From positions 11,110-75,109 of the forward strand of contig DATIHF010000006.1 in the NCBI GenBank assembly GCA_035480955.1: DNA of 64,000 bases, read 5' to 3'. Shown here piece after piece: positions 1-64,000 of this stretch (positions within the stretch are counted from its first letter, which is position 1; each line of letters starts with the position of its first letter). The position numbers and the translations under genes are program-made. The notes beneath the pieces are model-generated. The model worked only from the letters and a program-made list of their open reading frames with translations, made no database searches and was not told the origin of the DNA. This DNA comes from Candidatus Saccharimonadales bacterium. GTDB lineage: Bacteria; Patescibacteriota; Microgenomatia; Woykebacterales; RBG-16-39-9b.

Positions 1-436
1 AACCCTGTTTGGCTTTCAAAGCTCCAAGATCCTCTGATAGCCACATCTTGAAACTGATCAATTTCTTCACGTGTGTACCAATCTGAGTCTATCAATCCCA
101 ACAACAAGACAAGGTAGTGTGCTCTTTCTTCACCGCCCCAAATCTCATAGATGTCTCGACCAACTTGGCTTGACCCTGAGGTTAAGAAACCTTCAGCTGT
201 GTATCTTGCTTCCAAACTTTCAACCTCAAAGAAGCCTGGGACCATAACTTTCAAATTATCACTATAGTTAAAGTGGTCTGCTGTGACTCCCTCTCGAGCT
301 ATTTGAAATGGATCCCAAAATCTATTTGCCTTTCTCTTCTTATAGTTGTATCTCTCCGCCAAAACCCGTTTCTCACTCTCAACTGCAGCAAGTTTGCCTT
401 CGAGAGTGATTGGGTTTGCAAGTTGAGTAACCATGG
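1..436 (-). CDS. hypothetical protein (3' end runs off window start)
   Basis: Open minus-strand frame from ATG at 434-436 to the window edge (MVTQLANPITLEGKLAAVESEKRVLAERYNYKK...). Absent from the ORF track because no stop lies inside the window. Confidence 0.4.
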
Positions 437-508
437 ACTCTCCCTCCACGAGACTAACCGCAGTTAGACGCTTGATTGCTTGAAGACATTATAACAAAAA
501 TAAAGGGA

Positions 509-1327
509 TTAAACTTTGGACTTTCGCCAGCCAGCAGAAACCGCTTCAGACTCACTGCAAAACCATTTCTCACCTTTTGATTCGTCAATCGTGGTTTGCT
601 CGTAATAGCGCCCACCAGGAACATGGTAAATTTTCTCCCCAGAACTGCTGATATTGCCTTTGATCGTACATTGTCCAGAAGTCGGAGCGAGAGTTACTTG
701 GTAATTGGTGCTGGTCGCTCCCTGGACAGAGCAGGTGCTCCAGAGTCCAAGATTGTTGTCCCGTGCGTAGTTTTCTGCCTCTTGAAACTGTTTTTGAAAC
801 TTAACATCGGGTGGAAAAGTAGCGACTCGGGCAAACCCTTGCCTCACCAAGGTGTCGTTGATGAAATTATCACCAAGATAGACATAGCGCAGCAGTCGGC
901 CGTATCTATCCGTTTCAGAAACGTCTTTGACAAGTTTGACCTTTTTGCCTTCAACCAGCTCTTTATTTTTTGCGGAGGCTTCTTTGCCGTAACACTGTAC
1001 CGTCTTGCGCGGGTCGACTGTCTCGGGAGTGTCCATGCCAATATAGCGCACTTTTTGCCCACCTGAAATCTCGATCGTGTCCCCATCGACTACTTTGGTA
1101 ACCAAAACCCCGTCCGTTGTTTTCTCAGAGGTTTGAGAAGTCGAATTGGAGTTAGGCGAAGTTGGGTTAGAAGTTTGGGAAGTTGATTTAGTAGAATTTT
1201 CTTGTTTGGCAGAGTTAGCGGAATTTTCCGTAGTAAAATTTTGCCCGGCGAAAAAAGCGATGAGAATGAGGAAGAGAATCAAGAGTGGGAAGAAAAGTTT
1301 TTGTCTCATTGAGCCAATAATAGACAA
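509..1327 (-). CDS. secreted thermonuclease (staphylococcal-nuclease-like) with N-terminal signal/TM, S/T/N-rich linker and C-terminal Cys-containing domain
   Basis: VVDGDTIE...VRYIGMDTPE motif typical of the SNase catalytic core. Hydrophobic N-terminus. Low-complexity linker. Conserved C-terminal GEKIYHVPG...WFCSESEA..AGWRKS block. Confidence 0.75.
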   Translation of the reverse strand: MSIIGSMRQKLFFPLLILFLILIAFFAGQNFTTENSANSAKQENSTKSTSQTSNPTSPNSNSTSQTSEKTTDGVLVTKVVDGDTIEISGGQKVRYIGMDTPETVDPRKTVQCYGKEASAKNKELVEGKKVKLVKDVSETDRYGRLLRYVYLGDNFINDTLVRQGFARVATFPPDVKFQKQFQEAENYARDNNLGLWSTCSVQGATSTNYQVTLAPTSGQCTIKGNISSSGEKIYHVPGGRYYEQTTIDESKGEKWFCSESEAVSAGWRKSKV

Positions 1328-1366
1328 GTTTGCAGACTTTTTGAAGTTAGAGTTTAATTAGATTAA

Positions 1367-1864
1367 ATGAGGTTTGAAAATCCCAAGCTAAAAGTTGTAA
1401 TCATCGCAGCACTTTTGTTGATTGCCTTTTTGGCAATGTATCTAGCTCTGAGTGCGGGAGAAACTCATGCGCCAACCCAAACTGCGACTGCTTCTGCTTT
1501 AGCTAAAAATCAGCTCCAAGTTGGTAGCAAAACCATCAGTGTTGAGATGGCCCAAACCTCAAGTGAACTGCGGCAAGGTTTGTCTGACCGAGAGTCTTTG
1601 GAACAGAGTAGCGGAATGTACTTTATTTTAGGAAAAAGAGACTTCACGACTTTCTGGATGAAAGATATGCACTTTCCTCTCGACATCATATGGATTGATG
1701 GAGATAAAATAGTGGGAATTGTGAAAAACGCTCCTGTCCCAACTACAGGTAATATCCCAACCTTTCCTTCACCAGAGAAAGTAACGAACGTACTCGAGGT
1801 CAACGCTGGATTTACTCAAACCAACAATATAACTGTGGGTGATTTGGTAAAAATGGAAAACTAA
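1367..1864 (+). CDS. DUF192 (COG1430) family protein with signal/TM
   Basis: ISVEMAQTSSELRQGLSDRESL...GMYFIL...FWMKDMHFPLDIIWID resembles DUF192. Confidence 0.65.
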   Translation: MRFENPKLKVVIIAALLLIAFLAMYLALSAGETHAPTQTATASALAKNQLQVGSKTISVEMAQTSSELRQGLSDRESLEQSSGMYFILGKRDFTTFWMKDMHFPLDIIWIDGDKIVGIVKNAPVPTTGNIPTFPSPEKVTNVLEVNAGFTQTNNITVGDLVKMEN

Positions 1865-1969
1865 AGATGAGAAAGGATGAGGTAGAGGATTGCAACCGCA
1901 GTTGAGGCGCCAAAGATGAGACCCAAGACTGCACCAGCCCCACTGACAAAAATTTCAAAGAAATCTAGG

Positions 1970-2566
1970 TTAAGCTTTGACGGATTCATACTTTTTAGTT
2001 CCCAGGTGAAGGGCGATTCCTGAAGTAATCAATAGAGCACTTACCCAAACGAAAGCATAGTTGTCTTGCTCACCATTAGCGGTGTTTGGCAAAGTTGAGA
2101 TTGTTAAGACAGTTGGAGTCACAGGAGTGGCCGGAGTGGCAACTGCTGGGGTAGTCGGAGTTCCGACACCAGGAGTTTCCGGATTTGTAGTTTCATTTTT
2201 AGGTTTGTGACCACACCAACCTTCGTTGTCGTCTTCAAAGTCGTCATCGTTTCCACAACCATTGTTGCCGTCTTGATCAGCTTTATCGACTCCACCACCC
2301 ATACCAGGTTTATCTAAACCAGTGTTAAGACGGTCAGGACCCTTGCCATTGTTATCAGGGTCAGAGTTTGATTTACCTTGAGTGAGAGAACCACCCTGCT
2401 CAACAGAACGATCCTTTCCTGAGGGGTGAGCGTTATCACCAGAGTCTGGTGTGTCGTAAACAATTTCAGATTTATTTGAATGAGAGTTACTGGCAAATGC
2501 GGGAGTAGCCGCAATAGAGAAAGCGGCAATTAATGTAAGACTTATAGTTGTGAGTTTCTTAATCAT
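1970..2566 (-). CDS. secreted low-complexity surface protein with C-terminal sortase-type sorting signal (LPNTA + hydrophobic segment + KKYESVKA tail)
   Basis: N-terminal signal peptide MIKKLTTISLTLIAAFSIAATPAFA. G/D/N/P-rich body. LPNTA followed by a TM stretch and a basic tail. Confidence 0.55.
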   Translation of the reverse strand: MIKKLTTISLTLIAAFSIAATPAFASNSHSNKSEIVYDTPDSGDNAHPSGKDRSVEQGGSLTQGKSNSDPDNNGKGPDRLNTGLDKPGMGGGVDKADQDGNNGCGNDDDFEDDNEGWCGHKPKNETTNPETPGVGTPTTPAVATPATPVTPTVLTISTLPNTANGEQDNYAFVWVSALLITSGIALHLGTKKYESVKA

Positions 2567-2784
2567 TGAGGAAGATTATATCACAGCTCATAGTAGTTTG
2601 TCAACTATTATAGGTTGTGTCTCGCTCAGGAGTCGGCTAGTATCTTATAGAAAGTGGGGGGGCTATGGAGAGCAAAGGCGGCCGTGAAGAAGTAAAACGG
2701 GCGCCTTATTAATTTGGTTGCTTTGCTTTACTTCTATCCTGTAGTGTGTTAGGGTCGGTGCGTACCTTAACAAGAAGGAGTTAA

Positions 2785-3408
2785 ATGATGGATCCCTGGG
2801 AAGAAACCTGGGTTAACCATTACGCTGAACTTGGTGTTCCAATGTTCAGTGACGTAAAAGTTTGCAAAAAAGCTTATCGTAAGCAGGCGATGAAATATCA
2901 TACTGACGCGGGTTCTGAGCCAAACAACGCTCGGATGGTAAAACTGAATGCAGCCTTTGAGGTTTTGATCAAAAACCAGGCCAACAAGACACGCTACGAC
3001 CAATATTCCCGTGAAAATAAAATGAGAACAACCTCTGGAACAGGGGCTTCAGCTGGCAGTCCTGGTCCAAGCGGTACCAGAAGAACTCCACCAAGTTCGC
3101 CTAAACCCCCACCGGCATCACCTAAGGTATACAACCCGGTTATTCGAGTTGAGCACCTAGGGTCAAGATTGAAGACTACAACCGAAGGTGAGGCGATAGT
3201 TGAGAAGTTTGTCGTCCACCACGTCAGTGGAGAATTGCCTCCAAATCCACAGCTAGATATTGAGATTGAGGGAATTTTTGAAGAAGCTTTCAGTATCGAT
3301 CAATACCCCAAAAACCGCTTTCCGACGACTGTCGTCGTCAATATCACTCCCCAGTCGACTGGAAGCTATGTCGGCGCGATAAGCTTCCAGATCCTTGACC
3401 CAGCCTAA
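2785..3408 (+). CDS. J-domain protein (DnaJ-like N-terminal domain, HTD variant of HPD) with P/S-rich linker and unknown C-terminal domain
   Basis: YAELGVP..SDVKVCKKAYRKQAMKYHTDAG....LNAAFEVL....RYDQY matches J-domain helices II/III. AAGGAG RBS 5 nt before the ATG. Confidence 0.7.
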   Translation: MMDPWEETWVNHYAELGVPMFSDVKVCKKAYRKQAMKYHTDAGSEPNNARMVKLNAAFEVLIKNQANKTRYDQYSRENKMRTTSGTGASAGSPGPSGTRRTPPSSPKPPPASPKVYNPVIRVEHLGSRLKTTTEGEAIVEKFVVHHVSGELPPNPQLDIEIEGIFEEAFSIDQYPKNRFPTTVVVNITPQSTGSYVGAISFQILDPA

Positions 3409-3418
3409 GGAGGCGAGC

Positions 3419-4129
3419 ATGTCTGAGCAAATCGGTTTGGTCGTACGCAAATCCAGCGAGCCAAACAAAAAGTTGAATCCACAAGGGCAGGCTTACAAGC
3501 AAAAGACAAACCCTGTTTTGGATCTTGTTTTTGTGATCGATACGACAGGAAGTATGAGTGACAAGATTGACAGTTTGTTACGCAAATGCCAAACATTCGT
3601 TGATAAGCTAGCTAGCAGAAAGATCGACTGGCGGATTGCAATAGTTGCTTTCGGGGATCTAACAATCCCAGGAGACAAGATCGTCGCCGCTAGCTTTAGC
3701 AATAAGACAGAGACTGTCAAAGACACTCTAGCAAAAATTCCACGCTTTAACGGCGGTGGCAATGAGGGCGAGTCTTCCTTAGAGGCTCTTCAGAAAGCAA
3801 TGAGTGTATACCAATTCCGACCAAATGCTATCAAAGCTTTTATCTTGTTGACCGACGAGCCAGCTCTGAAGCACCAAAACAGCCCCGAGAGAGTCACAAG
3901 CAGTCTCAGGGAAAGAGGAATTTTGACTTTTGTGATCGCTCCACCACTTCAATACTATAAAGATATGGCCCAAACAACTGGTGGCAAATGGTTCCAGATC
4001 TCAGCGACAACTGACTTTGACTCTATAATCGATATGCTCATTGGGAGTTTGACCGAGGTTGTCGAAGAAGTACAAGAAATCGCCCAAGGAGATGTAGAGA
4101 AATACCTTCGACTTAAAGGAGGTCACTAA
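3419..4129 (+). CDS. von Willebrand factor A (vWA) domain protein with MIDAS-like motif
   Basis: LVFVIDTTGSMSDKI (DxTxS), IAIVAFGD, FNGGGNEGESSLEAL, AFILLTDE and TGGKWFQ are typical vWA/MIDAS blocks. Start moved from the ORF-track TTG at 3395 to the ATG at 3419 because TAAGGAGG overlaps the upstream stop codon. Confidence 0.75.
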   Translation: MSEQIGLVVRKSSEPNKKLNPQGQAYKQKTNPVLDLVFVIDTTGSMSDKIDSLLRKCQTFVDKLASRKIDWRIAIVAFGDLTIPGDKIVAASFSNKTETVKDTLAKIPRFNGGGNEGESSLEALQKAMSVYQFRPNAIKAFILLTDEPALKHQNSPERVTSSLRERGILTFVIAPPLQYYKDMAQTTGGKWFQISATTDFDSIIDMLIGSLTEVVEEVQEIAQGDVEKYLRLKGGH

Positions 4130-4131
4130 CC

Positions 4132-4160
4132 CTGGATTTTTCCGGGGTTATTTTTTGCTT
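4132..4160 (+). terminator. intrinsic terminator after the vWA gene
   Basis: CCCUGGA-UUUU-UCCGGGG hairpin (one G.U) followed by UUAUUUUUU. Confidence 0.45.
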
Positions 4161-4183
4161 AAATAAACTCAGTGTGCTATATA
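4155..4183 (+). promoter_or_regulatory. sigma70-like promoter of membrane-protein paralog A
   Basis: TTGCTT, 17-nt spacer, TATATA. Followed by the conserved GCACATTCACAA box that is also present upstream of paralog B. Confidence 0.4.
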
Positions 4184-4218
4184 GTCACTAGGCACATTCA
4201 CAACCCGATGGAGGGAGA

Positions 4219-4884
4219 ATGCCAAGCAATCGAGTCCGGGTCGATTATGCTCTAAAGGTCATTCCGAAAACTAGACCTCGCCCAACACCAGCTGGACCTA
4301 AAACACCAGTCTACACTTCTACTCCAGCACCAGCTCCAGTATCAATAAGTCCACCAAAGAAATCTGATTGGGATGATTACCCCCTGGGTAAAGTTGGGGC
4401 GTTAGTCTGGGCGATATTCATGCTATTGGTTTTTACAACCGTGATAAGCTACTTCGTCTATAAAGGAACCACAGACGATAGTCCTGATCAAACCTCAGGC
4501 AACAAGTCTTCTGCAGCTGCCTTCCCGACGACAAAAGTACCTGGATATGGCACAGTAACCATGTATCCAAGTAAAAAAATCACCACTGATAACCCTCGTA
4601 TTAACGAGAATACTGTAGCGGATACTTCAGTGCAATTTTGTTTCGTTAATTGGAATAGTAGCAAACCCAACGTTTGTACCTCTTCCTCTCAGATCGTCAA
4701 TGGACAGTATCAGGTATACACCTTACCTGAAGGCCAGTACTGGATATCAGGGGTTAGAAGTAACGGTGAAAAACAGTATGTAGACGGAACAGAGTGGATA
4801 AATGTTTCTGCTGGCTCAAGGTTTACTTTCCATTGCTGGCGTTACACAGAATATGGTAGTGAATGGTTTATCTGCGATGAGTAG
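4219..4884 (+). CDS. single-pass membrane protein, paralog A (cytoplasmic Pro-rich N-tail, TM, Cys-containing extracytoplasmic domain)
   Basis: N-terminal MPSNRVRVDYALKVIPK motif shared with the downstream paralog. TM at ALVWAIFMLLVFTTVISYFVY. GGAGGGAG RBS. Confidence 0.6.
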   Translation: MPSNRVRVDYALKVIPKTRPRPTPAGPKTPVYTSTPAPAPVSISPPKKSDWDDYPLGKVGALVWAIFMLLVFTTVISYFVYKGTTDDSPDQTSGNKSSAAAFPTTKVPGYGTVTMYPSKKITTDNPRINENTVADTSVQFCFVNWNSSKPNVCTSSSQIVNGQYQVYTLPEGQYWISGVRSNGEKQYVDGTEWINVSAGSRFTFHCWRYTEYGSEWFICDE

Positions 4885-4903
4885 TATAAGACAATTTTTT
4901 AGA

Positions 4904-4930
4904 CCCCGAAACTAGAGTTCGGGGTTTTTT
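4904..4930 (+). terminator. intrinsic terminator
   Basis: CCCCGAA-loop-UUCGGGG followed by UUUUUU. Confidence 0.7.
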
Positions 4931-4983
4931 CTTGCTTAATAGAGTAAAATGTACTTAAGCACATTCACAAAAAGAAGGAGAGT

Positions 4984-5580
4984 ATGCCAAGTAATCCAAT
5001 ACGGATAACTTATCGGTTGCGAGTTAAACCAGGCCGTTCAAAGCCAAGCAGAACACCTATTTTCGTTATCCTATTACTTTTCTCGTTGGCTCTTTTAGTC
5101 AGTTTTTTGGTTCTCAAGGGTCAGAGTTATCAAAGCTCTTCTGCGACAAGTTACACGGTGCCGGTTCATAGTTTCATAACGCCAAGCTTTGCAACCCCAA
5201 CTCCTACGTTTAACCAGCCGAGCGTAAACAAAAGTACTTCTTCAAACGAAGTTAAAGGGTCTTTGAAACTTTATTCCACTACTATCTTTTGTCGTAAAGA
5301 AGGTGATTGTAACCCCCCTGGACAAAATCGTTATGACACTTTTTGTTTAGGACCTGTGGGGCAAAGTCCAGGTCTGTTTAACTGTACTCGATACGAAAAC
5401 GGGTACCACATTATCCCGTCTATAATAGCAAGCGGCTTGTACGATATTACAGCGGAGGGGCTCAAAATTTATTTGAAAGTGGGACAGGTAAATATTGTTC
5501 CAGGTCTCACTTCGCTGGTTGACTGTACCATTTACGAATGGAGCGAACGACCAAGCACGGGTACTTGTACTGCTAGATAG
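4984..5580 (+). CDS. single-pass membrane protein, paralog B
   Basis: N-terminal MPSNPIRITYRLRVKPG motif and TM IFVILLLFSLALLVSFLVL. C-terminal domain is Cys-rich and differs from paralog A. AAGGAGAG RBS. Confidence 0.6.
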   Translation: MPSNPIRITYRLRVKPGRSKPSRTPIFVILLLFSLALLVSFLVLKGQSYQSSSATSYTVPVHSFITPSFATPTPTFNQPSVNKSTSSNEVKGSLKLYSTTIFCRKEGDCNPPGQNRYDTFCLGPVGQSPGLFNCTRYENGYHIIPSIIASGLYDITAEGLKIYLKVGQVNIVPGLTSLVDCTIYEWSERPSTGTCTAR

Positions 5581-5602
5581 TCGTACGGATAGAAGAGAGA
5601 TC

Positions 5603-5636
5603 AGGGCGTTCAACAAGTTATTGACCGCCCTTTTTC
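5603..5636 (+). terminator. intrinsic terminator
   Basis: GGGCG...CGCCC stem followed by UUUUU. Confidence 0.6.
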
Positions 5637-5700
5637 TTTGCTTGAATTTCGGTAAACTCAAAGCTTTCACCGCTCCAAAATTTCCTCTAAGAACCTATAG

Positions 5701-5729
5701 TTGAGCTTCTTTGTTTTATTTGCTATAAT
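5701..5729 (+). promoter_or_regulatory. sigma70-like promoter
   Basis: TTGAGC, 17 nt, TATAAT. AAAGGAG RBS before the ATG at 5756. Confidence 0.5.
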
Positions 5730-5755
5730 TTTTTCCCGACGAAAGGAGTCGATCC

Positions 5756-6025
5756 ATGAACCCTGAATTGACCATGCTGCAGTGGGATATCATCGCGATT
5801 GTACGAGAAGGCAACTGGCCTTCGGCAAAGAAGATTCGCGAGCAGCTGGAGAAACGTCATTCTCCCGAAGGTTTGAGCGAGCTCGACGAAATCCTCGACA
5901 TCATGGTTGGGGCAGGATGGATGCAACAAACTCACACTCCGAGAGGTTCGAAAGTCGCCGACCTGAACGAGCGTTATTTTACTGTAACCAAAATGGCGCT
6001 AATACTGTCTCTGGAAGCAGTGTAG
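5756..6025 (+). CDS. small helical protein, possible winged-helix DNA-binding regulator
   Basis: 89-aa helical protein with basic stretches. GC visibly higher than neighbouring genes. Confidence 0.4.
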   Translation: MNPELTMLQWDIIAIVREGNWPSAKKIREQLEKRHSPEGLSELDEILDIMVGAGWMQQTHTPRGSKVADLNERYFTVTKMALILSLEAV

Positions 6026-6038
6026 AAGGGAGTCTCTC

Positions 6039-6299
6039 GTGACGCAACTTGAGCAGCTGACGACGGTCCAGGTTTTCACCTTGGAGCACCTGCGGTTTTC
6101 TTCCGCGAACTGTGCAGAGATTCAGAAAGGGGTAGAGCAGCGTCTCCAAAAGCAGATCAAAAGTGCAGGAGTCTTCATGGCTCAACTGCACGAACTCAAA
6201 CATGCGGGACTGGTCACCTCGGACAAACTCGACGGCATCGCTGTCTACAACATAACCAGTTCAGGTCGAAGTCTGCTTCGAACAGCAACACCTGCTTGA
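6039..6299 (+). CDS. small putative winged-helix transcriptional regulator
   Basis: TTVQVFTLEHL...CAEIQKGVEQ...LHELKHAGLVTSDKLDGIAVYNITSSGRSLL resembles the PadR/MarR-like wHTH pattern. GTG start. Confidence 0.4.
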   Translation: MTQLEQLTTVQVFTLEHLRFSSANCAEIQKGVEQRLQKQIKSAGVFMAQLHELKHAGLVTSDKLDGIAVYNITSSGRSLLRTATPA

Positions 6300-6305
6300 A
6301 ATGCT

Positions 6306-6338
6306 CCGGGAAGTCCCACCAGATTTCCCGGTTTTTTT
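6306..6338 (+). terminator. intrinsic terminator
   Basis: CCGGGAA...UUCCCGG followed by UUUUUUU. Confidence 0.7.
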
Positions 6339-6380
6339 ATTCCTTGATAAACTCTTCACTAGACTCTAAAATAATTCTTC

Positions 6381-7040
6381 ATGATCAAAGTCACCAATCT
6401 CACCAAAACTTACAAAACCGGTGAAACTTCTTTCAATGCCCTTGACGATGTTTCATTGGAGATCCAAAAAGGTGAGTTTGTCGCAATTTTGGGTGCTTCG
6501 GGCAGTGGCAAATCCACTCTGATGCACCTCATTGGTGGCCTGGATAAGCCAACTAGCGGAACTATCGAAGTCGATGAGCAAAATCTCGGCAAACTCAATG
6601 ACGGCAAGCTGGCCCGCTACCGCAATGAAAAAGTCGGCTTTGTCTTTCAATTTTTCAATCTCTTGCAGGGAACCAGCTCGTTAAACAATGTCACCCTACC
6701 TTTGATTTACTCTCGAAAAAAGGTTAGCCGCAAACAAGCGGCCACCGCGATACTCACTGAAGTAGGACTCGCCGAAAAGCTCAAAAACCGTCCCAACCAA
6801 CTTTCCGGCGGCGAGCAGCAGAGAGTCTCGATCGCGAGAGCTCTGGTAAATAATCCCGAGATAATTTTGGCCGACGAACCCACGGGCAACCTTGACTCGA
6901 AAACTGGCTTAGCGATTTTTGAACTTTTGCGAGAACTCAACAAAAAAGGCAAAACGGTCGTGGTGGTGACTCATGACAATAATTTAGCCGAGAAAGCTGA
7001 CCGGGTCATCCGAGTTTCTGACGGGAGAATTGTTGAATGA
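6381..7040 (+). CDS. ABC transporter ATP-binding protein (MacB/LolD/FtsE-type)
   Basis: Walker [10 protein letters not shown], signature [15 protein letters not shown] and Walker [12 protein letters not shown]. Confidence 0.9.
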
Positions 7041-8254
7041 TAATAATTGATTCTTTCAGAATGGCTTTTGCCTCACTCTGGTCGAAAAAATCACGTAGTT
7101 TTCTCTCCATGCTTGGAATAATCATCGGGATCCTGACGGTTGCGAGTCTTTTATCCATTGGCTTCGGAGTCAAAAGTGAGGTAACCAAACAAATTGGAGA
7201 CTTGGGCACTAACTTGATTGTGGTTATTTCTGGCAAACAAACCCAGGACGGCAGCCCCAATCTTTCGGCTTCTTTGGGACAGAGTACTCTCACTGAAAAA
7301 GATTATCTCTCAATTCGCGACAATGTTGTGCAAGTGCAAAATCTATCAATGATGAATCTAATCTCAGGAACTGTTAAAAGAGATACAACTACCATGGACT
7401 CCTCGGTCTTAGTCGGCGGCTCACCTGGACTAGAGAAAGCTTTTACATTCAAACTAAAAGAGGGACGTTTCTTAAATCAGGCTGACGAGGATCAAAAACT
7501 CAAAAATGTCGTTATCGGCTCGAATGTAGTCGAAAAACTTTTCCCAGGAGAAGACCCCTTAGGCAAAACCCTCGAAACTCGCTCAACTCCTTTTACAATC
7601 GTCGGTATCTTGGAAAAGCGCGACACCGCTAGCAATCTCGGTGGGCCAGATTTCAATGCTCTGGTACAAATGCCAGTACACACCAGCTGGGAGCTCACCG
7701 GTAGCGAACAGCTTTTTCGTATCACCATGCAATCCAAAGATTCCGAATCCATTGATGCGGATAAAAAAGCGGTCAAAGAGGCCGTATTAAAAAGTCACAA
7801 AGGGGAGGAGGATTTCTCAGTTTTGACACAAGATGATCTTCTCAAAACAGTCGGCGGGATTTTAAATATCATCACCGCCATGCTTGGCGCGATCTCATTG
7901 ATTTCTTTGTTGGTCGGGGGGATTGGGATCATGAATATAATGTTAGTCTCGGTCTCAGAACGAACTCGGGAGATAGGGATTCGCAAAGCGGTTGGTGCCA
8001 CGCGAGACGCAATATTGCTGCAATTTTTGATTGAGAGTATTATTTTGACTCTCTTTGCTGGTTTGGTCGCGGTAGTGATCTTTGGAACAATCGTGAGTCT
8101 AATCCCCAAAGATTCACCAATTCCAATTCATCTCAATATCAATATTTTGCTCCTCGCCCTGGGTTTCTCGGGAGTGGTTGGAATAATCTTTGGAATCATC
8201 CCCGCAATTGGCGCTTCACGCAAAAATCCGATCGAAGCTCTGCGCTACGAGTAA
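7037..8254 (+). CDS. ABC transporter permease, FtsX/MacB-type (N-terminal TM, periplasmic domain, C-terminal FtsX 3-TM)
   Basis: ATGA start/stop overlap with the ATPase gene. Typical FtsX C-terminus GIGIMNIMLVSVSERTREIGIRKAVGA. Confidence 0.85.
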   Translation: MIIIDSFRMAFASLWSKKSRSFLSMLGIIIGILTVASLLSIGFGVKSEVTKQIGDLGTNLIVVISGKQTQDGSPNLSASLGQSTLTEKDYLSIRDNVVQVQNLSMMNLISGTVKRDTTTMDSSVLVGGSPGLEKAFTFKLKEGRFLNQADEDQKLKNVVIGSNVVEKLFPGEDPLGKTLETRSTPFTIVGILEKRDTASNLGGPDFNALVQMPVHTSWELTGSEQLFRITMQSKDSESIDADKKAVKEAVLKSHKGEEDFSVLTQDDLLKTVGGILNIITAMLGAISLISLLVGGIGIMNIMLVSVSERTREIGIRKAVGATRDAILLQFLIESIILTLFAGLVAVVIFGTIVSLIPKDSPIPIHLNINILLLALGFSGVVGIIFGIIPAIGASRKNPIEALRYE

Positions 8255-8317
8255 AATTCACCTTATAATAATCTAGCTTGTCTTGACAAAATCTCAGCAA
8301 TTTCTCATGCTTATTAT

Positions 8318-9028
8318 ATGAGCAAATTTTCTCCCACCGCTGCAATTTCGTTTGGCTGGAATAGCTTTACAAAAAATGTCGGGTTTTTGATTTTAGTTAC
8401 CCTTATCCCTTTGGGTTTTAGTTTAGTTTCTTTCACTCTCATTGCCTTAATAGATTATTTAGTAGGCAAGTCTTTAGCAGGTTTCGTAAATATTTTGCTC
8501 GTCCCAGCTTTTTATTATTTTTCTTTTGTTATTGCGCTTGGGACGATTAAGGCTATTTTGAATTTGCTGGATAAAGGTCAGGGTGATCTTTCTGATTTAC
8601 TCATCTACACAAAGAATTTCATGATGCTTCTCAACTATCTTTTTGCCTCTATTTTAGCGGGGCTGATCATCTTAGGTGGGTTTATCTTATTTATTATCCC
8701 AGGCATTTATTTTTCGATTAGGCTCAGCCAATTTACTTACTTTTTGATTGATAAAAATCTTGGACCAGTGGACGCAATCAAAGCAAGCTGGGAGGCAACC
8801 AAAGCTAGTATGTTGAATTTAATGGTCTTTGGATTTTTGTCCTTTTTGGTTATTTTGGCCGGTGCCATCCTCTTTGGAATTGGTTTGCTTGTTGCAGCGC
8901 CAATCGTCACCGTCGCTACCGTCTATGTCTACAGACAGCTAGCTGGAGCTAGCCAAATACAAACTCAAGATGCGCCTTCTCCAGTTCAACCTGTAGTACC
9001 AGTTGCAACACCACCGGCAGCGGGATAA
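8318..9028 (+). CDS. polytopic membrane protein, unknown function, Pro-rich C-terminus
   Basis: Several predicted TM helices. C-terminal DAPSPVQPVVPVATPPAAG. Confidence 0.5.
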   Translation: MSKFSPTAAISFGWNSFTKNVGFLILVTLIPLGFSLVSFTLIALIDYLVGKSLAGFVNILLVPAFYYFSFVIALGTIKAILNLLDKGQGDLSDLLIYTKNFMMLLNYLFASILAGLIILGGFILFIIPGIYFSIRLSQFTYFLIDKNLGPVDAIKASWEATKASMLNLMVFGFLSFLVILAGAILFGIGLLVAAPIVTVATVYVYRQLAGASQIQTQDAPSPVQPVVPVATPPAAG

Positions 9029-9034
9029 GCTAAT

Positions 9035-9760
9035 GTGAGAATGCAAACGGTTTTAATCTTTCTTGGAATACTCCTAGTTGGCTATATAATTGTTCAATTT
9101 TTTTACACTTCCCACTATTTTTCAGTTGGTTCAAAGCTCACAAAAACAACTTACGCACGCAAAACAACTTTAGGAAGTTCCAACAATCCAACTTTTAAAC
9201 TCTGGATTGCGGGGGACAGTGTCGGTGCTGGAGTGGGGGCAAGTAGTTTTGAGAATTCAGTGGCGGGACGGTTGGGCGAATATTTTGCCAAAGATCACCA
9301 GGTAATCTTTGAGAATGTTTCCGTAAGTGGTAATAAAGTCGAGGATGTAGTCTCTGGACCCTCCCCAAGCGAGAAACAAGATCTGATCGTGCTGATTGTC
9401 TCCTCTAACAATTTGTTTCGCTTTACTTCAATGAAGGATTTTGCCTCTAATGTACCCAAACTTTTTACCAAGTTTTCTCCACTAGCAGACAAAGTTATCT
9501 TGATCGGGCCGGGAAGAATCTCCAATTCAACCGCAATACCTCTGCCAATGAGACCACTTTATGTACTAGAGGGGCCAAAATATGCCAAGATTCTCAAAAG
9601 CGAAGCAGCAAAATTTAACAATGTAGTTTATGTAGATCCATTGGAACACCCACTTGAAGATAATAAATTTGGAAACATAGAAGCAGCGGATCATTTTCAC
9701 CCCAACGACTCTGGTCACAAATATTGGTTTGATTTAATTGTGGAAAGTTTGAGCAAATAG
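9035..9760 (+). CDS. SGNH/GDSL-family hydrolase
   Basis: KLWIAGDSVGAGVG (GDS block) and DHFHPNDSGH (DxxH block). Confidence 0.7.
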   Translation: MRMQTVLIFLGILLVGYIIVQFFYTSHYFSVGSKLTKTTYARKTTLGSSNNPTFKLWIAGDSVGAGVGASSFENSVAGRLGEYFAKDHQVIFENVSVSGNKVEDVVSGPSPSEKQDLIVLIVSSNNLFRFTSMKDFASNVPKLFTKFSPLADKVILIGPGRISNSTAIPLPMRPLYVLEGPKYAKILKSEAAKFNNVVYVDPLEHPLEDNKFGNIEAADHFHPNDSGHKYWFDLIVESLSK

Positions 9761-9764
9761 AAAA

Positions 9765-9810
9765 CGCCGGGCGGGTATAGCGAGATTCGCTATTTTAACC
9801 CAACCCGGCG
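9765..9810. terminator. nested hairpin between convergent genes (probable bidirectional terminator)
   Basis: CGCCGGG...CCCGGCG outer stem enclosing a TAGCGA-GAT-TCGCTA hairpin. U-rich flank on the minus strand. Confidence 0.45.
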
Positions 9811-9824
9811 CTTTCGTACCTGTA

Positions 9825-10700
9825 TTAGTGCGCTATGATAGTCACCAGATCCTTCACTGTTTGAACTTGCCAGAAGAGATCTTGATCAATGACGGGACGA
9901 CCTTGATCGTCGTAGACGGTGGTTTCGTTCACTCCATCGCCGTCGGTGTCGATCGTTTGGACCGCACCTTTATAAGAGGCGAGGACCAGATCCATGTTGC
10001 CTGGAAAGAGATCCAACAAGTACCGGAAGAGCTTCGCTCCACAGTAAATGTTGGTCTTTAACTCAGACCAGAGCTCCATCGGACAAATTGAGAGGTTGCA
10101 CCCTTGATAGATGCCGACACAGCCCGCTTCTGATGTGATTAGGGACTGACCATCTTTGACCAACACCGCGTTGGGATTTTGGTCTGGATCGAAGTGGTGA
10201 TACTTCGACTCAGTACACCCTAAAGCCATGAACCAGTTCTTCTCGTTCTCAGTGAACGAGATGTCGGTAAGTCCTAGCTCCCTCAACCCGAATTGCTCCG
10301 GGTGATAGAGAAACATATGGACTTGCAGAAAATTGTCGTATTGTTCACGACACGCAGGTGTGATGTTGAAGATATCCTCTTCACTTCCAACTGCAAGCTC
10401 CACCGGTTGCGGCGGACTAGCTGCCTCAAGACTCGGCGAAACAATCGACTGCACTTTCTTCGTCTCGGGCTGCAGGTAAAAAAACAGCACAAAGACGATG
10501 AAGAGGAACGCTGCGATCGTCATGAATGTCCCGATTCCCGGGTTTGCCGATTGCTTCTGCGGGATGCTCTTAAACAACCGACCTAGATCGCCCGTGATCG
10601 GACGATTTTTCCTGCTGCGTGCACCTTTGGCGGGGGCCATGATAATCCTCCTTAGGGATCCAACTAGTTGTTCAGGTACGAAAAAGCGGCTATTCGCCAC
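9825..10700 (-). CDS. membrane-anchored lytic-transglycosylase-like (SLT-like) protein
   Basis: N-terminal TM. GCTESKYH...EAGCVGIYQG...NIYCGAKLFRYLLDLF loosely resembles the SLT catalytic region. GC-elevated. Confidence 0.45.
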   Translation of the reverse strand: MANSRFFVPEQLVGSLRRIIMAPAKGARSRKNRPITGDLGRLFKSIPQKQSANPGIGTFMTIAAFLFIVFVLFFYLQPETKKVQSIVSPSLEAASPPQPVELAVGSEEDIFNITPACREQYDNFLQVHMFLYHPEQFGLRELGLTDISFTENEKNWFMALGCTESKYHHFDPDQNPNAVLVKDGQSLITSEAGCVGIYQGCNLSICPMELWSELKTNIYCGAKLFRYLLDLFPGNMDLVLASYKGAVQTIDTDGDGVNETTVYDDQGRPVIDQDLFWQVQTVKDLVTIIAH

Positions 10701-10812
10701 TTAAGTCATAAAAGTATAGCAGAAATGAAGCTAAATGTCAATCCCTATAGGATAGGTTTTGGTAAATTTCGAAGACTCAATTTATCAATCTCTTTAAGTA
10801 GGATTTTTTTGT

Positions 10813-11049
10813 TTACTGCTCTTTGAAGAAATTTTCCTCTAAAGAAACTGTGAAAAAAGATATCAAAATAACCAAGAGAACTACATCCACGACCAGCTCA
10901 AAAGCAATTCCCATACCTACTAAACCAGAGAGACCAATTACTTGAATATTGTAAAAATCAAAGGTGTTAGGGAAGAAGATCCGGTTGGCGACGACAACCA
11001 CAAATAGACTTAGAATAATCGCGAGAATCTTTGGGAAATGTTTTTTCAT
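10813..11049 (-). CDS. small two-TM membrane protein
   Basis: 78-aa hydrophobic ORF directly downstream of the receiver gene. Confidence 0.4.
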   Translation of the reverse strand: MKKHFPKILAIILSLFVVVVANRIFFPNTFDFYNIQVIGLSGLVGMGIAFELVVDVVLLVILISFFTVSLEENFFKEQ

Positions 11050-11060
11050 TTAAACTATCC

Positions 11061-11471
11061 CTATTCGAGTCCGAATTCTTTCAAATTGATCTTCATTGGC
11101 CCTTCGACGAAGAAGCGATCAATGGACTCTAAAACTTGAGAGGGGAGGTAGCGGGCTTTTAAAAGATAGCCTTGAGCGCCGATATCGACCGCTTGCTTGA
11201 TGATGGAACCTTGACCGAGATTGGTCAGTAAGTAAACTGGGGTAGAGCGATAAGGCTCGGGGGCTTGACGAAGCTTGCGGAGAACATCAATTCCTGTCTG
11301 TTTGGGAAGCATGATGTCCAGCAAAACCAAGTCATATTTCTCTGAGGTTGATTTTGCAACCCCTTCATCACCATCGGCGGCAATGACGATCTCGTAATCT
11401 CCTTTTTTTAGTTCACGAGCATAGATATCGCGGATAAAAACGTCATCTTCGATCAAAAGGATTTTTTTCAT
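11061..11471 (-). CDS. stand-alone response-regulator receiver (CheY-like)
   Basis: ILLIEDD...DLVLLDIMLPKQTGIDVLRKLR...LLTNLGQG matches the REC domain. No output domain. Confidence 0.85.
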   Translation of the reverse strand: MKKILLIEDDVFIRDIYARELKKGDYEIVIAADGDEGVAKSTSEKYDLVLLDIMLPKQTGIDVLRKLRQAPEPYRSTPVYLLTNLGQGSIIKQAVDIGAQGYLLKARYLPSQVLESIDRFFVEGPMKINLKEFGLE

Positions 11472-11486
11472 GGTTATAGATTTATT

Positions 11487-12053
11487 CTAACTTTCTTTTT
11501 TCTTTTTGACAATTTTTTTCTGTTTTGAGTAGTTGGTCACCGCGGCGATCGAACCAGCGGGAATTATATGCTGGATTCCTTCTGAGTCACGCAAGTAAAT
11601 CGTGCGAAAACCAACATGCTCGACGATCCCTCGTTTGCCAGCAATATCGACGTCATCGCCTTCGGAAAACTGATCCTCAGCTAAAATAAAGAAAGAAGTG
11701 ACAACATCACGGACGAGCTGTTGCGAGCCAAAACCAATCGCCAACCCAACTATTCCTGCACTCGCGACCAGGGGAGCGATATCAATACCCAGAACTGAGC
11801 AAGTTTCGATAACGGCAAAGGCAAGAATCAATACTGAGCCAAAGGCTTTAAAAACACTACTGAGCGTACGCAATCTTTTGCCACGCGGAGTCCCAACGGA
11901 GAGGAAACTCACCAGCGCTCTGGTGCCAACTTGAAGGAGCACCCAAGCAATGGCGGAGATGGCAAAGATCGTTAAAAGCGATAAAGTAGTCGGATTGAGG
12001 ACATTGTCGGATACCACACTTTTAAGCTTAGTAAACTTTACAGATAAGTTCAA
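11487..12053 (-). CDS. MscS-family mechanosensitive channel homolog (short form)
   Basis: PLVASAGIVGLAIGFGSQQLVRDVVTSFFILAEDQFSEGDDVDIAGKRGIVEHVGFRTIYLRD...IIPAGS matches the MscS pore helix and beta domain. Confidence 0.7.
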   Translation of the reverse strand: MNLSVKFTKLKSVVSDNVLNPTTLSLLTIFAISAIAWVLLQVGTRALVSFLSVGTPRGKRLRTLSSVFKAFGSVLILAFAVIETCSVLGIDIAPLVASAGIVGLAIGFGSQQLVRDVVTSFFILAEDQFSEGDDVDIAGKRGIVEHVGFRTIYLRDSEGIQHIIPAGSIAAVTNYSKQKKIVKKKKES

Positions 12054-12138
12054 CCCCTGTATGATTGGAACTGCAATGACGGACTATTCTGATTACCAAA
12101 ACGAGAAGGTAGTGGAAATTTCCTCTCCTCAAAAGTCC

Positions 12139-12675
12139 ATGGGAAAAGCCTCCATCATTATTTTTCTTTTGCTTTTTTTATTAGTAGTCGGATTACTTTC
12201 ACTCTCAGCCGGCTATTTTTTCGGTAAGGCAACCGCGACAAAACCAGAAGTTAAAAAGACTACCGTTAAAGCTCCCGCTGCCCCAGTCGGCAAAGACGTT
12301 TATTTTGACTCCGATGAAGGCTATTCGGTCACTTACCTAAAAGCTTGGAAAGCAGAGGGTAAAAATGGCACAACTGCAGGAGTAGTCGTAAAAAAAGATT
12401 CTTCTTCAGTTGAGCTCTCTATTGGGACCGAGCAGAGCTACACTTTATCGAAGGATCAAAAAAGTAAACTTTCGGCCACGAAAAAGGTTGATGTGACTAT
12501 CAACGGCAAAACACTTTCGATGAGCGAGTATTCTTTTAAAGACAGCTCTTTCATCACTTCAGCAACACTGCCGGCAACCACCAACTCGCCACAGGTTTCA
12601 ATATTGATCAAGGCAGAGAATCAAGAAAGCTATGATCAAGCCAAAGAAATCGTCCAGTCGTTAACCTTTCTCTAG
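12139..12675 (+). CDS. secreted/membrane-anchored hypothetical protein
   Basis: ORF-track start at 11950 overlaps the convergent MscS gene by about 100 nt. Internal ATG at 12139 precedes the hydrophobic segment IIIFLLLFLLVVGLLSL. Start uncertain. Confidence 0.4.
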   Translation: MGKASIIIFLLLFLLVVGLLSLSAGYFFGKATATKPEVKKTTVKAPAAPVGKDVYFDSDEGYSVTYLKAWKAEGKNGTTAGVVVKKDSSSVELSIGTEQSYTLSKDQKSKLSATKKVDVTINGKTLSMSEYSFKDSSFITSATLPATTNSPQVSILIKAENQESYDQAKEIVQSLTFL

Positions 12676-12681
12676 AAAACT

Positions 12682-13545
12682 ATGAAAATTAAGGCAAGAT
12701 ATAAAATAGCAGCAGTGGTAGTGATCTTTGCGTTTTTGGTTTTTTTGCCGCGCAAAGATGTTCTCAATAATTTGACCGCAGCTGTCAGCAAACCGACGGT
12801 GATCCAAAAAGTTAATACAATTTTTCAGAAAAAACCGACTACTGAAGAGCTTGCCGCAGCTCGAAAAGCCAAACAAGACCCACTTCTAGCTGAATTGACC
12901 CCGATTTTGGCAGTCAACAAAAACTACGCCATTGCAGTCTACGACATCAATAATAAAGAGCTTTTTGGGATCAACCAAGATACTCAGTTTCACGCGGCCT
13001 CAGTGATGAAACTTTTGGTCGCAACCACTGCCTACCGAGATATTGAGGCGGGCAAATATGATTTATCGAAAACTGTCGAATACAACCTAGAGCAAATGAT
13101 CAATCAAAGCAACAACAATTCCTGGGATTATTTCAACAATCTTCAAGGGTTTGATCATCAGCAGCAAGTCGCCGATCAGCTCGGTCTAGTAGGTGCCAAG
13201 GTCTGGGGTAACCAGATGACCACTCATGGGATCGCTCAGTTGCTACAACAACTCTACAATGGGCATATCATCTCTGACCAACATAGGGAGCAACTTTTTT
13301 CCTACATGCAAAACACTGAGACAGAGAATCGCATCACCAAAGGTCTACCGGCTGGAGTGACCTTTTACCACAAAACCGGCCATTACAACGGGGGAGTCCA
13401 TGACGCTGCCATCGTACTCCATCCGAAAAATCCCTTTATCATTGTTGTTTTTACCAATGACACCACTGGCACTCCTTGGGAAACCCGTTTTGCCTCTATA
13501 GCCCAAGCTACTCAAAAAGTTTACGCTTACTTTGACTCAATTTAG
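12682..13545 (+). CDS. class A beta-lactamase-like serine hydrolase
   Basis: SVMK (SxxK), HKTGHYNG (KTG) and overall PenP-like layout. N-terminal TM/signal. Confidence 0.65.
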   Translation: MKIKARYKIAAVVVIFAFLVFLPRKDVLNNLTAAVSKPTVIQKVNTIFQKKPTTEELAAARKAKQDPLLAELTPILAVNKNYAIAVYDINNKELFGINQDTQFHAASVMKLLVATTAYRDIEAGKYDLSKTVEYNLEQMINQSNNNSWDYFNNLQGFDHQQQVADQLGLVGAKVWGNQMTTHGIAQLLQQLYNGHIISDQHREQLFSYMQNTETENRITKGLPAGVTFYHKTGHYNGGVHDAAIVLHPKNPFIIVVFTNDTTGTPWETRFASIAQATQKVYAYFDSI

Positions 13546-13548
13546 ATA

Positions 13549-14094
13549 ATGCCAAAAATTTACACTAAAACCGGTGACTCTGGAGAAACTTCACTTTTCG
13601 GCGGCAAAAGAGTAAAAAAGTCTGACCCTAGAATTGAAGCAATTGGCAGTGTCGATGAGATCAATTCAACTCTCGGGATCTGTGCTTCAGAAACCCAAAA
13701 TTCTGAGATTAAAACCCTCGTCCACCAAATCCAGAATAAACTTTTTGAGATTGGGGCAGAATTAGCAAATCCTGAAGGAGTGGGGGAGCATTCTCAGAAA
13801 ATGATTTTGCAAGACTCCGACGTAGAATTTTTGGAAAAGCAAATTGACCACTATCAATCAGACCTTCCCGCCATGAATCAGTTTATTCTGCCTGGAGGGA
13901 CGAGAAGTGCTTCTTATTTTCACTTAGCTCGAAGTGTCACGAGACGAACGGAAAGATATTTAACTCAACTGGAAAACACCAACCCTGCAATTCAAAAATA
14001 TCTCAATCGTCTTTCCGATTTATTTTTTGTTCTCGCCAGAGCCGAGAACCACTCCGCTGGGGAAGAGGACAAACCCTGGCAAAAACCTCAGTAG
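13549..14094 (+). CDS. PduO-type ATP:cob(I)alamin adenosyltransferase
   Basis: IYTKTGDSGETSLFGGKRVKKSDPRIEAIGSVDEINSTLG is the canonical PduO/MMAB N-terminus. Confidence 0.85.
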   Translation: MPKIYTKTGDSGETSLFGGKRVKKSDPRIEAIGSVDEINSTLGICASETQNSEIKTLVHQIQNKLFEIGAELANPEGVGEHSQKMILQDSDVEFLEKQIDHYQSDLPAMNQFILPGGTRSASYFHLARSVTRRTERYLTQLENTNPAIQKYLNRLSDLFFVLARAENHSAGEEDKPWQKPQ

Positions 14095-14150
14095 CCCACT
14101 AAGTTTTTTTGACAGCCTCGACTCATGTATGAGAAAATTTAAAGTAAGAA

Positions 14151-15272
14151 ATGCCAAATTCCCTGCCAAAACTCCCTCCCAGCGCTCCCGCACAGATTTT
14201 CATACACCCTGAACATATCGAAGGAACTTTGAAAGTTCCAATTGAAAAAAAATCCCATCCGAATAAAGGAATAAATATCGTGGCCGCTTTTGTAATTGTG
14301 GGGCTAATCCTGATTCTAGCTGGAGCTTATTACATCATCCCGCGCACCCGAACTGTTGCTTTTGCGAGCAGTACGATTGAATCAGTGGGGGAGCTAAGTG
14401 GTAAAACCGATAAAGTTAACTCTTCTTTGACTAGTCTCTATCAATCTCTCACCCAAGGACAATCAGGGAGTGCGGGGACTACCCAAATCAGTGATCAGGT
14501 GCTGGGTTTACAGAGTGATCTTTCGAAAAAACTTTCTGATTCTTCACTTCTAACACTCTCCGCAGCCTACGAAGCAACCGGGAAAACTAAAGTAAAGGCT
14601 TTTTCAGTCCCAGATGAGGATCCCAATAAAGTTACCCGAGAGCAGAGGAGTTTGGCCAAGGAAATAGCCGATAAAAAGAAAGACGCTGAGGCGAGTTTGA
14701 GTGAGGCAACCGCTTTGACCAACGAAAATCTGTCCGGAAAAGCCGCTACACTTGAGACACAGCTATCCCAAGTCAATATCGATACCAAAGACTATCTTTC
14801 CGAAGCTGAAAAAACATCTCTATACTATGTCAATCTCTCCGACGCCTCAATCGAGCTCTACAATCTTTCCAGCAGTTTGGTCTCACCCAAAGATATCGCT
14901 GTCGCACTTCCCAAATTGACTGCTCTGAGAAGCAGCTTTGCTGATTATGATAGTGCAAAACTACCTGACCAGATGGATTCTCTCAATAAAGATGTTGTTG
15001 GAATATTTGATTTACTAATCGGCTTTTTCAAAGAAGTCAGCTCTGGCAATCAATCCGAGGAAGCACTCGCCGCTAGTTACCAAAACTTCCTCTCTTCAGC
15101 AAAGACTCTCGAGAGCCAAACTAGTGTTCACGAAATTAGCTTCTGGCAAAACAACGCAGCTTTTTCCAACTATAAAAATCTCACCAGCTCGCAAACTGAA
15201 GTGATCAAAAAAGCCCAGGAAGTCAAAAAAGAAAACAACTTCTTTGTGTTGTCCTGGTTTGGAGTTAACTAA
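14151..15272 (+). CDS. membrane-anchored hypothetical protein (helical, S/T-rich)
   Basis: TM at IVAAFVIVGLILILAGAYYII. Long low-complexity helical region. Confidence 0.5.
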   Translation: MPNSLPKLPPSAPAQIFIHPEHIEGTLKVPIEKKSHPNKGINIVAAFVIVGLILILAGAYYIIPRTRTVAFASSTIESVGELSGKTDKVNSSLTSLYQSLTQGQSGSAGTTQISDQVLGLQSDLSKKLSDSSLLTLSAAYEATGKTKVKAFSVPDEDPNKVTREQRSLAKEIADKKKDAEASLSEATALTNENLSGKAATLETQLSQVNIDTKDYLSEAEKTSLYYVNLSDASIELYNLSSSLVSPKDIAVALPKLTALRSSFADYDSAKLPDQMDSLNKDVVGIFDLLIGFFKEVSSGNQSEEALAASYQNFLSSAKTLESQTSVHEISFWQNNAAFSNYKNLTSSQTEVIKKAQEVKKENNFFVLSWFGVN

Positions 15273-15275
15273 TTT

Positions 15276-15863
15276 ATGCAATGGAAAATCTGTGTCTCCG
15301 GAGCAGCTGTCGGTGACTGCCTCAACGAGGAAACAATCGAAAAAGCCGAATTGCTCGGGCGCTCTATCGCCAAACATGATGCGGTACTGGTGACTGGCGC
15401 GACGACGGGAATTCCTTTTTACGCCGCTCGAGGGGCGAAAAAGGTTGATGGCGTCAGTATTGGCTTTTCTCCCGCCGCGACCTATCAAGACCACGTCAAA
15501 CGCTACCAACTACCGACGCGCTACATGGATTTGATCGTTTACACAGGTTTTGGCTACGCGGGGAGAAATTTGTTGTTAACCCGAAGTGCCGATGCGGTGA
15601 TCGTAGTTTGTGGTCGAATTGGCACTTTGAACGAATTTACTGTTGCCTTTGAAGATAAAAAACCCCTTGGTGTACTAACTGGTTCTGGCGGGATTGCCGA
15701 CGAGATCAAAGAGTTGACCGAGGTCGCCCACAAGCACGAGTGCCCAGTAATTTATGAAGATGATCCCGACAAATTGGTCGTCAATCTGATCCGTGATTTG
15801 GAAAGAACACGAGTAGCCGACAATGCTCGGGAGCGAGTAACCAAACCTGAAAAAACCGACTAG
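15276..15863 (+). CDS. TIGR00725/LOG-like Rossmann-fold (SLOG) protein
   Basis: VSGAA...VLVTGATTGIPFYAARGA...GRNLLLTRSADAVIVVCGRIGTLNEF fits the LOG/DprA-like SLOG pattern. Confidence 0.65.
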   Translation: MQWKICVSGAAVGDCLNEETIEKAELLGRSIAKHDAVLVTGATTGIPFYAARGAKKVDGVSIGFSPAATYQDHVKRYQLPTRYMDLIVYTGFGYAGRNLLLTRSADAVIVVCGRIGTLNEFTVAFEDKKPLGVLTGSGGIADEIKELTEVAHKHECPVIYEDDPDKLVVNLIRDLERTRVADNARERVTKPEKTD

Positions 15864-15865
15864 CA

Positions 15866-17059
15866 ATGGTTTCTAAATTTTCAATTTTTTTTCTCAAATA
15901 CAAATTTCAAATTGGAGCGGCTATTTTGCTTTTTACTACCTTGGCGTCTTTGACATTTTTGGTTAAAACTTCTCTTGAAAACCAGCAAAAAGAGCTAACG
16001 GCCGTTTCTAATGAGCAGAAAATTGCTTCTCTTTCGGCGCAAGTAAAAAGTTTGCTCAAGGTTAATAATCAACTACAAAATGAAGACACTCGGGCAACCC
16101 TGACAACGATCAATAATACAATCGAAAAATACGAAACAGTCAAAAATAAATCAGCCGACTATAAAAATCAGGGCGTTGATACAGCTAGCGTGGATTCTCA
16201 ATTTCCCACTGCAGTCGATCTTATCTTGCAGAAAAAATATTCTGAGGCAGACGCTCTTTTGACCAAACTTGATACTGATCTGGAAACTGCTCTCAAAGCC
16301 AAACAAGCTGCTGATGCCGCGAAGCCCAAGACAACGACCACCACGACAACCTCGACCTGCAGTAGTGTCCCGACGAGTGGTTATTGCCAGTTGAGTGTTA
16401 AAGTTGGGTCAACCAGTTTTTCAGTTTATCTCGTCGCGGGAAACGTCAGTTCCGTCTGGACCGATACTGCCAATTCCGACAACTGCGCGGACAACTGTCC
16501 CACTAAAGCTCTGGCGAGTTATGTTTCCGCTGATGGTGGCTACGCGGGGATCAACGGAACTTATTTTTGTCCTCCAGACTATAGCTCCTGTGCGGGAAAA
16601 GTGTCCTCTTTTGATTTTCCAGTTTACAATTCCAATCTGAAAAAATGGATCAATGAAGACAAACTTGCTTGGACCAACCGGGCCATGATGGCTTTTACTT
16701 CTAGCTCAGCAGTTTTTTATCCAACCGCCAATAGTTACTCGGGGCTGGGAGGGATCAAAGCAGGGATCGTTAATTTCCCGGGACTGCTTCAAAACGGACA
16801 AAATATTGTTGGAAACTACACTTTGACTTCTGCACAACAAACCAAGGGAAATCGTGGCGGAGTGGGGGTAAAAGGCTCAACTGTTTATCTGGTCATCACC
16901 AAGAGTGCTACAGTCAATGATTTGGCGGAGATCATGAAGAGTATGGGAATCAGCAATGCTTTGAATCTCGACGGGGGAGGATCAAGCGCGCTTTACTACA
17001 ACGGAAGCTACAAGGTCGGGCCAGGAAGAGCTTTGCCAAACGCTCTGATTTTGAAATAA
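15866..17059 (+). CDS. phosphodiester glycosidase (NAGPA/DUF2233) family protein, membrane-anchored
   Basis: C-terminal NALNLDGGGSSALYYNG..KVGPGRALPNALIL is the family hallmark. N-terminal TM, coiled coil and T-rich linker. Confidence 0.7.
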   Translation: MVSKFSIFFLKYKFQIGAAILLFTTLASLTFLVKTSLENQQKELTAVSNEQKIASLSAQVKSLLKVNNQLQNEDTRATLTTINNTIEKYETVKNKSADYKNQGVDTASVDSQFPTAVDLILQKKYSEADALLTKLDTDLETALKAKQAADAAKPKTTTTTTTSTCSSVPTSGYCQLSVKVGSTSFSVYLVAGNVSSVWTDTANSDNCADNCPTKALASYVSADGGYAGINGTYFCPPDYSSCAGKVSSFDFPVYNSNLKKWINEDKLAWTNRAMMAFTSSSAVFYPTANSYSGLGGIKAGIVNFPGLLQNGQNIVGNYTLTSAQQTKGNRGGVGVKGSTVYLVITKSATVNDLAEIMKSMGISNALNLDGGGSSALYYNGSYKVGPGRALPNALILK

Positions 17060-17141
17060 AATTAGCAGCCCACCATGCGTGTCCAGATGTGATCTAGAAA
17101 AACGAATCTTTGGGATCCGTTGCACTAGCGAGCTGCTAATT
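17060..17141 (+). repeat. 10-bp inverted repeat AATTAGCAGC/GCTGCTAATT flanking about 62 nt just after the stop codon (long stem-loop, possible terminator)
   Basis: Perfect 10-bp IR. U-rich sequence follows the 3' arm. Confidence 0.4.
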
Positions 17142-17271
17142 AATTTTATAAGACTATAAGCAATAAAGGTCAACAAACAAGCGAGACTAAACATTAGTTT
17201 GATAGAGATTGACATAAACTCTCTGCTTGAGTGTTTGACAAAGAACGAATTGTGGTTGAGAATGAAAGGTG

Positions 17272-18285
17272 ATGGAGCCTGAATTTGAAAGTGACGATTT
17301 AGGTCAAAAACGCGTCGTGATCGATCAACCCAAGTCACGGCCTTTGTGGCAAAAAATTCTCTTTATTATCATTGTCCTTGCGCTAATCGCTCTGGCTCTC
17401 TTTGGTCTGAGTAAACTTTTTGGGAGTAGCAAGAAAAGCTCTTCAGGTACTAAAGAAGCCACTAGCAGTGCGACAGAGAGTGCGACCGCTTCAACAACAA
17501 AAACAAACAAATCAACTTCCAACTCTTGTGCTCCCAACTCAGAATTTGTCAATCAAGATCAAGGTTATCAAGTCTGCTATCCTAGTGGTTGGGTAGAGAA
17601 AGAGCTAAAAGTTTCTGGTTTGAAAGTTGGCTTTGATCCAAAAAAAGTTGACGACACCACTGCCACAATAGTCGTTGAGATCACTGATGATTCAGCTGAT
17701 TTGGCAATACAAAATTTCAATGACAATTCTTCAAAGTTTGATTTCGGAACAGATAGCATTGATGGTCTCAAGGTTACTCAAACTACGATAACAAGAATGA
17801 AATCTGATCCTCTTTCCGCTACCTACCCAAAATCAATCCTGACTGCGACCACAACTCACGGGCGCACTTACGTTGCCACCTTGAACTCAACCGAGGCTGA
17901 TTTCTCCGCCAACCAAACTATTTACACCAATTTTCTCAAAAGCTGGAAGTTTTTAGACGATATTCCCAAACCTCCCTGGTCAAATTCGCGTAATATTATA
18001 GTTGATCAGCCTTGGACGGATTCCACAGTTGGTAATCCAGTCACGATCTCTGGGGAAGCGATCACCTTTGAGGCAGTACTAAATATTCGCATCAAAGACG
18101 CCAAAGGGACCACTTTGAAAGAAACTACTCTACAAACCCAGAGTGGGCAAGACCGCTCACCATTTTCCGGACAGGTGAGTTTTGATAAACCCAAGACTTC
18201 AACGGGAACTATCGAGGTCTACACAACCAGCGCCAAAGACAATAAAGAGCAAGACAAAGTTTCCATCCCCGTAAAATTCCAATAA
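17272..18285 (+). CDS. membrane-anchored protein with C-terminal Gmad2 Ig-like domain
   Basis: DQPWTDSTVGNPVTISGEAITFEAVLNIRIKDAKG...GTIEVYT matches Gmad2. TM near the N-terminus. ORF-track start is the GTG at 17269. Confidence 0.55.
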   Translation: MEPEFESDDLGQKRVVIDQPKSRPLWQKILFIIIVLALIALALFGLSKLFGSSKKSSSGTKEATSSATESATASTTKTNKSTSNSCAPNSEFVNQDQGYQVCYPSGWVEKELKVSGLKVGFDPKKVDDTTATIVVEITDDSADLAIQNFNDNSSKFDFGTDSIDGLKVTQTTITRMKSDPLSATYPKSILTATTTHGRTYVATLNSTEADFSANQTIYTNFLKSWKFLDDIPKPPWSNSRNIIVDQPWTDSTVGNPVTISGEAITFEAVLNIRIKDAKGTTLKETTLQTQSGQDRSPFSGQVSFDKPKTSTGTIEVYTTSAKDNKEQDKVSIPVKFQ

Positions 18286-18336
18286 ATTGAAATAAATTGC
18301 TAGATCAACTATACTCGCTTCCGGAAGGAGGCAGAT

Positions 18337-18615
18337 ATGTGGGCGATTCACGTTTCAAGGATTGAGGGTTACAGTTCGGAGCAAATAAATGAATCTCTCC
18401 ATAATGCTCTTGAAGCTGAGCACAGCTTAAAGTTGATATATTGGTTTGATCCAACAGATGGTGGTCGACAGAATCCCTGGTCAATGACATTTGAGAAGCG
18501 AGAACTGCGTTTTGATCCCACGCACGTTGTCTTCGCTCTCTACAGGCGATCATCTTTCCATTCAGATGAAAGGGTTTATCTGATCCAAGCGGAACCAATC
18601 GAGAAAGGAAACTGA
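18337..18615 (+). CDS. hypothetical small protein
   Basis: GGAGG RBS. 92-aa ORF coupled to the next gene. Confidence 0.45.
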   Translation: MWAIHVSRIEGYSSEQINESLHNALEAEHSLKLIYWFDPTDGGRQNPWSMTFEKRELRFDPTHVVFALYRRSSFHSDERVYLIQAEPIEKGN

Positions 18616-18616
18616 G

Positions 18617-18973
18617 ATGGTGGAGATCATCAACAGGGATGTCAATTTTGTCTCGGTCAGTGATGATATTGGTTTCCCAAGTCTGATCAAGTTTTTTGAG
18701 AAGAGAGAGCTAGAAATAATCAAAGCCTACTCTCAATCAAACCCAAAAGAAAACTTGGCAAAGAACGGGGAGATTTTTGTTTGTGAAACTTCGGAAGGTT
18801 TTGTTGTAAATATTAGGCAAACTCATGTAGTTACAGCTTACGTTACTAGACATCCAAACTATAAGTCTTCATTGTCAACCTTTGTTGTTCAAGCAAGGCC
18901 AAAAGGAAAGAAAAAAACAACCGAAGTTGCTTCCAAGAAAAAGTCCGTCCGCAAGCCAGCTAGAAAATCCTAG
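18617..18973 (+). CDS. hypothetical small protein with Lys-rich C-terminal tail
   Basis: 2-nt spacing to the upstream stop. C-terminal KGKKKTTEVASKKKSVRKPARKS. Confidence 0.45.
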   Translation: MVEIINRDVNFVSVSDDIGFPSLIKFFEKRELEIIKAYSQSNPKENLAKNGEIFVCETSEGFVVNIRQTHVVTAYVTRHPNYKSSLSTFVVQARPKGKKKTTEVASKKKSVRKPARKS

Positions 18974-18985
18974 TTGGCTCTTTTT

Positions 18986-19225
18986 TTAACCTTTTTCCCA
19001 ACGCTCTTTTTCGCCTTTCTCAACTTCCTCAGCCAATCCAGCTTCTTCGGGCTTTTCTTCAGTTTCTTCAAGATAAAGTCCAACAGCATGCTCTGCTTCA
19101 GTGGTATCGTTTATTTCAGGTGAGTCTTCGGCATCGGGCATGCTGCCAGAGACTGATTCCTCGCCTTTCATGTCTTCGGTCAAGTGCTTTTCCTTTTCGC
19201 CAGATGTGTAGATTATTTTTGCCAT
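18986..19225 (-). CDS. small acidic hypothetical protein
   Basis: 79-aa Glu-rich ORF. Weak evidence. Confidence 0.3.
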   Translation of the reverse strand: MAKIIYTSGEKEKHLTEDMKGEESVSGSMPDAEDSPEINDTTEAEHAVGLYLEETEEKPEEAGLAEEVEKGEKERWEKG

Positions 19226-19271
19226 TAACTAATTTTCCCTTAACTAACTATTGCTGTCAACAAACAGCCTC

Positions 19272-19300
19272 TTGATTTTTATAAGGGTCGGGACTATATT
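19272..19300 (+). promoter_or_regulatory. sigma70-like promoter
   Basis: TTGATT, 17 nt, TATATT. GGAGG RBS before the ATG at 19324. Confidence 0.45.
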
Positions 19301-19323
19301 TTTCAGACAAGGAGGAAATTTAT

Positions 19324-19755
19324 ATGATTAAAGGACTCGACGGTGTTACTATCGGAAGCAAAAATGCGACCGAATTAGCAAATTTCTACAAAGATAAAGT
19401 AGGTATTAAAATCAAAGAAGAATTCCAGATGGGTGAAAATCTCAATGCATTTGAGATGGACGCTGGTGAAGGCAGCAGCGTTATGATTATTGACATGCCC
19501 GATTATGCCGATAAAGCCTCCGAGGACAGTAGAGTTTGGCTAACTTTTGAGGTAGAGAATATCGAAAAATCAACCGAGGAGATCGATGGAAAAGGCGTCA
19601 AAAAGGTCAGAGACACTTTTCATATCGAAGGTTATGGGTATGTAACTACCTACTCAGACCCAGATGGCAACTCTTTTCAGATCGCCCAAGTGCGCGGTGG
19701 TGAAGAAGATCACAACGAGCATGACCATGATCACGAAGAAGGCCACGATCACTAA
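19324..19755 (+). CDS. VOC/glyoxalase-family protein with His-rich C-terminus
   Basis: Glyoxalase-like beta-alpha-beta-beta-beta layout. C-terminal HNEHDHDHEEGHDH. Confidence 0.6.
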   Translation: MIKGLDGVTIGSKNATELANFYKDKVGIKIKEEFQMGENLNAFEMDAGEGSSVMIIDMPDYADKASEDSRVWLTFEVENIEKSTEEIDGKGVKKVRDTFHIEGYGYVTTYSDPDGNSFQIAQVRGGEEDHNEHDHDHEEGHDH

Positions 19756-19774
19756 AGATTAATTTAACTTAAAA

Positions 19775-20131
19775 ATGGCTTACATTGTCGCAGGACTTAT
19801 CGTCAATTCATTATCACTATATGTAGCTGATCTCCTCATTGATGGGATAAAAATTGAAAATTTTGGAGCACTTGTAGTTTCTGCGATTGCCATCGCAATT
19901 GTTAACACTTTCATCAAACCACTAGCTCATCTGATCGCACTACCGATCACAGTAATTACATTGGGCCTTTTCGCACTTGTGGTAAACACTGCAATGCTTG
20001 GGCTAGCGGCTTGGTTTGTACCTGGTTTTCACATCAACGGCTTTTTTGATGCTTTCTGGGGAGCAATCATAATCTCGCTCGTCAGCCGGATCCTCTCGCT
20101 CTTCTTTGAGCCAAAAAAAGCTACTGCCTAA
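19775..20131 (+). CDS. DUF360 / phage-holin-4_2-like 4-TM membrane protein
   Basis: LIVNSLSLYVADLL...ALPITVITLGLFALVVNTAMLGLAAWFVPGFHINGF matches the DUF360 consensus. Confidence 0.65.
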   Translation: MAYIVAGLIVNSLSLYVADLLIDGIKIENFGALVVSAIAIAIVNTFIKPLAHLIALPITVITLGLFALVVNTAMLGLAAWFVPGFHINGFFDAFWGAIIISLVSRILSLFFEPKKATA

Positions 20132-20148
20132 CTTTTTAAAAGTAATAA

Positions 20149-20700
20149 ATGAAAAGAAGACTTTTTGTTGCCCTACCTCTAACAGACTCACTCCTCAATA
20201 TTTTTCTTGATTATCAAAAAACTCTGCCAATAGATGCAGTCAGGGCAACCAAAAGGGAAAATCTGCATTTGACGCTGGCTTTCCTTGGTTATGTCGAGGA
20301 GTCTCACGTGGGTAAGATAGAGGAAATACTTGCCAAAATCGCTTCCTCAACCAAATCATTTTCACTGCAGTATCAGTTTATCGCTCTTGCACCACCTCAG
20401 ATTGAGCCGCGAATGATCTGGGGAAGATTTCATATCAACGATAATTATGAAAAACTGGTTAATGAGATTTTTGCCAATGCCGAGAGCTACATTACAGAAG
20501 AAACTCGGATAGAAAAGATCCCTCATGTGACCATAGCCCGCTTCCGCGAGGGACTGGTCAATAAAGACTTGGTGCTGCAGCAACCGCAAGTAGTCGAACC
20601 AAACCTAACAATAGGCTCGATGATTCTATTTGAATCACAACCTGATGGCGACGGTCCAGTGTATTTGCCACTAGCAACTTTCAAACTACAGGGGAACTAA
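20149..20700 (+). CDS. thpR: RNA 2',3'-cyclic phosphodiesterase (2H phosphoesterase, LigT/ThpR)
   Basis: Two HxT/S motifs (HLTLAFLG and HVTIARF). Length about 180 aa. Confidence 0.8.
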   Translation: MKRRLFVALPLTDSLLNIFLDYQKTLPIDAVRATKRENLHLTLAFLGYVEESHVGKIEEILAKIASSTKSFSLQYQFIALAPPQIEPRMIWGRFHINDNYEKLVNEIFANAESYITEETRIEKIPHVTIARFREGLVNKDLVLQQPQVVEPNLTIGSMILFESQPDGDGPVYLPLATFKLQGN

Positions 20701-21398
20701 GGCGCAATAGTGAGGTGAACGAAGCTTTCCGCGGAAGCAACTCCCATTTTCTCACCAGCAGAATGATCAAAATCTTCCATTTCTTCTTTCATCCCGTCAC
20801 TAAACTGACTGGTGTGTTTTTTTAGAAGTTCAAGCTTTTTTGAAGCGGCGTCTGAAATATCAACTGAATAGTTGGCTTTCTCAAAATTAAACAGGAAAAG
20901 ATGTTCGACTTTGTGAGAAGAATTATTTGGAAAAGTGAGGAAGTCTCTGGCCATTGGGTAAACACAATCCAGTACTGCCTGACCAATCGCTCGATGATCT
21001 GGGTGATTGATGAAATTTTTCTCAACCGTATAAACCAAAGTCGGATCCCAGGTGAAAACCGCGTCAGGCTGGTACTCGCGAATAATCTTTACTAATTTTT
21101 CTTTCAGCTCTTGAGTGTTTTCTAGATGTGCGTCAGGATAGTCGAGGAACCAGGTATTCTCGAGTCCTAGAAATTCTGAGGCTTCAAGTTGTTCTTTTTT
21201 GCGGAGTTGGACTAACGCTTCCCCTGTCACATTTTGATCATGAGTACCTTTATCACCATTGGTTGCAATGACAATCGCAGCTTTAGCTCCCTGATCAATC
21301 CATTTAATGAGCGTGCCGCCACAAGAAAAATCCGCATCATCGGCATGAGCGGTAATAATTAAAACCTTTTTATTTTTTGGGTCAAACTCATTTTCCAT
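20697..21398 (-). CDS. PIG-L/LmbE-family N-acetylglucosaminyl deacetylase
   Basis: ITAHADDADFSCGGT and HPDH metal-binding motifs. Confidence 0.85.
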   Translation of the reverse strand: MENEFDPKNKKVLIITAHADDADFSCGGTLIKWIDQGAKAAIVIATNGDKGTHDQNVTGEALVQLRKKEQLEASEFLGLENTWFLDYPDAHLENTQELKEKLVKIIREYQPDAVFTWDPTLVYTVEKNFINHPDHRAIGQAVLDCVYPMARDFLTFPNNSSHKVEHLFLFNFEKANYSVDISDAASKKLELLKKHTSQFSDGMKEEMEDFDHSAGEKMGVASAESFVHLTIAP

Positions 21399-21413
21399 TT
21401 TTCCAATTATACC

Positions 21414-22772
21414 TTATTCCACATTCGCACAAGCGATTTTTATTGCTTCAGAAAAAGTGGGGTAGGCGTGGATCATTTCCGCCACGTCACTAGCATTGGC
21501 TTTTAGCTTTATTGCTAAAGTAAGTTCATGAATCATTTCTCCGGCTGATGGTGCGACTATCGAAGCGCCGATCAAAATTCCTTTTTCATCAGTGACGACT
21601 TTAACAAACCCATCAAATTCTTCAGAGGTATTGGCTCGTCCAAGGATGGAAATGGGAACGATGGCTTTTTTGATTTTTATTTTTTTCTCCAGCGCCTCTT
21701 TCTCAGTCAGACCAACTGCTGCAATCTCCGGGGAAGTGAAAACACAGCGCGGAACCGCCGAATAGTCCAGTTTAATTTTTTTACTGTTGAAAATATTGTT
21801 GGCCGCGATGTAGCTTTGATAATTGCCGGTGTGAGTAAATTGGTAAGGACCGACGATGTCTCCGGCAGCGTAAATATTTGGAGTGGTGGTTAGGAGAAAT
21901 TCGTTCACCTTTATTTGTTTGGGGTTGTATTCGACTCCTGCTTTTTCCAGTTCAATGTCGAGCACTGGTTTTTTTCCTGAAGCAAGCAAAATCTCGTCGA
22001 CCTCGACTTTGTCCAGGTGCCCACCAATTTCGAAAGAAACGATCTTTTTGTGACCAGCTTTGCGCACTTCCATGACTTTTGTTCCAGTGAGTACTTTGAC
22101 CCCAGCTCGTTCGAATAAATCCGCAGAGAGTTCACCGACTTCTTTGTCCTCCCGTGCCATCAAAGAGGGGAGTGCTTCGGCTAGATAAACTTCGGAACCA
22201 AAGGTAGAGAAAATCTGGGTAAATTCGAGCCCAACCGCGCCGCCACCAAGGATAAAAATCGATTTGGGCAGATGGTCAAAATCCACTGCTTCTTTGAAAG
22301 TAGAGAACCCAGTTTCTTTTAGTCCCGGGATCGGTGGAACCAAAACTTCTGTTCCAGTCGCAATCAAAAAATTCTTTGCCGAGTAAGTTTTTCCGCCTGC
22401 TTCGACTTCATGCGGGGAAAGAAACCAAGCGCGCTCTTTGATCAAAGTAATCCCTGCGTTTTTGAAAGCTTCTTCGCCTTCGGCAGCTCCAGTCCGGGAA
22501 ACCACCAGGTTTTTCCAGGCTTTGATTTTTTGGTAGTGGATCGTCGTCCCGGTGACACTAACACCAAACTTCCCGGCAAATTTAATATGCTCTAGAGTAT
22601 CTGCGACACTAAGTAAGGCTTTGGTCGGCACACAGGCCCAGTTGGGACACTCGCCACCAACTTTCTCTTTTTCAAAAACTGCGACTTTTTTGCCCAAATT
22701 CGCAGCAAAGTCAGCTCCAACTGAGCCGCCAGCCCCAGAACCTATTACAATTAAATCAAAATCGTATTTCAT
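21414..22772 (-). CDS. class I pyridine-nucleotide-disulfide oxidoreductase (Lpd/GR/MerA-like flavoprotein) with atypical CPNWAC redox centre
   Basis: GSGAGG FAD motif, GGECPNWACVPTK redox-active disulfide, second Rossmann GGGAVGLE and C-terminal HAYPTFSE dimerisation motif. Confidence 0.85.
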   Translation of the reverse strand: MKYDFDLIVIGSGAGGSVGADFAANLGKKVAVFEKEKVGGECPNWACVPTKALLSVADTLEHIKFAGKFGVSVTGTTIHYQKIKAWKNLVVSRTGAAEGEEAFKNAGITLIKERAWFLSPHEVEAGGKTYSAKNFLIATGTEVLVPPIPGLKETGFSTFKEAVDFDHLPKSIFILGGGAVGLEFTQIFSTFGSEVYLAEALPSLMAREDKEVGELSADLFERAGVKVLTGTKVMEVRKAGHKKIVSFEIGGHLDKVEVDEILLASGKKPVLDIELEKAGVEYNPKQIKVNEFLLTTTPNIYAAGDIVGPYQFTHTGNYQSYIAANNIFNSKKIKLDYSAVPRCVFTSPEIAAVGLTEKEALEKKIKIKKAIVPISILGRANTSEEFDGFVKVVTDEKGILIGASIVAPSAGEMIHELTLAIKLKANASDVAEMIHAYPTFSEAIKIACANVE

Positions 22773-23479
22773 CCGAAATTAATTGTCCCGTTGGCGAGTA
22801 AAATTAAGATCCAACCCAGCGCAACTAAGAGCAATCCAATAAAAAGTCTCATGTAACCACGGGACTCTTGGCGCCATTTTGAGAGTGAACCCAAACTGGT
22901 ACCAAAAACAGCCAGGAACAAAATAATGATCAAAGGCGCGACAAAGACGAGATTGTAGAGGACTAGTAAACCTAGCGCGGCCGCGTCAAAATTGAGCGAG
23001 AGGATTGTCAGAATCGCCAGGTAAGGAGCCCCGGTACAAGGAAGCTCGACTGCCGCAACGAAAATTCCCAAAAGAATCACTCCAATCACAGTGGTATTTT
23101 TCGCGAAACCCTCGATTTTTTGAGATAAACTCACCGGAATCCCCAGAGAAAAGCCTCTCTGGTACCAGAAGAAATCTTTTATCTCAACTAGTCCTGCCAG
23201 AACAATCAAAATGCCAACTAGAATTGAAAGATACTCAGTCACAAAAAGAGGAATCGCTCCGAGAAAGTAAACCAAACCAAGTCCGGCAACCAGGTAGGTC
23301 GCGAAAACCGCAAAGATGTAAAGTCCGCCGAGCAAAAGCATTCGAGAGACGCTACGACCTGAGCTCATCAGCATGGAAATTAATAGAATTAAAACCCCAA
23401 TGGCGCAGGGGTTGACCCCATCGATTGCGGCGGACGAGAGTACCAGAGCTAGAGTAGGCAAGTGTGTCTCAATACCCAC
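22769..23479 (-). CDS. ccdA: CcdA/DsbD-family transmembrane thiol-disulfide electron transporter
   Basis: AIDGVNPCAIGVLILL matches the DsbD_2/CcdA pattern, with a second conserved Cys (ELPCTGAPY). 6-TM. 4-nt overlap with the upstream gene. Confidence 0.75.
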   Translation of the reverse strand: MGIETHLPTLALVLSSAAIDGVNPCAIGVLILLISMLMSSGRSVSRMLLLGGLYIFAVFATYLVAGLGLVYFLGAIPLFVTEYLSILVGILIVLAGLVEIKDFFWYQRGFSLGIPVSLSQKIEGFAKNTTVIGVILLGIFVAAVELPCTGAPYLAILTILSLNFDAAALGLLVLYNLVFVAPLIIILFLAVFGTSLGSLSKWRQESRGYMRLFIGLLLVALGWILILLANGTINFG

Positions 23480-24176
23480 GAATAAATTTTCCTTTCAAGA
23501 TGGCAACTTTATAGCTTTCGCAAAGATGATCACTCTTCAATTTAGTTTCCGCAAACTCGATTATCAAACAGTCTCCCGGTGGGACATTACTCTCCGGAGA
23601 GAGGATATAGTTGCCGATGTCAGAAAGTTTGGTCTGAGTGATATTTTTGCCCACTACTTTGTAAACAAATCCTTGAAGTTGTCCCTTCTTTCCATCAGGA
23701 CAGCTTTCCCCATCAACTACGATCAATTTCCCATTGTTAGTCGGAACAGAGAAGTAACCTTGATCAAGTCGACCACCGATCACACTGATGAAAGAGCCGA
23801 AGGAAACCTCGTTTTTGTTTAAAACAACACCTTCGACATGCAAACGGCTATCATTGTGCTCATGCACTAGAGGCGTTCCAATTTTGTTGGAAAAGCCTTT
23901 TGGATCCACCAGATTAACCTTTTGTCCACAGAGCCAAATTTCAAAATCCATGTGCCAGTGGACTGGGCCACTCGTTGCGGAAACGCTGTTGAGATAAACA
24001 GTTGAGAAAGCCAAGAAAAAGGTGGTGAGAAGAATCGTTGCCACTAAAAGAGCGAAAAAATATTTTTTGAGATTTTCTCGGTTTTTGGTGAGAACAATGG
24101 CAAGTAAGACAACGACAATTACCAGAAAGGTGAAGAAAATTAGCGCAATGGACCAGCTTTCGATCTGGGCAGACAT
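23469..24176 (-). CDS. membrane-anchored extracytoplasmic protein with conserved His/Cys (HWHMD, HEHND, 4 Cys), unknown function
   Basis: Two N-terminal TM segments. Overlaps ccdA by 11 nt, so the three genes form one operon. Confidence 0.5.
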   Translation of the reverse strand: MSAQIESWSIALIFFTFLVIVVVLLAIVLTKNRENLKKYFFALLVATILLTTFFLAFSTVYLNSVSATSGPVHWHMDFEIWLCGQKVNLVDPKGFSNKIGTPLVHEHNDSRLHVEGVVLNKNEVSFGSFISVIGGRLDQGYFSVPTNNGKLIVVDGESCPDGKKGQLQGFVYKVVGKNITQTKLSDIGNYILSPESNVPPGDCLIIEFAETKLKSDHLCESYKVAILKGKFIRGY

Positions 24177-24236
24177 TGCCTTAACTATAACAAAATAGGC
24201 ATCTAGAGGCTAGGCTAACCCTCTTATCATATAGTC

Positions 24237-24265
24237 TTGACTCAACGGTTGCTTGCTAGTATCCT
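24237..24265 (+). promoter_or_regulatory. candidate promoter of GC-rich untranslated transcript
   Basis: TTGACT, 17 nt, TATCCT. Confidence 0.3.
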
Positions 24266-24271
24266 TTTTCC

Positions 24272-24690
24272 TAAGGAGAGCGGTTGGGAGAATAGCGGGA
24301 TCCTGGCAGTTGCCATGCTTGGTCGAATGCCATCGTGGCCTACATGGACCGTTCTCCTTTTTCAGGTTGTCAATCGGGGGTAGGAGACCGAGCGACGAAT
24401 AATTTCCTCCTGCATGCCGAGGGAAGGATGATGACATATGGATGTGTCACACTAGCCTGCAAAGGCATCCAAGGTAGCCCAAGGGGAATAGCGAGCATTG
24501 AGTCTTGCTCGCGACGTGGTGTAGCCTCGGCAAAGTTCTCCGGCTGAGACGCACCAGGACCAAATGCCCTGAGGTCCTCGGGTGAAAGCTCGATCAAATA
24601 AACTCTGCGGTAGAAGTACTAATCGTTCACGTTCGTGCCAAGGCAGACCCCGTCTGACTCCTACCAGTCAGGGTCTGCCTCTTTTATTTG
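24272..24690 (+). ncRNA. candidate structured RNA of about 420 nt, class unassigned (GC-rich hairpin-rich island ending in a strong intrinsic terminator)
   Basis: Local GC clearly above surroundings. Only short mutually overlapping ORFs. Helices seen by eye: GGAGAGCGGU/ACCGUUCUCC closing 24276-24360, GGCA-GU-UGCC, and CCAUG/CAUGG. 3' hairpin GGCAGACCC...GGGUCUGCC plus U-tract at 24642-24689. Confidence 0.35.
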
Positions 24691-24722
24691 CAAAAGATCT
24701 CAATCTAGCTTAAAGTTTTACT

Positions 24723-24908
24723 ATGGACGAAACACACAATCTTCACCAAGCCGAAGGGGTCAAACACTTTTGCAAAAATTGCGGCAAAGAAGTCAAAGAG
24801 GGGACCCACTTCACCAAAGAGAACGAGAAATATTGCTGCGAGACTTGCTGCTCCCTTGGTCCACGCGAAGAGCTCCTCAAATCCGCCAACGTCTGCCAAT
24901 TCTGTTGA
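24723..24908 (+). CDS. small Cys-rich metal-binding protein (TRASH/zinc-ribbon-like)
   Basis: FCKNCGKEV...YCCETCC...CQFC, eight Cys in 61 aa. Confidence 0.5.
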   Translation: MDETHNLHQAEGVKHFCKNCGKEVKEGTHFTKENEKYCCETCCSLGPREELLKSANVCQFC

Positions 24909-25037
24909 CAAGCAAGCTTACTTTTGCTAAATTAAAGCTAATGAAAACTAGAGTTTCATTCTTTAACTACTTTAAGTCCGCCGCAACCGGCGAGCTTGTC
25001 GTGGTCTAAAGAGAAACTTTAGTTCCAGTTGGCAAAG

Positions 25038-25060
25038 ACTCGCTCAAGGGCGAGTTTTTT
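25038..25060 (+). terminator. intrinsic terminator
   Basis: GACUCGC-UCAAGG-GCGAGU followed by UUUUUU. Confidence 0.6.
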
Positions 25061-25103
25061 AGTGCGTTAGGAGAGCACTGTGGGAGAGAGCTTCGGTCAT
25101 CAC

Positions 25104-25343
25104 ATGCCCTATTGTATCCACAAGAAGCTACAGGACCGGCTGGAGAAACTGCAAGACAAACTCGACAAGCTCTGTGACAAGAGAGTCAAAAATATCAAAG
25201 ACACCGAGAGCTGCCTCAAAATCGCTTTTGAGATCGGACAGCAGAGAGTCAATCTGGTGAAAGGAAATTGTCCGGTGTGCGGGGTCAATCAAAATATAGA
25301 GGAGAAGAGCACTGAGAGGAGGGCAGCGAATTTTGTCGGGTGA
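25104..25343 (+). CDS. small coiled-coil protein with C-terminal CPVCG zinc-knuckle
   Basis: ORF track starts at the GTG at 25080. The ATG at 25104 gives MPYCIHKKLQDRLEKL...GNCPVCGV. Confidence 0.4.
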   Translation: MPYCIHKKLQDRLEKLQDKLDKLCDKRVKNIKDTESCLKIAFEIGQQRVNLVKGNCPVCGVNQNIEEKSTERRAANFVG

Positions 25344-25509
25344 CCTGCAAACCAAATACTCGCCAAAGATCGAGCATCGGATCAGTTGCAAGAAAGAGGA
25401 TCTCGAACTACTCAAATATCCAAAACTGAGTAAGAAGTTGTTGAGATGCAAAAACTGCGGAAGAAAAGTACCTTACTTCTCTGACAACATCATGGAGCAG
25501 TTTGGATGA
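25333..25509 (+). CDS. putative small zinc-ribbon protein (TTG start, overlaps the preceding gene by 11 nt in another frame)
   Basis: AGGAGG lies 9 nt before the TTG. Product LSGDLQTKYSPKIEHRISCKKEDLELLKYPKLSKKLLRCKNCGRKVPYF. Below the ORF-track length cut-off. Confidence 0.3.
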   Translation: MSGDLQTKYSPKIEHRISCKKEDLELLKYPKLSKKLLRCKNCGRKVPYFSDNIMEQFG

Positions 25510-25519
25510 GAATTTAAAT

Positions 25520-25551
25520 GAGCACCGGCGTCTAGTCTGTGCTCTTTTTTT
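25520..25551 (+). terminator. intrinsic terminator
   Basis: GAGCAC...GUGCUC followed by UUUUUUU. Confidence 0.65.
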
Positions 25552-25686
25552 ATTTTTTTTAACCAAGCAAGCACCAGTAAGATTCTAAAAGTTAGTTTTC
25601 TATCTATTTATACTGAGTTGACGAGCCCCCGCAGAATTGGTTAAAAATAGTCGAGGAGAAGGGGGACTTTCCGTCGGAGTTTTATC

Positions 25687-26094
25687 GTGTCTGCAGTAGC
25701 ACACACCAGCCTAAGCACCCGTCCTACACGTCACGAGATCACCACCCCAGAACACCGAAGAACACTCAAATCAATGCGACACAAAGACCACTGCAGGAGG
25801 GACAGAGCTCCACTGCTGCGGCGGTATCGTGACCACACTCTACTCATCTGCCGACGCTGCCGCGTCCGAACCGTCCAGATGAGTGCGGATGAGATTGCGG
25901 CCTCGAAGCTGATCATGCATCGACGCCCAGGGTGTTCCCAACTCTTTCCACCGAAGATCGGGTACGTCTACGGCGCCGGAAGATGCTTCATTTGCCAGGA
26001 ATGCCGACGAGCAGCACCTATCCCACCATTGAGTGAGTTGATAGTTGCAGAAGAGAGAGCATCAACAAAGAGAATTCCCCAACGGGCAGCCTAA
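25687..26094 (+). CDS. GC-rich Arg/Cys-rich hypothetical protein (possible zinc-binding), compositionally foreign
   Basis: GTG start. Roughly 55-58 % GC by eye. CRRCRV...GCSQ...CFICQEC. Terminator 26084-26109 overlaps the stop. Confidence 0.35.
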   Translation: MSAVAHTSLSTRPTRHEITTPEHRRTLKSMRHKDHCRRDRAPLLRRYRDHTLLICRRCRVRTVQMSADEIAASKLIMHRRPGCSQLFPPKIGYVYGAGRCFICQECRRAAPIPPLSELIVAEERASTKRIPQRAA

Positions 26095-26109
26095 CCAACT
26101 GCCCTTTTT
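26084..26109 (+). terminator. intrinsic terminator
   Basis: GGGCAG...CUGCCC followed by UUUUU. Confidence 0.6.
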
Positions 26110-26148
26110 CTTGCCTAAAAACTCTGCTTGGGTTATTATCTGCAAGTC

Positions 26149-27312
26149 ATGGAAACTATCATTTGTCCCCACTGCAAAAAAGAAGTCGAGCTCTCCAAAG
26201 CTCTCTTTCACGAAGTTGAAGAAAAAATTTCCCACGATCTGAAGGCAAATCAATCCAAAGAGATGGAGAAAATTCAAAAGGAAACTGAAGAGCGGGTCCG
26301 CTCTGAAGTAGAGAAAAGAACCGAGTTTCAACTAAAAAACCAAAGTAAAGAAACTGAAGAACTCAAAACCAAAAACGACAAACTTTACGCTGATCTACTG
26401 GAAATGAATAAAAATATCCGCGAGCTGAAAGAAGCAGAAAAGGACGCCAAACTCGAGCAAGAAAAAAGATTAAACGAACAACTGGAAAAGTTTTCCCAAG
26501 ATTTTGAACAAAAATCCAAGTTAGAGAAAATGGAGCTGGAAAAGAAATTAACCGACACCCAGAAAGCTCTGGAAGAAGCCCAAAGAAAAACCAAGCAGGG
26601 GAGTCAACAGCTCCAAGGTGAGGTGCTCGAACTCGACCTCGAAACTCAACTCCTGCAGGCTTTTCCTGATGATTTAGTCAAAGATGTTCCGAAAGGCATC
26701 CGCGGCGCCGACGTGGTGCAGTTTGTTCGCAACAAACAGGGCCGAGAGGCGGGTTCAATCATCTGGGAGGCCAAAAGAGCCAAGTGGAATCAAAACTGGC
26801 TCTCCAAATTAAAGGATGATATGCGCAGTGCTGGTTCCTCCGAAGCAGTGCTAGTCGTCGAGGATTTGCCGGACAAAGTAAAAAATTCTGGTCTGGTCAA
26901 TGGGGTTTGGGTGACTTCTTATCGAGATTTTTTGACGGTTGCCTCAACGCTGCGACTTTTGTTGATGAAGGTTGCTGCTGCCAAATCCGCGGCCGAGAAC
27001 AAAGACGAGCGGCTTGAGGATCTTTATCAATACATCACTTCAGACGGTTTTCGACACCGTCTCGAATCCCAAATTGAGAGTTTTATCGCTATGAAAACCG
27101 ATTTGGAAACTGAGAAAAGAGCGATGGAGCGGCTCTGGGCAAAAAGAGAAGTCCAGCTTTCCCGACTAGAGAAAAACACCAGCAATATTTTTGGGGAGCT
27201 GCAGGGGATCGCGGGAGAAAGTCTGGGAACCATCAAGTCCCTGCAGGGCCCAGAGGATTATTCGGAAGAAACCCAGGAAGAGCTTTTCACCGAGACACTC
27301 GCAGAGCATTGA
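26149..27312 (+). CDS. DUF2130-family protein (N-terminal CPHC zinc ribbon, long coiled coil, C-terminal RmuC/PD-(D/E)xK-like domain)
   Basis: METIICPHCKK start is typical of DUF2130. E/K-rich coiled coil. GADVVQFV...GSIIWEAKRAK nuclease-like core. Confidence 0.75.
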   Translation: METIICPHCKKEVELSKALFHEVEEKISHDLKANQSKEMEKIQKETEERVRSEVEKRTEFQLKNQSKETEELKTKNDKLYADLLEMNKNIRELKEAEKDAKLEQEKRLNEQLEKFSQDFEQKSKLEKMELEKKLTDTQKALEEAQRKTKQGSQQLQGEVLELDLETQLLQAFPDDLVKDVPKGIRGADVVQFVRNKQGREAGSIIWEAKRAKWNQNWLSKLKDDMRSAGSSEAVLVVEDLPDKVKNSGLVNGVWVTSYRDFLTVASTLRLLLMKVAAAKSAAENKDERLEDLYQYITSDGFRHRLESQIESFIAMKTDLETEKRAMERLWAKREVQLSRLEKNTSNIFGELQGIAGESLGTIKSLQGPEDYSEETQEELFTETLAEH

Positions 27313-29182
27313 GGATCACGATAACATCTATCACTTCCTGCAGTATTGCGCCTTTCACTGGAGAAATAAAGCCAAAAGCGGCGAAACCCATCGCGATGAA
27401 AGAGGCACCCATCCCAAACCAAATCCCGCCTTTGGCAATACTCAAAACTTTTTTACCAATTCTCAAAAGATGGTTGAGTTTGGCTAGATTATTTTCAACA
27501 AAGACAATATCAGCTGATTCACTGGAAATACTGCTACCACCTTCTCCCAAGGCGATTCCGACGGTTGCGGAGGCCAGGGCAGGAGCGTCATTGAAACCAT
27601 CACCCACCATAACTACGTCTTGGAATTTCTTCTTCAGCTCGAGGATAAAGGCGACTTTCTCGTCCGGCAGACTTTGAGCTTTGACCAGGTCGATCCCGGT
27701 CTGCGCGGCGACCTGCTCTGCAACAGTCGGAGAGTCTCCGGTAAGCATCGCCACTTGTTCGATCCCCAAAGTCTTCAACTCGGCAATTGTTTCTTTGATT
27801 TCCGGGCGGATCTGGTCTGCGAAGACGAGGCTGCCAACTATTTTTTGATCAACTCCGACGAAACTAACCATTTTCCCTTTTGAGCTCTGCTCTTCTTTAA
27901 ATTTGATCTGCTCGGGAGTGAATTTTAAACCCATATTTTTCAGGTGTTTCATACTGCCAACTGAAACGGCGTTCTTTTCAACAAAACCGGCGACTCCTTT
28001 GCCAAAAGTTTCTTTAAAATCTTTCGGGAAAGAAAGTTTGATTTTTTTCTCATTTGCAGCACTTACGATTGATTTGGACAGAATATGGGCCGAGAGTCTT
28101 TCAACTGAGGCAGACAAACGTAAAATTTCTGCTGAGTCAATTTTCTCGAAGGTTTTGACTTCCTCGACCGCGGGCATTCCGAAAGTCAGAGTCCCAGTTT
28201 TATCAAAAACTACTGCTTTGGCGGCACCAATTTTCTCAATCGCAATACCGTTTTTGACAATGATTCCTTTTTTAGCGGCTTTATTGATACCGCCCATGAT
28301 CGCAATCGGAGTGGCCAGAATCAGCGGGCAGGGGGTCGCGACCACCAAAACCGCCAGGACATTGGTCGTATCTTGGGTGAGTAAATAAGTGAAGCCCGCA
28401 ACCAAGAGAGTCACCGGGGTGAAGATCGCTCCGTAACGGTCAGCGAGCCGAACTAAAGGAGCTTTTGATTCCTGCGCTTCACGCACTAAACGAACAATCT
28501 GCTCGTATTTACTGTCTGAAGCTTTGCGGATCGTTTGAATTTTGATTGGGTTATCGAGATTAACACTTCCGGAAAGTAGGGCGGCATTGGACATTTTTTG
28601 GGTCGGGACTGGCTCACCAGTGAGAGCTGCCTCATTGATCGAGGTTTCTCCTTCAACTATTACCGCATCCACTGGTATGAGCTCACCAGGTTTGACCAAA
28701 AGAATGTCACCCACTCGCACTTGCTCAACACTCACATCAGTGACGCTTTCACCTTTGACTAGATGGGCGACCCGCGGAGCCGCGGCGGCTAATTTTTTTA
28801 AAGCATCCGAAGCGCTTCTCAAGGCATAATCTTCCAAGGCTCGGCCGCCAGAGAGCATGATAACCACGATCGCTCCTGCCAGGTATTGACCCAGTAGCAA
28901 CGAAGTAACAATTGCCAAGATCGCAATAACATCGGCACCAAAATTTTTCTTGAGCAACTCTTTCAGAGTGTCATAGGCGAGAGGAATCCCACCCAAAATT
29001 AAAACTAGTTGAAAAAATAAATTGGCAACTTGTTTCTGACCAGAGGCAAGCTCAAACAAACCTATTATTAATAAAACAAAAGAAAAGCTAAAAACTGGGT
29101 ATTTTTTTATCCACTCTGGCGAGCCGGGGAAAAATCGGGAATTTTCTTGCAAACTAGTATTTCCTTTCTTTTTTATTACCAA
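27287..29182 (-). CDS. P1B-type heavy-metal-translocating P-type ATPase (TPCP TM6 motif, no N-terminal metal-binding domain)
   Basis: DKTGTLT phosphorylation site, MVGDGFNDAPAL hinge, TGEPVP and VATPCPLILATP TM6 motif. 631 aa beginning directly with TM helices. Confidence 0.9.
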   Translation of the reverse strand: MVIKKKGNTSLQENSRFFPGSPEWIKKYPVFSFSFVLLIIGLFELASGQKQVANLFFQLVLILGGIPLAYDTLKELLKKNFGADVIAILAIVTSLLLGQYLAGAIVVIMLSGGRALEDYALRSASDALKKLAAAAPRVAHLVKGESVTDVSVEQVRVGDILLVKPGELIPVDAVIVEGETSINEAALTGEPVPTQKMSNAALLSGSVNLDNPIKIQTIRKASDSKYEQIVRLVREAQESKAPLVRLADRYGAIFTPVTLLVAGFTYLLTQDTTNVLAVLVVATPCPLILATPIAIMGGINKAAKKGIIVKNGIAIEKIGAAKAVVFDKTGTLTFGMPAVEEVKTFEKIDSAEILRLSASVERLSAHILSKSIVSAANEKKIKLSFPKDFKETFGKGVAGFVEKNAVSVGSMKHLKNMGLKFTPEQIKFKEEQSSKGKMVSFVGVDQKIVGSLVFADQIRPEIKETIAELKTLGIEQVAMLTGDSPTVAEQVAAQTGIDLVKAQSLPDEKVAFILELKKKFQDVVMVGDGFNDAPALASATVGIALGEGGSSISSESADIVFVENNLAKLNHLLRIGKKVLSIAKGGIWFGMGASFIAMGFAAFGFISPVKGAILQEVIDVIVILNALRVSR

Positions 29183-29226
29183 AGTTTCTTTAATTTAAAA
29201 CCCTACGAAGTTAAATTACAAGAACA

Positions 29227-29355
29227 ATGGAAAACTTACCACCGCTTCAAAGACAAAATAATACTTTTGTTCCCAGTTTGATCGTTTTTCTGCTCTCTCT
29301 GGTTTTGATTTTTGCGGCTTACTTCTTGCTCTTTCGCTTTATCGTCCTTGGCTAA
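29227..29355 (+). CDS. possible 42-aa single-TM small protein (unannotated sORF)
   Basis: ATG...TAA frame giving MENLPPLQRQNNTFVPSLIVFLLSLVLIFAAYFLLFRFIVLG in the spacer divergent from the P-type ATPase. No clear SD. Confidence 0.25.
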   Translation: MENLPPLQRQNNTFVPSLIVFLLSLVLIFAAYFLLFRFIVLG

Positions 29356-29396
29356 CTTGCTTTCTCCTAATTTCTCTGAGAAACTAGTAAAAGTAG

Positions 29397-29987
29397 ATGC
29401 CAACAACAATCTTTTTCGTGCGCCATGGCCAAAGTGAAAATTTGGAAAAAATAAATTACGGCCGCATGCCTGGCTATCCTTTATCAGAAACTGGGACCGC
29501 CCAAGCCGAGGCGGACGGAAAATATTTTGCTGATAAAAAGATAACGGCCATTTTTACCTCTCCTTTGGAAAGGTCCTTTCAAACCGCGGACATCATTGCC
29601 AAAGCTTGCCCCTCGGCAACTGTGGAGCATGTCTTTGATCTCAATGAAGCTGAGGCGACTCACTGGCAGGGAATGAAAGTAGAGGAGCTTTTCACCAACA
29701 GTTTTTACGAAACTTTTGTCAACGATCCAGATGCAGATATCGGCACGGAAAATCTCACTGAAGTGGCCGCTCGTATGGAAAAAACACTCCAGGAAATCCT
29801 CTCAAAACACAAAGGGCAAAATATTGTCTGCGTTTCCCATGAATTTCCAATTCTTGCGCTAAAACTCAAACTTGAAGGCAAGCCTTTGCAGAGTATGAAA
29901 ACTTATCACCTGCCGATGGGCGGAGTGCTTTCGTTTACTTTTGACGATTCCGGAAAATTTGTTAAAACCGAAGAAGTCAGCGTCTGA
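29397..29987 (+). CDS. histidine phosphatase (phosphoglycerate-mutase-like) family protein
   Basis: FFVRHGQSE (RHG catalytic motif) and later SHEF. Confidence 0.8.
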   Translation: MPTTIFFVRHGQSENLEKINYGRMPGYPLSETGTAQAEADGKYFADKKITAIFTSPLERSFQTADIIAKACPSATVEHVFDLNEAEATHWQGMKVEELFTNSFYETFVNDPDADIGTENLTEVAARMEKTLQEILSKHKGQNIVCVSHEFPILALKLKLEGKPLQSMKTYHLPMGGVLSFTFDDSGKFVKTEEVSV

Positions 29988-30369
29988 AAAGGCGTTTGTT
30001 GATGGCGCGGATAGGGAAAAGCGGATCAAAAGAGCGGATTGAAAAATTCCTCAAACTTCTTCTAGACCTTCCCTTTGACCAATCTTTTTCTCTTCTTAAA
30101 ATCTCATTCATCCGATCACAAGCTTTATCAATCGCTGCGTACATGTCACCTGCTTGATCAGAAATCTTCAAAGTTTTCTTGGGGATTTTCACCACAATAT
30201 TGACGATGAAGTCTGTTTCTTTATCTTTGTGCGCTTTCTCCGAGCGCAGCTCAATCTCAGTCCTAATAATCTCAGGGAAATAGCGATAAAATTTTTGGGA
30301 TTTTTTGGTCGCGTAGTCTTGCAGGGCCTGATTTTCGTTTAGGTGTTTACCTTTGACAACGATACTCAT
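29977..30369 (-). CDS. hpf: ribosome hibernation promoting factor / RaiA family
   Basis: MSIVVKGKHLNENQALQDYATKKSQKF...IELRSEKAHKDKETDFIVNIVVKIPKK matches YfiA/HPF. Confidence 0.85.
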   Translation of the reverse strand: MSIVVKGKHLNENQALQDYATKKSQKFYRYFPEIIRTEIELRSEKAHKDKETDFIVNIVVKIPKKTLKISDQAGDMYAAIDKACDRMNEILRREKDWSKGRSRRSLRNFSIRSFDPLFPIRAINKRLFRR

Positions 30370-30509
30370 CTGATGAAAAGTATAATTTGTCTGTCCCTTG
30401 ATTTCAAGAAAGAAGCGAGCAAATTTTTTGAAAGATTGACTTTCCGCAGGAAAGCGAGCGCGAAGCGATTGACAACCAAGCGGCTTTTTCGATAGGCTAA
30501 AGAGAGCCC

Positions 30510-31247
30510 ATGCAAGACGCTACTGCTACCACTCAAATTTCCACTGAAGCTTTTCCTATACAAGAGCCGATCGTGCTCACCCCCGGACTTGACGAAAAAG
30601 TCAAAAAAAGTAAGCCAAAAACCGGTAGGGGAGCTTTTTCAACTCTCGGTATCCTCCTCGCCGGCTGGTTTTTTGGTAATTTGATTTTGGTGGGACTTCT
30701 TTCGATCGTTGTCATGGTCTCGGCCTCTTCTACTGGATTGATCAAAGTTCCTTTTTTCACCGAAAATTTTTTTGGAAAAAGCTTGTCCACTAGCGTCGTG
30801 GCGGACGCTACCGGTCTAGAGTCTGCCGAAGCAAAAATAGCGGAAATCAACACTCTCTCCTCAAATAAAACCATCAAAAGCCTACAGTTCACACAAGATG
30901 AGATCAACGCTCTTTTTGCCAATCAAGTCGAACAGAAGGGTAGTTTTCCACTTTATGATCCCAAGATTGTTATCAAAGATGGAAAGTTTGTTTTCAGTGC
31001 CAAGATGATTCAGACAAATGCTCCAGTTACCATCGCCGGCAACGTCACTTCTTCGGGTCTAATTGCCAATATCGAGCTCACTTCAGCAAAATTTGGCAAA
31101 GTCTCCCTGCCGACTTTTCTAGCCAGCAATTTATTTGATTCTTACTTGTCACAAATTGGCCTGAGTCTCTCAGGTAGCCAAGTGCCGGCCAAGCAAATCA
31201 CCCTGGAAAACGGATCGGTGACCCTGGTCTCTGTTTCCAAACCCTAA
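30510..31247 (+). CDS. membrane-anchored hypothetical protein
   Basis: TM at GILLAGWFFGNLILVGLLSIVVMV. Possible TTGACA-17-TAGGCT promoter upstream. Confidence 0.5.
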   Translation: MQDATATTQISTEAFPIQEPIVLTPGLDEKVKKSKPKTGRGAFSTLGILLAGWFFGNLILVGLLSIVVMVSASSTGLIKVPFFTENFFGKSLSTSVVADATGLESAEAKIAEINTLSSNKTIKSLQFTQDEINALFANQVEQKGSFPLYDPKIVIKDGKFVFSAKMIQTNAPVTIAGNVTSSGLIANIELTSAKFGKVSLPTFLASNLFDSYLSQIGLSLSGSQVPAKQITLENGSVTLVSVSKP

Positions 31248-31289
31248 CTCTCATTTGAGAAAAAACTCGCAATCGAATAAACTTAAAAT

Positions 31290-31652
31290 ATGCAGCCTGC
31301 CATCTCAATCAGCTCATACCTGATTAGCTTGCCTTTGGAATTTCTCAACTGGTGGTTCGTCGAGGCAACTTTCAACCTTTTCAAAATTCTCCGTTTCGTC
31401 CTAGCTGCCGCCCTTCGTTTGTTGGGAGTCGAGTTGCTTTTGAAAACTTTTTTCAAACCCTGGAAAAATGAATACCGAGAAGGGTTGACCCGCTTTGCCC
31501 TTTTCATGGGTATGGGGATCAAAACTTTTATTTTATTTTTTGATTTTTTGTTTTTCTCAGCTTTGATTTTTCTGGAAGGGCTCATTTTAGTAGCTTGGCT
31601 TGCTTTTCCACTGCTTGTAATCTGGGGGGTCTATGCTGCAATTTTCACCTAG
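31290..31652 (+). CDS. small polytopic membrane protein (overlaps the start of the Clp-type ATPase gene by 20 nt)
   Basis: Hydrophobic 120-aa ORF. The antisense ORF 31283..31585 is Lys-rich as expected for the reverse of Phe/Leu codons. Confidence 0.5.
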   Translation: MQPAISISSYLISLPLEFLNWWFVEATFNLFKILRFVLAAALRLLGVELLLKTFFKPWKNEYREGLTRFALFMGMGIKTFILFFDFLFFSALIFLEGLILVAWLAFPLLVIWGVYAAIFT

Positions 31653-34089
31653 TACCAGCAGAGTTTGGCAAGCCGCGACCTTTTGCCTCATCTACAGCTC
31701 ACTTTTGGGGATAATCATCAGACTCTCGGCTTTCATACTTTTGCTGACGACTATCTTGTTACTTCTCACCAATGGCACCAAATTTTTCCCGCCGCTGCTT
31801 TTTTCTCTTTTGTCACTTCTGATTATGTTTGAATTTTTCTATCGTTTTAAAGTCAGCCGCGAAAAGCCCCGCTTCAGCGTCGAAGAAATAAAAGAAACTA
31901 CCAATTTAGCTGATTTAGTTACGCTCCCGCTGGCCAAACTGCTTCTTTCTCACCCTGCTTGGAGCGAAACAAAAAGTCTCATGAATGCGCTGAGTTTTTC
32001 GGAAAGTGTCAAATTTGTCCTTTACCGGTCAGGAATCTCACGGGACAACTTGGGAGCTCTTTTTGCCAACGGGGAAGAGATAAACTTGAACGGCGCGCTG
32101 CAGACTGCGGCAGATATTTCCGCGAAAGAAGGTTGGGTCTACATCGATGAGCTCTCACTGGTCTCAGCTTTGTTCAGCAAATCTGCTCTCCTACAGAAGC
32201 TCCTTTTTGACCGAAACCTCAAGCAAAATGACCTAGACAATATCCTACACTGGGCCCGGGAAGCGCAAAAAGTTTATCTCGAAGATCGACCTTTTTGGGA
32301 ACTTTCGACTTCCTCCTTGGGACTAGGACTAGCGGAGGTTTGGATGGGTGGTTGGACTCTGGAGACTGAAAAATACACCAAGGATATCAACACCGAAGTA
32401 CTCAAAAGAAGTGAGGAATATTTTTTGGTCGGTCGGGGCAAAGAAGTCTCCCAACTTGAACAAGTACTTCTGCGAACCAGCAAGAGAAATGCGATTTTGC
32501 TGGGTGAGCCGGGTCTGGGAAAAACGACAATTGTTTATTCTCTCGCGAGAAAATCCGTGATTGGGGAGCTTCCGGTCGAGCTCTCTTACAAACGCTTCAT
32601 GGAGCTGGATCTCACCTCAATCAATGCTTCAGCGAACGAGGGAGAGATCGAGCAGAGACTCAAAAATATTTTGGTTGAGGTTTCCCATGCTGGGGACGTC
32701 GTGCTTTTTGTTCCCAACATTGAGAACCTCGCTGGCGCGCTTGAAGGCGGAAAGTTTGATATCTCAGGACTGCTTTCTCAGACTTTGAAAGATATTAACT
32801 TGCAAGTCATTGGAACTTCCACACGAGCAGCCTTCCATAAATACATCGAGGACAAAGCAGTTTTTGCCGATTCCTTCGAGGTCATTGACGTGACCGAGCC
32901 AAATACAGACGAGGCGATCAGAATATTGGAAGAAGCAACTCATCTGATTGAAAGTAAAACTGGTGTGAAGATTACTTACAAAGCGATTCTGAAAGCAGTT
33001 GAGCTCTCGGAACGCTACCTAATTGACAAAGTTTTGCCAGGTAAAGCGATCAACCTGGTCGATGAGGCAGCGGCCAATATCGCTCTTTCCGGGAAAAAAT
33101 TGCTGGAAGAGTCCGACATTGAACATATAATTTCTGATAAAGCGAAGGTCCCGGCTGGACTTGCTACTGGAGAAGAGAAAGATAAATTACTCCAGCTTGA
33201 AAAAGTCCTCCACCAGAGAATCGTCTCCCAAGATGAGGCCATCTCGGCTATCTCTCAAGCTGTCAGGCGGGCGAGAACTCTCAAACGAGACAGCAAAAAA
33301 CCAATCGGAGTTTTCCTTTTTCTGGGACCAACTGGAGTGGGAAAGACCGAGACTGCCAAAGCTCTCGCGGAGGTTTACTACGGATCAGAAGAGCGGATCT
33401 TGCGCTTTGACATGAGTGAATTTAACCAGGAAAACAGTGTTTATCGACTCATCGGCTCTCCTCCTGGCTCATCAGAATTTAAAGAAGGCGGCCAGCTCAC
33501 TGAAGCAGTCCGGGTCAATCCTTTTAGTTTGATCCTATTGGATGAGCTGGAAAAAGCCCACAGCAAAGTTTTGGAAATTTTCTTGGCAATTTTCGATGAG
33601 GGAAGGATCACTGACTCTTCAGGACGACCAATTTCTTTTACCAATACAATAATAATTGGAACGTCCAATGCGGGAGCAGAGTATATCCGCGAGCAAATCA
33701 ACAGCGGTAACCCAGCAGATCTGAAAAAATCTTTAATTGAGAAGCTTTTGACTGAAAATACTTTTCGTCCTGAGTTTATCAACCGTTTTGATGATGTGAT
33801 CGTCTATCGACCACTGGATCAGATCGAAGTCACCAAAGTAGTCGAAATGCTTTTGAACAATCTAGCTCGCCGCTTAGAGAAACAAGATTTAACAGTGAAA
33901 TTCACTCCAGCTCTTGTAACCTTTCTAGCCAAAATAGGCTACGATCCACAGTTTGGCGCTCGACCACTCCAGCGAGCGATCCAGGATCAAGTTGAAGCAA
34001 AAATTTCCCAGGCAATACTAGAGGGCAAACTCGCTCGGGGAGCCAAAACCACTGTTACAGCAGCCAACGACCAAGTCACTTTAAGTTAA
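31633..34089 (+). CDS. Clp/Hsp100-family double-AAA+ ATPase with N-terminal transmembrane anchor
   Basis: AAA-1 LLGEPGLGKTTIV. AAA-2 FLGPTGVGKTETAKALA, LLDELEKAH and RPEFINRFDDVIVYRPL. About 60 N-terminal residues form two TM helices, followed by a Clp_N-like repeat. Confidence 0.85.
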   Translation: MLQFSPSTSRVWQAATFCLIYSSLLGIIIRLSAFILLLTTILLLLTNGTKFFPPLLFSLLSLLIMFEFFYRFKVSREKPRFSVEEIKETTNLADLVTLPLAKLLLSHPAWSETKSLMNALSFSESVKFVLYRSGISRDNLGALFANGEEINLNGALQTAADISAKEGWVYIDELSLVSALFSKSALLQKLLFDRNLKQNDLDNILHWAREAQKVYLEDRPFWELSTSSLGLGLAEVWMGGWTLETEKYTKDINTEVLKRSEEYFLVGRGKEVSQLEQVLLRTSKRNAILLGEPGLGKTTIVYSLARKSVIGELPVELSYKRFMELDLTSINASANEGEIEQRLKNILVEVSHAGDVVLFVPNIENLAGALEGGKFDISGLLSQTLKDINLQVIGTSTRAAFHKYIEDKAVFADSFEVIDVTEPNTDEAIRILEEATHLIESKTGVKITYKAILKAVELSERYLIDKVLPGKAINLVDEAAANIALSGKKLLEESDIEHIISDKAKVPAGLATGEEKDKLLQLEKVLHQRIVSQDEAISAISQAVRRARTLKRDSKKPIGVFLFLGPTGVGKTETAKALAEVYYGSEERILRFDMSEFNQENSVYRLIGSPPGSSEFKEGGQLTEAVRVNPFSLILLDELEKAHSKVLEIFLAIFDEGRITDSSGRPISFTNTIIIGTSNAGAEYIREQINSGNPADLKKSLIEKLLTENTFRPEFINRFDDVIVYRPLDQIEVTKVVEMLLNNLARRLEKQDLTVKFTPALVTFLAKIGYDPQFGARPLQRAIQDQVEAKISQAILEGKLARGAKTTVTAANDQVTLS

Positions 34090-34158
34090 TTCTTCCAAAT
34101 TTTGATCTTGAAAGGTATAATACAAAGGTTCATAAACTAATTCCAAGGAGGGAGAGTT

Positions 34159-34479
34159 ATGCACTGGTTCTTAACCAAAACTGTTAAGGCACTCGTGCTT
34201 GCCATACTGACAGCTGTAAGTTGTGGTTTACTTGTGTCGCTCTTCATACTATTGACCTCAACAGAAAGCTGGAACCAAATGAAAACTCTGGTGGTGGTAG
34301 TCTCCTTTTTCTTGTTCGTGGGCATTTTCACAGTGTTGATGATTGATTTAAGTGAAAACCCTACAGCAGAATTGTATGAACCAGTAAAACCGATTAAGAA
34401 AAAGGCAGACGCAGACGTTTTGATTGAAGATGTCCTAGACTTTCTTAACGAGAATAATCCCACATTAAAGAAGAAATAA
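34159..34479 (+). CDS. small 3-TM membrane protein
   Basis: AAGGAGGGAG RBS. Hydrophobic 106 aa. Confidence 0.5.
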   Translation: MHWFLTKTVKALVLAILTAVSCGLLVSLFILLTSTESWNQMKTLVVVVSFFLFVGIFTVLMIDLSENPTAELYEPVKPIKKKADADVLIEDVLDFLNENNPTLKKK

Positions 34480-34513
34480 GATGATCAAATGTGAAGTCGG
34501 AGAGTTACCACGC

Positions 34514-34549
34514 TGAGCCGTTAACTGAAGAAAGTTGCGGCTCTTTTTT
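34514..34549 (+). terminator. intrinsic terminator
   Basis: GAGCCG-17-nt loop-CGGCUC followed by UUUUUUU. Confidence 0.5.
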
Positions 34550-34602
34550 TATTTTTTACTCCTTTTGTTATAATAGCCACGATCAATCCTGAAGGAGGCG
34601 TG

Positions 34603-34899
34603 ATGAAGGCGATCAGCGAAGGCAGAGCGATTCTTTTCGAAAGCTACTGTCGAGAAGAAGGAAAGATCATCGGTCGACAGATCTTTGCTCAGAAAACCAC
34701 TCTCGATGGCTACCGTATCGTAGTTGTTGGAGACTCAATCTATTACGCTTCAGCACTTAACAAGAGGGATTTAAGAAAGCTCTTGACGACTGACTTGGGT
34801 GCAAATGAACAAATCGTCTGCTTCCTACAAAGAAGAGAAAATTTCATTGTCGGGTTTGAAAAACGTGTCATAAATCAAATCGTCGAAAGAGCAGTGTAA
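34603..34899 (+). CDS. hypothetical small protein
   Basis: TATAAT about 25 nt upstream and GAAGGAGG RBS. 98 aa. Confidence 0.45.
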   Translation: MKAISEGRAILFESYCREEGKIIGRQIFAQKTTLDGYRIVVVGDSIYYASALNKRDLRKLLTTDLGANEQIVCFLQRRENFIVGFEKRVINQIVERAV

Positions 34900-34962
34900 G
34901 GAACAATCCAGAAAAGAAGCGGTGAGCAAAGAGAAAGTTTTTCTGAGACCAAGGCAGTACTG

Positions 34963-35208
34963 ATGCACCACTTCGGAATCAACTCTCAAGTTAGAGCGGC
35001 CAGGATTGTGGAAGAGCGTAGTGAAAACACATTCGTACTAGCTCAACCACAGACTTACAACTGCGAAGTGGGCAACTATGATGTTGCTAAACTAATTGAT
35101 AGTAGAGAACCAGAGCAGTGGCTCATCTGTACGATTTTCGATGGGGCAGTAATACAGATCAAAAGGGAGTCGAGAGGAAAGATCATCAAAGCAACAGACC
35201 AAGTTTAA
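34963..35208 (+). CDS. hypothetical small protein
   Basis: 81-aa ORF. Confidence 0.35.
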   Translation: MHHFGINSQVRAARIVEERSENTFVLAQPQTYNCEVGNYDVAKLIDSREPEQWLICTIFDGAVIQIKRESRGKIIKATDQV

Positions 35209-35301
35209 CCACTTGGTCTTTTTTTTAACCCATAGCATTGAATAGTATTTAAAATTCTGTTAAAATAATCTTGAAATCAAGCGCATTTCAAGGAGGAGAG
35301 C

Positions 35302-35655
35302 GTGAACACTCCCGAGGCAGTTCGCACTTTGTCAAAGATTGCTGAACATCTTGTGATGGACGCCAGAGGAACAGAGTTAAAGTACGAGACAGGCGATTTC
35401 CAACGTATTCTTCAATACAGCGTTCACACTGACGTTGTTCTTGTGGAAGACTGGACCTCCCATTCCCACAGAATAGGAAGATACAGATGGGAAGGGTTCA
35501 AGGGTTTCGAGCCAGAAGATGGAAATGCAGTTGTTCTCATCTTTGAACACGGTGGCTGGCAAACTCGAGTGAGACTTGGACGTATTAATGGTCCAGAGGT
35601 GAGTGTCTATCATATAGCACCTACTCTGATAGCTCATGAGGGCACCGTCTCCTGA
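35302..35655 (+). CDS. hypothetical small protein
   Basis: CAAGGAGGAG RBS before the GTG start. Confidence 0.45.
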   Translation: MNTPEAVRTLSKIAEHLVMDARGTELKYETGDFQRILQYSVHTDVVLVEDWTSHSHRIGRYRWEGFKGFEPEDGNAVVLIFEHGGWQTRVRLGRINGPEVSVYHIAPTLIAHEGTVS

Positions 35656-35672
35656 GGAAGGGGAGAAAGTGA

Positions 35673-35750
35673 ATGGATTCCAACCGTATCGGAACATTGG
35701 TGTTCATCACGATCATCATCGTCATAGTGATAGCGTACCAAACGAGATGA
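35673..35750 (+). CDS. 25-aa single-TM peptide (MDSNRIGTLVFITIIIVIVIAYQTR)
   Basis: GGGGAGAAAG RBS 6 nt upstream. Entirely hydrophobic core. Confidence 0.3.
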   Translation: MDSNRIGTLVFITIIIVIVIAYQTR

Positions 35751-35772
35751 TGGTCACTGGAGGTCTAAGCCC

Positions 35773-35859
35773 ATGAGAAAGATCAACTGGGACGTGGTCG
35801 GGCTCTTACTTGGTCTCGTCTCTTTGGTCGCGATCATCGTGGTCAGCAATATCCTGTAG
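35773..35859 (+). CDS. 28-aa single-TM peptide (MRKINWDVVGLLLGLVSLVAIIVVSNIL)
   Basis: GGAGG RBS. Directly follows the previous peptide. Confidence 0.3.
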   Translation: MRKINWDVVGLLLGLVSLVAIIVVSNIL

Positions 35860-35867
35860 GAGGGGCC

Positions 35868-36011
35868 ATGATCAACAAGGTCTTCGCTTTCTTGCAAGCA
35901 ATGAAGAAAAGGATGGATAGAGAGAACGAAGAGCACTTCCCAGGGTTCATCGCGATCGCCGCAGTGTTACTCGCGATTTTTCTCGCGACAACCTACAACA
36001 CCTTCGGCTAG
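35868..36011 (+). CDS. 47-aa single-TM peptide (MINKVFAFLQAMKKRMDRENEEHFPGFIAIAAVLLAIFLATTYNTFG)
   Basis: AGGAGGGG RBS. Terminator 36039-36074 follows. Confidence 0.3.
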   Translation: MINKVFAFLQAMKKRMDRENEEHFPGFIAIAAVLLAIFLATTYNTFG

Positions 36012-36038
36012 ACAATAAATCAGCAATGGACAAACCAT

Positions 36039-36074
36039 GACTCCCTCGCAACCGCTTGGGAGTCTTTCTTTTTC
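36039..36074 (+). terminator. intrinsic terminator
   Basis: GACUCCC...GGGAGUC followed by UUUCUUUUU. Confidence 0.6.
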
Positions 36075-36118
36075 CGAACATTGACCAAAAGTTCTACAAG
36101 TACTAAGATAGGCTTTCT

Positions 36119-37462
36119 ATGGGGATGAAACTGACCAGCAAAGCTCGCGCAAAAAAACTCTTTACTCCACTGACTGCCAATGGTCAAAAACCATTAGCTG
36201 AAAGAATCCGTCCAACTAACCTTGAGGGCTTTGTCGGTCAAGAGCATTTGGTCGGGCAGGGGAAACTGATCTCCACTTTACTCCGACAAGACAAAATCCC
36301 TTCTCTAATTTTCTGGGGGCCACCAGGCTCGGGTAAAACAACTCTCGCGAAAATCATCGCCCACGAAACCAAATCTTTTTTTGAATTCCACTCTGCAGTC
36401 GAGGTCGGCGTCAACGACATCAAAATAGTTATTAACGAATCTAAGGAGAGGCTTGAACTTACTCAGCAAAGGACGATTCTTTGCATTGACGAGATCCATC
36501 GCTGGAACAAATCCCAACAAGCGATCCTGCTGCCTTTTGTCGAAGACGGAACAATCATTCTTATCGGCGCAACCACCGAAAATCCTTCTTTTGAAGTCAT
36601 CGGCCCACTGCTTTCTCGCAGCAAAGTTGTCATTCTCGAAAGATTGGAAGAAGCAGACATCAAGAAACTAGTTCAACACGCCCTGCGCGATAAAACTCAT
36701 GGGTTGGGCAATTCAAAAGCAAAACTGGAACCAGAGGCCATGCAACTTTTGTTGGACGCCTCGAACGGGGATGCGAGGACGACCCTCAACGCTCTGGAAA
36801 TTGCTGTTAATCTCACTTCGCAACGAAACGGCGAGAGGAAAGTTACGGTTGAGAAAATCGAGCAAGCTTTGGGCAGTAAAAAACTGCTTTACGATAAAAC
36901 TGGAGAAGAACACTACAATGTCATCTCGGCTTTCATCAAAAGTTTGCGCGGCTCTGACCCTGACGCGGCGGTCTATTATCTGGCGAGAATGCTGGAGGCA
37001 GGAGAAGATCCAGAATTTATCGCGCGAAGAATGATAATTTTAGCCAGCGAAGACGTCGGCAACGCTGACCCCAAAGCTCTGCAGGTTGCGGTTGCGACCG
37101 CCCAAGCCCTACAATTTGTCGGTTTACCAGAAGCGGCCATTAATCTCGCTCAAGCGGCAACTTATCTAGCCACCACACCGAAAAGCAACGCTAGCTACAT
37201 GTCACTGCGCTTTGCACAATCAGACGTCAGAGCCACTCTCAACGAACCAGTGCCGCTGCATCTACGCAACGCAGTCACTGATCTGATGAAAGATGTGGGC
37301 TACGGAAAAGGTTATAAATATGCTCATGATTATGAAGGTGGGGTAGTGGAGCAGCAATTTCTTCCCGACAGCCTCAAAAATAAAAAGTACTACCATCCCA
37401 AAAAAATTGGGTATGAGAAATATATCAAAGAACATCTCGAAAAAATCAATTCCAATAATTAG
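36119..37462 (+). CDS. rarA: replication-associated recombination protein A (RarA/MgsA AAA+ ATPase)
   Basis: [29 protein letters not shown] and C-terminal MgsA helical domain. Confidence 0.9.
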
Positions 37463-37504
37463 CATTGCTGTTTTGTTTGCTTTTTCTTTGTTAAAATTAA
37501 ACAA

Positions 37505-37978
37505 ATGAAGTTTAACCAAGTCACTTGGTATTCCAAATTGATTGCTCTAATTCTTTTTGTTGCTCTGCCATTCATTGGTTTTTACTTGGGAATGCAATAC
37601 CAAGAGCTTACTCACCCTACAACAGAGGTGCAAACAACTACTGTTTCAAACAGCTTTACAGCCACCACCTCTGCAAATACCACAAATGATCAAAGTAATA
37701 TTTCCATAAAAACAGATCAGGTTAGTGTTAACGCAGTTGAGAAAAATGGGTTAGTGACTTACTCGGGCACAGTACAGCTTCCAACTCCTTGTACAAATCT
37801 CAATGTTGATGCGACTGCTTCTCGAACTGATCCTTCGGTAGTCAGTATTCAACTAACTACTCAACCAACAGATACCGTTTGTGCACAAGTAGTAACTCCG
37901 AAACCATTTTCTGGGGAAGTGGCCGCTCCAAAGGGAGTTCAAATTCACGTTTTCTACAACGGTTCACAGATAAAGTAG
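37505..37978 (+). CDS. membrane-anchored hypothetical protein
   Basis: N-terminal TM, T/S-rich linker, two Cys. Confidence 0.5.
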   Translation: MKFNQVTWYSKLIALILFVALPFIGFYLGMQYQELTHPTTEVQTTTVSNSFTATTSANTTNDQSNISIKTDQVSVNAVEKNGLVTYSGTVQLPTPCTNLNVDATASRTDPSVVSIQLTTQPTDTVCAQVVTPKPFSGEVAAPKGVQIHVFYNGSQIK

Positions 37979-37991
37979 CGCTTTAGCGCGT

Positions 37992-38345
37992 TTATTTTCT
38001 TTCCAACTCCTGCAGTCTTTCGTCTGAAATTCCAAAATGATGGGCGATTTCGTGTTTGACTGTGTCCGTGACGACATTTTTGATCGCTTGTGGGTCGCCG
38101 TGAGAAACCCACATGATCGGTCCCTGAAAAATAGAAATTTTATCTGGCACGGCTAGATTGTAACCTCTCCCGCGAGAGGTGAGGGGAACTCCTTGATAGA
38201 GTCCCAGAAGCAGCCTTCCTCGAGCAAACTCTGGAGCAGGCCAAGCTTCGACGACTAGATCAACATTGTCCAGTTTATCTTTAAAAAATTTTGGTAAAGC
38301 TTCGACCGCCTCGACCACTAGTTTTTCAAACTCTTCTTGTTTCAT
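37992..38345 (-). CDS. zincin-like metallopeptidase family protein (HExxH)
   Basis: GLYQGVPLTSR...IFQGPI...VKHEIAHHFGISDERL. Start placed at an internal Met because the ORF-track N-terminal 48 aa look spurious. Confidence 0.55.
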   Translation of the reverse strand: MKQEEFEKLVVEAVEALPKFFKDKLDNVDLVVEAWPAPEFARGRLLLGLYQGVPLTSRGRGYNLAVPDKISIFQGPIMWVSHGDPQAIKNVVTDTVKHEIAHHFGISDERLQELERK

Positions 38346-38409
38346 TTGCTCAATAATAACACCCTTGGATATAATAAAATAATCTGTCTCTAGTGTTGGG
38401 AGGAGGCCC

Positions 38410-38700
38410 ATGACCACCCAAGTCGACCCAGAACAAGAGGAGAGGGCGGAAAAAGAAATAGAGGAGATCGTCGTCCGTAAAGAGATCAAAGTAGACTATG
38501 TGAGAAACGGGCACCATTTTGAGTTTGTCTACCCACTCGTTGGTCTCACTGTAAAAGAAGCAATCGAGAGACTGAGAGTCTATCTTAGTAGAGAAGAGGC
38601 TCTGATTGTGAAGGCTCCCTACTATCTCAACAGAGAACTAGTCAAACACTCAAGTGAGAGAATAATCGAAGAGGGAGATATCTTGAATGTCGATCCGTAA
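38410..38700 (+). CDS. hypothetical small acidic protein
   Basis: GGAGG RBS. 96 aa. Confidence 0.45.
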   Translation: MTTQVDPEQEERAEKEIEEIVVRKEIKVDYVRNGHHFEFVYPLVGLTVKEAIERLRVYLSREEALIVKAPYYLNRELVKHSSERIIEEGDILNVDP

Positions 38701-38771
38701 AGATTGCACGATAACGAAAAAAGCTCTCCAAAAATTCTGGAGAGCTTTCTTTTTTTTGTTCTGTTCAAATG

Positions 38772-39248
38772 TTACTTAACTGTGAAAGAGTAGGTCCCGT
38801 TTTTGCAAGTTCCATCCTCTAGACAATAAGAGTAGGCGACTTTGTAGGCTCCGGCGTCAGCGACTGCTACTGGAACGATCAGGGTTTTTCCATCTTTGGA
38901 GACAATATTGGCCCCGGGTACGACGTCAACTCCTTTGGCGGTCGCGACTTTGATTTCCGAACCACCTTTGACAGCCTTTTTGAAAGTTATTGAGACTTGG
39001 TTTGGTTTGGTCGAGACGGTTGAGTTTGGCTCGGGAGTGATACTGGTAATGTTGCTGTCATTGTTGTACTCAGCGTTTTTATCTTCTGATTTTTCCGCGC
39101 TAGAGGTGCTAGATCCGTTTAAATTTACATCTTCTTTCTTAGTTTCGTTTTTATTTGAGGATTGGTTTTTATTGATCAGGTAACCTATACCAAGCAACAC
39201 AAGGATTGCAATTGCAGCGATAATAATTTCTCTTGAAGTGATTTTCAT
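38772..39248 (-). CDS. secreted CopC-like (cupredoxin-fold) domain protein
   Basis: Signal/TM, then PEPNSTVSTKPNQVSITFKKAV...SKDGKTLIVPV...AGAYKVAYSY...GTYSFTVK resembles the CopC/YtkA beta-sandwich pattern. Confidence 0.55.
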   Translation of the reverse strand: MKITSREIIIAAIAILVLLGIGYLINKNQSSNKNETKKEDVNLNGSSTSSAEKSEDKNAEYNNDSNITSITPEPNSTVSTKPNQVSITFKKAVKGGSEIKVATAKGVDVVPGANIVSKDGKTLIVPVAVADAGAYKVAYSYCLEDGTCKNGTYSFTVK

Positions 39249-39455
39249 ATTTGCTTCTTAGTAAATACAGAGCGCTTTAGCGTCTGTTTAAATTCTAATT
39301 ATTCCCAGCGGAGCAGAGTAGGAAATCCTCCTTGTAAATTAGTCTAGACAAGTTAAATCTTTTTGTCAAATCTTATAAGTCGCTTAAAAATCACTCATAG
39401 TAAACTTGCAATTTCTCTCAATTCTAGGGATAATTTTCGTGGAAAGGAGACTCTC

Positions 39456-39863
39456 GTGAGAGTGCTGGTTGTCGGTAGCATTGGCAAGAGAGGCGAGACA
39501 CGGATTGATTTCCTGGTAGGAGAATTGGGAGCACGAGACATCGAGGTAGTCAAAGTTAGGACAAACTACGGCAATCGTGATTGGCGAGAACACTTCGATG
39601 AGGTGAAAATATACTTGAAGAATTCACAAAGATATTTTGAAGAGAACTCAATTGATGTCGTGGTCGCGGATCTATCAGCTGCCTCAGATGGTAGAACCCA
39701 CCAGTTGATGATTGCCAATCAACGAGGGATTCCTACTTTTGGTTTTGCCCAAGTGGTAGTGGACACTCCCTGGAGATTAGTCGATGTCGACAGGCTATTC
39801 ACAAATATCAACGATCTTGTCGCTGCATTGCGCTCCTACGAGAAAACTATTGCCGCTGACTGA
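39456..39863 (+). CDS. hypothetical protein (GTG start after AAAGGAG)
   Basis: ORF track starts at 39363. The SD-preceded GTG at 39456 gives VRVLVVGSIGKRGETRIDFLV... Confidence 0.4.
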   Translation: MRVLVVGSIGKRGETRIDFLVGELGARDIEVVKVRTNYGNRDWREHFDEVKIYLKNSQRYFEENSIDVVVADLSAASDGRTHQLMIANQRGIPTFGFAQVVVDTPWRLVDVDRLFTNINDLVAALRSYEKTIAAD

Positions 39864-39917
39864 CCCTCGGCGGTTTTTTCTTGCACTACAAGCTATAATT
39901 GATCTCGGTGGTATCGG

Positions 39918-40535
39918 GTGGGAGAAAGGACTCCCAAGTTGGCAATCAAGACAGAGCAGAAAGTAGTCTGTCCCGTTTGTCTAAAGCCAAAAAACAAACT
40001 AACAAATCGCCACCCAATCAGTCGAGTTCTTGTTTGTAGTAATTGTTTTAAAAAACTCACTAACTTCAAACCAAAATTGAGGAGAGGGGTCTGTAGTCTC
40101 TGCGGTAAGGGACCAAGACTTATTCATTATAAAAATGAAAGTTGTGGGCGATGTTATAGGAATAGGATAGCTAAAGAGAGATTTCCGTCATGTAGCGAGT
40201 GTGGCACAGTGATAAGCCGCGCGAAGAGAATACATCCGGATACCAAGGCTGTACTCTGCCTGAAGTGCTATTTCAAGGCAAGCGGCACTTACGACCCAAT
40301 AGGTCGGTGTTTTCTGTGCAAGAGAGATCAGATGCGGCTTCCCATGCTTGACTCAGAATCCAAGGAGAGGATTTGTATGAGATGCTACTCGAAAGGAAAG
40401 GGGCCTAAATATGGTCATCGATGGGGCAAATGCAGCAAATGTGGAAATTCTCCGAGACTCATCTACGGAAAGGCTCTAGACTACTGTCTGACCTGCTATC
40501 GCAAACATCTTAATTACGAACAACCGAGGTACTAG
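39918..40535 (+). CDS. basic protein made of five tandem CxxC...CxxCY zinc-ribbon repeats
   Basis: Repeating C-x2-C-G-x2-PRLI-x6-8-C-x2-CYR units, e.g. CSLCGKGPRLIHYKNESCGRCYRN and CSKCGNSPRLIYGKALDYCLTCYRK. 20 Cys in 205 aa. GTG start. Confidence 0.55.
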   Translation: MGERTPKLAIKTEQKVVCPVCLKPKNKLTNRHPISRVLVCSNCFKKLTNFKPKLRRGVCSLCGKGPRLIHYKNESCGRCYRNRIAKERFPSCSECGTVISRAKRIHPDTKAVLCLKCYFKASGTYDPIGRCFLCKRDQMRLPMLDSESKERICMRCYSKGKGPKYGHRWGKCSKCGNSPRLIYGKALDYCLTCYRKHLNYEQPRY

Positions 40536-40543
40536 AAACGTCA

Positions 40544-40580
40544 ACCGGTAGCCAACTAAACGCTACCGGTTTTTTTTTTG
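40544..40580 (+). terminator. intrinsic terminator
   Basis: ACCGGUAGC...GCUACCGGU followed by U10. Confidence 0.7.
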
Positions 40581-40610
40581 CCTTTTTCCACGGAGTCTAT
40601 ATATAATATT

Positions 40611-41270
40611 ATTGTGTACGCCATTACTGCCATAGTCGCCTGTACAATCGCTTTTTTTGTCTACCAATACTGGAAATACAAAGCCTCGGACAACGGTGCG
40701 CCTTATGTCGCGATCGAACACCCAGTTGTCGAGCATATTTTGCAGTTAGCGCAGATCGAGCCGGACGATGTGCTTTATGATCTCGGGAGCGGGGATGGGC
40801 GAGTGCCGATTGCCGCTGCGCTAAACTACAATATCAAAGCCGTGGGGATTGAGATTGACCGTTTTCGCCACTGGTATGCTCTCTACCAGCGTTTTATCCT
40901 CAGACTCGGTAATCGAGTGACTTTCATTAATAAAAATATTTTTAATGTAAACTTGTCTGAGGCAACGATTTGTTTTGTTTATTTGACTCAACAAGCCAAC
41001 GAAGGTTTGGAGGATAAATTTTTAAAAGAATTGGGTGAGGGGACTCTGATAATTTCTCCTTCTTTCCAATTCCCCGGCTGGACTCCAGTCTACGTTGATG
41101 AAAACCCCACCCTTCATACTCCGTGGGGCCCAACTTATTTTTACGAAATCGGCACGTCAAACCCAAAAGTGGCTGAACAAACTGCAGTGGCAACCCCGCC
41201 AGTTCAACCCGAAGTTGAGCAAGCGCGGCAAGCTCCTAATTTAACCCCACCCACACAACCAAACCCCTAG
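40611..41270 (+). CDS. class I SAM-dependent methyltransferase with N-terminal TM helix
   Basis: VLYDLGSGDGRVPIAAA (motif I) and ICFVYL (motif II-like). ORF track starts at the TTG at 40578. First GTG is at 40611, immediately after a TATATAAT box. Confidence 0.65.
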   Translation: MVYAITAIVACTIAFFVYQYWKYKASDNGAPYVAIEHPVVEHILQLAQIEPDDVLYDLGSGDGRVPIAAALNYNIKAVGIEIDRFRHWYALYQRFILRLGNRVTFINKNIFNVNLSEATICFVYLTQQANEGLEDKFLKELGEGTLIISPSFQFPGWTPVYVDENPTLHTPWGPTYFYEIGTSNPKVAEQTAVATPPVQPEVEQARQAPNLTPPTQPNP

Positions 41271-41319
41271 CTTTTGGTATATTAATGTATAATACCTAGG
41301 TTCAGTAAAGGAGTTTGTC

Positions 41320-42072
41320 ATGGCCGAGGACCCAACCAAGCCAGGCAATGAGAATCGGGAAGAGCCCTCTGGAGAAAGAACTCGCCGAGTAACGGAACAA
41401 GACCAAGCAAGGGAAAAGAAAACCAAGATTAGTTTTTGGCAAAAGCTGAAGCACAGTTTCTCGCTAAGAAGTTACTCAAAATCTACTCTGCTAATGATCG
41501 CCGGGGGCCTAGTAGTATTAGGTCTCGCAATTTTATTAGCTGTACACAATATTTACTTCAGTAGCGACAGTAGCGCAGCTTCAGGGCAAGTTCCGTTCAT
41601 CAGAGCAACCGCAACACTGACACCGAGACCGACACCTACTCCTAATTACGAAGAAGAGATCGAAAGAGGGGTAATTGACTCGGTAAATTACCGACGGGAG
41701 CTGACCATGTTGCCACCCTTGAAACTCGCAACTGCTTATGTACTTTATGCGAGGGACTATCTCAACCCACCGGCAACGCCACAACCGAATCAATTTGAGA
41801 TAGATGGTCTGCCTCCTTGTGAGGATGTTTGCACCTTTGACATGCCCACACCGAGCGGCATCTCAGTCATCTTTGCAAAAGTCAGAGAGATCAAGCAAAA
41901 CGTGGTCGAGAAAACAATGGATATGATTGAGGAGAAAAGTTTTAGCAGCGACGTCATCTATCTCTGTCAGTCAGGTAATATTGGCGTTGGTGCTATGAAA
42001 GTTGACACTCGCCTCTATTACGTAGTGATTCTCGTCAACAAACTGAGCAAATGCAACCTGCATCAGCAGTAA
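41320..42072 (+). CDS. membrane-anchored hypothetical protein
   Basis: TM at LLMIAGGLVVLGLAILLAV. Confidence 0.5.
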   Translation: MAEDPTKPGNENREEPSGERTRRVTEQDQAREKKTKISFWQKLKHSFSLRSYSKSTLLMIAGGLVVLGLAILLAVHNIYFSSDSSAASGQVPFIRATATLTPRPTPTPNYEEEIERGVIDSVNYRRELTMLPPLKLATAYVLYARDYLNPPATPQPNQFEIDGLPPCEDVCTFDMPTPSGISVIFAKVREIKQNVVEKTMDMIEEKSFSSDVIYLCQSGNIGVGAMKVDTRLYYVVILVNKLSKCNLHQQ

Positions 42073-42260
42073 CTCTTTACTGGTATTGTCCTAGAAATGG
42101 AAGACGCGGAGCAATCGAGATCGAAGAGATAACAACTACTGCAAAAATCATACAGCAGTTGAGAGGCGCTCATAGCACAAAGGATCGAGATTGTTTTTTC
42201 GATCCAGCAGAACTGACATTAACAACAAAAGATGAAAGAGGTTTTATCTTAGTCGATTAG
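42051..42260 (+). CDS. hypothetical small protein
   Basis: 69-aa ORF followed by the terminator at 42260-42291. Confidence 0.3.
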   Translation: MQPASAVTLYWYCPRNGRRGAIEIEEITTTAKIIQQLRGAHSTKDRDCFFDPAELTLTTKDERGFILVD

Positions 42261-42353
42261 GACGGACTCAATTTTGATTCCGTCCTTTTTTATTGGAGAT
42301 TGATGACTTTTGTTGTATTATTTCATTTAGTGAGTGGTTCCGAGGAGGGTTTG

Positions 42354-42710
42354 ATGACCAACGAATTCGAAGGTGTTGGCCCGAGAGCAAATCCTAATAC
42401 CCGAGAGTTTCGCACAATTCGGACAAGCGAAGAGAGAAAATCCACTCAGAGTGGGACAAATGGAACCAAAGGCCCGGCAACTGGCTTCACAGCCAAATGC
42501 AGCGAGAAACCAGTTCTACAAAACGCATGCCCACGGTGTAATACCTCGGATCTGTTGCCAGGAAAAGATCAGGACGGAAGATTTTTTTTCTGCATTAATT
42601 GCAACTACCGTCAGGAGAAGATCTATTACGGTAATTTCGTCGCTGCAGAACAAGAGGTCAGTTACAAAAGAAGACGACCACCCTCACATGGTAAATCTAT
42701 GCTTGGATGA
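42354..42710 (+). CDS. hypothetical protein with C-terminal C4 zinc ribbon
   Basis: GAGGAGG lies 5 nt before the ATG at 42354. CPRCNTSD...CINCNY. Terminator 42713-42741. Confidence 0.4.
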   Translation: MTNEFEGVGPRANPNTREFRTIRTSEERKSTQSGTNGTKGPATGFTAKCSEKPVLQNACPRCNTSDLLPGKDQDGRFFFCINCNYRQEKIYYGNFVAAEQEVSYKRRRPPSHGKSMLG

Positions 42711-42738
42711 ACGCCTATATCTCTCGATAGGCGTTTTT

Positions 42739-43143
42739 TTATCTATCTTTCAGTCTAAAAACAAATTTAAGAGCTGACCAGTCCTCATCAATGGCAGCAA
42801 CTTTCACATCAACTAATGAATTTTCCAAACCGATAGTCCGAACAATATTCTCGTTCAAATCTTTAGGGATTTTTGAAGAACCTTTTGGCCAGCCGACCCA
42901 TAAGTTTCCGTTTTTAGCCAAATGGGATTTTAATTTTGGAAAAGTCTCGTGCAGCTCAGCTTTTTCTGTAACAAAAGAAATAATAAAATCTAAATTCGAT
43001 TCAGGCTTTTCAAAAATTTTAAAAGTGATAGGAGAGTCTGCAATTTCTTTTTCAAAAGAAAGAGGGGAATTGTCAAAATAGACTCTGCTGCCCTCTTTCA
43101 AACCCAACTTTTCAACTAAAGACTTACCAGAATAGCCTGCCAT
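42739..43143 (-). CDS. DUF3052 family protein
   Basis: N-terminal MAGYSGKSLVEKLGLKEGSRVY is characteristic of DUF3052. Confidence 0.65.
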   Translation of the reverse strand: MAGYSGKSLVEKLGLKEGSRVYFDNSPLSFEKEIADSPITFKIFEKPESNLDFIISFVTEKAELHETFPKLKSHLAKNGNLWVGWPKGSSKIPKDLNENIVRTIGLENSLVDVKVAAIDEDWSALKFVFRLKDR

Positions 43144-43934
43144 AGCCGTATTATCACACTATAATCTTTATTTTTCAAGGCTAAAAGCGCGTCTTTTGCT
43201 TGATAGATCAGTCTAATTTATCAATTATAGGGTAAAAATGGACCCCTCAGGGGGAGGAGGCGAAAGGGGTAAAACCCTTGAATGTACTGATACAGCAGCC
43301 AATATGAGCAATTTGAGTGCGATAAATAAATTTAAGAATTTAGGACAGAGAAAAAACAGGGAATTTTGAATACGATTTTGAAAGCTAAAAAGTTTTCAGT
43401 TAGCGCAGTAGGAAAGTGAGAGGAAAATTTCAAAACAGCTCTCGGTGGGGAGCTTAACTCCACGTCGCATAAGATACATTGTGCGACGTAATAGCAAATA
43501 GCCTTTAGGAGCTCTTTCTAATGAAGAGAAGGGGCGCACAGATATCACAGATTAATTGGAAATTAATTTGTTTTTTATTTTCACTTCATCCTCTGTGCAC
43601 TTCCTACATTACTTAAGATCTAAAAACGCCTCCTAGGCCCTTTTAAGGGCTTGCTACTATTAGCCTTGGAAATACCTTTAGTCGGACTCTTGGGTAGACA
43701 CTCATCGGAGAGAGTCAAATTTGCTTGTTATTTAGGTTTAAATTGATAGTTTTCTAGCTATAAATTATGACATCTCAGGCATGCAATTAGCACTCGTTTT
43801 ATAGCTCTGCAAAGTTATCCACAAAAGATACCTCAGTCTAATGTAAGAAGGGCGCATTAAAAAACTAAAGGAGGGTCGCACTACACTAGAGAAGAGTGGG
43901 GCGAAAGTTTTGTTTGGCTCCAGCTCGTCCAAAG

Positions 43935-43957
43935 CCGAAAGGTCTTTCGGGTTTTTT
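43935..43957 (+). terminator. intrinsic terminator inside the ORF-free region
   Basis: CCGAAA-GGUC-UUUCGG followed by GUUUUUUG. Confidence 0.5.
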
Positions 43958-44229
43958 GCGATCGGACTTCTTCATCTAGACCCTATAGTATTACTTTCCA
44001 CACGTGGAAACAACTATATCATACTATATCATCATGTCTTATAGTATTGTTGTACCTTTTCTCCTTTTTACCCCCACTACTCCTCCACTCTGACAGAGCG
44101 TCGCAAAAATTTTTTCCTCTTCTTTCAAATAAAAATTAATTGTCAGTAAATAGATCCGCTGATCAAGCTTTCAAGTACTGCAATTAAAAAAAGCTAGTCT
44201 CTTAAAACCCTCACCCCCTCCCTGTTATC

Positions 44230-44268
44230 AAAAAAAATGGGCCCCGGGAAAACAAGTTTCTCGGGGCC
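44230..44268 (-). terminator. intrinsic terminator for the minus-strand transcript
   Basis: GGCCCCG...CGGGGCC hairpin with an A8 run on the plus strand, giving a U-tract on the minus strand. Confidence 0.6.
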
Positions 44269-44296
44269 GACAGGCTATTCAATTGTAAGACTCTGG

Positions 44297-44658
44297 TCTA
44301 AAACCCCGCTAGCGAAGCTTAGGTTTTAGAGTCCAGGGCCTGAAGTTCACTGTCGAGACCGCGGCATTCTTCGGCCAGATGTCGCTGCTCTTCTGGATTC
44401 TGAGCAGACTGGCCGAGTACATTACCGCTCAACGATACAGCGATTCCTCGTCTACCAACAGAGGGTTCGTCATCCCTCCATGGTGTTTTTGGCGGAGGCG
44501 GGGGTGGCTCCCCGGGTCCACGCGTCTGCCAATAACGAGGTCTATAATCCATCGTCCATATCCTCACGGGGAACTCGCCCAAACCCAGGGGCGGATCTAT
44601 CGGTTCCTTCCTCTGTAAATCCCTCAATTGGGTTCTTTCCCCCTCCCTTCTAAAACCC
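44297..44658. repeat. 10-nt direct repeats TCTAAAACCC (44297-44306 and 44649-44658) bracketing a GC-rich 350-bp segment, plus the complementary GGTTTTAGA at 44322-44330
   Basis: Exact 10-mer duplication. The central element can pair with either copy. Confidence 0.5.
44319..44627 (-). CDS. GC-rich Pro-rich hypothetical ORF (doubtful)
   Basis: TTG start. GPGEPPPPPPKTPW low complexity. Overlapping ORF on the opposite strand. Composition atypical for this genome. Confidence 0.25.
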   Translation of the reverse strand: MRDLQRKEPIDPPLGLGEFPVRIWTMDYRPRYWQTRGPGEPPPPPPKTPWRDDEPSVGRRGIAVSLSGNVLGQSAQNPEEQRHLAEECRGLDSELQALDSKT

Positions 44659-44699
44659 GAAGGATCTGAAAAGGATTTTAGTACTTTGAAAAAGGGGTG

Positions 44700-45473
44700 T
44701 CAAATGCCCCAGGTTGTGGTGACAATAAGAAGAAGAAATACACTAAACGCAACAAAAACATACTCAAAGGTCGCTCGGCGGGTCAGATCCTTATCAAGCA
44801 TATGATGCATGATGCCCAGCACAACATAAACCATCGCGGTCATTGCCAGCCCAATCTTTGGTGGGTCAAGTGGCCAAAAAGACAAGGCCGCGGACAGCTG
44901 AGCAACAATCAACCCGGCGACTAAACTGTAGAGTATTAATTCTCGACTCAAAGTTTCTTCAAGCTCGACTTGCCACAATGCTTGAGCAAAAAGCAAAGAA
45001 CCGAACCCAAAACTTATCAAAGTTAGCGCCCACCACGGCAGTCCTAATCCATAAATCAAAGAAAAGAAAGCAAAGGAAACAAATAAAGTCACGAGATAGC
45101 CCACTGTCCGAGCTGCTCGCAAAAGTGGGATGTTTCGCTCCGCGGAGACATTAAAAATATTTTCTGCCAGCAAATTGGTATAAAGAACAACTCCGTAAAC
45201 CACACAGAGAAGAAGTCTGATCTCAGTCGAAGGGTTGAATTGATTGATAAAAAGGGCAAAACTCAGTGTTAGAAAAGTGGGCAAAACAAATAAAGTGATG
45301 AATTCAAAACCTTTCAGGTCTTTGAAAATCGACCAGACCGAAAGCAGATAGCTGGCCACGACTAACCCAGCAAGTAAATAGAGTTTGATATTAGCCTCAG
45401 CGAGTGGAAAAAAGAAAAGTCCTCCGGAGAGAACGATCGTTACGATTGTGATCTTTACGCGCTTGGTCAGCAT
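44700..45473 (-). CDS. polytopic membrane protein, unknown function
   Basis: About 8 predicted TM helices, downstream of ruvC. Confidence 0.55.
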   Translation of the reverse strand: MLTKRVKITIVTIVLSGGLFFFPLAEANIKLYLLAGLVVASYLLSVWSIFKDLKGFEFITLFVLPTFLTLSFALFINQFNPSTEIRLLLCVVYGVVLYTNLLAENIFNVSAERNIPLLRAARTVGYLVTLFVSFAFFSLIYGLGLPWWALTLISFGFGSLLFAQALWQVELEETLSRELILYSLVAGLIVAQLSAALSFWPLDPPKIGLAMTAMVYVVLGIMHHMLDKDLTRRATFEYVFVAFSVFLLLIVTTTWGI

Positions 45474-45482
45474 AGTTGGCGG

Positions 45483-46034
45483 CTAGATTTTAGCATTTCC
45501 TTTTGCCGCTGTCACTTGCTGCTCTTTGAGAACATGGCAAATCGCCAAGGCCAGCGCGTCATAGGCATCGTCACGAAAGCGGTAAACGTCTTTGCCAGCT
45601 TGGTTTTTGGCAGTGTGTAGCTCCTTCATACCCAGATGTTTCAAAACGGCATCCTGCACCTGTTGTTTGTCGCTTCTACCGTGACCTGCGACCATTAATT
45701 TCATTGTCAGACCAGTATATTCATGGATTGGTAAGTGTTTCTCCGCAGCTGCCAGAGAAATCGCCCCAATCGCTTGTCCGACATTGATCGCGGTGGTGAC
45801 ATTGGCTCCAAAGAAAATCTTTTCCATCGACATCAAATCTGGTTTGTACTCAGCAATCAATTTGCTAATTCCCTCCTTCAAGGTCAGCAAACGATACGGC
45901 ATTTCCCGATTTTTGTCAGTCAGGATACACCCGTAATTGCGGGCGATAAATTTCGTTTTGCTGTCACTACCCTCAACTTTGAGAACTCCCCAACCAGTGG
46001 TGGCAGTTCCCGGATCAATTCCGAGAATTAACAT
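45483..46034 (-). CDS. ruvC: crossover junction endodeoxyribonuclease RuvC
   Basis: MLILGIDPGTATTGWGVL N-terminus. RNase H-like fold with catalytic Asp/Glu. Confidence 0.9.
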   Translation of the reverse strand: MLILGIDPGTATTGWGVLKVEGSDSKTKFIARNYGCILTDKNREMPYRLLTLKEGISKLIAEYKPDLMSMEKIFFGANVTTAINVGQAIGAISLAAAEKHLPIHEYTGLTMKLMVAGHGRSDKQQVQDAVLKHLGMKELHTAKNQAGKDVYRFRDDAYDALALAICHVLKEQQVTAAKGNAKI

Positions 46035-46036
46035 AA

Positions 46037-46291
46037 TTATTTGTTAAGCAGTTTATATATTACCACGGAAAACATTGGGATTATTATTACTGACACAATG
46101 GGAATCCCCAGAAACCAAAAGTACAGCGACCGATAACCACATCCAATCTCAGAAAATTCGCCATATGAGACACAAGTTCTAACAAAAAGAAGATAGATTA
46201 AAACCAGAATAGCAATATCTAGAATCAATGCACCAACAAGAACACCAAATATCTTTAAAAAAGAAGGCTCTTTGATTGCTTTAGATTCCAT
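46037..46291 (-). CDS. small membrane protein
   Basis: 2-TM, 84 aa. Confidence 0.4.
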   Translation of the reverse strand: MESKAIKEPSFLKIFGVLVGALILDIAILVLIYLLFVRTCVSYGEFSEIGCGYRSLYFWFLGIPIVSVIIIPMFSVVIYKLLNK

Positions 46292-46549
46292 CTAGTTTTT
46301 TCTCAAAAAGCTGTAAACTAGCTGGGACAGGACCGGGATTGCGATTACCCAAATTACCACAAACATCACCCAATTGAGATTACTCGTGTTAAAACAGTCC
46401 CAACCGCGACAACCACCTATTCGATAATAATAGTAATAAATCACGCTCGACCAAGCAAAAACAATAACCAAACTAATTAAAACTGAATAGATTACCTGCT
46501 GATTTAGCAAAGGGGGTTTTTGTTCAATACTTGCTGAGTTGTCCGCCAT
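46292..46549 (-). CDS. small membrane protein
   Basis: 2-TM, 85 aa, abuts yebC. Confidence 0.4.
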   Translation of the reverse strand: MADNSASIEQKPPLLNQQVIYSVLISLVIVFAWSSVIYYYYYRIGGCRGWDCFNTSNLNWVMFVVIWVIAIPVLSQLVYSFLRKN

Positions 46550-47307
46550 TAAGAAACCTCCATATTTTCTTCTAGCATTTCCTCTGAAATGTCAAAATTG
46601 GCGTAAACTTTCTGGACATCATCAAGCTCTTCAAGCTTTTCCACTAAAGAAAGGACGCTTTTGGCTTGAGAGTCTTGAGTGATTTTTACTGTTGTAGTTG
46701 GCTCTTTGACTACTTCAGAACTAACTACCAGGTAACCTTCTTTCTCAACTGCTTCTTTAACCTTCAGCAACTGCTCAGGAGAAGAAAAAATAGTTGCCTC
46801 TTCTCCATGAGTGTCGATATCCTCTGCCCCACTATCAGCGGCCAGCAAAAAAAGTTCATCCGGGTCTTTTTCACTCAGATTTACCACCAGCTCGCCTTTT
46901 GGTTTGAAAAGATAGGCAACACTACCTGGACCAGCGAGATTGCCATTGTTGCGATCGAGAGTCGAGCGTACGTCAGAAGCGGAGCGCATTTTATTGTCAG
47001 TAACAACTTCGATGATCAACGCAACTCCAGCGGGACCAAAACCTTCGTAAGTTACCTCTTCCAAGGCTTTCTCACTTCCCTCTCCGGTTGCGCGAGAGAC
47101 GGCTCGATCAATGTTGTCTTTGGGCATATTGATCGCCCGAGCGGCTTCAATTGCCAATCTCAGTTTGAAATTGGCATCTGGATTGCCACCGCCTTCTTTA
47201 GCGGCAATGGTGATTGCCCGACCAGCTTTGGTAAAAGCTTGGCCACGCTTAGCATCATTAGCCCCTTTTTGTCGTTTAATAGTCGACCATTTACTGTGAC
47301 CTGACAT
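46549..47307 (-). CDS. yebC: YebC/PmpR-family transcriptional regulator
   Basis: MSGHSKWSTIKRQKGANDAKRGQAFTKAGRAITIAAKEGGGNPDANFKLR is the canonical YebC N-terminus. Classic yebC-ruvC arrangement. Confidence 0.9.
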   Translation of the reverse strand: MSGHSKWSTIKRQKGANDAKRGQAFTKAGRAITIAAKEGGGNPDANFKLRLAIEAARAINMPKDNIDRAVSRATGEGSEKALEEVTYEGFGPAGVALIIEVVTDNKMRSASDVRSTLDRNNGNLAGPGSVAYLFKPKGELVVNLSEKDPDELFLLAADSGAEDIDTHGEEATIFSSPEQLLKVKEAVEKEGYLVVSSEVVKEPTTTVKITQDSQAKSVLSLVEKLEELDDVQKVYANFDISEEMLEENMEVS

Positions 47308-47505
47308 TTTTCTTAAAATGCGATTCGCGTAACTTAGCGAACGACATTTATTGACCTTTCTTGTGGGAAACTACAGAGCGCGAAGCGATCTATAGTCGAC
47401 CACTGACTGTGTCCACTCATAACAAGCTTATTTTAACACAAGAATTGAACTTTCTAAGCGCTTCCCTCTTGACAGCTCTGGTAAAAATACCATGTAATAA
47501 ACTCT

Positions 47506-48351
47506 ATGAGTAGCCAAGATGAACTAGATCCCCGCTTTCAAGAAGCCATAAACGCCGCCCTCGTTGGAGAGTGGCAAAAAGCCGCGGAATTAAATTCCCA
47601 ACTTTTTGACGAGTATCCTGAAGACGTCAACGTTCTCAATCGTCTCGGCCATGCTTACAGCGAGCTCGGACAAGTCAATAAAGCCAGCTCTACTTTCAAA
47701 AAGGTTTTGGAACTTGACCCTTATAATCCAATCGCCAAGAAAAATATTGATAAACTCTCGACTCTCCGCGGGGCAAATTTGAAACCAAAAGAAGGAACTA
47801 GGGTGATCGATGTTGACATGTTTCTCGAAGAGCCAGGCAAAACAAAAACTATTGAGGTGGTAGATCTGGCGATGCCGAGAGTACTGATCCAACTAAGAGT
47901 CGGTGACACCGTACTACTCAATAATAATAAAAACGACGTTTCCATTGTCTCTGAGGAGGGGAAAAGATTGGGCAAACTGGAAAGTTCCTGGGGCAACGAG
48001 ATTTCTTCGGCGCTCTCTTTGGGAAGTGATTTTTCCGCAATTGTGAAAGCGATCAATGTCGGCAAAGATCCCAAGGGTTCAACTTTTTCTGTTTTTGTCA
48101 GAGAAACAAAACGCTCGAAAAAAATCGTTCAACCAATTTTCCCGATTGATTCTAACTTCACTCCTTTTGTTCGTGAAGAGACAGTTTCTTATATCAAAGA
48201 AGAGCCTAGTGTCCCACCAGAGTCAGGAGAAACAGCAGAAGCAGATTCTAGTGAGGAATTACCCAAAGAAGATCTCCCCCAAGAAGCCAATGAACTTCTT
48301 CCCGAGCCAGAATTAGTCGAGGACGAGGAAGAATACAAAGAAATCAAATAA
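47506..48351 (+). CDS. hypothetical protein with N-terminal TPR-like helices and acidic C-terminus
   Basis: AAELNSQLFDEYPEDVNVLNRLGHAYSELGQVNKASSTFKKVLELDPYNPIA resembles a TPR. Confidence 0.5.
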   Translation: MSSQDELDPRFQEAINAALVGEWQKAAELNSQLFDEYPEDVNVLNRLGHAYSELGQVNKASSTFKKVLELDPYNPIAKKNIDKLSTLRGANLKPKEGTRVIDVDMFLEEPGKTKTIEVVDLAMPRVLIQLRVGDTVLLNNNKNDVSIVSEEGKRLGKLESSWGNEISSALSLGSDFSAIVKAINVGKDPKGSTFSVFVRETKRSKKIVQPIFPIDSNFTPFVREETVSYIKEEPSVPPESGETAEADSSEELPKEDLPQEANELLPEPELVEDEEEYKEIK

Positions 48352-49287
48352 TTAAGTCAATTCATCTTCTTCAGGACTTACTTCAATCGGTGGTGTAGGA
48401 ATTGCTGGTTCTGATGTCGCCACTGGAGCGCTCGCCGCTTGCGGCTTTGGTACTTCGACTTTGGGGGCTTCAACTTTTGGTGCAGGTGGTGGGGTTGCCT
48501 CAACTTTCTTGGTCTCCTCTACTTTGGGAGGCGCGGGAGTTTCTACTTTTTTTGGCTCCTCAACTTTCGGTGCGGGTGCTTCTTTTACTTCAACTTTTTC
48601 AACTTTGGGTAACTCTTTTTTAGGCTCTTCTTTTGGTGCCGCTGGTTTTGGTTTCGGTGGTTCTTTCTTCTCTATTTTCGGTTTTTCTTGAGAAACTTTT
48701 TGCTCAATTTCTTTTGGCTCTTCTTTGTGCTCAGGTTTTTCAGCAATAGGAGAAGGAGTTTCTGTAACTTCAGTTTCTTTACTTTTCACATTCTCCAGAG
48801 CTCCCCAAGGAGCGTTCAAATTACCCGCAGGGATTTGTAGGACAACTTCAGATCCAATCTCTGCTCCAAAATGCTCTACCGCCGCTGGTAGGACTTTGTA
48901 AGAGCCTTCTGGAGTGACAACCTTCCACTTCCCTTCTTTTTTAGCTAAAATTCCGCTCGTCTTCTGACGTTTGACATGTTCAACCTGCTTAAAGCGTTTT
49001 TCCCTATTTTTTCCTTCTTCAACTAGTTTCAGAGTGTCGCCCACAACGAGCAGACTTTTACTAGCGTAATTGGCAGGAACTGGATAGACCTCACCTGACT
49101 CGCTTTTCATCGCTTCCCCATCAAAGACTCCGACAATTCCGGGAAGATTGTCGGGGGTTTTTGAGTTTTGTGGTGCGCTACCTTCCTTGCCGGTTTCCAA
49201 ATCAGCAAGCAATTGTTTGGCGAGTTTGATGCTAGATTCAGCCGCACCCAGGGCTTGGCTTATTAGTTCAATATTTTTACTACTCAT
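48352..49287 (-). CDS. hypothetical protein with C-terminal PK/PAPKVE-rich repeat tail
   Basis: Repeated (E)PKKVE(A)P(A)P units. Directly downstream of the VirD4-like ATPase. Confidence 0.5.
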   Translation of the reverse strand: MSSKNIELISQALGAAESSIKLAKQLLADLETGKEGSAPQNSKTPDNLPGIVGVFDGEAMKSESGEVYPVPANYASKSLLVVGDTLKLVEEGKNREKRFKQVEHVKRQKTSGILAKKEGKWKVVTPEGSYKVLPAAVEHFGAEIGSEVVLQIPAGNLNAPWGALENVKSKETEVTETPSPIAEKPEHKEEPKEIEQKVSQEKPKIEKKEPPKPKPAAPKEEPKKELPKVEKVEVKEAPAPKVEEPKKVETPAPPKVEETKKVEATPPPAPKVEAPKVEVPKPQAASAPVATSEPAIPTPPIEVSPEEDELT

Positions 49288-49306
49288 CTCAAAAACCTCC
49301 TTTTAT

Positions 49307-52300
49307 TTATTGTTTTAATTGGGTCGGTGGAAAGCGGAAAATTTCCACTTCCCCACTTTTTCCTGCTATTGCAGGCTCTTTTTTCTCTTCATTCTGCCCA
49401 CCAACTAACCCAGTCGGCAGGTTTTGATTAAGATTTTCCGGAGTAATTTTTGCTTGTTCTTGCTCTTGCCTAGAGATTGCCCCAGGGTCTGGGTAAGATT
49501 CTGTTCCTTCCAGATTTTGATTGAGCTCTTCAAAACTTTCTACCACGGGAATATTTTTATTAAGATCAACATTGTCTTTCGGCGGCAGAAAAGCGGTGTC
49601 AACACTGTTCAAACTAATTGCAGATGGTTGCGGTGGTGCTTGAGGTGTTTGTATTTGTGGTTGGGTGGTTTCTGGAGCAGGAATTGGCGCCGCAACCGGA
49701 GTTTGTGGTGCAGGAGTGCTTTGTGGTTGTTGAAGAGCCTCTGGTACGAATGTCGGTGGGGTTGGTGCACTAACAGGAGCTTTCAAACTTTCCTCGACCA
49801 GTAAATCTGCCAAGGGAGATCCACCTGAAGTGGCTGGTTGTCCAAAAGCGGGTGTTGTTCTAGCTGGAGCAGGAGTGGCGGCCGCAGCGGCAGCGGCACG
49901 AGCTTCTTCGACGGCCCAGGCGGGCGGCTGAGGTGGCTGGCCGGGAATGAATTTCGTCTCCGTCCATTTTTTGATTAATTTCTCTACCTTTTCGACTTCC
50001 TTACCAAACTTGATGCGGGAGAGCTGAATTGCTTTAGTTGTCATTGCCGTAGCATCAGTTGGAGGTGCGAGAGAGACGGCCGAGAATGGTTTTGATCCCT
50101 GATCGTCAATTTGCAGTTTAATATACATTTCGAATCGACCGAGGTTGATAAAATCATTTTCCAAAAAGACCGGTGAGAATTCTCTTTCCAAAAAGTGCGC
50201 GTCCTGATTCCCAACTCCAAAGACAATCGTGGTACCAACGTTTCCAAAAATAGCATCCCGGACAGTTTCCGGCATTTGCTCGATATACTGATGCGTAATA
50301 ACCAAATCCAATCGGTATTTTCTCGCTTCAGAGAGTATCACTGCAAACGAATCTGTCGCAAAGTTTTGGAACTCGTCAGCGTAAAGGAAGAAATCTTGGC
50401 GACTCTCTTCTGGAATATCGACTCGGCGCATGGCGGCAAACTCCAACTGGGAAACAATCATCGCTCCGAGCAGTGAAGTGTTGTTCGCACCGATACGACC
50501 TGAAGCCAAATTGACGAAGAAAAGTTTTTTGTTATTGATAATATCGTCAACTTTGATCGTGGATTTTGGCTGCCCAACAATATTTCTGATCAGCTCACTG
50601 TTTAAGAACTGTCCAACTTTGTTTTGAATTGGTGCGATCGCTTCGGTGATGAGTCGGTCGTTTTGCTCCAATTTGGCAAACTCGGTTAGCCAGAAGTCTT
50701 TCATTTGCGGATCTTTGATGAGCCCCACGATATATCTGCGGTAGCCTTTATCAACCAAAAGTCGAGTGATCGACAACAGTGAGGTGTTTGGCACCTCGAG
50801 AAGTGTCAAAATACAATTTTTCAAAATGTACTCAAGTCGAGGTCCCCAGCTGTTGGCAAAGTATTTTTTGAAAACGTCAACCAGGGTGTCGGCCATCAGC
50901 GTCCTCTGTCTTGGGTCGACCATCTCCAACATGTTCAATGAGACCGGGTGATCCGCATCAGCTGGATTGAAAATGACTACATCTTCAGCTCGGTTTTCCG
51001 GAACAAATTCAAGCAGCTCGTCAATTAATTGTCCATGGGGATCCAAAACCGCCACTCCCTCACCGTTGCGCATATCTTGAATAATCATGTTTTTGATCAA
51101 AGTAGACTTACCCGTACCAGTTTTTCCAATAATATACATGTGTTTTCGTCTGTCGGGCTTTTTAATTCCGAACGTTTGTTCGTGATCGCGGAAATAAGTT
51201 TTACCCAAATAAGTCACCGCTGAAGTCGGGATATTGAGCGGTGGTTCGCCTTTTTTAGAATGAGTCCAGGCAATCGTAGGTGTCTCAACTGAAAGATTTG
51301 GCAAGTGGAATATCGAGGCCAGCTCTTCGATCGTTAAGACATAGTCGCCACTAGCTCCTTCGGGAAAACTCCTATCACGGTAGCTTTTTACCATAGAAGC
51401 GGTGGTCGGACTGTCCGGATCAGGTTCAAAAGCATTTAAGGAGGCGGTGGAAAATTGTTTGAAAGAAGCAATTGCTGAGGAGAGTTTAGCCTGAGCTTCC
51501 TCTTTGGTGTCAGCAACGGCAACAACACGTATTTTTGTTTCAAAACCGATCTTGGAAAGTTTATTCTCAATCATTTTCAGATCAAGTTCTTGTCCAGCCG
51601 AAAGTCTAGGCGCGAGCTCCGCCCGAGCCGGAAGCGGCGGCTCTTTGGGACCGGACATCATGTAAGGAAGGATATTTGTTCCGACTGAGAGAATATGCTT
51701 ACCGACATCAATTGCGATATCTCCAGGAGCCAGAGAAACGGGATGTTTACCCTCTCTAACCATTTTCACGTAGTCATGGCCGCGATCTTGCCAAAAGTCA
51801 TCGATTGGCCGCACCATAATTTGCACCCAAATTTGTTCAGTTTTTCGCACGCTACCTAGTGCACTGGTAATTGCCGCTAGCGGATCCACCTCAAAGTCAC
51901 GGAAAGTTTTGATTGGAAAAATAAAATCTTTGGCGAGAGCCAGCTCTGTTCCGATGACCACAGCATTGTCACTAACGCTTTTAGAATAATCAACTGCTTC
52001 TCGGATCTCAGCATCAGGATATTGTGCGTAGATTTGGCTTTCAACGAAACTTTTGAAACCTCTTGGGGTAAAACAGTAAAAATTGATTCCAGAGGAAGAG
52101 CTGGCCATCTCTAGTGAGATGTGTTCTTGCAAGTCTGGAGTAAAACGCAGTAAACCGTGGAGCGACGCGAACATCTGCTCAGCCGCTATTGGCAGTTTTT
52201 CATTTTCTTTGGGAAGTCGAATAGAAAGGAGTACTCCCTCCCCAATTGCTTCTTTCTTACTATCCCCTTTTTCCTGCGATAAGGCAGAACGGTAAGCCCA

Positions 52301-52348
52301 GAAAAAAGCGATTATTACGATAACTAAAATGCCGCCTATTACTAGCAT
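49307..52348 (-). CDS. membrane-anchored TraD/TrwB/VirD4-like (FtsK-HerA superfamily) P-loop ATPase with long P/Q/A-rich C-terminal tail
   Basis: N-terminal TM. Walker A IIGKTGTGKSTL, VLDPHGQLIDEL and Walker B FFLYADEFQNF. Roughly 250-aa low-complexity C-terminus. Confidence 0.65.
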   Translation of the reverse strand: MLVIGGILVIVIIAFFWAYRSALSQEKGDSKKEAIGEGVLLSIRLPKENEKLPIAAEQMFASLHGLLRFTPDLQEHISLEMASSSSGINFYCFTPRGFKSFVESQIYAQYPDAEIREAVDYSKSVSDNAVVIGTELALAKDFIFPIKTFRDFEVDPLAAITSALGSVRKTEQIWVQIMVRPIDDFWQDRGHDYVKMVREGKHPVSLAPGDIAIDVGKHILSVGTNILPYMMSGPKEPPLPARAELAPRLSAGQELDLKMIENKLSKIGFETKIRVVAVADTKEEAQAKLSSAIASFKQFSTASLNAFEPDPDSPTTASMVKSYRDRSFPEGASGDYVLTIEELASIFHLPNLSVETPTIAWTHSKKGEPPLNIPTSAVTYLGKTYFRDHEQTFGIKKPDRRKHMYIIGKTGTGKSTLIKNMIIQDMRNGEGVAVLDPHGQLIDELLEFVPENRAEDVVIFNPADADHPVSLNMLEMVDPRQRTLMADTLVDVFKKYFANSWGPRLEYILKNCILTLLEVPNTSLLSITRLLVDKGYRRYIVGLIKDPQMKDFWLTEFAKLEQNDRLITEAIAPIQNKVGQFLNSELIRNIVGQPKSTIKVDDIINNKKLFFVNLASGRIGANNTSLLGAMIVSQLEFAAMRRVDIPEESRQDFFLYADEFQNFATDSFAVILSEARKYRLDLVITHQYIEQMPETVRDAIFGNVGTTIVFGVGNQDAHFLEREFSPVFLENDFINLGRFEMYIKLQIDDQGSKPFSAVSLAPPTDATAMTTKAIQLSRIKFGKEVEKVEKLIKKWTETKFIPGQPPQPPAWAVEEARAAAAAAATPAPARTTPAFGQPATSGGSPLADLLVEESLKAPVSAPTPPTFVPEALQQPQSTPAPQTPVAAPIPAPETTQPQIQTPQAPPQPSAISLNSVDTAFLPPKDNVDLNKNIPVVESFEELNQNLEGTESYPDPGAISRQEQEQAKITPENLNQNLPTGLVGGQNEEKKEPAIAGKSGEVEIFRFPPTQLKQ

Positions 52349-52568
52349 TAGCTCTTTTCTCTCCTTTTAAAGATAGGTTTATGATAGCTCTTTTTGGCTT
52401 CAAAGTCAATTGAATTTTGGGGTGTAGAAATGACAAAACTCCCCCGAAGGAGAGTCTTGTCTTTAGGAGAGGCTATTTTGGCCTCTCCTCGGAAGAAAGG
52501 AGAGAGATCGAGGATATTTTAGCAATTTTTGGTCCAAAAGTCAACTATCTGAGCGGTTACAACACTTT

Positions 52569-53618
52569 CTAGTAAGACAAACGGTTAGCTACATCTTGAC
52601 CAATTATTATTTTTATATCAACCCCATTTTGATTGCTCTGTTGTTTTATACTCGTCTGTTTGAATAGGGTTTTTAGTCTCTCGGTAAGGGCGAATTTTTG
52701 TTGGCCCACCAAAAGCTGGCTCTGCTTCTGAGTTTGGTCACTTGCAGTCACTGAAACCACATTGCCTCCCAAATTGGTAACGATATTCTTGACAACGTTT
52801 CCGATCCCTTCTTCTCCACTGGCATTGACTATCTCTACTGAAGACCCCTCATTAGCAATTTTGGAATCCTGAAACTTAACTCCAAGAGCAGATTTCAAAT
52901 TTTGTGAATCGATAAAATTGTCACTAGTCAGATAAGAATTTGTGTCAATAAAATCAAATCTTGCTGGTTCAAGTTTTTTAACTTCGGTTGTCAGAGTGTA
53001 AAAATCTCCAATTGTCAGACTGGTAAAAACCTGCCTGTCTAGGAAGTCTTTGTTACTTTTTACTTTAAAAAAATCAGAAGGAGTATAGAGCTTTGTAAAA
53101 AGCTGGTCTAAAAAGCTAGAGCTAATCCAGTTTTTTGGACTCTCAACTACAAAATATCCATCGATCAGATACCCAGTTGAGACGGTCAATGCTGAGGAAA
53201 GTTTATCGATGTTGTTTATTTTTCCGTTTTTAAACTCTACAAGAGCGCCAAGACTCTTATCCTCAGAATTAGTTCCAACTAACGTTGAAGATGGGAATTT
53301 GAGGAGTATTGCTTTGTTCGCTCCCTTTTCGTAACTTGCCAAAGCAATCTCTTCTACTCTACTAGAGTCTTCAGTAATAAGTAATAAATTTACTCTTTTA
53401 TCAAGTTTTACACTAGCATTTTTGTAATTCTCTGTTGGTAGATTTTGGAAAGGTTTTACTAATTTAGAAAAAATCACCGGGAGATTGATCAAAAAAATTA
53501 GTACAAAAATCCCCACTAAAAAAAGGGCGGAAAGTTTTATAGTTTTCCCTAGCCTCTTCTTTCGTTTCTCTTGATTTTTGTTCTTGGCGAAATTCTGAGC
53601 TTGTTGGTCAATGATCAT
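52569..53618 (-). CDS. membrane-anchored LytR_C-domain (LCP-related) cell-envelope protein
   Basis: N-terminal TM. C-terminal VEIVNASGEEGIGNVVKNIVTNLGGNVVSV matches LytR_C. Confidence 0.55.
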   Translation of the reverse strand: MIIDQQAQNFAKNKNQEKRKKRLGKTIKLSALFLVGIFVLIFLINLPVIFSKLVKPFQNLPTENYKNASVKLDKRVNLLLITEDSSRVEEIALASYEKGANKAILLKFPSSTLVGTNSEDKSLGALVEFKNGKINNIDKLSSALTVSTGYLIDGYFVVESPKNWISSSFLDQLFTKLYTPSDFFKVKSNKDFLDRQVFTSLTIGDFYTLTTEVKKLEPARFDFIDTNSYLTSDNFIDSQNLKSALGVKFQDSKIANEGSSVEIVNASGEEGIGNVVKNIVTNLGGNVVSVTASDQTQKQSQLLVGQQKFALTERLKTLFKQTSIKQQSNQNGVDIKIIIGQDVANRLSY

Positions 53619-53628
53619 AATTCCAAAT

Positions 53629-55344
53629 CTATAAATTGATTTTTTCCAGACTAGCGTGTAGTTCTTCCAAATGATCCTTTTTCATCTCCCCTTCTCTGAT
53701 CGCTGAGAGTTTTTGGGCCGTTAGTAGATGAGCTACTTGATGACCAGACAATACTCGAGGAACGATAACGTAGTCAGCCCCGTGTCGGTAAAATTTTACG
53801 GCCCACTCCCTCTCCGCCGCCGTCACAAAAACGATTGGTTTGCTGCCTGAATCCTTTAAATTATGTAACAATTCCTCTGTATCGTCTGGGTCAAAAATAG
53901 TCGAAATAATCAACACTGCCTTTTCAATATTTGCTTCCTCCCAAATCTCCGGATCAGTGACATCGCCAAAAAGAAAATCAACCTGCGCTTCTTTCAATGA
54001 ATTGATAATCGTTGGATTGAAATCCACGACCAAAACTTTTTTTCCTTGTTTTTTTAGCTGCTTTAAAACTTCCCAACCCAAGCGATCGCAACCAATTAAA
54101 ACCACATGGTCTTCTAACTCTGTTTTAACATTTTTCTCGGCAAAGACTTCTTTCACTTCGACAAATCTCAAATATTTCTCTACCGAACGATAAATTTTGG
54201 TTGCATAAACTAGAAGGTAGGACGAGACACCGAAAGTGATTAGTGCTGTTAGTGTTAGCACTGAAACGGTCTCACTCGAAACGACGTGCTGTTTGTAAGC
54301 AAGAAATAAAATTATCAAAGAAAACTCGGAGATCTGAGCGAGAGACACCCCGCTTAAAAAAGCGGTTCGCCGCTTAAAACCTAGCCGAGCAAGGCTAACT
54401 AAAACAATCAGGGGCTTGATCATTAGCACAAAAGCCGACAAAAGTAAGGCTTCGAACAAAATCTTAAACTGAAAGGTGACGACGATTTGACTACCCAAAA
54501 TTATAAAGAAAATAACTATGAAAAAGTCCCGCAAGGGACGTACTCGAGCGGCAATTTGATGCTCCTGCTTCAAAGACGCTAATCCTAGACCTGCTAGAAA
54601 AGCACCAATTTCTAAAGAAAAGTTTAATTTCGCCGAGATCGCTGCGATCAAAAGAACCCAAGCAATACTTGTCAAAAAAAGCAGTTCTAGATTTACCGCT
54701 ACCCTCTCAAAAAGATAAGGCAAAACTTTTCGACTTAGTAAGTAAATCAGTGAAACTAAAATTGACCCAACAGCGATGGTTATGAAAAAACTACTGACAT
54801 TGAAATCCCCTTTTGAACCAAGAGCGGGAAGCAAAATCAAGAGAATAATTGCGGCCAAATCCTGTAGGAGAAGTATTGCAACGGTTAATTTGCCATAGAG
54901 AGAGTCGAGATCTCTTTTTTCCGAAAGTATTTTGACAACAATAACTGTGCTAGAGAAAGCTAGTGCCGCTGCAATATAAAAACTCGCCAAAGCCGAAAAA
55001 CCCAAAAGTATTGCCAGGAAATAGCCCACAAAAGCGGTGCCAAAAATCTGTAAAAACCCAGCGATGAGTGCTTTGCCGCTAAATTCTTTAAACTCACTGG
55101 TTTTTATTTCCAAACCAACCAAAAAGAGCAAAAAGCTCAGACCCAGGTCTCGCATCAGAGCAAAGGAAGTGTCAGCGGAGCTTTTGAAAAGGAAAGGACC
55201 CAGTATCAGTCCGGTGAGGATATAGGCAATAATCAATGGGAGTCGAAAGAAAGTCGCCCAGGCTCCAAAGAAGGCTGCTAAGGCAATGACAATTCCCAGA
55301 GCTAAAAGTGCATCGGCAGGGTTCATAGTAATATTATAACTCAA
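53629..55344 (-). CDS. CPA2-family cation:proton antiporter with C-terminal TrkA-N (RCK) domain (Kef-type)
   Basis: 12-13 TM Na+/H+ exchanger core. HVVLIGCDRLGWEVLKQLKKQGKKVLVVD Rossmann fold. Confidence 0.85.
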   Translation of the reverse strand: MSYNITMNPADALLALGIVIALAAFFGAWATFFRLPLIIAYILTGLILGPFLFKSSADTSFALMRDLGLSFLLFLVGLEIKTSEFKEFSGKALIAGFLQIFGTAFVGYFLAILLGFSALASFYIAAALAFSSTVIVVKILSEKRDLDSLYGKLTVAILLLQDLAAIILLILLPALGSKGDFNVSSFFITIAVGSILVSLIYLLSRKVLPYLFERVAVNLELLFLTSIAWVLLIAAISAKLNFSLEIGAFLAGLGLASLKQEHQIAARVRPLRDFFIVIFFIILGSQIVVTFQFKILFEALLLSAFVLMIKPLIVLVSLARLGFKRRTAFLSGVSLAQISEFSLIILFLAYKQHVVSSETVSVLTLTALITFGVSSYLLVYATKIYRSVEKYLRFVEVKEVFAEKNVKTELEDHVVLIGCDRLGWEVLKQLKKQGKKVLVVDFNPTIINSLKEAQVDFLFGDVTDPEIWEEANIEKAVLIISTIFDPDDTEELLHNLKDSGSKPIVFVTAAEREWAVKFYRHGADYVIVPRVLSGHQVAHLLTAQKLSAIREGEMKKDHLEELHASLEKINL

Positions 55345-56226
55345 TTAGAGCTTCGCCAATACTTTTTTCAGCTCATCGGGCAAATTTGAGGTAAATTTAA
55401 GTTTTTTCTTGCTCGTTGGCTGGACAAAGGCAAGCTCTCCAGCATGAAGAAATTGCCTGGAAAGAAGCATTTTTCCTCCGTAAAGTTTATCCCCGACTAT
55501 TGGATGTCCCAAATGGGAGAGATGGACTCGGATTTGGTGGGTCCGGCCAGTCTTCGGGGTTAGCTCAACTAGTGTAAAATTGGAAAAACGCTCGACGACC
55601 TTATAGTCGGTTACGGCTTCTTTGCCACTCTCACCTACAATAAATTTCTGCTTAAATTTAGGGTGTCTTTGTATACTTCCCTTTATTTCCCCTTTTTCCT
55701 TCTCCACTCTTCCGCCTACCAAGGCAAGATATTTTTTCTCGACAACCCTTTTTTTAAACTGCTCTTTCAGAGCTTCAAGTGAATCTTGATTCTTTGCAAC
55801 CACTAGCAAACCTGAAGTGTTTTTATCAAGACGGTGGACGATCCCTGGGCGGTTTGACTCTTGATCAAAAGAACCCAAATGAGAAAGCAGTGCGTTCACG
55901 ACTGTACCACTAGGATGGTCAAGTGTTGGGTGAGTCACGAGGCCGGCTGGTTTATCTATTACTAACAAATCTTTGTCTTCATAAACAAAGTCCAGTGGGA
56001 TATTTTCCGCTTTCAAAGAAACTTCTTTCTCGACTGGTATCTCAACGACTATTTTGTCACCCTTCCTGACTTTATAGGAAGGCTCTAAGGAAGCTTCATT
56101 AACTCGAATAAAGCCTTCCTTGATCAATTTATTGGCTTTGGAACGGGAAAGAACTTTGATTTGGGAGGAAACAAACTGGTCCAGACGATCCAATTTTGGT
56201 TTGACGGAAACTTTGAGAACTTGCAT
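55345..56226 (-). CDS. rluD: RluA-family 23S rRNA pseudouridine synthase with S4 domain (RluD-like)
   Basis: S4 N-terminus. HRLDKNTSGLLVVAKN catalytic motif. Confidence 0.8.
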   Translation of the reverse strand: MQVLKVSVKPKLDRLDQFVSSQIKVLSRSKANKLIKEGFIRVNEASLEPSYKVRKGDKIVVEIPVEKEVSLKAENIPLDFVYEDKDLLVIDKPAGLVTHPTLDHPSGTVVNALLSHLGSFDQESNRPGIVHRLDKNTSGLLVVAKNQDSLEALKEQFKKRVVEKKYLALVGGRVEKEKGEIKGSIQRHPKFKQKFIVGESGKEAVTDYKVVERFSNFTLVELTPKTGRTHQIRVHLSHLGHPIVGDKLYGGKMLLSRQFLHAGELAFVQPTSKKKLKFTSNLPDELKKVLAKL

Positions 56227-56624
56227 CAGCTGTTGCCGGCAGAGAGAGTACTTTTATTGAGGAACACTTTGACTTCAGAGAGGACTTGATCTGGATTCAT
56301 GGCGCTTTTTATGAGGTAGCCGCTTGCTCCTAAGGCAAAACCTTCTTTGATGATTGAATCTTGTCCTAAGTTGGTCAAGAGAACTACCGGCCCATTTTTT
56401 TGCTTGGGAGGTTTATTTTTCAGGTTACGCAAGATTTCCAAACCATCCATCTTGGGAAGCATAATATCCAGAAGAACTAGCTCGTAGCCTCCTTCAGTCA
56501 TTTTGTTGAGACCCTCTTCTCCATCAACTGCGAGTGAAACATCATAATTTTCCCCTTTGAGGAGCTCGTCATAAAGCTCTCGGAGAAATTCATCATCTTC
56601 AACTACTAAAATTCTCTGTGCCAT
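56226..56624 (-). CDS. stand-alone response-regulator receiver (CheY-like), paralog of 11061..11471
   Basis: ILVVEDD...LVLLDIMLPKMDGLEILRNLK...VLLTNLGQDSIIK. Confidence 0.8.
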   Translation of the reverse strand: MAQRILVVEDDEFLRELYDELLKGENYDVSLAVDGEEGLNKMTEGGYELVLLDIMLPKMDGLEILRNLKNKPPKQKNGPVVLLTNLGQDSIIKEGFALGASGYLIKSAMNPDQVLSEVKVFLNKSTLSAGNS

Positions 56625-56710
56625 AATTGTTTCAGAGCAATTATATCGAGCGCATACAATCTCATTATCTTATCTAAATTACCTTAAGCTCGATATAGAC
56701 TTTATATGTA

Positions 56711-57052
56711 TTATCCCCTTTTAACTTTCTTTTGACAAGACAAACACAGGCTCGCGGTGGGCATAATTTTCAGTCTTTCTTCCTCGATCTTGTCACCAGA
56801 GGACAAGCAAATACCATAAGTCCCCGCTTCGATTCGTTTTAGGGCTCTTTCCACGTCAATCAACTCTTTTTTGAGCTCTTCGGCGGTAGCGAAAATCCGA
56901 TCGTGCTCCTCGATCTCGGTAATTGTGTCATCCAAAACAGCGGTTTCACGGTCGGTCTTTGCGTAGGGATCTTCTTTTTTTAAATAGATGATCTGCTTGC
57001 TAAGTTTTTCTTTTTGTTCAACTAATATCTTTTCAAAAATCTCGGTATTCAT
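56711..57052 (-). CDS. DksA/TraR-family C4 zinc-finger protein
   Basis: Coiled-coil N-terminus. C-x2-C...C-x2-C (CLSSGDKI...CLSCQKK). Confidence 0.7.
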   Translation of the reverse strand: MNTEIFEKILVEQKEKLSKQIIYLKKEDPYAKTDRETAVLDDTITEIEEHDRIFATAEELKKELIDVERALKRIEAGTYGICLSSGDKIEEERLKIMPTASLCLSCQKKVKRG

Positions 57053-57869
57053 TGTTTCTCCTTTTGCGAAAACGTCCTAAACCAAAACCATATTTTCCTG
57101 CCTTGGCGCGATCCGCACTAAAGTCTCTAAATTGGTAAAAGTATAAAGAAAATCCCGCTAAAACTGCAAGCAAGAAGCTTGCGATATTTCCCAGTTTTAC
57201 GCCTAAAAGATAGGTCGAGTCTCCCCGGAAAAATTCAAAAATAAACCTTCCGACACTGCTCCAGAACAGAAAGTAAAGAAAAGTCTCCCCGGCTCTGTAA
57301 GTTGAAGGCTCTTTGAGTCGTTTTTTGTAAAAGCGGTAGAGAACTATAAAAAGAATTAGAGTAAAAAGAGCTTCATAAAGCTGTACTGGGTGTCTTTTCC
57401 CCTCCAGATTAACCAGGACGACTCCCCAGGGTAGTCGGGTCAGGCTACCATAATCATTGCCCGCCAGGAAACTTCCGATTTTAGCTAAAATTGTTGCGGC
57501 CATGATCGCGAGGGCTCCAATGTCGGCAATTGCCAAAATACTCCAGCGCCATCTCCGTAATAAAAATATACTCACCAAGGCAACCGCGATCGCACTCCCG
57601 TAAAAAGCAAAGCCGCCCTCCCAAAAATAAAGAATTGTGCGCAAATCAGAGGCAAAAAGATGGAAATTTATGATTGCGTAGTAAATCCTTCCGCCGATTA
57701 CCGCTGCAAGTAAATTGGCAATTGAGAAATCCATCAATTTTTCTTCTTGAAAACCTTGTTTTTTCCCTTCGCGCCAGATTATGTAAGTTGCCGCGGCAAA
57801 AGCTAGGGCAAGGAAGAAACCATAAGAATAGGCAGTAATTGGTCCGACTTTGAAAAGAATTGGATACAT
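57033..57869 (-). CDS. lgt: prolipoprotein diacylglyceryl transferase
   Basis: Lgt signature region, 7 TM, about 278 aa. Confidence 0.8.
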   Translation of the reverse strand: MYPILFKVGPITAYSYGFFLALAFAAATYIIWREGKKQGFQEEKLMDFSIANLLAAVIGGRIYYAIINFHLFASDLRTILYFWEGGFAFYGSAIAVALVSIFLLRRWRWSILAIADIGALAIMAATILAKIGSFLAGNDYGSLTRLPWGVVLVNLEGKRHPVQLYEALFTLILFIVLYRFYKKRLKEPSTYRAGETFLYFLFWSSVGRFIFEFFRGDSTYLLGVKLGNIASFLLAVLAGFSLYFYQFRDFSADRAKAGKYGFGLGRFRKRRNNEYRDF

Positions 57870-57899
57870 GACTAGTAATCTATTATAACAAGAAACCTT

Positions 57900-59120
57900 C
57901 TAGAAACTTTTGGCTCTTCTGGGTCTGAGACGGTAAATCCCAAAAGTAAAAACCACCAAACCAAGCGTCAAAAGCACACTTCTGACTCCAAACAAATCCC
58001 CGATTGCTCCAGAAAGCAGAACTGGTAGAGCGGCCACCCCACTGATAAATGTAGACAAGAGCCCATAAGCTCTCCCCCGCAAACCCTCGGGGGTATTTTT
58101 TTGGAAACTTGTCGTCACTGGGATTGTGACCAGGGCATTGCCGATCCCCAGAACAAAAATTAAAAACAAAGAAGTAATTTGTAAAACTCGCCCGACACTG
58201 CCCCGATCCAAAAATGCTAGTAGCAAAAAAGTCACTCCTAATCCTAGCAGTCCAGTGTTGATCAGACTTCTCTCGGTGAAACGCTCACCGAAATTACTAA
58301 GAAAAAACGAACCTACGACCATACCCACCACTGCCGGAGCTATGACGACTGCGGAAGCGTAACGCACGTCTAAATTTAGAATCTTATCGACATATCCTGG
58401 TCCAATTGTTGCTAAAATGAAAAAAATTGTCGTGGTCAGTGTCAGGAAAAATATTGAATCTCTGACTATTTTGTTTTTGAAAATAAAGATGATCCCTTCG
58501 AAAAAATTCTGCATCAGACTTGTGTGTGAAACTCTAGATTCTGACTGAATATTTTTCGGAAGTAGTAAATTTAAGACAAAAGAAAAAATAAATAAGAACA
58601 AAATCGCAAAGAGAGTGTAGTCTTCACCAACCAACTTTAAAGCAAATCCTCCTGCTAAAAACCCAATTATTAGAGAGAGCTGCAGAGTCAAAGAAAATAA
58701 GCTATTCGCCGAAATCAATTGTTTTTCTTCAACAATTGCGGGGATTGCGGAGCCTTCAGCGGGAACAAAAAAGGTAGTAGCAATAGCAAGTGCGACAACG
58801 GCGAGGAAAACAAAATAAGTTTGTCCTAGGAATAAAATCAAGAAAACTAGTACTACTGATCGGAGTAAATTAGTGAAAAGCAAAACCCTCTTGAGATTTA
58901 GCTGGTCAACATAAACTCCTGCTAAATAGCCAAAGATAATTGAAGGTAAGGTAAAGCAAAGAATTAAAATACTAACGGCAGTATTTTTCTTGGTAATTTC
59001 ATAAACTTTGAGGGTTAGAACAAAATAGAGTGCGTTTAGACCTATTTGTGAGGTAATTTGCGCAAACCAGAGGTATAGGAAATTTAAATTAGAAAAAACC
59101 TTGGGAAAGATTTTCTTAAT
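57900..59120 (-). CDS. MFS transporter (12-TM) with apparent ATT start codon
   Basis: The ORF-track TTG start at 58883 removes TM1-3. The in-frame upstream extension reads (ATT)KKIFPKVFSNLNFLYLWFAQITSQIGLNALYFVL... AAAGAGGAG sits 7 nt before the ATT at 59118-59120. The frame opens right after the pepA TAG stop, with no ATG/GTG/TTG upstream of 58883. Confidence 0.6.
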   Translation of the reverse strand: MKKIFPKVFSNLNFLYLWFAQITSQIGLNALYFVLTLKVYEITKKNTAVSILILCFTLPSIIFGYLAGVYVDQLNLKRVLLFTNLLRSVVLVFLILFLGQTYFVFLAVVALAIATTFFVPAEGSAIPAIVEEKQLISANSLFSLTLQLSLIIGFLAGGFALKLVGEDYTLFAILFLFIFSFVLNLLLPKNIQSESRVSHTSLMQNFFEGIIFIFKNKIVRDSIFFLTLTTTIFFILATIGPGYVDKILNLDVRYASAVVIAPAVVGMVVGSFFLSNFGERFTERSLINTGLLGLGVTFLLLAFLDRGSVGRVLQITSLFLIFVLGIGNALVTIPVTTSFQKNTPEGLRGRAYGLLSTFISGVAALPVLLSGAIGDLFGVRSVLLTLGLVVFTFGIYRLRPRRAKSF

Positions 59121-59147
59121 CGGTTGACTCCTCTTTAAATCAAATGA

Positions 59148-60572
59148 CTAAAGTTGGTCAATTAATTTTAGTAGAGTTTGGACCCCAACACCAGTAGGTC
59201 CTTTGGCGAGATAGGGTTTCTCACCTTCATTCCAGGCAGTGCCGGCAATATCAAGATGAGCCCAGGCGACTTTGTTATCGATAAATTCTTGCAAGAACAC
59301 TGCCCCCGCGATCACTCCTGCTCCTCTGCTGGGAGGAACATTGGCCAAATCGGCAACCTCGCTGCGTAAAAATTCTTTGTGTTCCGGGTAAAGGGGCAAT
59401 TGCCACATCCTTTCCCCCACTTCTTTACCGCTTTGGATCACTTGATCAATAAACTCTTGATTGTTTCCCAAAATTGCTGTGGCCTCATAACCAAGTGCAA
59501 CAATCGCCGCCCCAGTGAGAGTTGCCAGGTCAACGATCTTTTGCGCACCTTGTTTTTGGGCAAGCAGTAGCCCATCAGAGAGTACAACTCTGCCCTCAGC
59601 ATCGGTATTGATTACTTCAATGCTCTTACCGTTGCTTGCTTTGACAACATCACCAGGTTTGAGGGCGCCCCCGCCAGGAAGGTTTTCTGTAAGGGGGGTA
59701 ACTCCAACAACATTAATTTTGGGTTTTAAGATCCCAACAAGTTTCATGAAGCCAATTGTCGCGGCTGCACCGGCCATATCCATTTTCATATCGTGCATTT
59801 TTTCTGAAGGTTTTATTGAAATTCCCCCTGAATCAAAGGTGATTCCTTTACCCACTACTCCAAGAGTTGGAGCATCTTTGCCGTAAAGATACTTCAGGGA
59901 GACCATGTAGGAAGGTTCGTGACTTCCTTTGGCAATACCCAGAAAAGCCCCCATTCCCTCTCGAGCCGCCTGTTTTTCATCATAAACTTCGATTTTTAGT
60001 TTTTGTTCACGGGCGATCTTTTTCGCTTCCTCAACCAAATGAGATGGAGTCAAAAGATTGGCAGGTTGAGCAACTAAGGCTCTGACCCAGTTGGTTGTTT
60101 CTGCGGCACTCTGAGCTTTTTTAATTTCAGATGAGGAGAATTTCCCAATTATCATTAACTCTTCGAACTTTCCTGGCTTTTCTTTCCCGGTTTTGGCAAC
60201 TCCTGGATCAAATTCTCCCAAGACTACCCCTTCGATGATCAGACTTGGTTGAGAATAAATTTTTGCGTCAAATGCAATTTTTTTAACTTTATTTTTGAGT
60301 AAACGTCGCGCAGCGGCTCCGGCAACATTGCGCCCGATTCGCGCATCGAATTCACCTTTTTTACCAGCACCAACTAACAATATTTTCGGGGTTGAGGACC
60401 CAGCGGGAATGAGAAAAGTTTCGTAAAGTTTTCCACTAAAGTCGTTCTCTGTCAGATTTGCGGTAGTTTTGACGACATTTTGTAGAAAATTTTTATCTCC
60501 TTCAAAAATAGGGAAAACAAGGGCTTCGGTTTGAATTTCTTCAATTGGAGACTCTGTAGAGATAATCTTCAT
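59148..60572 (-). CDS. pepA: leucyl aminopeptidase (M17)
   Basis: NTDAEGRVVLSDGL signature and metal ligands. Confidence 0.9.
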   Translation of the reverse strand: MKIISTESPIEEIQTEALVFPIFEGDKNFLQNVVKTTANLTENDFSGKLYETFLIPAGSSTPKILLVGAGKKGEFDARIGRNVAGAAARRLLKNKVKKIAFDAKIYSQPSLIIEGVVLGEFDPGVAKTGKEKPGKFEELMIIGKFSSSEIKKAQSAAETTNWVRALVAQPANLLTPSHLVEEAKKIAREQKLKIEVYDEKQAAREGMGAFLGIAKGSHEPSYMVSLKYLYGKDAPTLGVVGKGITFDSGGISIKPSEKMHDMKMDMAGAAATIGFMKLVGILKPKINVVGVTPLTENLPGGGALKPGDVVKASNGKSIEVINTDAEGRVVLSDGLLLAQKQGAQKIVDLATLTGAAIVALGYEATAILGNNQEFIDQVIQSGKEVGERMWQLPLYPEHKEFLRSEVADLANVPPSRGAGVIAGAVFLQEFIDNKVAWAHLDIAGTAWNEGEKPYLAKGPTGVGVQTLLKLIDQL

Positions 60573-60688
60573 TGCAGGAGGAATTTTAACAAACTAATCC
60601 TTATTTGACAATCTTTTTTCTAAATTTTATTGCTTTTTTATTACAAATCTCTAAAGTAATTTTCGACTAAAAATTTTACTGTTAAGTC

Positions 60689-62920
60689 ATGGATTCTTAC
60701 TACTATTTATCTAGAAAATTAAATCGAGAAAAATTCTTTAAAAAAAGCAAATTTAATTTTAAATCTTTTGTGAAAATAGTTGGGATTTGTTTGATTTTTT
60801 TGGTCTTTCTTTCTGTAGTTACTTTGTCAATTTTTAGCACTGGTGTACTAGCAGAATATCAAAATTATTTTTCCGAACCTAAGATGCTCTCCTATAATGT
60901 GAACAATTTAACAATTTTTGATCGCAATGGAGATGTGCTTTACCGAACTCCAGGACGCTACAATACCCAACTAATCCCTTTGAAGGATATCTCCCCCAAT
61001 TTAGTTAAAGCAACTCTCGCAACTGAAGATAAAGATTTCTACAAACATAACGGTTTTTCCATAAAATCCATTGCCAGAGCCCTACTCACCGATGTCAAAA
61101 ATCAAGATCTCTATAAACAAGGTGGTTCAACTATCACCCAACAGCTTTCCCGAACTTTCTTTTTAAACAACGACAAATCTCTCGTCCGCAAAGTTAAAGA
61201 GCTGGTCTTGGCAACCGAGATTGAAAGAAGATATTCAAAGAACCAGATTTTGGATTTTTATTTAAACAATGTTTACTACGGCTCAGGAGCTTATGGGGCA
61301 CCGGAAGCTTCGAGAGTTTATTTCAACAAAGATGTCAAAGATCTCACCCTCTCAGAAAGCAGTCTCCTCGCAGCTCTCCCCTCTGCACCAACAGAGCTTT
61401 CCTTGATCAGTGGCGATAAGGAAAGGGCCTTTCAGAGACAGGCGTATATTTTAAATACCTTAGCTAAAAAAGGAGACTATTCTCCCAAAGAAATCGAAAC
61501 TGCTAAAGTAGAAAAACCGACTATCAATACAGCTGAACCAGTTTATGCTGACGCTCCTCATTTTTCGGTAATGGTCAAAAACCAACTGAAAGCCCTGTTT
61601 CCAAATATTGATATTAATAATTCTGGTTTGAGAGTTTACACAACGATTGATAAAAAACTCCAAAACAAAGCGGAAGATTTGGTAAAAGAAAGGGTCAAAG
61701 CCCTCGCTGGAAAAAATGTCACCAATGGTGCTTTTCTATCCACCAACCCCCAAACTGGTGAAATTTTGGCTCTGGTGGGTTCAGTTGATTTTTCTCAACC
61801 GCAATGGGGCAGCGTCAACGTCCTCACCTCTCCCCGCTCTCCTGGTAGTTCAATCAAGCCCTTGGTTTATGCTAGCGCGATCGACTCAAAAGCAATTGCA
61901 ACTACCACAGTTTTACACGACGAAAAGACTACTTACAAAAATGAGTGGGAGACCTACACTCCAGTGGACTCTGATGGAAAAACTAGAGGAATAGTATCTC
62001 CGCGGATTGCCCTTGCCAATTCCCTAAACATACCAGCGGTTGAAGTAATTTCGAAAAATGGCTTAGCCAGGACTCTACAGACTGTTAATCATCTGGGAGT
62101 CACTGGTTTGAAACAACCGACTGATTACGGTCTCTCTTTTGTCCTCGGTGGTGAAGAAGTCAAAGGCCTCGATATGGCTGCTAGCTACGCTGTTTTTGCC
62201 AACGGAGGCAACCTGATCAAACCTTGGGGTATCAAAGAAGTCAAAGATCGCTTTGGCAAAGAGCTCTGGTCACAAAAGGTTGAAAAAACCCAAGTCTTAA
62301 ATCCCCAAATTAGCTATATCATCACTAATATCCTTTCGGATAACAAAGCTAGAGAGTTACTTTTTGGCCCACATAATCCTTTGGATATCGGTCGAGCGGC
62401 GGCAGTAAAAACCGGCACTGGGGAAGATTTCAAAAATGCTTGGACGATCGGCTACACACCCAGCCTACTGGCTTTGGTTTGGGTGGGTAACAACGATGGC
62501 TCTCCAATGAAAGACATTTGGGGGTTAGAATCAGCGGCCTTAATTTGGAATCGTTTTATGACTTACTCTCTGTCGGGGACCAAAGTTGAGCAATTTGACC
62601 CACCCTCTGGTCTGCAACAGATTTCTGTCTGTGCACTAGACGGGAGCAAGGCGGTTTCTGGACAACCCACTTTGAAAGAAATATCACTTTCTGGGGAAGA
62701 ACCGACTGACTACGGAAAGTGTGGATTTATGAAAATGCAACAAGATGAACAAATCGCCAAAGCCGAGGCCGAAAAACAACAGCAACTCTTGCAATTACAG
62801 GAAAACCAACCGTCAGAACCTTTACCTCCAGATCAAAATAGCCCAGGGACCGGTAACAGCTTACCTTCAGACGGTCAGGATAGTGGTCCAGGAGTGGGTA
62901 CAGATAAACCTAAACAATGA
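60689..62920 (+). CDS. class A penicillin-binding protein (bifunctional glycosyltransferase/transpeptidase, PBP1A-type)
   Basis: GT51 motifs EDKDFYKHNGFS and GGSTITQQL. Transpeptidase SSIKP (SxxK) and KTGTGED (KTG). N-terminal TM. Confidence 0.9.
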   Translation: MDSYYYLSRKLNREKFFKKSKFNFKSFVKIVGICLIFLVFLSVVTLSIFSTGVLAEYQNYFSEPKMLSYNVNNLTIFDRNGDVLYRTPGRYNTQLIPLKDISPNLVKATLATEDKDFYKHNGFSIKSIARALLTDVKNQDLYKQGGSTITQQLSRTFFLNNDKSLVRKVKELVLATEIERRYSKNQILDFYLNNVYYGSGAYGAPEASRVYFNKDVKDLTLSESSLLAALPSAPTELSLISGDKERAFQRQAYILNTLAKKGDYSPKEIETAKVEKPTINTAEPVYADAPHFSVMVKNQLKALFPNIDINNSGLRVYTTIDKKLQNKAEDLVKERVKALAGKNVTNGAFLSTNPQTGEILALVGSVDFSQPQWGSVNVLTSPRSPGSSIKPLVYASAIDSKAIATTTVLHDEKTTYKNEWETYTPVDSDGKTRGIVSPRIALANSLNIPAVEVISKNGLARTLQTVNHLGVTGLKQPTDYGLSFVLGGEEVKGLDMAASYAVFANGGNLIKPWGIKEVKDRFGKELWSQKVEKTQVLNPQISYIITNILSDNKARELLFGPHNPLDIGRAAAVKTGTGEDFKNAWTIGYTPSLLALVWVGNNDGSPMKDIWGLESAALIWNRFMTYSLSGTKVEQFDPPSGLQQISVCALDGSKAVSGQPTLKEISLSGEEPTDYGKCGFMKMQQDEQIAKAEAEKQQQLLQLQENQPSEPLPPDQNSPGTGNSLPSDGQDSGPGVGTDKPKQ

Positions 62921-63995
62921 CTTGCTTAATTTCTTTAGGAGCCTTAGTCAGTACTACTGGCCCCTCTTTTGTGACTAAAACCATATCCTCGATCCTCACT
63001 CCGCCCCAAAGAGGTTCATAAATTCCCGGCTCAACTGTAATAACATTTCCCTCTTCCAATTTTTCTTTTGTTCTGAAGTTGACCATGGGTAGTTCGTGAA
63101 CCGCTAGTCCAACTCCGTGTCCAACACTGTGGCCAAAAGCAAATTTGGAGTTTTCGTTTAGAAAAGTCCTAGCCGCTAGATCAACATTTTTATTTGCGTT
63201 GCCGACTTTTACTTGCTCAATACCTTTTTTTTGTGCTTCCAAAACAAGATTGTAAACTTCTGCTTGTTTTTTGCTTGGCGAACCAAGAAAAACAACCCGA
63301 GAAATATCTGAGCAGTAACCTTGGTAAACGCCTCCCCAATCAAGCAAAATTTGATCGCCTTTTTTTAACTTTCTTTCCCCTGCCGAGTAGTGAACTTTTG
63401 AAGAGTTTGGGCCTGAAGCAACGATAAAAGGATCCCAAGCGTTTTTCTCTGCACCCAAATCTTTCATAAACTTTTCCAATTCCACAGCAATTTCTTTTTC
63501 AGTTTGGCCTACTTTGATATTTTTTAAAATGTGCTTGAAAGCTTGGTCAGAAATAAAAGCTGCCTTTTGCAATAATCTTATTTCATTAGAATCTTTTTTG
63601 GCTCTTAGTTTTTCAATTAAATTTGTAGTTGAAACAAGCTTTTTTGCACTAGAGTGTTTCTTGAAATTTTTAAATTGGGCAACTGAAAGATCCTCTCCTT
63701 CAAAACCAATCCGGCTCCCCTCTACTTCGGTAAAGAGTTTCTCCCAGAAATTTTCATCACGACCAATCTCTCGCATTTGAAAATGTGGGACTTTTTCGAG
63801 TGCTTCTTCGGTGTAGCGACTATCAGTAATCAAAAATGCTTTTTTTTGGGTAATCAATAAATAGCCTGATTCGCTGTCCGCTGCCCAACCAGTTAGGTAG
63901 TGACGGTTTATAGTAGAAGACACCAACACTGCGTCTAGCTTCTTAATTTCTAGCTTTTCGCGAAGTAGTTTGAGACGATTAGTTGAGCGTTGCAT
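62910..63995 (-). CDS. M24B Xaa-Pro aminopeptidase/dipeptidase
   Basis: Creatinase-N-like N-terminus. HSVGHGVGLAVHE and later Glu ligands of the pita-bread fold. Confidence 0.85.
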   Translation of the reverse strand: MQRSTNRLKLLREKLEIKKLDAVLVSSTINRHYLTGWAADSESGYLLITQKKAFLITDSRYTEEALEKVPHFQMREIGRDENFWEKLFTEVEGSRIGFEGEDLSVAQFKNFKKHSSAKKLVSTTNLIEKLRAKKDSNEIRLLQKAAFISDQAFKHILKNIKVGQTEKEIAVELEKFMKDLGAEKNAWDPFIVASGPNSSKVHYSAGERKLKKGDQILLDWGGVYQGYCSDISRVVFLGSPSKKQAEVYNLVLEAQKKGIEQVKVGNANKNVDLAARTFLNENSKFAFGHSVGHGVGLAVHELPMVNFRTKEKLEEGNVITVEPGIYEPLWGGVRIEDMVLVTKEGPVVLTKAPKEIKQVIV

Positions 63996-64000
63996 CTTTA

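Follow-up and report, generated by a model that had tools for sequence, protein, structure and literature searches.

Is a Clp/Hsp100 protein that begins with membrane helices, and whose gene is overlapped by an upstream gene for a small membrane protein, still a Clp protease subunit or an unfoldase? In textbooks, Hsp100 proteins are soluble unfoldases: both rings are active, the pore loops carry tyrosines, and the protein has an M-domain or else a loop that docks ClpP. In the locus considered here, which lies within a 64-kb window (the whole stretch of DNA that was analysed), a small membrane protein of 120 aa is encoded at positions 31290..31652 and a membrane-anchored Hsp100-like ATPase of 818 aa at 31633..34089; these and all other features described below are on the plus strand. 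The reading that we prefer, with a probability of about 0.55, is that the two proteins form a ClpP-independent, two-subunit, CPR-specific membrane AAA+ machine that derives from the Clp/Hsp100 family and is driven by its second AAA+ module, D2. A literature search for membrane-anchored Hsp100 proteins in CPR bacteria found no prior description.

The bounds of both open reading frames are identical to those in the public annotation of this genome, where the products are HSX57725.1 (the small protein, 'hypothetical') and HSX57726.1 (the ATPase). The overlap of 20 nt noticed in the original prediction thus has the same coordinates in the ORF list and in the public call. By these coordinates it spans 31633..31652 and encodes the end of the small protein, YAAIFT and the stop codon, together with the first residues of the ATPase, MLQFSP. 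The overlap recurs in seven further distinct genomes (with 23 nt in locus L010), including Woykebacteria loci with ATPase identity of 49%, and in locus L005 the two genes abut. Inspection of the sequence revealed a Shine-Dalgarno-like run GGGGGG (31624..31629) inside the small ORF, 4 nt before the ATG of the ATPase; a similar G-rich element occurs near the ATPase start in six of nine loci. Translational coupling of the two genes via the overlap is probable. A consensus scan yielded a weak sigma-70-like promoter candidate, TTGAGA-17-TAAACT (31255..31283, 9 of 12 matches), which ends 7 nt before the ATG of the small ORF. No terminator was found on the plus strand within 30300-34700.

Hydropathy, conservation and AlphaFold2 modelling agree on the hydrophobic N-terminus of the ATPase (residues 10-74, 31660..31854), where two TM helices had been predicted originally. 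There are Kyte-Doolittle peaks at residues 12-29, 31-46 and 52-70. The model of the N-terminal part (pLDDT 82) contains a short helix 10-21 and two helices of transmembrane length, 24-46 and 53-74, joined by a loop of about 6 residues. The N-terminal sequence is conserved across 35 full-length homologs, R30 and E67 being invariant. The segment after residue 74 is strongly positive (on average 3.7 lysines and arginines within 71-85), which agrees with a cytoplasmic location of the ATPase part. Conservation and the model support a real and conserved N-terminal membrane anchor.

A trivial explanation of this architecture would be that the N-terminus results from a mis-called start, or that a sequencing frameshift has divided one gene into two ORFs. 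Indeed, several homologs in the databases (P0009, P0038, P0044, P0047) are called from an internal conserved Met65, and the two proteins also occur as single-gene fused forms. However, in the locus of P0047, the only 'anchor-less' homolog inspected, the hydrophobic extension can be read in frame and the uncalled gap contains the small ORF, and thus the short protein is a truncated gene call. A mis-called start and homologs without the extension had been named in advance as grounds for abandoning the prediction; the homologs retain the extension, and a mis-called start is ruled out by the conserved 74 N-terminal residues with the invariant R30 and E67, by the modelled helices and by the P0047 locus. 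The G-run upstream of the ATPase ATG also argues against it. A sequencing frameshift within one gene is ruled out by the two-frame 20-nt overlap in eight independent genomes, since such recurrence cannot be explained by random error. As natural fusions of the two proteins exist, a programmed frameshift producing a fused isoform was considered as well; it was judged unlikely, given that there is no recognisable slippery site, that the genes abut in L005 and that the overlap is 23 nt in L010. All in all, an artefact of annotation or sequencing is extremely improbable.

The small protein is hydrophobic by hydropathy. AlphaFold2 (pLDDT 88) models it as two very long helices, 7-45 and 67-119, with two or three membrane passes. 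Its loop TFFKPWKNEYREGL (T53 to L66, 31446..31487) is charged and aromatic, and the columns are invariant or at least 90% conserved in an alignment of 41 sequences whose overall identity falls to 29%, and a degenerate version of it, (T/S)(F/L)FxPW(K/R), is kept in distant small proteins and in fusions. Neither Pfam nor NCBIfam gave anything significant for the small protein, for the N-domain of the ATPase or for the small ORFs that flank the pair, and a Foldseek search of the small protein model against PDB gave no meaningful match. The family comprises 67 close clusters and 195 representative clusters and is unannotated and apparently restricted to CPR.

The small ORF is located directly upstream of the ATPase gene in the window and in loci L002, L003, L004, L005, L007, L008, L010, L011, L013 and L018; this adjacency held at every locus inspected, and the remaining neighbours vary. 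In P0318 the small protein forms the N-terminal part of a single polypeptide with the ATPase (100.6 bits, E = 4e-24 at library size). Another fusion, P0067 (35.4 bits, E = 6e-4), is encoded by an identical gene in four independent contigs, and the match in a third, P0049, is marginal (23 bits). A first profile test of P0067 and P0049 had given E-values of 0.01-0.04, and P0067 became convincing after an exhaustive search and with a broader profile. These matches point to fusion in at least two lineages. The original prediction described the small ORF as an adjoining membrane-protein gene. This is correct, but it is more than a neighbour, namely a conserved and sometimes fused partner of the ATPase, and as such the most informative feature of the locus.

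Residues 92-211 of the ATPase (31906..32265) are predicted to form an N-domain of eight helices. Pfam does not detect Clp_N in the ATPase even at E<=10, yet the fold of the Clp_N-like repeat proposed initially is backed both by hhalign (78%, E = 1.8e-5) and by Foldseek. The top 50 Foldseek matches in PDB are all N-domains of Clp/Hsp100 proteins (best E = 9e-3, TM-score 0.5-0.6 on the target), the best ones being the N-terminal domains of ClpC1 and ClpA. Profile and structural comparisons support a divergent member of the Clp_N fold. The linker between the N-domain and the first AAA+ module, D1, carries a near-invariant, family-specific motif WxGGWTLETEKYT (W237 to T249, 32341..32379), for which the AlphaFold2 confidence is low (an isolated fragment was modelled).

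The remaining part of the ATPase matches the Pfam domains AAA (288-398), AAA_lid_9 (425-518), AAA_2 (556-721, E = 1e-53) and ClpB_D2-small (728-808). The tandem AAA+ modules together with AAA_lid_9 and ClpB_D2-small place it in class 1 (two-ring) of Clp/Hsp100. The motifs quoted in the original prediction are all present, GEPGLGKT at residue 291, GPTGVGKT at 565 and FRPEFINRFD at 711; however, the last one holds the arginine finger of D2 and is not a 'sensor'.

The two modules differ in their catalytic residues. D1 (residues 263-520, 32419..33192) retains the P-loop, with the Walker A lysine in 35/35 homologs, and has lost the rest: the Walker B aspartate is found in none of the 35 (34 have proline there), and neither the pore-loop tyrosine (KYRG) nor an arginine finger at either of the two positions occurs in any. 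At the same time, D1 identity is 73% among close and 54% among distant family members, and the module appears to be still under selection. The residue pattern shows D1 as a putative pseudo-ATPase ring, catalytically dead and keeping the P-loop only. D2 with the D2-small domain (residues 556-812, 33298..34068) has intact catalytic residues, as Walker A, the Walker B glutamate, the arginine finger and sensor-2 are each conserved in 35/35. However, the pore loop GYVGY is replaced by G(S/T/A)SE(Y/F), so that the first tyrosine occurs in none of the 35 and the second aromatic residue in 30, and in distant members, including the fusion P0318, the loop is deleted outright. By the same pattern D2 is shown to be a catalytically intact motor, as far as residues can tell, with a non-canonical pore loop. 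The classical 'unfoldase' activity proposed originally is not supported: D1 is dead, its pore tyrosine is missing and the tyrosine of GYVG in D2 is replaced.

The names given to these proteins in the databases, 'ATP-dependent Clp protease ATP-binding subunit' at NCBI and ClpC for the homologs at JGI, suggest an ordinary ClpA/ClpC-type subunit docking on ClpP, the gene of which would lie in another part of the genome. In favour of the names, the ATPase is co-linear with ClpA (240-811 against 164-736, 572 residues), with the same D1-D2 spacing, and both have an N-domain of the Clp_N fold. However, between sensor-1 and the arginine finger of D2 none of 47 CPR members has a ClpP-docking insertion or an (I/V/L)G(F/L) tripeptide, whereas ClpC-like references aligned with them carry LGF or FGF within an insertion of 7-9 residues. 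This was the outcome of the docking-loop check suggested originally, and it supports independence of ClpP. Correspondingly, D2 aligns without gaps to D2 of Thermus thermophilus ClpB (315 bits), and with a gap to Bacillus subtilis ClpC at KYVGFN. The original observation that ClpP is absent from the window was confirmed by tblastn with a hand-typed ClpP probe sequence and by Pfam scans of large ORFs across the 64 kb, and ClpP is also absent from all fetched family loci. Unlike ClpA and ClpC, the ATPase has no IGL/VGF docking loop, no UVR or half M-domain, a dead D1 and a membrane anchor. Thus a ClpP-docking subunit is very unlikely, and the label 'Clp protease ATP-binding subunit' does not seem to fit.

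The equivalog models of NCBIfam are not satisfied by this ATPase: the best score is that of ClpB (TIGR03346, 554 bits against the cut-off of 1232), and those of ClpA (TIGR02639, 488 against 993) and ClpV (456 against 885) fall short as well. The ClpB model matches as two separate stretches. As noted originally, the linker between the AAA+ modules is short, and the length check gave 71 residues for the M-domain stretch, against 195-197 in ClpB and 132 in ClpC-like references. The ATPase shares with ClpB/Hsp104 the Clp_N-fold N-domain, two AAA+ modules, ClpB_D2-small and the lack of a ClpP-docking loop. However, it lacks the M-domain coiled coil (71 against about 196 residues), the Walker B aspartate, arginine fingers and pore tyrosine of D1 and the GYVG tyrosine of D2, and it has two N-terminal TM helices and an obligate small membrane partner. 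As the M-domain is absent, the 'disaggregase' of the original prediction finds no support. Judged from these sequence features, the pair is most likely not a disaggregase of the ClpB type, nor does it seem to be part of a Clp protease.

These traits go together without exception in a sample of 103 Hsp100 hits. The 49 hits with an M-domain have the pore tyrosines of both D1 and D2 in all cases and a TM anchor in none, whereas none of the 54 without an M-domain has the pore tyrosines, and 48 of them have a strong TM anchor. The remaining anchor-less calls among these 54 are truncated gene calls or fall just below the threshold. The pair in the window shows the complete set: the anchor, no M-domain, no pore tyrosines, and a partner with the (T/S)FFxPW(K/R) loop encoded upstream. 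This set, with the partner upstream or fused, recurs at all other loci inspected and is assigned to 54 of the 54 hits that lack an M-domain.

The architecture of the pair is read directly from these data, and from it we infer the function. In the machine that we propose, the ATPase would be a hexamer, by homology, whose N-domain face, as in FtsH, is kept against the membrane from the cytoplasm. Translational coupling would match production of the small protein to that of the ATPase, and the small protein would assemble with the TM helices of the ATPase. D1 would serve as a nucleotide-binding scaffold and D2 as the sole motor, and the machine would run without ClpP and without coupling to DnaK. 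The hexamer, the 1:1 stoichiometry and the contact between the two proteins are suggested by homology, gene overlap and fusion. The clients would sit in or at the membrane, and the most likely action would be pulling on, or remodelling, membrane or envelope proteins, with the substrate gripped by a non-canonical surface. However, classical hand-over-hand threading is disfavoured by the loss of pore tyrosines and by the distant members from which the D2 pore loop is deleted, and thus 'pulling on proteins' may be wrong.

Parts of this machine have counterparts in known systems. FtsH, too, is a hexameric AAA+ ring that is tied to the membrane by two N-terminal TM helices and has its entrance towards the membrane, and in both cases the action is presumed to be on membrane proteins. 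However, FtsH has one AAA module, of the classic clade, its TM helices are separated by a periplasmic domain, and an M41 protease is fused to it, whereas the ATPase has two Hsp100-clade modules, an inter-TM loop of about 6 residues and no protease: it has no Pfam match to Peptidase_M41, and an FtsH core probe matches the P-loop regions only. ClpV/TssH is an Hsp100 that works independently of ClpP and remodels a single dedicated partner and not general substrates, as may be the case here, and its D1 pore loop probably has no tyrosine either. On the other hand, it is a soluble protein of T6SS gene clusters, with a middle domain and with both D1 and D2 active; no T6SS genes were found among the neighbours of the ATPase in the window and in the loci inspected. 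Msp1/ATAD1 extractases are likewise AAA+ rings at the membrane, with an N-terminal TM helix as the anchor (Msp1), and Plasmodium HSP101 is an Hsp100 ring that acts on a membrane, docked on the EXP2 pore in PTEX. However, HSP101 and Msp1 both use canonical aromatic pore loops; moreover, HSP101 itself does not span the membrane, and Msp1 is single-ring.

The comparison with PTEX suggests a translocation motor, in which the TM helices of six ATPases and six small subunits would form a channel coaxial with the AAA+ pore and D2 would push polypeptides out of the membrane or across it. Such a device could serve export in an episymbiotic bacterium. It would be consistent with the modelled anchor, which sets the ring entrance at the membrane, with the independence of ClpP, and with the conserved, co-translated and sometimes fused membrane partner. 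The N-domains of HSP101 (4irf, 4iod) are among the structural matches of the N-domain, but so are all other Clp N-domains. On balance, however, we regard this as unlikely. Neither ring has pore tyrosines, and distant members have no D2 pore loop at all, whereas the pore loops of HSP101 are canonical. As the N-domain face of Hsp100 is the side of substrate entry, threading would carry the substrate away from the membrane. The inter-TM loop is so short that there is no external domain, and secretion genes are not linked in the loci inspected.

If nothing is threaded, the ATPase may be a switch resembling Torsin, in which ATP-driven changes in D2 would be relayed by the N-domain and TM helices to the small subunit, to lipids or to other membrane proteins, with regulation or remodelling of the membrane as the result. 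Like the ATPase, Torsin with LAP1/LULL1 is a membrane-associated AAA+ of the Hsp100-D2 type that depends on a small membrane partner and is not known to have aromatic residues in its pore loop. The loss of these residues in both rings next to invariant catalytic residues of D2 fits such a switch, as do the distant members without the D2 pore loop, and the small protein loop and the WxGGWTLETEKYT motif resemble a fixed interface more than a substrate site. However, the subfamily of the window has a D2 pore loop of full length, which with the second aromatic residue (30/35) could still grip. The Clp_N domain, normally a site for substrates or adaptors, is retained. Torsin, furthermore, is single-ring, eukaryotic and luminal and obtains the arginine finger from its partner, whereas here the D2 finger is invariant (35/35) and the small protein is not AAA-like. 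Such a switch is possible, if on the improbable side. We also tentatively consider, as the core of a CPR-specific membrane machine, an assembly of six ATPase TM hairpins and six small subunits coaxial with a D2-only ring, which would move or extract polypeptides at the membrane independently of pore-loop tyrosines, or act without threading. This arrangement is doubtful; if true, it would in either case be a new mode of action for Hsp100, and the envelope of ultra-small episymbiotic bacteria would have a function not seen before.

The clade retains the Hsp100 chassis without its hallmarks, and has gained an anchor and a small subunit in which a loop of 14 residues is invariant. Provided that the two proteins form a complex, they would be a natural test of what an Hsp100 can do when a single ring is the motor and canonical pore loops are missing, and would provide the first function for an unannotated family of CPR membrane proteins (195 clusters). 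Naming these proteins 'Clp protease ATP-binding subunit' or ClpC misleads and would inflate counts of Clp proteolysis in metabolic reconstructions of CPR.

The gene neighbourhoods in the fetched loci gave no functional clue apart from the pair itself. Two flanking genes, encoding a 106-aa membrane protein downstream and a 245-aa one upstream, are conserved in close relatives only and thus were left out of the module. The linker motif alone sufficed as a pattern to retrieve loci of the family: a scan of a genome collection with one exact pattern, GGWTLETE, yielded 6 loci, a number that does not measure distribution. In locus L018, on a contig of a related CPR bacterium, a conventional Hsp100 with intact D1 and GYVG adjoins the atypical pair. 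Thus the atypical ATPase appears to be an extra specialised paralog, and not a stand-in.

A gene of a small membrane protein (31290..31652, 120 aa) is followed on the same strand by the gene of an Hsp100-like ATPase (31633..34089, 818 aa), and the two ORFs overlap by 20 nt. The predicted coordinates and overlap match both ORF calling and the annotation in the public record of the identical genome region, where the products, both from a Candidatus Saccharimonadales MAG, are named "hypothetical protein" (HSX57725.1) and "ATP-dependent Clp protease ATP-binding subunit" (HSX57726.1). The small protein contains no Pfam domain. The ATPase contains AAA (residues 288-398), AAA_lid_9 (425-518), AAA_2 (556-721, E 1e-53) and ClpB_D2-small (728-808). 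Its best NCBIfam scores are 554 bits for ClpB, 488 for ClpA and 456 for ClpV, all around half of the curated equivalog cut-offs (1232, 993 and 885, respectively) or below it.

By fold and domain order the ATPase belongs to the Hsp100 superfamily, and it is co-linear with E. coli ClpA (query residues 240-811, ClpA 164-736). The region in which ClpB has its M-domain spans 71 residues, compared to 195-197 in ClpB itself and 132 in the ClpC-like references. This agrees with the short linker noticed earlier between the AAA+ modules D1 and D2, and on this alignment the ATPase lacks the M-domain, which is the defining feature of ClpB. D2 aligns without gaps to ClpB of T. thermophilus, whereas the alignment with B. 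subtilis ClpC is gapped exactly at the ClpP-docking loop KYVGFN of the latter. Neither the loop insertion, which defines ClpA/C/E, nor the docking tripeptide occurs in any of the 47 CPR members, while the ClpC-like references in the same alignment have it. Having no ClpP loop and no M-domain, the protein is neither a Clp protease subunit nor a DnaK-coupled disaggregase, and the disaggregase role first proposed is not supported. It differs from ClpV in score and gene context, and it has no protease, which FtsH has. Searches of the window for ClpP and FtsH by tblastn with approximate E. coli probes matched P-loops only, and neither was among the Pfam matches of large ORFs; the lack of ClpP had been noted before.

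Two features generally considered defining for Hsp100 unfoldases are missing from the ATPase: D1 activity and aromatic pore loops. In D1, all 35 sequences keep the Walker A lysine, but just 29 the Ser/Thr after it. None of the 35 has the Walker B aspartate, which is replaced by proline in 34, the KYRG tyrosine or either arginine finger. In D2, Walker A, the Walker B glutamate, the arginine finger and the sensor-2 arginine are each present in 35/35. The D2 pore loop GYVGY is changed to G(S/T/A)SE(Y/F), with the first tyrosine in 0/35 and the second aromatic residue in 30/35, and is shortened or deleted in remoter CPR relatives. In conservation D1 ranks second among the parts of the protein, with identity of 73% and 54% in close and distant family members, respectively (83% and 66% for the large domain of D2). 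Judging by sequence, D1 is a pseudo-ATPase ring under selection, not a decaying one.

The whole query is covered by 35 full-length homologs (about 810-827 aa, identity down to roughly 43%, Woykebacteria included), all of which keep the N-terminal sequence MLxFSPxxSRLWQxAAFSLIYSS...R30...LMFE67xFYRFK. Hydropathy peaks at residues 12-29, 31-46 and 52-70. The AlphaFold2 model of residues 1-262 (25 sequences in the input alignment, mean pLDDT 82) has a short helix 10-21 and two helices of transmembrane (TM) length, 24-46 and 53-74. The segment after the last helix, residues 71-85, is strongly basic (mean 3.7 K+R), consistent with a cytoplasmic ATPase. Downstream, in-frame ATGs occur only at codon 65, which lies in the last hydrophobic helix, and at codon 117. 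Four database homologs (P0009, P0038, P0044, P0047) start at the conserved Met65, and P0028, also truncated, has its start a few residues ahead of this position. P0047, the one on a long contig (locus L018), was rejected as an anchor-less homolog: its frame runs 70 codons further upstream through the hydrophobic segment, and the supposedly empty gap encodes the small protein (101 bits), so the gene call is truncated. Thus a mis-called start and homologs devoid of the extension, the two ways in which the original prediction could have failed, are both contradicted, and by conservation and model the membrane anchor is real. Met65 (window position 31825, in the motif LMFExFYRF that closes the last TM helix) could serve as a second translation start yielding a soluble isoform; internal starts giving an additional isoform occur in ClpB and ClpA.

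The Clp_N-like repeat noted at first was not detected by Pfam in residues 75-260, even with the threshold relaxed to E<=10. However, profile-profile comparison with genuine Clp_N domains gave a probability of 78% (E 1.8e-5, 135 columns). Residues 92-211 are modelled as an eight-helix bundle, and all top 50 Foldseek matches in PDB are N-domains of Clp/Hsp100 proteins (ClpC1, ClpA, ClpB, Hsp104, HSP101), with the best E 9e-3 and target-normalised TM-scores of 0.5-0.6. We conclude from profile and model that this is a divergent Clp_N fold. Between it and D1 lies a nearly invariant family-specific motif, W237-x-G-G-W-T-L-E-T-E-K-Y-T.

The small protein belongs to a family with 67 close clusters; among 1.84 billion proteins searched exhaustively with HMMER, 195 representative clusters were found. 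Nearly all members are 100-150 aa long, unannotated and without Pfam domains, and nearly all hosts are CPR (Saccharimonadales, Levybacteria, Microgenomates, "Patescibacteria group"). In a 41-sequence alignment with identity down to 29%, the loop T53-F-F-K-P-W-K-N-E-Y-R-E-G-L66 is invariant; it connects helices 7-45 and 67-119 in the AF2 model (pLDDT 88), to which no PDB structure is similar. The small ORF directly precedes the ATPase gene with a 20-nt overlap in L002, L003, L004, L007, L008, L010 (23 nt) and L011, and the two genes abut in L005. The remaining neighbours differ between Saccharimonadales-type and Woykebacteria-type loci. Both the C-terminal YAAIFT of the small protein and the N-terminal MLxFSP of the ATPase, each conserved, are encoded in the overlap, and a G-rich Shine-Dalgarno-like element precedes the ATPase ATG in 6/9 loci. 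This arrangement is typical of translational coupling, which it probably reflects. The genes of the remote homologs P0249 and P0234 likewise immediately precede Hsp100-like genes, whose products are TM-anchored and have a degenerate D1. Moreover, in P0318 (821 aa) the small-protein domain (residues 3-117) is fused directly to an ATPase whose N-domain is followed by a degenerate D1 and an intact D2. A profile built from standalone small proteins only scored 100.6 bits in P0318 (E 4e-24 at library size), 35.4 bits in the fusion P0067 (E 6e-4) and 23 bits in P0049, while reversed decoys gave no score. The P0067 fusion is identical in four independent assemblies and has a Mur-ligase gene and no small ORF upstream. 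The overlap of the original prediction stands, but the small gene is not a mere neighbour: conserved upstream and fused in P0318 and P0067, it encodes, on this comparative evidence, a partner of the ATPase and not a bystander.

Among 103 evaluable Hsp100 matches to the ATPase, 49 have an M-domain, full or half; none of these has a hydrophobic N-terminus, and the D1 pore-loop tyrosine and D2 G(Y/F)xG occur in every one. The other 54, devoid of an M-domain, lack both the D1 and the D2 pore tyrosine (0/54), and only three keep D1 Walker B. A strong N-terminal hydrophobic segment is present in 48 of the 54, the other six being truncated calls or just under the threshold. By these features the M-domain-less, TM-anchored proteins form a coherent clade. 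Some remote members have an extra zinc-ribbon-like CxxC...CxxC segment ahead of the TM region; in the distant CPR homologs P0048, P0050, P0079 and P0097 (913-938 aa) it is accompanied by a detectable Pfam Clp_N, and thus the clade has several N-terminal architectures. In L018 (contig logan SRR30485914_16730), the atypical pair immediately follows a conventional 911-aa Hsp100 (at 1-1964) with intact D1 (ILFIDE, ERRF), D2 GYVG and ClpA-like spacing, so the atypical protein is an additional paralog, not a replacement. In this neighbour histidine replaces the D1 pore tyrosine (AGASHRGEFEER), and the ClpP loop is not evident. CPR genomes may have several unusual Hsp100 paralogs.

The architecture of the ATPase and its partnership are solid and unexpected: the sequences establish its domain anatomy and lost motifs, and show that both genes are conserved, paired and in some members fused. 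The function we infer: most likely, the ATPase remodels or extracts clients close to the membrane, independently of ClpP. By analogy with Hsp100 and FtsH structures, 12 TM helices would tether the N-domain face of a hexamer to the inner face of the membrane, and the small subunit would co-assemble at about 1:1 with its invariant loop in the cytoplasm; D1 would be a nucleotide-binding scaffold, and D2 the sole motor. The loss of the canonical pore tyrosines would also fit a non-threading, Torsin-like mechanism, a serious rival although rather improbable; a PTEX-like export motor is less likely still. No account of such an ATPase or small-protein family was found in the literature, whose coverage was incomplete, and an earlier mention is possible.

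A weak sigma-70-like site ends 7 nt ahead of the small ORF ATG; no plus-strand terminator was found at 30300-34700, and no Rfam families or tRNAs in the window. Upstream of the pair lies a His_Phos_1 gene (29397-29987, plus strand; histidine phosphatase or phosphoglycerate-mutase-like). It recurs 1-3 kb upstream in 5/8 distinct loci (L002, L003, L004, L010, L011), both Woykebacteria loci included, with 45-61% identity, which may reflect residual synteny rather than a functional link. Adjoining the small ORF is a gene (30510-31247, plus strand) whose 245-aa product has a single TM segment and lacks Pfam domains; homologs of this gene are adjacent, in either orientation, in the Saccharimonadales-type loci L002, L003 and L011, and absent from Woykebacteria loci. 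On the other side of the pair, the ATPase gene is closely followed in every locus by a gene of another small membrane protein (89-221 aa with 1-2 hydrophobic segments; 34159-34479, plus strand, in the window, with equivalents in L002-L005), and these proteins have no detectable mutual similarity. The 1013-aa protein encoded at 49307-52348 (minus strand) combines a coupling-protein domain of the TrwB/VirD4 type (PF10412, E 1e-13) with a HerA-like P-loop, which suggests that this small genome encodes an ATPase for type IV secretion or a conjugation-like process. Finally, the CPR-type module occurs in L006/L002 and L007 (CAYHXX010000001.1 and OZ246414.1; a 497-kb contig and a 915-kb chromosome), labelled "uncultured Gammaproteobacteria bacterium", and in L011 (DATBWR010000008.1), labelled "Candidatus Nanoarchaeia archaeon"; judging by the gene content and the size of the genomes, these labels are probably wrong.

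Follow-up and report, generated by a model that had tools for sequence, protein, structure and literature searches.

A species-specific accessory islet between a Clp-type ATPase gene and rarA in a Saccharimonadales bacterium, with three candidate membrane micro-proteins

The slot between the gene of a membrane-anchored Clp-type ATPase (with its two-transmembrane-helix neighbor p106) and rarA is hypervariable. In an uncultured soil bacterium of the Saccharimonadales (Patescibacteria, CPR), it holds an accessory, species-specific islet made of two self-contained transcription units. The variable segment (34549-36068 of the window, i.e., of the whole 64-kb stretch of DNA analyzed) spans about 1.5 kb and was found in no other organism. 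Unit 1 would run from an extended -10 promoter through p98 and p81 to the terminator T2, giving two soluble orphan proteins. Unit 2 would run from a p117-family promoter through p117 and three separately initiated micro-ORFs (m25, m28, and m47) to the terminator T3 (Table 1). The best explanation of the whole, to which we give slightly better than an even chance, is a two-unit accessory islet that combines p117 with three non-toxic small membrane proteins.

Table 1. Features of the islet and of its immediate flanks (positions in the window)
Feature	Position	Strand	Description
p106	34159..34479	+	106 aa, 2 TM helices, acidic tail; between Clp and the islet
Terminator T1	34515..34550	+	Hairpin and T-run, z -2.1; stem kept in L084
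Unit 1 promoter	34566..34574	+	Extended -10 TGTTATAAT, read from the sequence
p98	34603..34899	+	98 aa, soluble, orphan, net charge +4; SD GAAGGAGG
p81	34963..35208	+	81 aa, soluble, orphan; weak AAGG RBS
Terminator T2	35196..35227	+	9-bp stem and T8; -12.1 kcal/mol, z -5.3
Unit 2 promoter	35228..35266	+	CCCATAGC, then TTGAAT, 17 nt, TGnTAAAAT (promoter scan)
p117	35302..35655	+	117 aa, GTG start, cytoplasmic
m25	35673..35750	+	MDSNRIGTLVFITIIIVIVIAYQTR; 25 aa, single TM; SD GGGGAG 7-8 nt upstream, ATG
m28	35773..35859	+	MRKINWDVVGLLLGLVSLVAIIVVSNIL; 28 aa, single TM, GxxxG motif; SD GGAGG 9 nt upstream
m47	35868..36011	+	47 aa; charged N-terminal helix, then one TM helix
Terminator T3	36039..36073	+	-19.2 kcal/mol, z -3.7; then UUUCUUUUU
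rarA promoter and gene	36081..37462	+	Promoter scan; Pfam MgsA_C, AAA_assoc_2, RuvB_N

An earlier note on this DNA had placed six small ORFs at 34500-36080, and all of them are present. None of the six has a domain in Pfam, PHROGs, PADLOC, or NCBIfam, which bears out the description of the 98-, 81-, and 117-aa genes as lacking recognizable domains, and the seven small proteins of the locus have no paralogs among themselves or elsewhere in the window. The sole match of p98 among 5.8 bn proteins is p98 itself (a singleton cluster, annotated as hypothetical protein VLE47_00455; codon score 0.16), and p81 is likewise a singleton (VLE47_00460) with no family match in searches that included Pfam, PHROGs, and NCBIfam. 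The two were considered as a toxin-antitoxin pair, and no family match was found. The note had also given these genes their own promoter, RBSs, and terminators: two promoters and three terminators of the hairpin and T-run type are indeed there, but the RBS of p81 is weak. The unit 1 promoter has a poor -35 element and is therefore absent from the list of a simple promoter scan; at the other end of the unit, T2 overlaps the stop codon of p81. Strong Shine-Dalgarno (SD) sequences precede five of the seven ORFs at the locus (AAGGAGG for p98 and p117, GGGGAG for m25, GGAGG for m28 and m47), with a spacing of 4-9 nt to the start codon. The strong GGAGG is unusual in this genome, where it stands before 6 of 59 long ORFs.

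The accessory character of the islet follows from its absence from close relatives with collinear flanks. The useful close relatives were found by a protein-level search with RarA, as the best of 80 GTDB loci found with RarA was only 62% identical and none shared the context. The closest one (locus L084) has 95% identity in RarA, 80% in Clp, and 83% in p157, and keeps the order S30AE-p245-p120-Clp-(2-TM gene)-...-rarA-p157, with a single ASCH gene in place of 34549-36068. DNA homology with this locus stops after the p106-type gene and its terminator and resumes at window position ~36069. On the left, T1 is the boundary of the variable segment and p106 is part of the conserved flank outside it: its promoter (TATAAT past the Clp stop) and the terminator stem GAGCCG..CGGCTC are common to L084, whose counterpart is a 129-aa 2-TM protein in the equivalent position. 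No family match was found for p106 in searches that included Pfam and NCBIfam. On the right, rarA is the conserved flank, and T3 is both the end of unit 2 and the boundary of the variable segment. Five relatives share this right junction, with homology resuming directly after T3, at the rarA promoter TTTCCGAACATTGACC. The insertion between conserved genes proposed earlier is thus supported; Clp and rarA, whose contiguity was to be checked in relatives, have other DNA between them in L084.

Signs of a horizontal origin are lacking at the islet: its composition is not deviant, no tRNA and no integrase or transposase domain was found, and it has no flanking direct or inverted repeats of the kind left as integration scars. 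The slight GC elevation noticed earlier is not significant (0.451 vs. a window mean of 0.436 ± 0.023, i.e., the 70th percentile of 1.5-kb windows) and was discarded as a sign of foreign origin.

The three micro-ORFs are probably real genes, i.e., translated accessory membrane micro-proteins. They had been described as back-to-back, each behind a GGAG-type SD and coding for a single hydrophobic helix, with a terminator after the set; the coordinates, the SDs, and a strong T3 were all recovered, and each of the three starts with ATG. Each encodes at most 50 aa with a hydrophobic stretch of 17-21 residues, and the maximum 15-residue Kyte-Doolittle means are 3.26 for m25, 3.0 for m28, and 2.89 for m47. 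The stretch of m25 has just 17 residues and its topology is ambiguous, and m28 and m47 are probably oriented N-in. The SD of m47 overlaps the stop codon of m28 (TAGGAGG), with 4 nt between it and the ATG. The TM-coding segments of m25 and m28 share an in-phase match of 15/18 nt, which is too short to interpret. When a filter for SD and TM helix was applied to both strands of the whole 64 kb, five ORFs of 20-65 aa passed, namely the three micro-ORFs and two antisense ORFs inside long genes; there is no other plausible small ORF of this kind in the 64 kb. In loci of relatives that add up to about 90 kb, only 3-4 ORFs passed the same filter. The codon log-odds of m25, m28, and m47 (0.19, 0.30, and 0.23) fall within the range of true genes (0.22 ± 0.12), and spurious ORFs score -0.11 ± 0.18.

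An improbable alternative is that the micro-ORFs are untranslated, either as ORFs that a long p117 3′ UTR contains by chance or as the broken remains of a former multi-TM gene. The gene calls would suit it, PGAP having called none of the three and another pipeline just m47 (a singleton cluster), with m25 and m28 unannotated and absent from a 15-bn protein collection. So would the absence of any homologue of the micro-ORFs, in relatives or elsewhere, and of any variation that might reveal selection, since the islet is 100% identical in the four of four assemblies that carry them and selection on them is thus not measurable. Yet the arrangement goes far beyond chance: of 5,000 dinucleotide shuffles of the stretch, 0 gave three or more ORFs that have an SD and are 25 aa or longer. 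For each of the three micro-ORFs, 95-98% of spurious ORFs have a lower codon score. The shared reading frame of m25 and m47 might recall a broken gene, but a recent pseudogene would not have an SD and an ATG before each piece, and here every fragment begins with an ATG behind a correctly spaced SD. Furthermore, the ORFs, with the short SD-bearing gaps between them, take up the DNA behind the p117 stop almost as far as T3, and the C-terminus of p117 (EG.VS, then stop) is conserved in its homologues, so the micro-ORFs are not a read-through extension of that gene.

The promoter of p117 has a near-consensus core (TTGAAT-17-TAAAAT, 35238-35266), and an alignment shows this promoter DNA conserved upstream of both distant p117 homologues. 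The CYATAGC and -10 block has no further occurrence in the window or in loci L084-L098. The promoter is thus specific to the p117 family and travels with its genes. The surroundings of the gene differ: upstream of p117 stands p81, with a terminator and a promoter between, and upstream of the homologues an ASCH or a SET gene; downstream of the homologues there is a terminator directly (L094 and L095) or a 60-aa basic ORF (L093). As these homologues go without the three peptides, the latter are not an obligate partner of p117. T3 was considered as a conserved cassette terminator, because it aligns with the terminators after both homologues. This likeness is typical of the lineage and is no evidence of homology, since ACTCCC..GGGAGT hairpins with a T-run also stand behind many unrelated genes in relatives. 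A conserved 5′-UTR hairpin before the SD of p117, in which the window and L093 seemed to differ by a compensatory change, was also discarded, its predicted folds being no better than those of shuffles (z ~0). The same applies to the single match of a metagenome scan with the p117 alignment (L096), a short RYRWEGFKG coincidence in unrelated DNA.

The model of p117, built from a 3-sequence alignment, predicts a fold of α-helix and nine β-strands that resembles CdiI(Kp342); a single-sequence AF2 model had a pLDDT of 44 and was discarded. The CdiI protein of Klebsiella pneumoniae 342 (PDB 6CP9) neutralizes the BECR-fold tRNase CdiA-CT (PMC9086364). The resemblance lies in the predicted fold and does not extend to sequence: the two proteins have 7-9% identity, the p117 alignment profile did not match 6CP9 at E ≤ 10 among all PDB sequences, and p117 has no match in Pfam or NCBIfam that would place it in a CdiI sequence family. 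Unlike CdiI, p117 does not lie directly downstream of a cognate toxin, no toxin domain having been detected adjoining it and no cdiA, cdiB, or any toxin gene nearby, and its host is a Patescibacterium and not a CDI-bearing Proteobacterium. The p117 proteins would form a hitherto undescribed family in Patescibacteria, with an immunity-protein-like fold.

Within the preferred explanation, the peptides would be translated and become part of the cytoplasmic membrane, where they might act through helix-helix contacts (a GxxxG motif is present in m28), either among themselves or with a target in the membrane. The near-consensus promoter and the strong exposed SDs suggest that they are probably constitutive and not self-toxic. 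A protective (immunity-type) or modulatory accessory role alongside p117 is our tentative preference over killing or lysis. The immunity idea had already been raised for the peptides; the resemblance of the p117 model to the CdiI immunity protein lends it indirect weight for p117 only, and nothing supports it for the peptides themselves. A bolder variant, which we rate as rather unlikely, makes the p117 gene a portable, self-promoted immunity-type cassette of Saccharimonadales, whose stop-to-terminator stretch hosts or gives birth to micro-proteins, the peptides here being very young and possibly de novo. The stretch has no gene in one lineage and codes for a 60-aa basic protein in another and for three TM peptides here. 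If true, the peptides would have been recruited as membrane partners of an anti-toxin defense in an epibiotic CPR bacterium.

The earlier candidates for the peptides fare less well. Type I toxins are typically under tight translational repression. It is unlikely that the peptides are membrane-damaging toxins, of type I or of another small-toxin class, checked by an antisense RNA or by p117, with unit 2 as a toxin-antidote or addiction module, even though they match toxins of the Ibs, TisB, or Fst type in size and hydrophobicity (m25 and m28, with their length and extreme hydrophobicity, also recall Hok) and the locus is accessory and strain-specific, with an upstream p117 of predicted immunity-like fold. 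No toxin family (Hok, Ldr, TisB, Ibs, Fst) was matched in Pfam or NCBIfam at E ≤ 1, Rfam gave no sRNA, and a simple consensus scan, which is weak at excluding, saw no promoter-like site on the minus strand of 35656-36080. Three tandem peptides behind a near-consensus promoter and exposed SDs are the opposite of type I repression, and, unlike these toxins, the peptides stand in operon position behind a protein gene, three unrelated ones in a row. As for the antidote, p117 is cytoplasmic and β-rich, which makes it an unlikely one for a membrane peptide.

Aureocin A70, garvicin KS, and PSM-α are encoded by tandem leaderless peptide genes, each with its own RBS; their peptides are cationic and amphipathic, and export and immunity genes accompany them. 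The back-to-back arrangement of m25, m28, and m47 (25-47 aa), with their own SDs and no leader, recalls such operons, and the accessory locus and the predicted immunity-like fold of the neighboring p117 would suit leaderless bacteriocin- or phenol-soluble-modulin-like peptides that are exported to act on competitors or on the host, p117 then making the producer immune. This reading is nevertheless very unlikely, as the peptides are near-neutral TM helices (net charge of +1 each) with a continuous 17-21-residue hydrophobic stretch and no cationic amphipathic helix, no ABC transporter or export gene was found in the islet or its flanks, and no bacteriocin family in Pfam or NCBIfam was matched. 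Least credible of all is a prophage or mobile-element remnant with holin-like, lysis, or superinfection-exclusion peptides, since, although its small orphan genes have promoters of their own and sit in a variable slot, and although m25 has a very weak PHROG match (E 0.014), the islet has nothing below E 0.01 in PHROGs, no DNA match among 50,697 records of phages or 72,556 of plasmids, no p117 relative among IMG/VR viral contigs, no convincing BFVD fold match, no integrase, tRNA, flanking direct repeats, lysis or mobility gene, and a GC content typical of the genome.

Among known systems, the small single-pass membrane proteins found in E. coli by sORF surveys (such as AcrZ, KdpF, MgtS, and YohP) offer a further comparison for the non-toxic peptides preferred here. 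Both sets comprise SD-led sORFs missed by annotation, with 20-50 residues and one TM helix, and the E. coli class is often co-transcribed with a larger gene, as m25, m28, and m47 would be. Unlike that class, the three peptides are different from one another and in tandem, are strain-specific instead of conserved, and adjoin no partner transporter or sensor gene, and there is no sequence relationship. If real, they would add to a large unannotated CPR micro-proteome. In the tiny genomes of CPR bacteria, strain-specific genes are foremost candidates for interaction with hosts or competitors.

It is common for small orphan genes to lie in variable slots, and the islet is an ordinary kind of accessory DNA that does not overturn current understanding. 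Like flexible genomic islands, it has conserved flanks, sharp junctions, genes with their own promoter and terminator, and small genes that differ from one relative to the next; unlike these and orphan immunity islands, it has no mobility genes, repeats, or compositional signal. A further difference from orphan immunity islands is that the slots of relatives hold mostly small housekeeping-like domains (ASCH, tRNA_bind, PCC, NUDIX, SET) instead of recognized immunity families. The Clp-rarA interval would be a defined hotspot for following gene turnover in the lineage: it ranges from 1 to 9 kb among relatives, and the more distant ones have 14-18 other small genes in it.

The small-ORF islet between the genes of a Clp-type ATPase and RarA matches the DNA of a Candidatus Saccharimonadales bacterium MAG (locus tags VLE47_00450-00460) and of three other assemblies, and these four show no difference anywhere in it. 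Among GTDB representatives the best RarA match is 62% identical and has no context in common; a RarA search of 5.8 billion proteins retrieved close relatives at 95, 85, 84, 83, 82, 79, and 78% identity. The locus of the closest one, L084, keeps the order S30AE-p245-p120-Clp(818 aa)-[2-TM gene]-...-rarA-p157, with flank identities of 64-95% for proteins and 71-80% for DNA. At the left end, L084 has in common with the window the post-Clp promoter, a 2-TM protein at the position of p106, and a terminator stem GAGCCG..CGGCTC. DNA homology is then lost across the interval and is back at about 36069, with the rarA promoter TTTCCGAACATTGACC. These junctions delimit a variable segment, 34549-36068, which is exactly the extent that an earlier note had given to the islet. 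Its proposal of an accessory insertion between conserved genes also holds, as the flanks of L084 are collinear and a single ASCH-domain gene replaces the islet. The right junction is the same in four relatives besides L084. The Clp-rarA interval spans 7.8 kb with 14 small genes in L085 and 9.3 kb with 18 in L091, including genes for ASCH, tRNA_bind, PCC, NUDIX, His_Phos, HAD, and CopC, and many without domains. Because its contents vary among relatives, the slot is a hotspot of gene turnover, and the islet is a typical slot of the flexible genome. Repeats and GC skew were tried as leads on the islet and dropped.

The islet is organized in two transcription units with a promoter and a terminator apiece: p98 and p81 form unit 1, and p117 and the micro-ORFs m25, m28, and m47 form unit 2 (numbers give lengths in amino acids). 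The earlier coordinates and description of the small ORFs were correct on rereading, save two details. Ribosome-binding sites are generally present as claimed, except that p81 has only a weak AAGG, and the supposed slight GC elevation is not meaningful, since 0.451 is at the 70th percentile among equal-sized windows.

Features of the Clp-rarA interval and sites of a recurrent hairpin (window positions unless a relative's locus is named)
Feature	Position	Strand	Remark
Clp/ClpB-type ATPase	31633-34089	+	818 aa
p106	34159-34479	+	two TM helices; directly after Clp-type ATPase gene
Terminator		+	between p106 and p98 promoter
Extended -10 promoter TGTTATAAT	34566-34574	+	
p98	34603-34899	+	
p81	34963-35208	+	
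Strong terminator	35196-35227	+	after p81
Promoter TTGAAT-17-TAAAAT	35238-35266	+	before p117
p117	35302-35655	+	GTG start
m25	35673-35750	+	
m28	35773-35859	+	
m47	35868-36011	+	
Strong terminator	36039-36073	+	3' of m47
rarA promoter and gene	36119-37462	+	
ACTCCC...GGGAGT hairpin	36040-36063; L090 3009, 6465, 7550; L093 5580; L095 1069; L098 467		

The hairpin ACTCCC...GGGAGT, followed by TTTCTTTT, recurs nearly identically after many unrelated small genes in variable regions of these Saccharimonadales. It may be a terminator typical of the lineage, or else an element that spreads with cassettes. The idea of a conserved cassette terminator was dropped, like hairpins following many unrelated genes. 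The N terminus of the Clp/ClpB-type AAA+ ATPase bears a hydrophobic extension, ~90 residues long, in which several TM helices are predicted, and its gene start overlaps the upstream gene of a 120-aa membrane protein by 20 nt. Its 818-aa length is kept in L084, L085, and L091. Membrane anchoring is unusual for a Clp ATPase.

The six islet products have no match in Pfam, PHROGs, PADLOC, or NCBIfam, no tblastn match in any relative's locus, and no paralogy to one another; Rfam has no match in the islet. Among the 5.8 billion proteins, p98 and p117 match only themselves. Clustering leaves p81, p98, p106, and m47 as singletons. In an exhaustive phmmer search of 1.84 billion representatives, p117 had two homologs, P0123 (39%) and P0124 (37%), each exactly 117 aa long. 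They sit in similar variable neighborhoods of other Saccharimonadales (tRNA_bind-PCC-ASCH-SET-p117-like and ASCH-p117-like-DUF5680). About 80 nt of upstream DNA is common to all three genes (C[CT]ATAGC, a -35 element, TGnTAAAAT, and AAGGAGG), and all have non-ATG starts behind the strong AAGGAGG Shine-Dalgarno (SD) motif: GTG at 35302, GTG in L093 (1882), and TTG in L094 (514). This promoter block has no other occurrence in the window or the relatives' loci; hence, the gene travels with its own regulatory region. A 5'-UTR hairpin was tried as a candidate and dropped. Downstream, the homologs differ: a terminator directly follows in L094/L095, and an SD-led 60-aa highly basic ORF (2260-2442), then a terminator, in L093. 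The three micro-ORFs are therefore an addition confined to the window genome, rather than a constant companion of p117. After that terminator, L093 has a TATAAT promoter and a 56-aa single-TM ORF (2587-2757; MALIKQRDPWYGPDSPPEGKLFGFAVIASVAFMIGFLRWAWGNEEDQVTPTNAHYW); small basic proteins and small TM proteins seem to turn up often alongside other genes of these variable regions.

The single-sequence model of p117 is poor (pLDDT 44), and the one from the three-sequence alignment (pLDDT 81.7, pTM 0.72) has a single helix at the N terminus and, after it, nine beta strands. It resembles CdiI, the immunity protein of Klebsiella pneumoniae 342 (PDB 6CP9), which a review tabulates as alpha plus nine beta strands and which neutralizes a BECR-fold tRNase toxin (PMC9086364). 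Because the two proteins have no sequence-level similarity and no toxin gene adjoins p117, "immunity-type protein" is a lead and not a family membership. As modeled, p117 represents a very small family, not described before, whose fold is like that of an immunity protein.

The micro-ORFs are very probably genuine genes, given the combination of an SD and TM filter, shuffles, codon scores, packing, and strong SDs. GGAGG is not depleted in the window (81 copies, ~84 expected), so that an SD motif by itself proves little. A filter that keeps ORFs of 20-65 aa only if they have both a GGAG/GAGG-type SD and a hydrophobic 15-mer, applied to both strands of the whole 64 kb, is passed by five ORFs: m25, m28, and m47, mutually adjacent on one strand, and two antisense within long genes. 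Only 3-4 ORFs pass it in the relatives' loci (~90 kb). Dinucleotide shuffling of the 397-nt stretch, repeated 5000 times, never gave three SD-led ORFs of 25 aa or more, and just twice gave even one ORF with SD and TM. Codon log-odds trained on the window's long genes are 0.19 for m25, 0.30 for m28, and 0.23 for m47, against 0.22 +/- 0.12 for true genes and -0.11 +/- 0.18 for spurious ORFs (out-of-frame or antisense, of equal size), 1.5-5% of which reach these scores. With their SD-bearing gaps of 17, 22, and 8 nt, the micro-ORFs take up the DNA between the p117 stop and a point shortly ahead of the terminator; in TAGGAGG, the stop codon of m28 and the SD of m47 overlap. Strong SDs belong to a minority of genes in this genome: an SD-like motif is found in about 20 of the 59 long ORFs of the window and GGAGG in 6; GGAGG serves p106, p98, p117, m28, and m47, and GGGGAG serves m25. 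While m25 and m28 are in no annotation, m47 is called by one pipeline and missed by PGAP.

Two observations concern these genes. rarA has no SD-like motif and almost all the islet's small accessory genes have AAGGAGG; core and accessory genes thus seem to differ in their signals for translation initiation. The TM-coding parts of m25 (35707-35724) and m28 (35828-35845) have 15/18 nt in common in the same codon phase (ITIIIV vs VAIIVV), which could reflect local duplication or chance.

Unit 2 codes for a soluble protein resembling CdiI and for three single-TM peptides, each with its own translation start. An extended -10 promoter close to consensus and strong, exposed SDs suggest constitutive synthesis of the peptides. 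They would insert in the membrane, with an N-in orientation predicted for m28 and m47 by the positive-inside rule, and may act via helix packing (GxxxG in m28). Since they are absent from the closest relative, they are accessory and not subunits of an essential conserved complex. The favored reading is a role in the membrane, protective or modulatory, in one accessory module with p117. A toxin-antidote pair is less likely, constitutive production speaking against self-toxic type I toxins; such toxins are normally under tight translational control. Exported leaderless peptides are also less likely than a membrane role, as are untranslated ORFs, against which the coding signals argue. A phage remnant is less likely too; the islet has no mobility genes, tRNAs, or flanking repeats and no phage or plasmid similarity, and p117 has no convincing match in a viral structure library. 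The peptides belong to a well-known class, SD-led single-TM micro-proteins overlooked by annotation, and the findings on the islet are unsurprising for a CPR genome.

Elsewhere, all six differences between the window and the otherwise identical GCA_964508465.1 fall within 110 nt (27141-27249), at the overlapping 3' ends of a DUF2130 gene and a P-type ATPase gene, and reflect either local variation between strains or an artifact of assembly. In a window otherwise ~81% coding, 43143-44700 is 1.5 kb without a convincing ORF. Its collinear blocks are 72-84% identical to equivalent ORF-free gaps in L085 and L090/L092, a conservation equal to or above that of neighboring genes, with invariant motifs including CTTTCCACACGTGGAAA (43994-44010). 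It contains a single perfect DnaA box (43815-43823), no DnaA-box cluster, and no Rfam match. A near-perfect 11-6-11 palindrome at 43462-43489, ACGTCGCATAA-GATACA-TTGTGCGACGT, is invariant in three genomes, and its CGCATAA-N6-TT.TG is shared with the E. coli dif site. GC skew has no clear switch. Long ORFs converge on the palindrome, mostly + strand at its left and nearly all - strand at its right; together with the dif-like sequence, this marks the palindrome as a candidate for a dif site or the replication terminus.

Follow-up and report, generated by a model that had tools for sequence, protein, structure and literature searches.

A dif-type Xer recombination site and an adjoining conserved motif module in the probable replication terminus region of a Saccharimonadales (Patescibacteria) chromosome

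What occupies a stretch of more than one kilobase without sizeable genes in an otherwise gene-dense bacterial chromosome? This question is raised by a locus of Candidatus Saccharimonadales bacterium, for which we analysed a window of 64 kb (the whole stretch of DNA, 64,000 nt). As a preliminary description made from the sequence had pointed out, positions 43144-44318 (1175 nt) contain no ORF of at least 60 aa in any frame. In our analysis, the next longest such interval in the window measures 264 nt. Since comparably long ORF-free runs (1.7-3.9 kb) are common in shuffled sequence, the length is notable only when compared to the gene-dense neighbourhood. The stretch goes beyond chance in a stronger sense, because blocks in it persist in relatives even with a flanking DUF5656 protein of only 42-73% identity. 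The neighbours of the gap are DUF3052, DUF5656, RuvC and YebC, its GC content is 0.34-0.41 versus about 0.43 around it, and a tRNA/tmRNA scan gave no hit. The preliminary description had favoured non-coding RNAs and/or small peptides, and had named a RiPP-like precursor locus, a large structured RNA or a regulatory hub as possibilities. We propose that the gap is very probably the terminus intergenic region of this Saccharimonadales (Patescibacteria) chromosome, in which the replication arms meet, and that positions 43462-43489 correspond to dif.

A dif site is about 28 bp long, occurs in a single copy per chromosome and consists of two dyad-symmetric 11-bp arms separated by a central region of 6-8 bp. 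At 43462-43489, read on the minus strand, the gap harbours a dif-type Xer recombination site with 11-6-11 organization, ACGTCGCACAA-TGTATC-TTATGCGACGT, the arms of which are inverted copies differing at one position. The palindrome ACGTCGCA...TGCGACGT had been noticed before; it is present, and its coordinates are 43462-43489 instead of 43461-43490. In comparison to the reference sequences (PMC3025954), 18 of the 28 positions are identical to E. coli dif and likewise 18 of 28 to B. subtilis dif, and in the core (positions 5-22) 16 of 18 positions are identical to E. coli dif, as counted by eye from the alignment. A search allowing up to three mismatches revealed the 28-mer once in the 64-kb window. 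It was also found once per locus in 120 metagenome loci, in which the invariance of positions 4-25 is by construction, because these positions were fixed by the search pattern. Independent evidence for invariance therefore comes only from the eight relatives with the site that were found through protein, in which it is located 0.5-0.8 kb downstream of DUF5656. In two large records the site has the coordinates ~398 kb of 938 kb (L139) and ~699 kb of 915 kb (L141), which are record coordinates and not distances from the origin.

The reading of this stem-loop as an RNA hairpin was rejected. Among the arm mismatches, G:T and A:C are equally frequent (8 versus 8 and 9 versus 9), and no extended helix exists in the flanks of the site (5.08 versus 4.64 in the control, which is not a meaningful difference); for these reasons we consider the 28-mer a DNA site. 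Just beyond it, a conserved flank (43437-43454, minus strand) contains GCTCCCCA and also forms a small hairpin with a short T run (43431-43436) behind it. Relatives keep a ..GCTCCCC.. block behind their site, also when it is the alternative one described below. On the plus strand, GCTCCCCA reads GGGGAG (43447-43452), is aimed at dif and is the last plus-strand GGGGAG ahead of the switch in polarity of this motif. When viral contigs were scanned with the centre and the right arm, six matches with divergent left arms were obtained, which may be due to chance and were left out of the evidence; L133 is a tailed-phage fragment.

Four independent lines of evidence place the 28-mer at the replication terminus: the orientation of genes, the GC skew at third codon positions (GC3 skew), a polar motif and a phage-like element. 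Across 113 unique loci, 308 genes on one side are aimed at the site and 65 away from it, while the corresponding numbers on the other side are 262 and 88. The GC3 skew is +0.044 in converging and -0.061 in diverging genes (p = 8e-8). The motif AGGGGAG was found 188 times in the orientation towards the site and five times in the opposite one, the E. coli KOPS GGGNAGGG 90 and 10 times, respectively, and the polarity persists inside lagging-strand genes (62 versus 10). The window itself shows the same behaviour: AGGGGA, with a frequency of approximately one per 2.4 kb, is present 15 times on the plus and once on the minus strand left of the site, and once on the plus and 10 times on the minus strand right of it (p = 1.4e-5; 25 of 27 concordant). 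For GGGGAG the numbers are 19 and 3 on the left and 0 and 16 on the right (p = 9e-8; 35 of 38 concordant), and the best split of motif polarity is at 43.5-44.5 kb. The published criteria for KOPS (PMC3384302) are a skew of no less than 90% and, in the vicinity of dif, one motif or more per 40 kb, and the values of the AGGGGAG-type motif lie within these limits. Gene-strand-corrected GC3 skew and polar-motif analysis were used in place of the cumulative GC skew of the whole window, which in its raw form is noisy, shows no clean switch by itself and is not decisive. The very strong polarity of the AGGGGAG-type motif follows the replichores and reverses at the site, suggesting that an FtsK-type translocase could be steered there, as it is by KOPS in E. 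coli.

The same data bear on the possibility that replication starts in this region. An oriC consists of clustered DnaA boxes plus an AT-rich unwinding element and usually lies beside dnaA/dnaN, at the skew minimum. A perfect DnaA box had been reported at 43815-43823 together with the opinion that the region is not oriC, and both statements proved right. The box is the only perfect one in the 64 kb, about 19 of 80 loci keep it as TGTGGATAA, and AT-rich repeats are found nearby, which would be in line with an origin. However, the search for boxes with at most one mismatch yielded 10 versus 12.3 expected, which is the chance level and means that a box cluster is absent; in other relatives the nonamer is replaced by TGTATACAA or TGTATATAA, and in L141 it is missing. 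Moreover, neither dnaA nor dnaN was detected by Pfam in the 64-kb window, and genes, GC3 skew and polar motif converge on the site, whereas an origin would show the opposite. It is hardly conceivable that the region is the chromosomal origin.

The phage-like element, in turn, provides a hint that the site may be used by Xer recombinases. At one locus (L094), a 4.3-kb element that codes for a rolling-circle Rep and a Zot-like protein, and lacks an integrase, is flanked by the full site and by a hybrid site that keeps the centre and one arm. Judged by its sequence, this one locus would represent the pattern of IMEX (mobile elements that integrate with the help of Xer), and through it points indirectly to exploitation of the site by an integrase-less mobile element. 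In three other loci (L009, L143 and L145), the 28-mer is replaced, in the same position, by a different site, which is 30 bp long, has inverted arms and is directly followed by a gene for an Xer-family recombinase. In sequence, this recombinase resembles XerD and XerA more than XerH. Within the 64-kb window, neither an Xer recombinase nor an FtsK gene is present, and therefore we assume that the cognate enzyme is encoded elsewhere; among the nearest neighbours of the 28-bp site type at 75 loci, no adjoining recombinase was found.

In our model for this locus, Xer-family tyrosine recombinases would bind both 11-bp arms of the 28-mer, and strands would be exchanged across the 6-bp centre TGTATC. 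Recombination at dif would turn a chromosome dimer into two monomers before division, and we infer that an FtsK-type translocase would be guided to dif by the AGGGGAG-type motif. Apart from dif, the gap would comprise the terminator closing the ruvC-DUF5656 operon, the DUF3052 promoter and a conserved module of short motifs.

The outer parts of the gap fit such an arrangement of borders. On the left, the DUF3052 gene (42739-43143, minus strand) is preceded by its likely promoter, which the promoter scan located at 43150-43178 on the minus strand (TTGAAA-17-GATAAT with TG); the TATAAT noticed earlier on is indeed found at 43160-43165. On the right, the intrinsic terminator at 44230-44268 on the minus strand closes the operon yebC-ruvC-DUF5656-(77 aa). 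It was also correctly recognized before, and consists of the arms 44240-44251 and 44257-44268 followed by eight T. On the far side of dif, a promoter-like element on the plus strand (43200-43233; TTGATA-17-AATTAT) overlaps TATAGGGT, is accompanied by the palindrome TGATAGATCA and is aimed at dif; it is partly conserved in L007 and less in L008.

Between dif and the operon terminator lies a module composed of phased TGATATAG repeats, the palindrome TTTCCACGTGTGGAAA, ACTATAGGGT, ACCCGAA, a DnaA-box-like nonamer and GTGCTAAT. In all 12 protein-derived loci the module comes after the DUF5656 gene; it is always on the DUF5656 side of dif, with a dense part of ~0.1 kb (43975-44091) and more blocks down to 43620. 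In relatives it is found on the same arm side, 0.17-0.55 kb from the site, and it is retained where the recombination site was exchanged for the other type. On the other hand, the module is missing from 57 of the 92 loci that share this 28-bp site, and other lineages thus have a site that works without the module.

The outer edge of the module is formed by a purine-rich tract on the minus strand, GAGTGGAGGAGTAGTGGGGGTAAAAAGGAG (44056-44091), for which relatives carry equivalent GTGGGGAAGAGGAG or GGAGTAGAGGAG tracts. It is followed by two direct TGATATAG repeats (44014-44031, minus strand; B boxes), which are spaced by 10 nt from start to start and each resemble an extended -10 region, TGnTATAGT; the promoter scan detected here AAGACA-16-TATAGT with TG. 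The two ACTATATCAT copies at 44013-44032 and the near-perfect palindrome TTTCCACACGTGGAAA at 43995-44010, which has no strand, are present, in agreement with the previous description. In relatives, 27 of 33 B-box pairs are spaced by exactly 10 nt, and the pair was found in 26 of 92 loci, with DUF5656 upstream in all 26, and nowhere else in 1.53 Mb of strand-bases. Instead of the palindrome, relatives contain TTTCCACGCGTGGAAA or direct CGTGAAAA repeats. The half site of the palindrome resembles that of parS, TGTTNCACGTGAAACA (PMC7022226), a similarity that we consider a lead only.

Further inwards, the ACTATAGGGT element (43980-43989, minus strand) is conserved in relatives, many of which have a -35-like TTGNNN 17-18 nt upstream of it, as judged by eye. 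A second TATAGGGT is located on the plus strand at 43226-43233; these two copies, both aimed at dif, are the only ones in 64 kb. A hairpin with a T run, described before as a terminator, was confirmed at 43935-43957 on the plus strand; it is terminator-like, its minus-strand reading corresponds to the conserved motif AAAAAACCCGAAAG, and the ACCCGAA core is kept even without the T run following it. At 43786-43823 on the minus strand, TGTGGATAAC is followed 20 nt later by GAGTGCTAAT (43795-43786), and the plus strand of the former contains the DnaA-box consensus discussed above (43815-43823); GTGCTAA is widely conserved in relatives. The innermost block (43620-43660) is a small conserved minus-strand hairpin with a T run behind it, GCAAGCCCTTAAAAGGGCCTAGGAGGCGTTTTTAG (AAGGCGCTGnAAGGCCCTAG...GTTTTT in relatives). 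The GCCC...GGGC hairpin that had been proposed lies therein, at about 43637-43651. The order of the motifs is permuted between relatives. The 10-bp-phased direct repeats, the palindromes and this permuted order suggest that the module is most likely read by proteins as double-stranded DNA.

Could the module instead be the promoter of a non-coding RNA? This would be compatible with a real dif: a minus-strand transcript starting near 43978 would be the functional product and would end at the T run at ~43620 (about 350 nt) or, passing through dif, at the hairpin and T run at ~43431 (about 550 nt). The extended -10-like TGATATAGT repeats and the TTGNNN-17/18-TATAGG arrangement would serve such a transcript, minus-strand T runs follow small hairpins at conserved places, and in many relatives the interval between DUF5656 and the module has no obvious terminator. 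Some G:U-type changes were seen in a possible TAGCA...TGCTA hairpin. In addition, the region 43420-44065 folds better on the plus strand than shuffled sequences (z = -4.1), and promoter-like and terminator-like signals exist on both strands, which would suit a weakly structured or unstructured transcript. However, the earlier claim of a non-coding or large structured RNA found no support in Rfam, RNAalifold or z-scores. Rfam scans with gathering thresholds and with E-values matched nothing in either the window or 16 related loci (best sub-threshold match, E = 0.18). RNAalifold, applied to two sets of relatives, predicted nothing but DNA palindromes (those of dif and TTTCCACGTGTGGAAA) and invariant repeats, and no conserved structure backed by compensatory changes. 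For both strands, folding z-scores were inconspicuous in most relatives (largely between -3 and +1), and the candidate hairpin anchored at GTGCTAA was no better than shuffled controls (4.00 versus 3.84). The permuted motif order and the 10-bp phasing of the direct repeats, a hallmark of double-stranded DNA sites, also speak against an RNA, and we regard a functional transcript from the module as unlikely.

It is highly improbable that the gap is a decayed gene or a source of small peptides, for example of a RiPP precursor or of a leaderless product of 43 aa. ORFs do exist: those of 43 aa (43238-43369) and of 31 aa with a preceding AGGAG (43521-43616) were found as reported, and gene finders called the former. 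Nevertheless, ORFs of 43, 31, 55 and 102 aa had no tblastn match in about 130 related loci, and modification enzymes do not adjoin the gap. The matches after the palindrome fall in all three frames, which indicates conservation at the DNA level, independent of frame. Relatives contain no ordinary gene at this place, which speaks against a pseudogene remnant, the outcome that the preliminary description had named as a refutation.

Having preferred a role of the module as DNA, we considered an accessory or architectural element acting on dif, similar to cer/psi, a division-plane anchor of the MatP/matS type or a one-sided fork barrier. The fixed arm side and short distance, the phased repeats and palindromes, and the persistence of the module where the type of recombination site was swapped are in agreement with this proposal, as is the similarity of the palindrome and of the CGTGAAAA box to parS half sites. 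A PepA-like M17 peptidase is encoded in the window, which is weak evidence because such peptidases are common. On the other hand, the many loci with the same site and no module speak against it, and the KOPS-like polarity suggests control by FtsK and not by an accessory protein; we offer this candidate element as a tentative proposal. It is tempting, although rather speculative, to see in the module a terminus-organising element of Patescibacteria, namely a protein-bound array that positions or licenses dif, a one-sided fork barrier, or a regulated promoter across dif. A promoter aimed at dif may be part of the module, and for the repeat module the earlier reading as a regulatory hub is possible.

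The identification of this site is important for several reasons. Patescibacteria (CPR) make up a large share of bacterial diversity, and to our knowledge their chromosome biology is almost entirely inferred; in the literature searched we found no description of dif in Patescibacteria. The present results provide a concrete, testable dif sequence for them and AGGGGAG as a candidate FtsK-orienting motif. The site could further mark the terminus on the contigs of fragmentary MAGs, for which GC skew is too noisy. The putative dimer-resolution locus yebC-ruvC-DUF5656-dif is syntenic across classes. In some lineages its site was exchanged, at the same place, for a module of site plus recombinase, and at least one integrase-less filamentous-phage-like element apparently uses the locus.

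How does this locus compare with known systems? Like cer/psi, matS/MatP and parS/ParB, it has conserved, putatively protein-binding DNA near an Xer site or the terminus, and this is a resemblance only, since the module contains a single palindrome and not a set. parS is usually located near the origin. The accessory region of cer/psi spans about 180 bp beside the XerC arm and binds PepA plus ArgR or ArcA. The module keeps to one fixed side, at 170-550 bp from the site, and a PepA-like gene is in the window; an ARG box or ArcA box was not recognised, and many lineages with the same site do without the module. Similar to IMEX (CTXphi, VGJphi, TLCphi and the gonococcal GGI), the L094 element combines inovirus hallmark genes, the lack of an integrase and a location between dif and a hybrid dif, whereas it differs from them in being a single metagenomic contig of another Patescibacteria lineage, known from sequence alone.

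The candidate orienting motif shares with KOPS and SRS that it is short and G-rich, lies to more than 90% on the leading strand, is frequent near dif, flips there and is independent of the gene strand; it differs in being AGGGGAG-like and not GGGNAGGG, GAGAAGGG or GAAGAAG, and FtsK was not seen in the window. The position of the 30-bp inverted-arm site directly upstream of an Xer-family gene in L009, L143 and L145 corresponds to the site-plus-gene arrangement of xerS/difSL and xerH/difH (PMC5357621), while neither difSL nor difH is related to it in sequence. With its near-palindromic arms, the window site also recalls single-recombinase sites (XerS/difSL, XerH/difH and archaeal XerA/dif), but unlike those modules the window contains the 28-bp type and no adjoining recombinase.

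The site also resembles E. coli XerCD/dif and B. subtilis CodV-RipX/dif. In contrast to both, the window site adjoins a conserved repeat module, with recombinase(s) and FtsK not seen in the window; in contrast to E. coli dif with its clearly different XerC and XerD arms, the arms are near-perfect inverted copies, which would fit one recombinase or two very similar ones. In common with both, the site has 28 bp with two 11-bp arms and a 6-bp centre (TGTATC, compared to TGTATA in E. coli), the inner arm bases CAYAA...TTATG, a location at the replichore junction, converging G-rich polar motifs, and a recombinase gene elsewhere than beside the site.

Between positions 43144 and 44318 no ORF of at least 60 aa was found in any frame, and the next-longest ORF-free stretch in the gene-dense window, which comes from the MAG of a member of the Saccharimonadales (Patescibacteria), measures 264 nt. 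The flanking genes are all on the minus strand: yebC (46549-47307), ruvC (45483-46034) and the DUF5656 gene (44700-45473) lie on one side, followed by a non-conserved ORF of 77/102 aa (44319-44627) adjacent to the gap, and the DUF3052 gene (42739-43143) lies beyond it. Every feature that the preliminary description had listed for the gap was recovered. Relatives were collected with the DUF5656 protein (42-73% identity to the window copy), and each of them has an ORF-poor stretch 3' of this gene. Blocks of the gap could be aligned to relatives by nhmmer and blastn, with a conservation exceeding that of the neighbouring protein. The ORFs of 43, 31, 55 and 102 aa had no match among approximately 130 related loci, and translated matches around the palindrome fall in all three frames. 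Thus, the gap is not a pseudogene and does not code for peptides: it is non-coding, as initially proposed, and the small peptides suggested at the same time were not borne out. The 77/102-aa ORF has a GC content of ~0.57, compared to 0.43 around it, and no match in relatives. It was probably inserted in this lineage only, or is a spurious ORF, since in relatives a conserved block of short motifs (the module, see below) directly follows DUF5656.

Our data suggest that the gap is very probably the intergenic region of the replication terminus and carries the site for the resolution of chromosome dimers, an element of a known kind. In the literature searched, no description of dif in Patescibacteria was found. 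The dif-type site is located at 43462-43489, which corrects the coordinates of a palindrome whose presence had been recognized before. Read on the minus strand it is ACGTCGCACAA-TGTATC-TTATGCGACGT, with two 11-bp inverted arms differing by one base and flanking a 6-bp centre; this 11-6-11 architecture was described for dif sites (PMC5357621). The 28-mer matches the dif sequences of E. coli (GGTGCGCATAATGTATATTATGTTAAAT) and B. subtilis (PMC3025954) at 18 of 28 positions each, and is present once in the window even if three mismatches are tolerated. A core-pattern scan of metagenome contigs revealed at least 120 loci with one site each, nearly always intergenic. In these loci the pattern itself dictates positions 4-25, leaving only the outer positions and positions 7 and 22 informative; among the loci listed, the outer arm positions co-vary, keeping the arms inverted copies. 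Arm mismatches of the G:T and A:C types are equally frequent in the same set (8 vs 8 and 9 vs 9). The co-variation and this parity indicate a palindrome of double-stranded DNA, unlike an RNA hairpin; the hairpin first regarded as an RNA signal is now identified as dif. Independently of the pattern, the site was found 0.5-0.8 kb 3' of DUF5656 in eight relatives obtained by protein search (L007, L008, L010/L146, L011, L012, L139, L141 and L144).

Since the uncorrected GC skew across the window was noisy, gene orientation, third-codon GC skew and polar motifs were used instead. In 113 unique loci among the matches listed, 308 genes point at the site and 65 away from it on one side, and 262 and 88 on the other. 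The coding-strand GC skew at third codon positions is +0.044 for site-pointing and -0.061 for away-pointing genes (Mann-Whitney p = 8e-8), showing that the converging genes are on the G-rich leading strand. When 7-mers in the flanks were ranked without bias by strand polarity, leaving out the intergenic core, AGGGGAG ranked first, with 188 copies directed towards the site and 5 away from it (113 loci among the matches listed). The E. coli KOPS GGGNAGGG is also polar (90 vs 10 in the related loci among the matches listed). The polarity of AGGGGAG is retained within away-pointing genes (62 vs 10), so that its orientation depends on the replichore rather than on the strand of the gene. Within the window, AGGGGA occurs 15 times on the plus and once on the minus strand left of the site, and once and 10 times, respectively, right of it (p = 1.4e-5); for GGGGAG the counts are 19/3 and 0/16 (p = 9e-8). 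AGGGGA(G)/GGGGAG are found about once per 2.4 kb, on the plus strand left of 43462 and on the minus strand right of 43489, and the two polarities are best separated by a split at 43.5-44.5 kb, to which 60 of 65 motifs conform. These values agree with the criteria that were published for motifs of the KOPS type in the vicinity of dif (PMC3384302), and the strongly polar motif is a KOPS-like candidate. All three lines of evidence are opposite to the polarity of an origin, in agreement with the early argument against oriC.

On the minus strand from DUF5656 to dif, the gap contains the operon terminator (44230-44268), a purine-rich tract (44091-44056), two TGATATAG boxes (B boxes) 10 nt apart (44031-44014), the palindrome TTTCCACACGTGGAAA (44010-43995), ACTATAGGGT (43989-43980), AAAAAACCCGAAAG (on the plus strand a terminator-like hairpin, 43935-43957), TGTGGATAAC (on the plus strand a DnaA-box consensus, 43815-43823), GAGTGCTAAT (43795-43786) and a small hairpin with a T run (43660-43620); a GCTCCCC block follows past dif. 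On the far side, a plus-strand promoter-like TTGATA-17-AATTAT (43200-43233) overlaps the second copy of TATAGGGT, with the DUF3052 promoter beyond it. TATAGGGT occurs only twice in the 64 kb, at 43226-43233 (plus) and 43980-43987 (minus), and the copies, each preceded by TGATA-type repeats, face each other across dif. They could be convergent promoters or paired binding sites.

The module is a real, conserved element: it is present in all 12 DUF5656 loci obtained by protein search, and its motifs are not general across the window. The B-box pair was detected in 26 of 92 loci among the matches listed, always with DUF5656 upstream (26/26), and was not encountered elsewhere in 1.53 Mb of strand-bases. 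The module is missing from 57 of the 92 listed loci with the same 28-bp site, and is therefore dispensable for the existence of the site. Over 2 kb, only two SNPs separate the window from a second assembly of the same genome (L001), and these are located immediately upstream of the B boxes (44030-44045).

That the gap encodes a structured RNA, as initially suggested, is not supported. Rfam gave no match for the window and 16 related loci, and RNAalifold on 14 diverged and 11 window-type loci returned nothing beyond two palindromes (dif and TTTCCACGTGTGGAAA) and pairings of invariant repeats. For either strand, most folding z-scores of the region -330 to +110 in 16 loci fell in the range from -3 to +1, and two candidate helices were not above controls. 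A transcript across dif may nevertheless exist, since plus-strand folding of 43420-44065 is more stable than that of shuffled sequences (z = -4.1) and promoter-like readings are present. For double-stranded DNA we counted the spacing of exactly 10 nt in 27 of 33 B-box pairs, the replacement of the palindrome by direct CGTGAAAA repeats in other lineages, and the variable order of ACCCGAA (P), TGTGGATAA (T) and GTGCTAA (G), which is P-T-G in the window, P-G-T in L139, T-P-G in L038 and T-G-P in group 1. In place of the DnaA-box-like nonamer, other relatives have TGTATACAA or TGTATATAA, and L141 lacks it, which makes its identity as a DnaA box doubtful.

No xer or ftsK gene was found in the 64-kb window, and no recombinase gene adjoins the 28-bp site type in 75 loci among the matches listed. 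Within ~16 kb of dif lie genes for a PepA-like M17 aminopeptidase (59148-60569), RarA/MgsA (36119-37459) and RuvC (45483-46034). PepA is a Xer accessory factor at E. coli plasmid sites; the proximity of these genes may be a coincidence. Domains of the type IV coupling-protein (TrwB/VirD4) and HerA-like kinds were recognized in a 1012-aa protein (49307-52345, minus strand). Its synteny with the dif locus extends to L139, L141 and L143-L146, where DUF8128 is found as well.

Two findings in related loci, a site exchange and an insertion, suggest that Xer enzymes act at the locus. Three relatives (L009, L143 and L145) keep DUF5656, the post-site flank (..AAGCTCCCC..) and the module, which thus persists even with another type of site. 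In the same syntenic position they carry, instead of the 28-mer, a 30-bp site of different sequence, GAYYGAGTATAA-TCAYCN-TTACACTCRRTC, with inverted arms and compensatory changes at outer positions across the three loci. Directly after it lies a gene for a 313-319 aa protein with Phage_int_SAM_1 and Phage_integrase domains (site plus Xer-family gene at L143:7480-8498, L145:7440-8461 and L009:7360-8392). The nearest solved structures are XerD (1e-22), XerA (1.5e-22) and XerH (4e-11), and the proteins of L009 and L143 are 80% identical. The top-scoring PDB match, 9i5v_14 (E = 5.8e-24), is labelled RaiA in a ribosome entry; this match was set aside, the chain being probably mislabelled or a co-purified tyrosine recombinase. 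Judged from sequence, the dimer-resolution system would have been exchanged in place in these loci, and the site with its adjoining gene resembles the modules XerS/difSL and XerH/difH.

Left-arm-only pseudo-sites (GTCGCACAAT...) were observed right of dif in L041 (+461 from dif), L010 and L011, and may be scars of past Xer-mediated insertions. In the contig L094, a 4.3-kb element (1315-5645) lies between a full dif and the hybrid site GGCGTTCCTAA-TGTATC-TTATGCGACAT, which has the centre and one arm in common with the full site. Its genes are all on one strand and encode a Zot-like protein and a G2P-type rolling-circle Rep; an integrase gene was not found in it. It looks like an inovirus-type integrase-less mobile element exploiting Xer recombination (IMEX) in a Patescibacteria contig. 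It has the same configuration as Xer-exploiting integrative elements such as CTXphi and VGJphi (PMC5357621).
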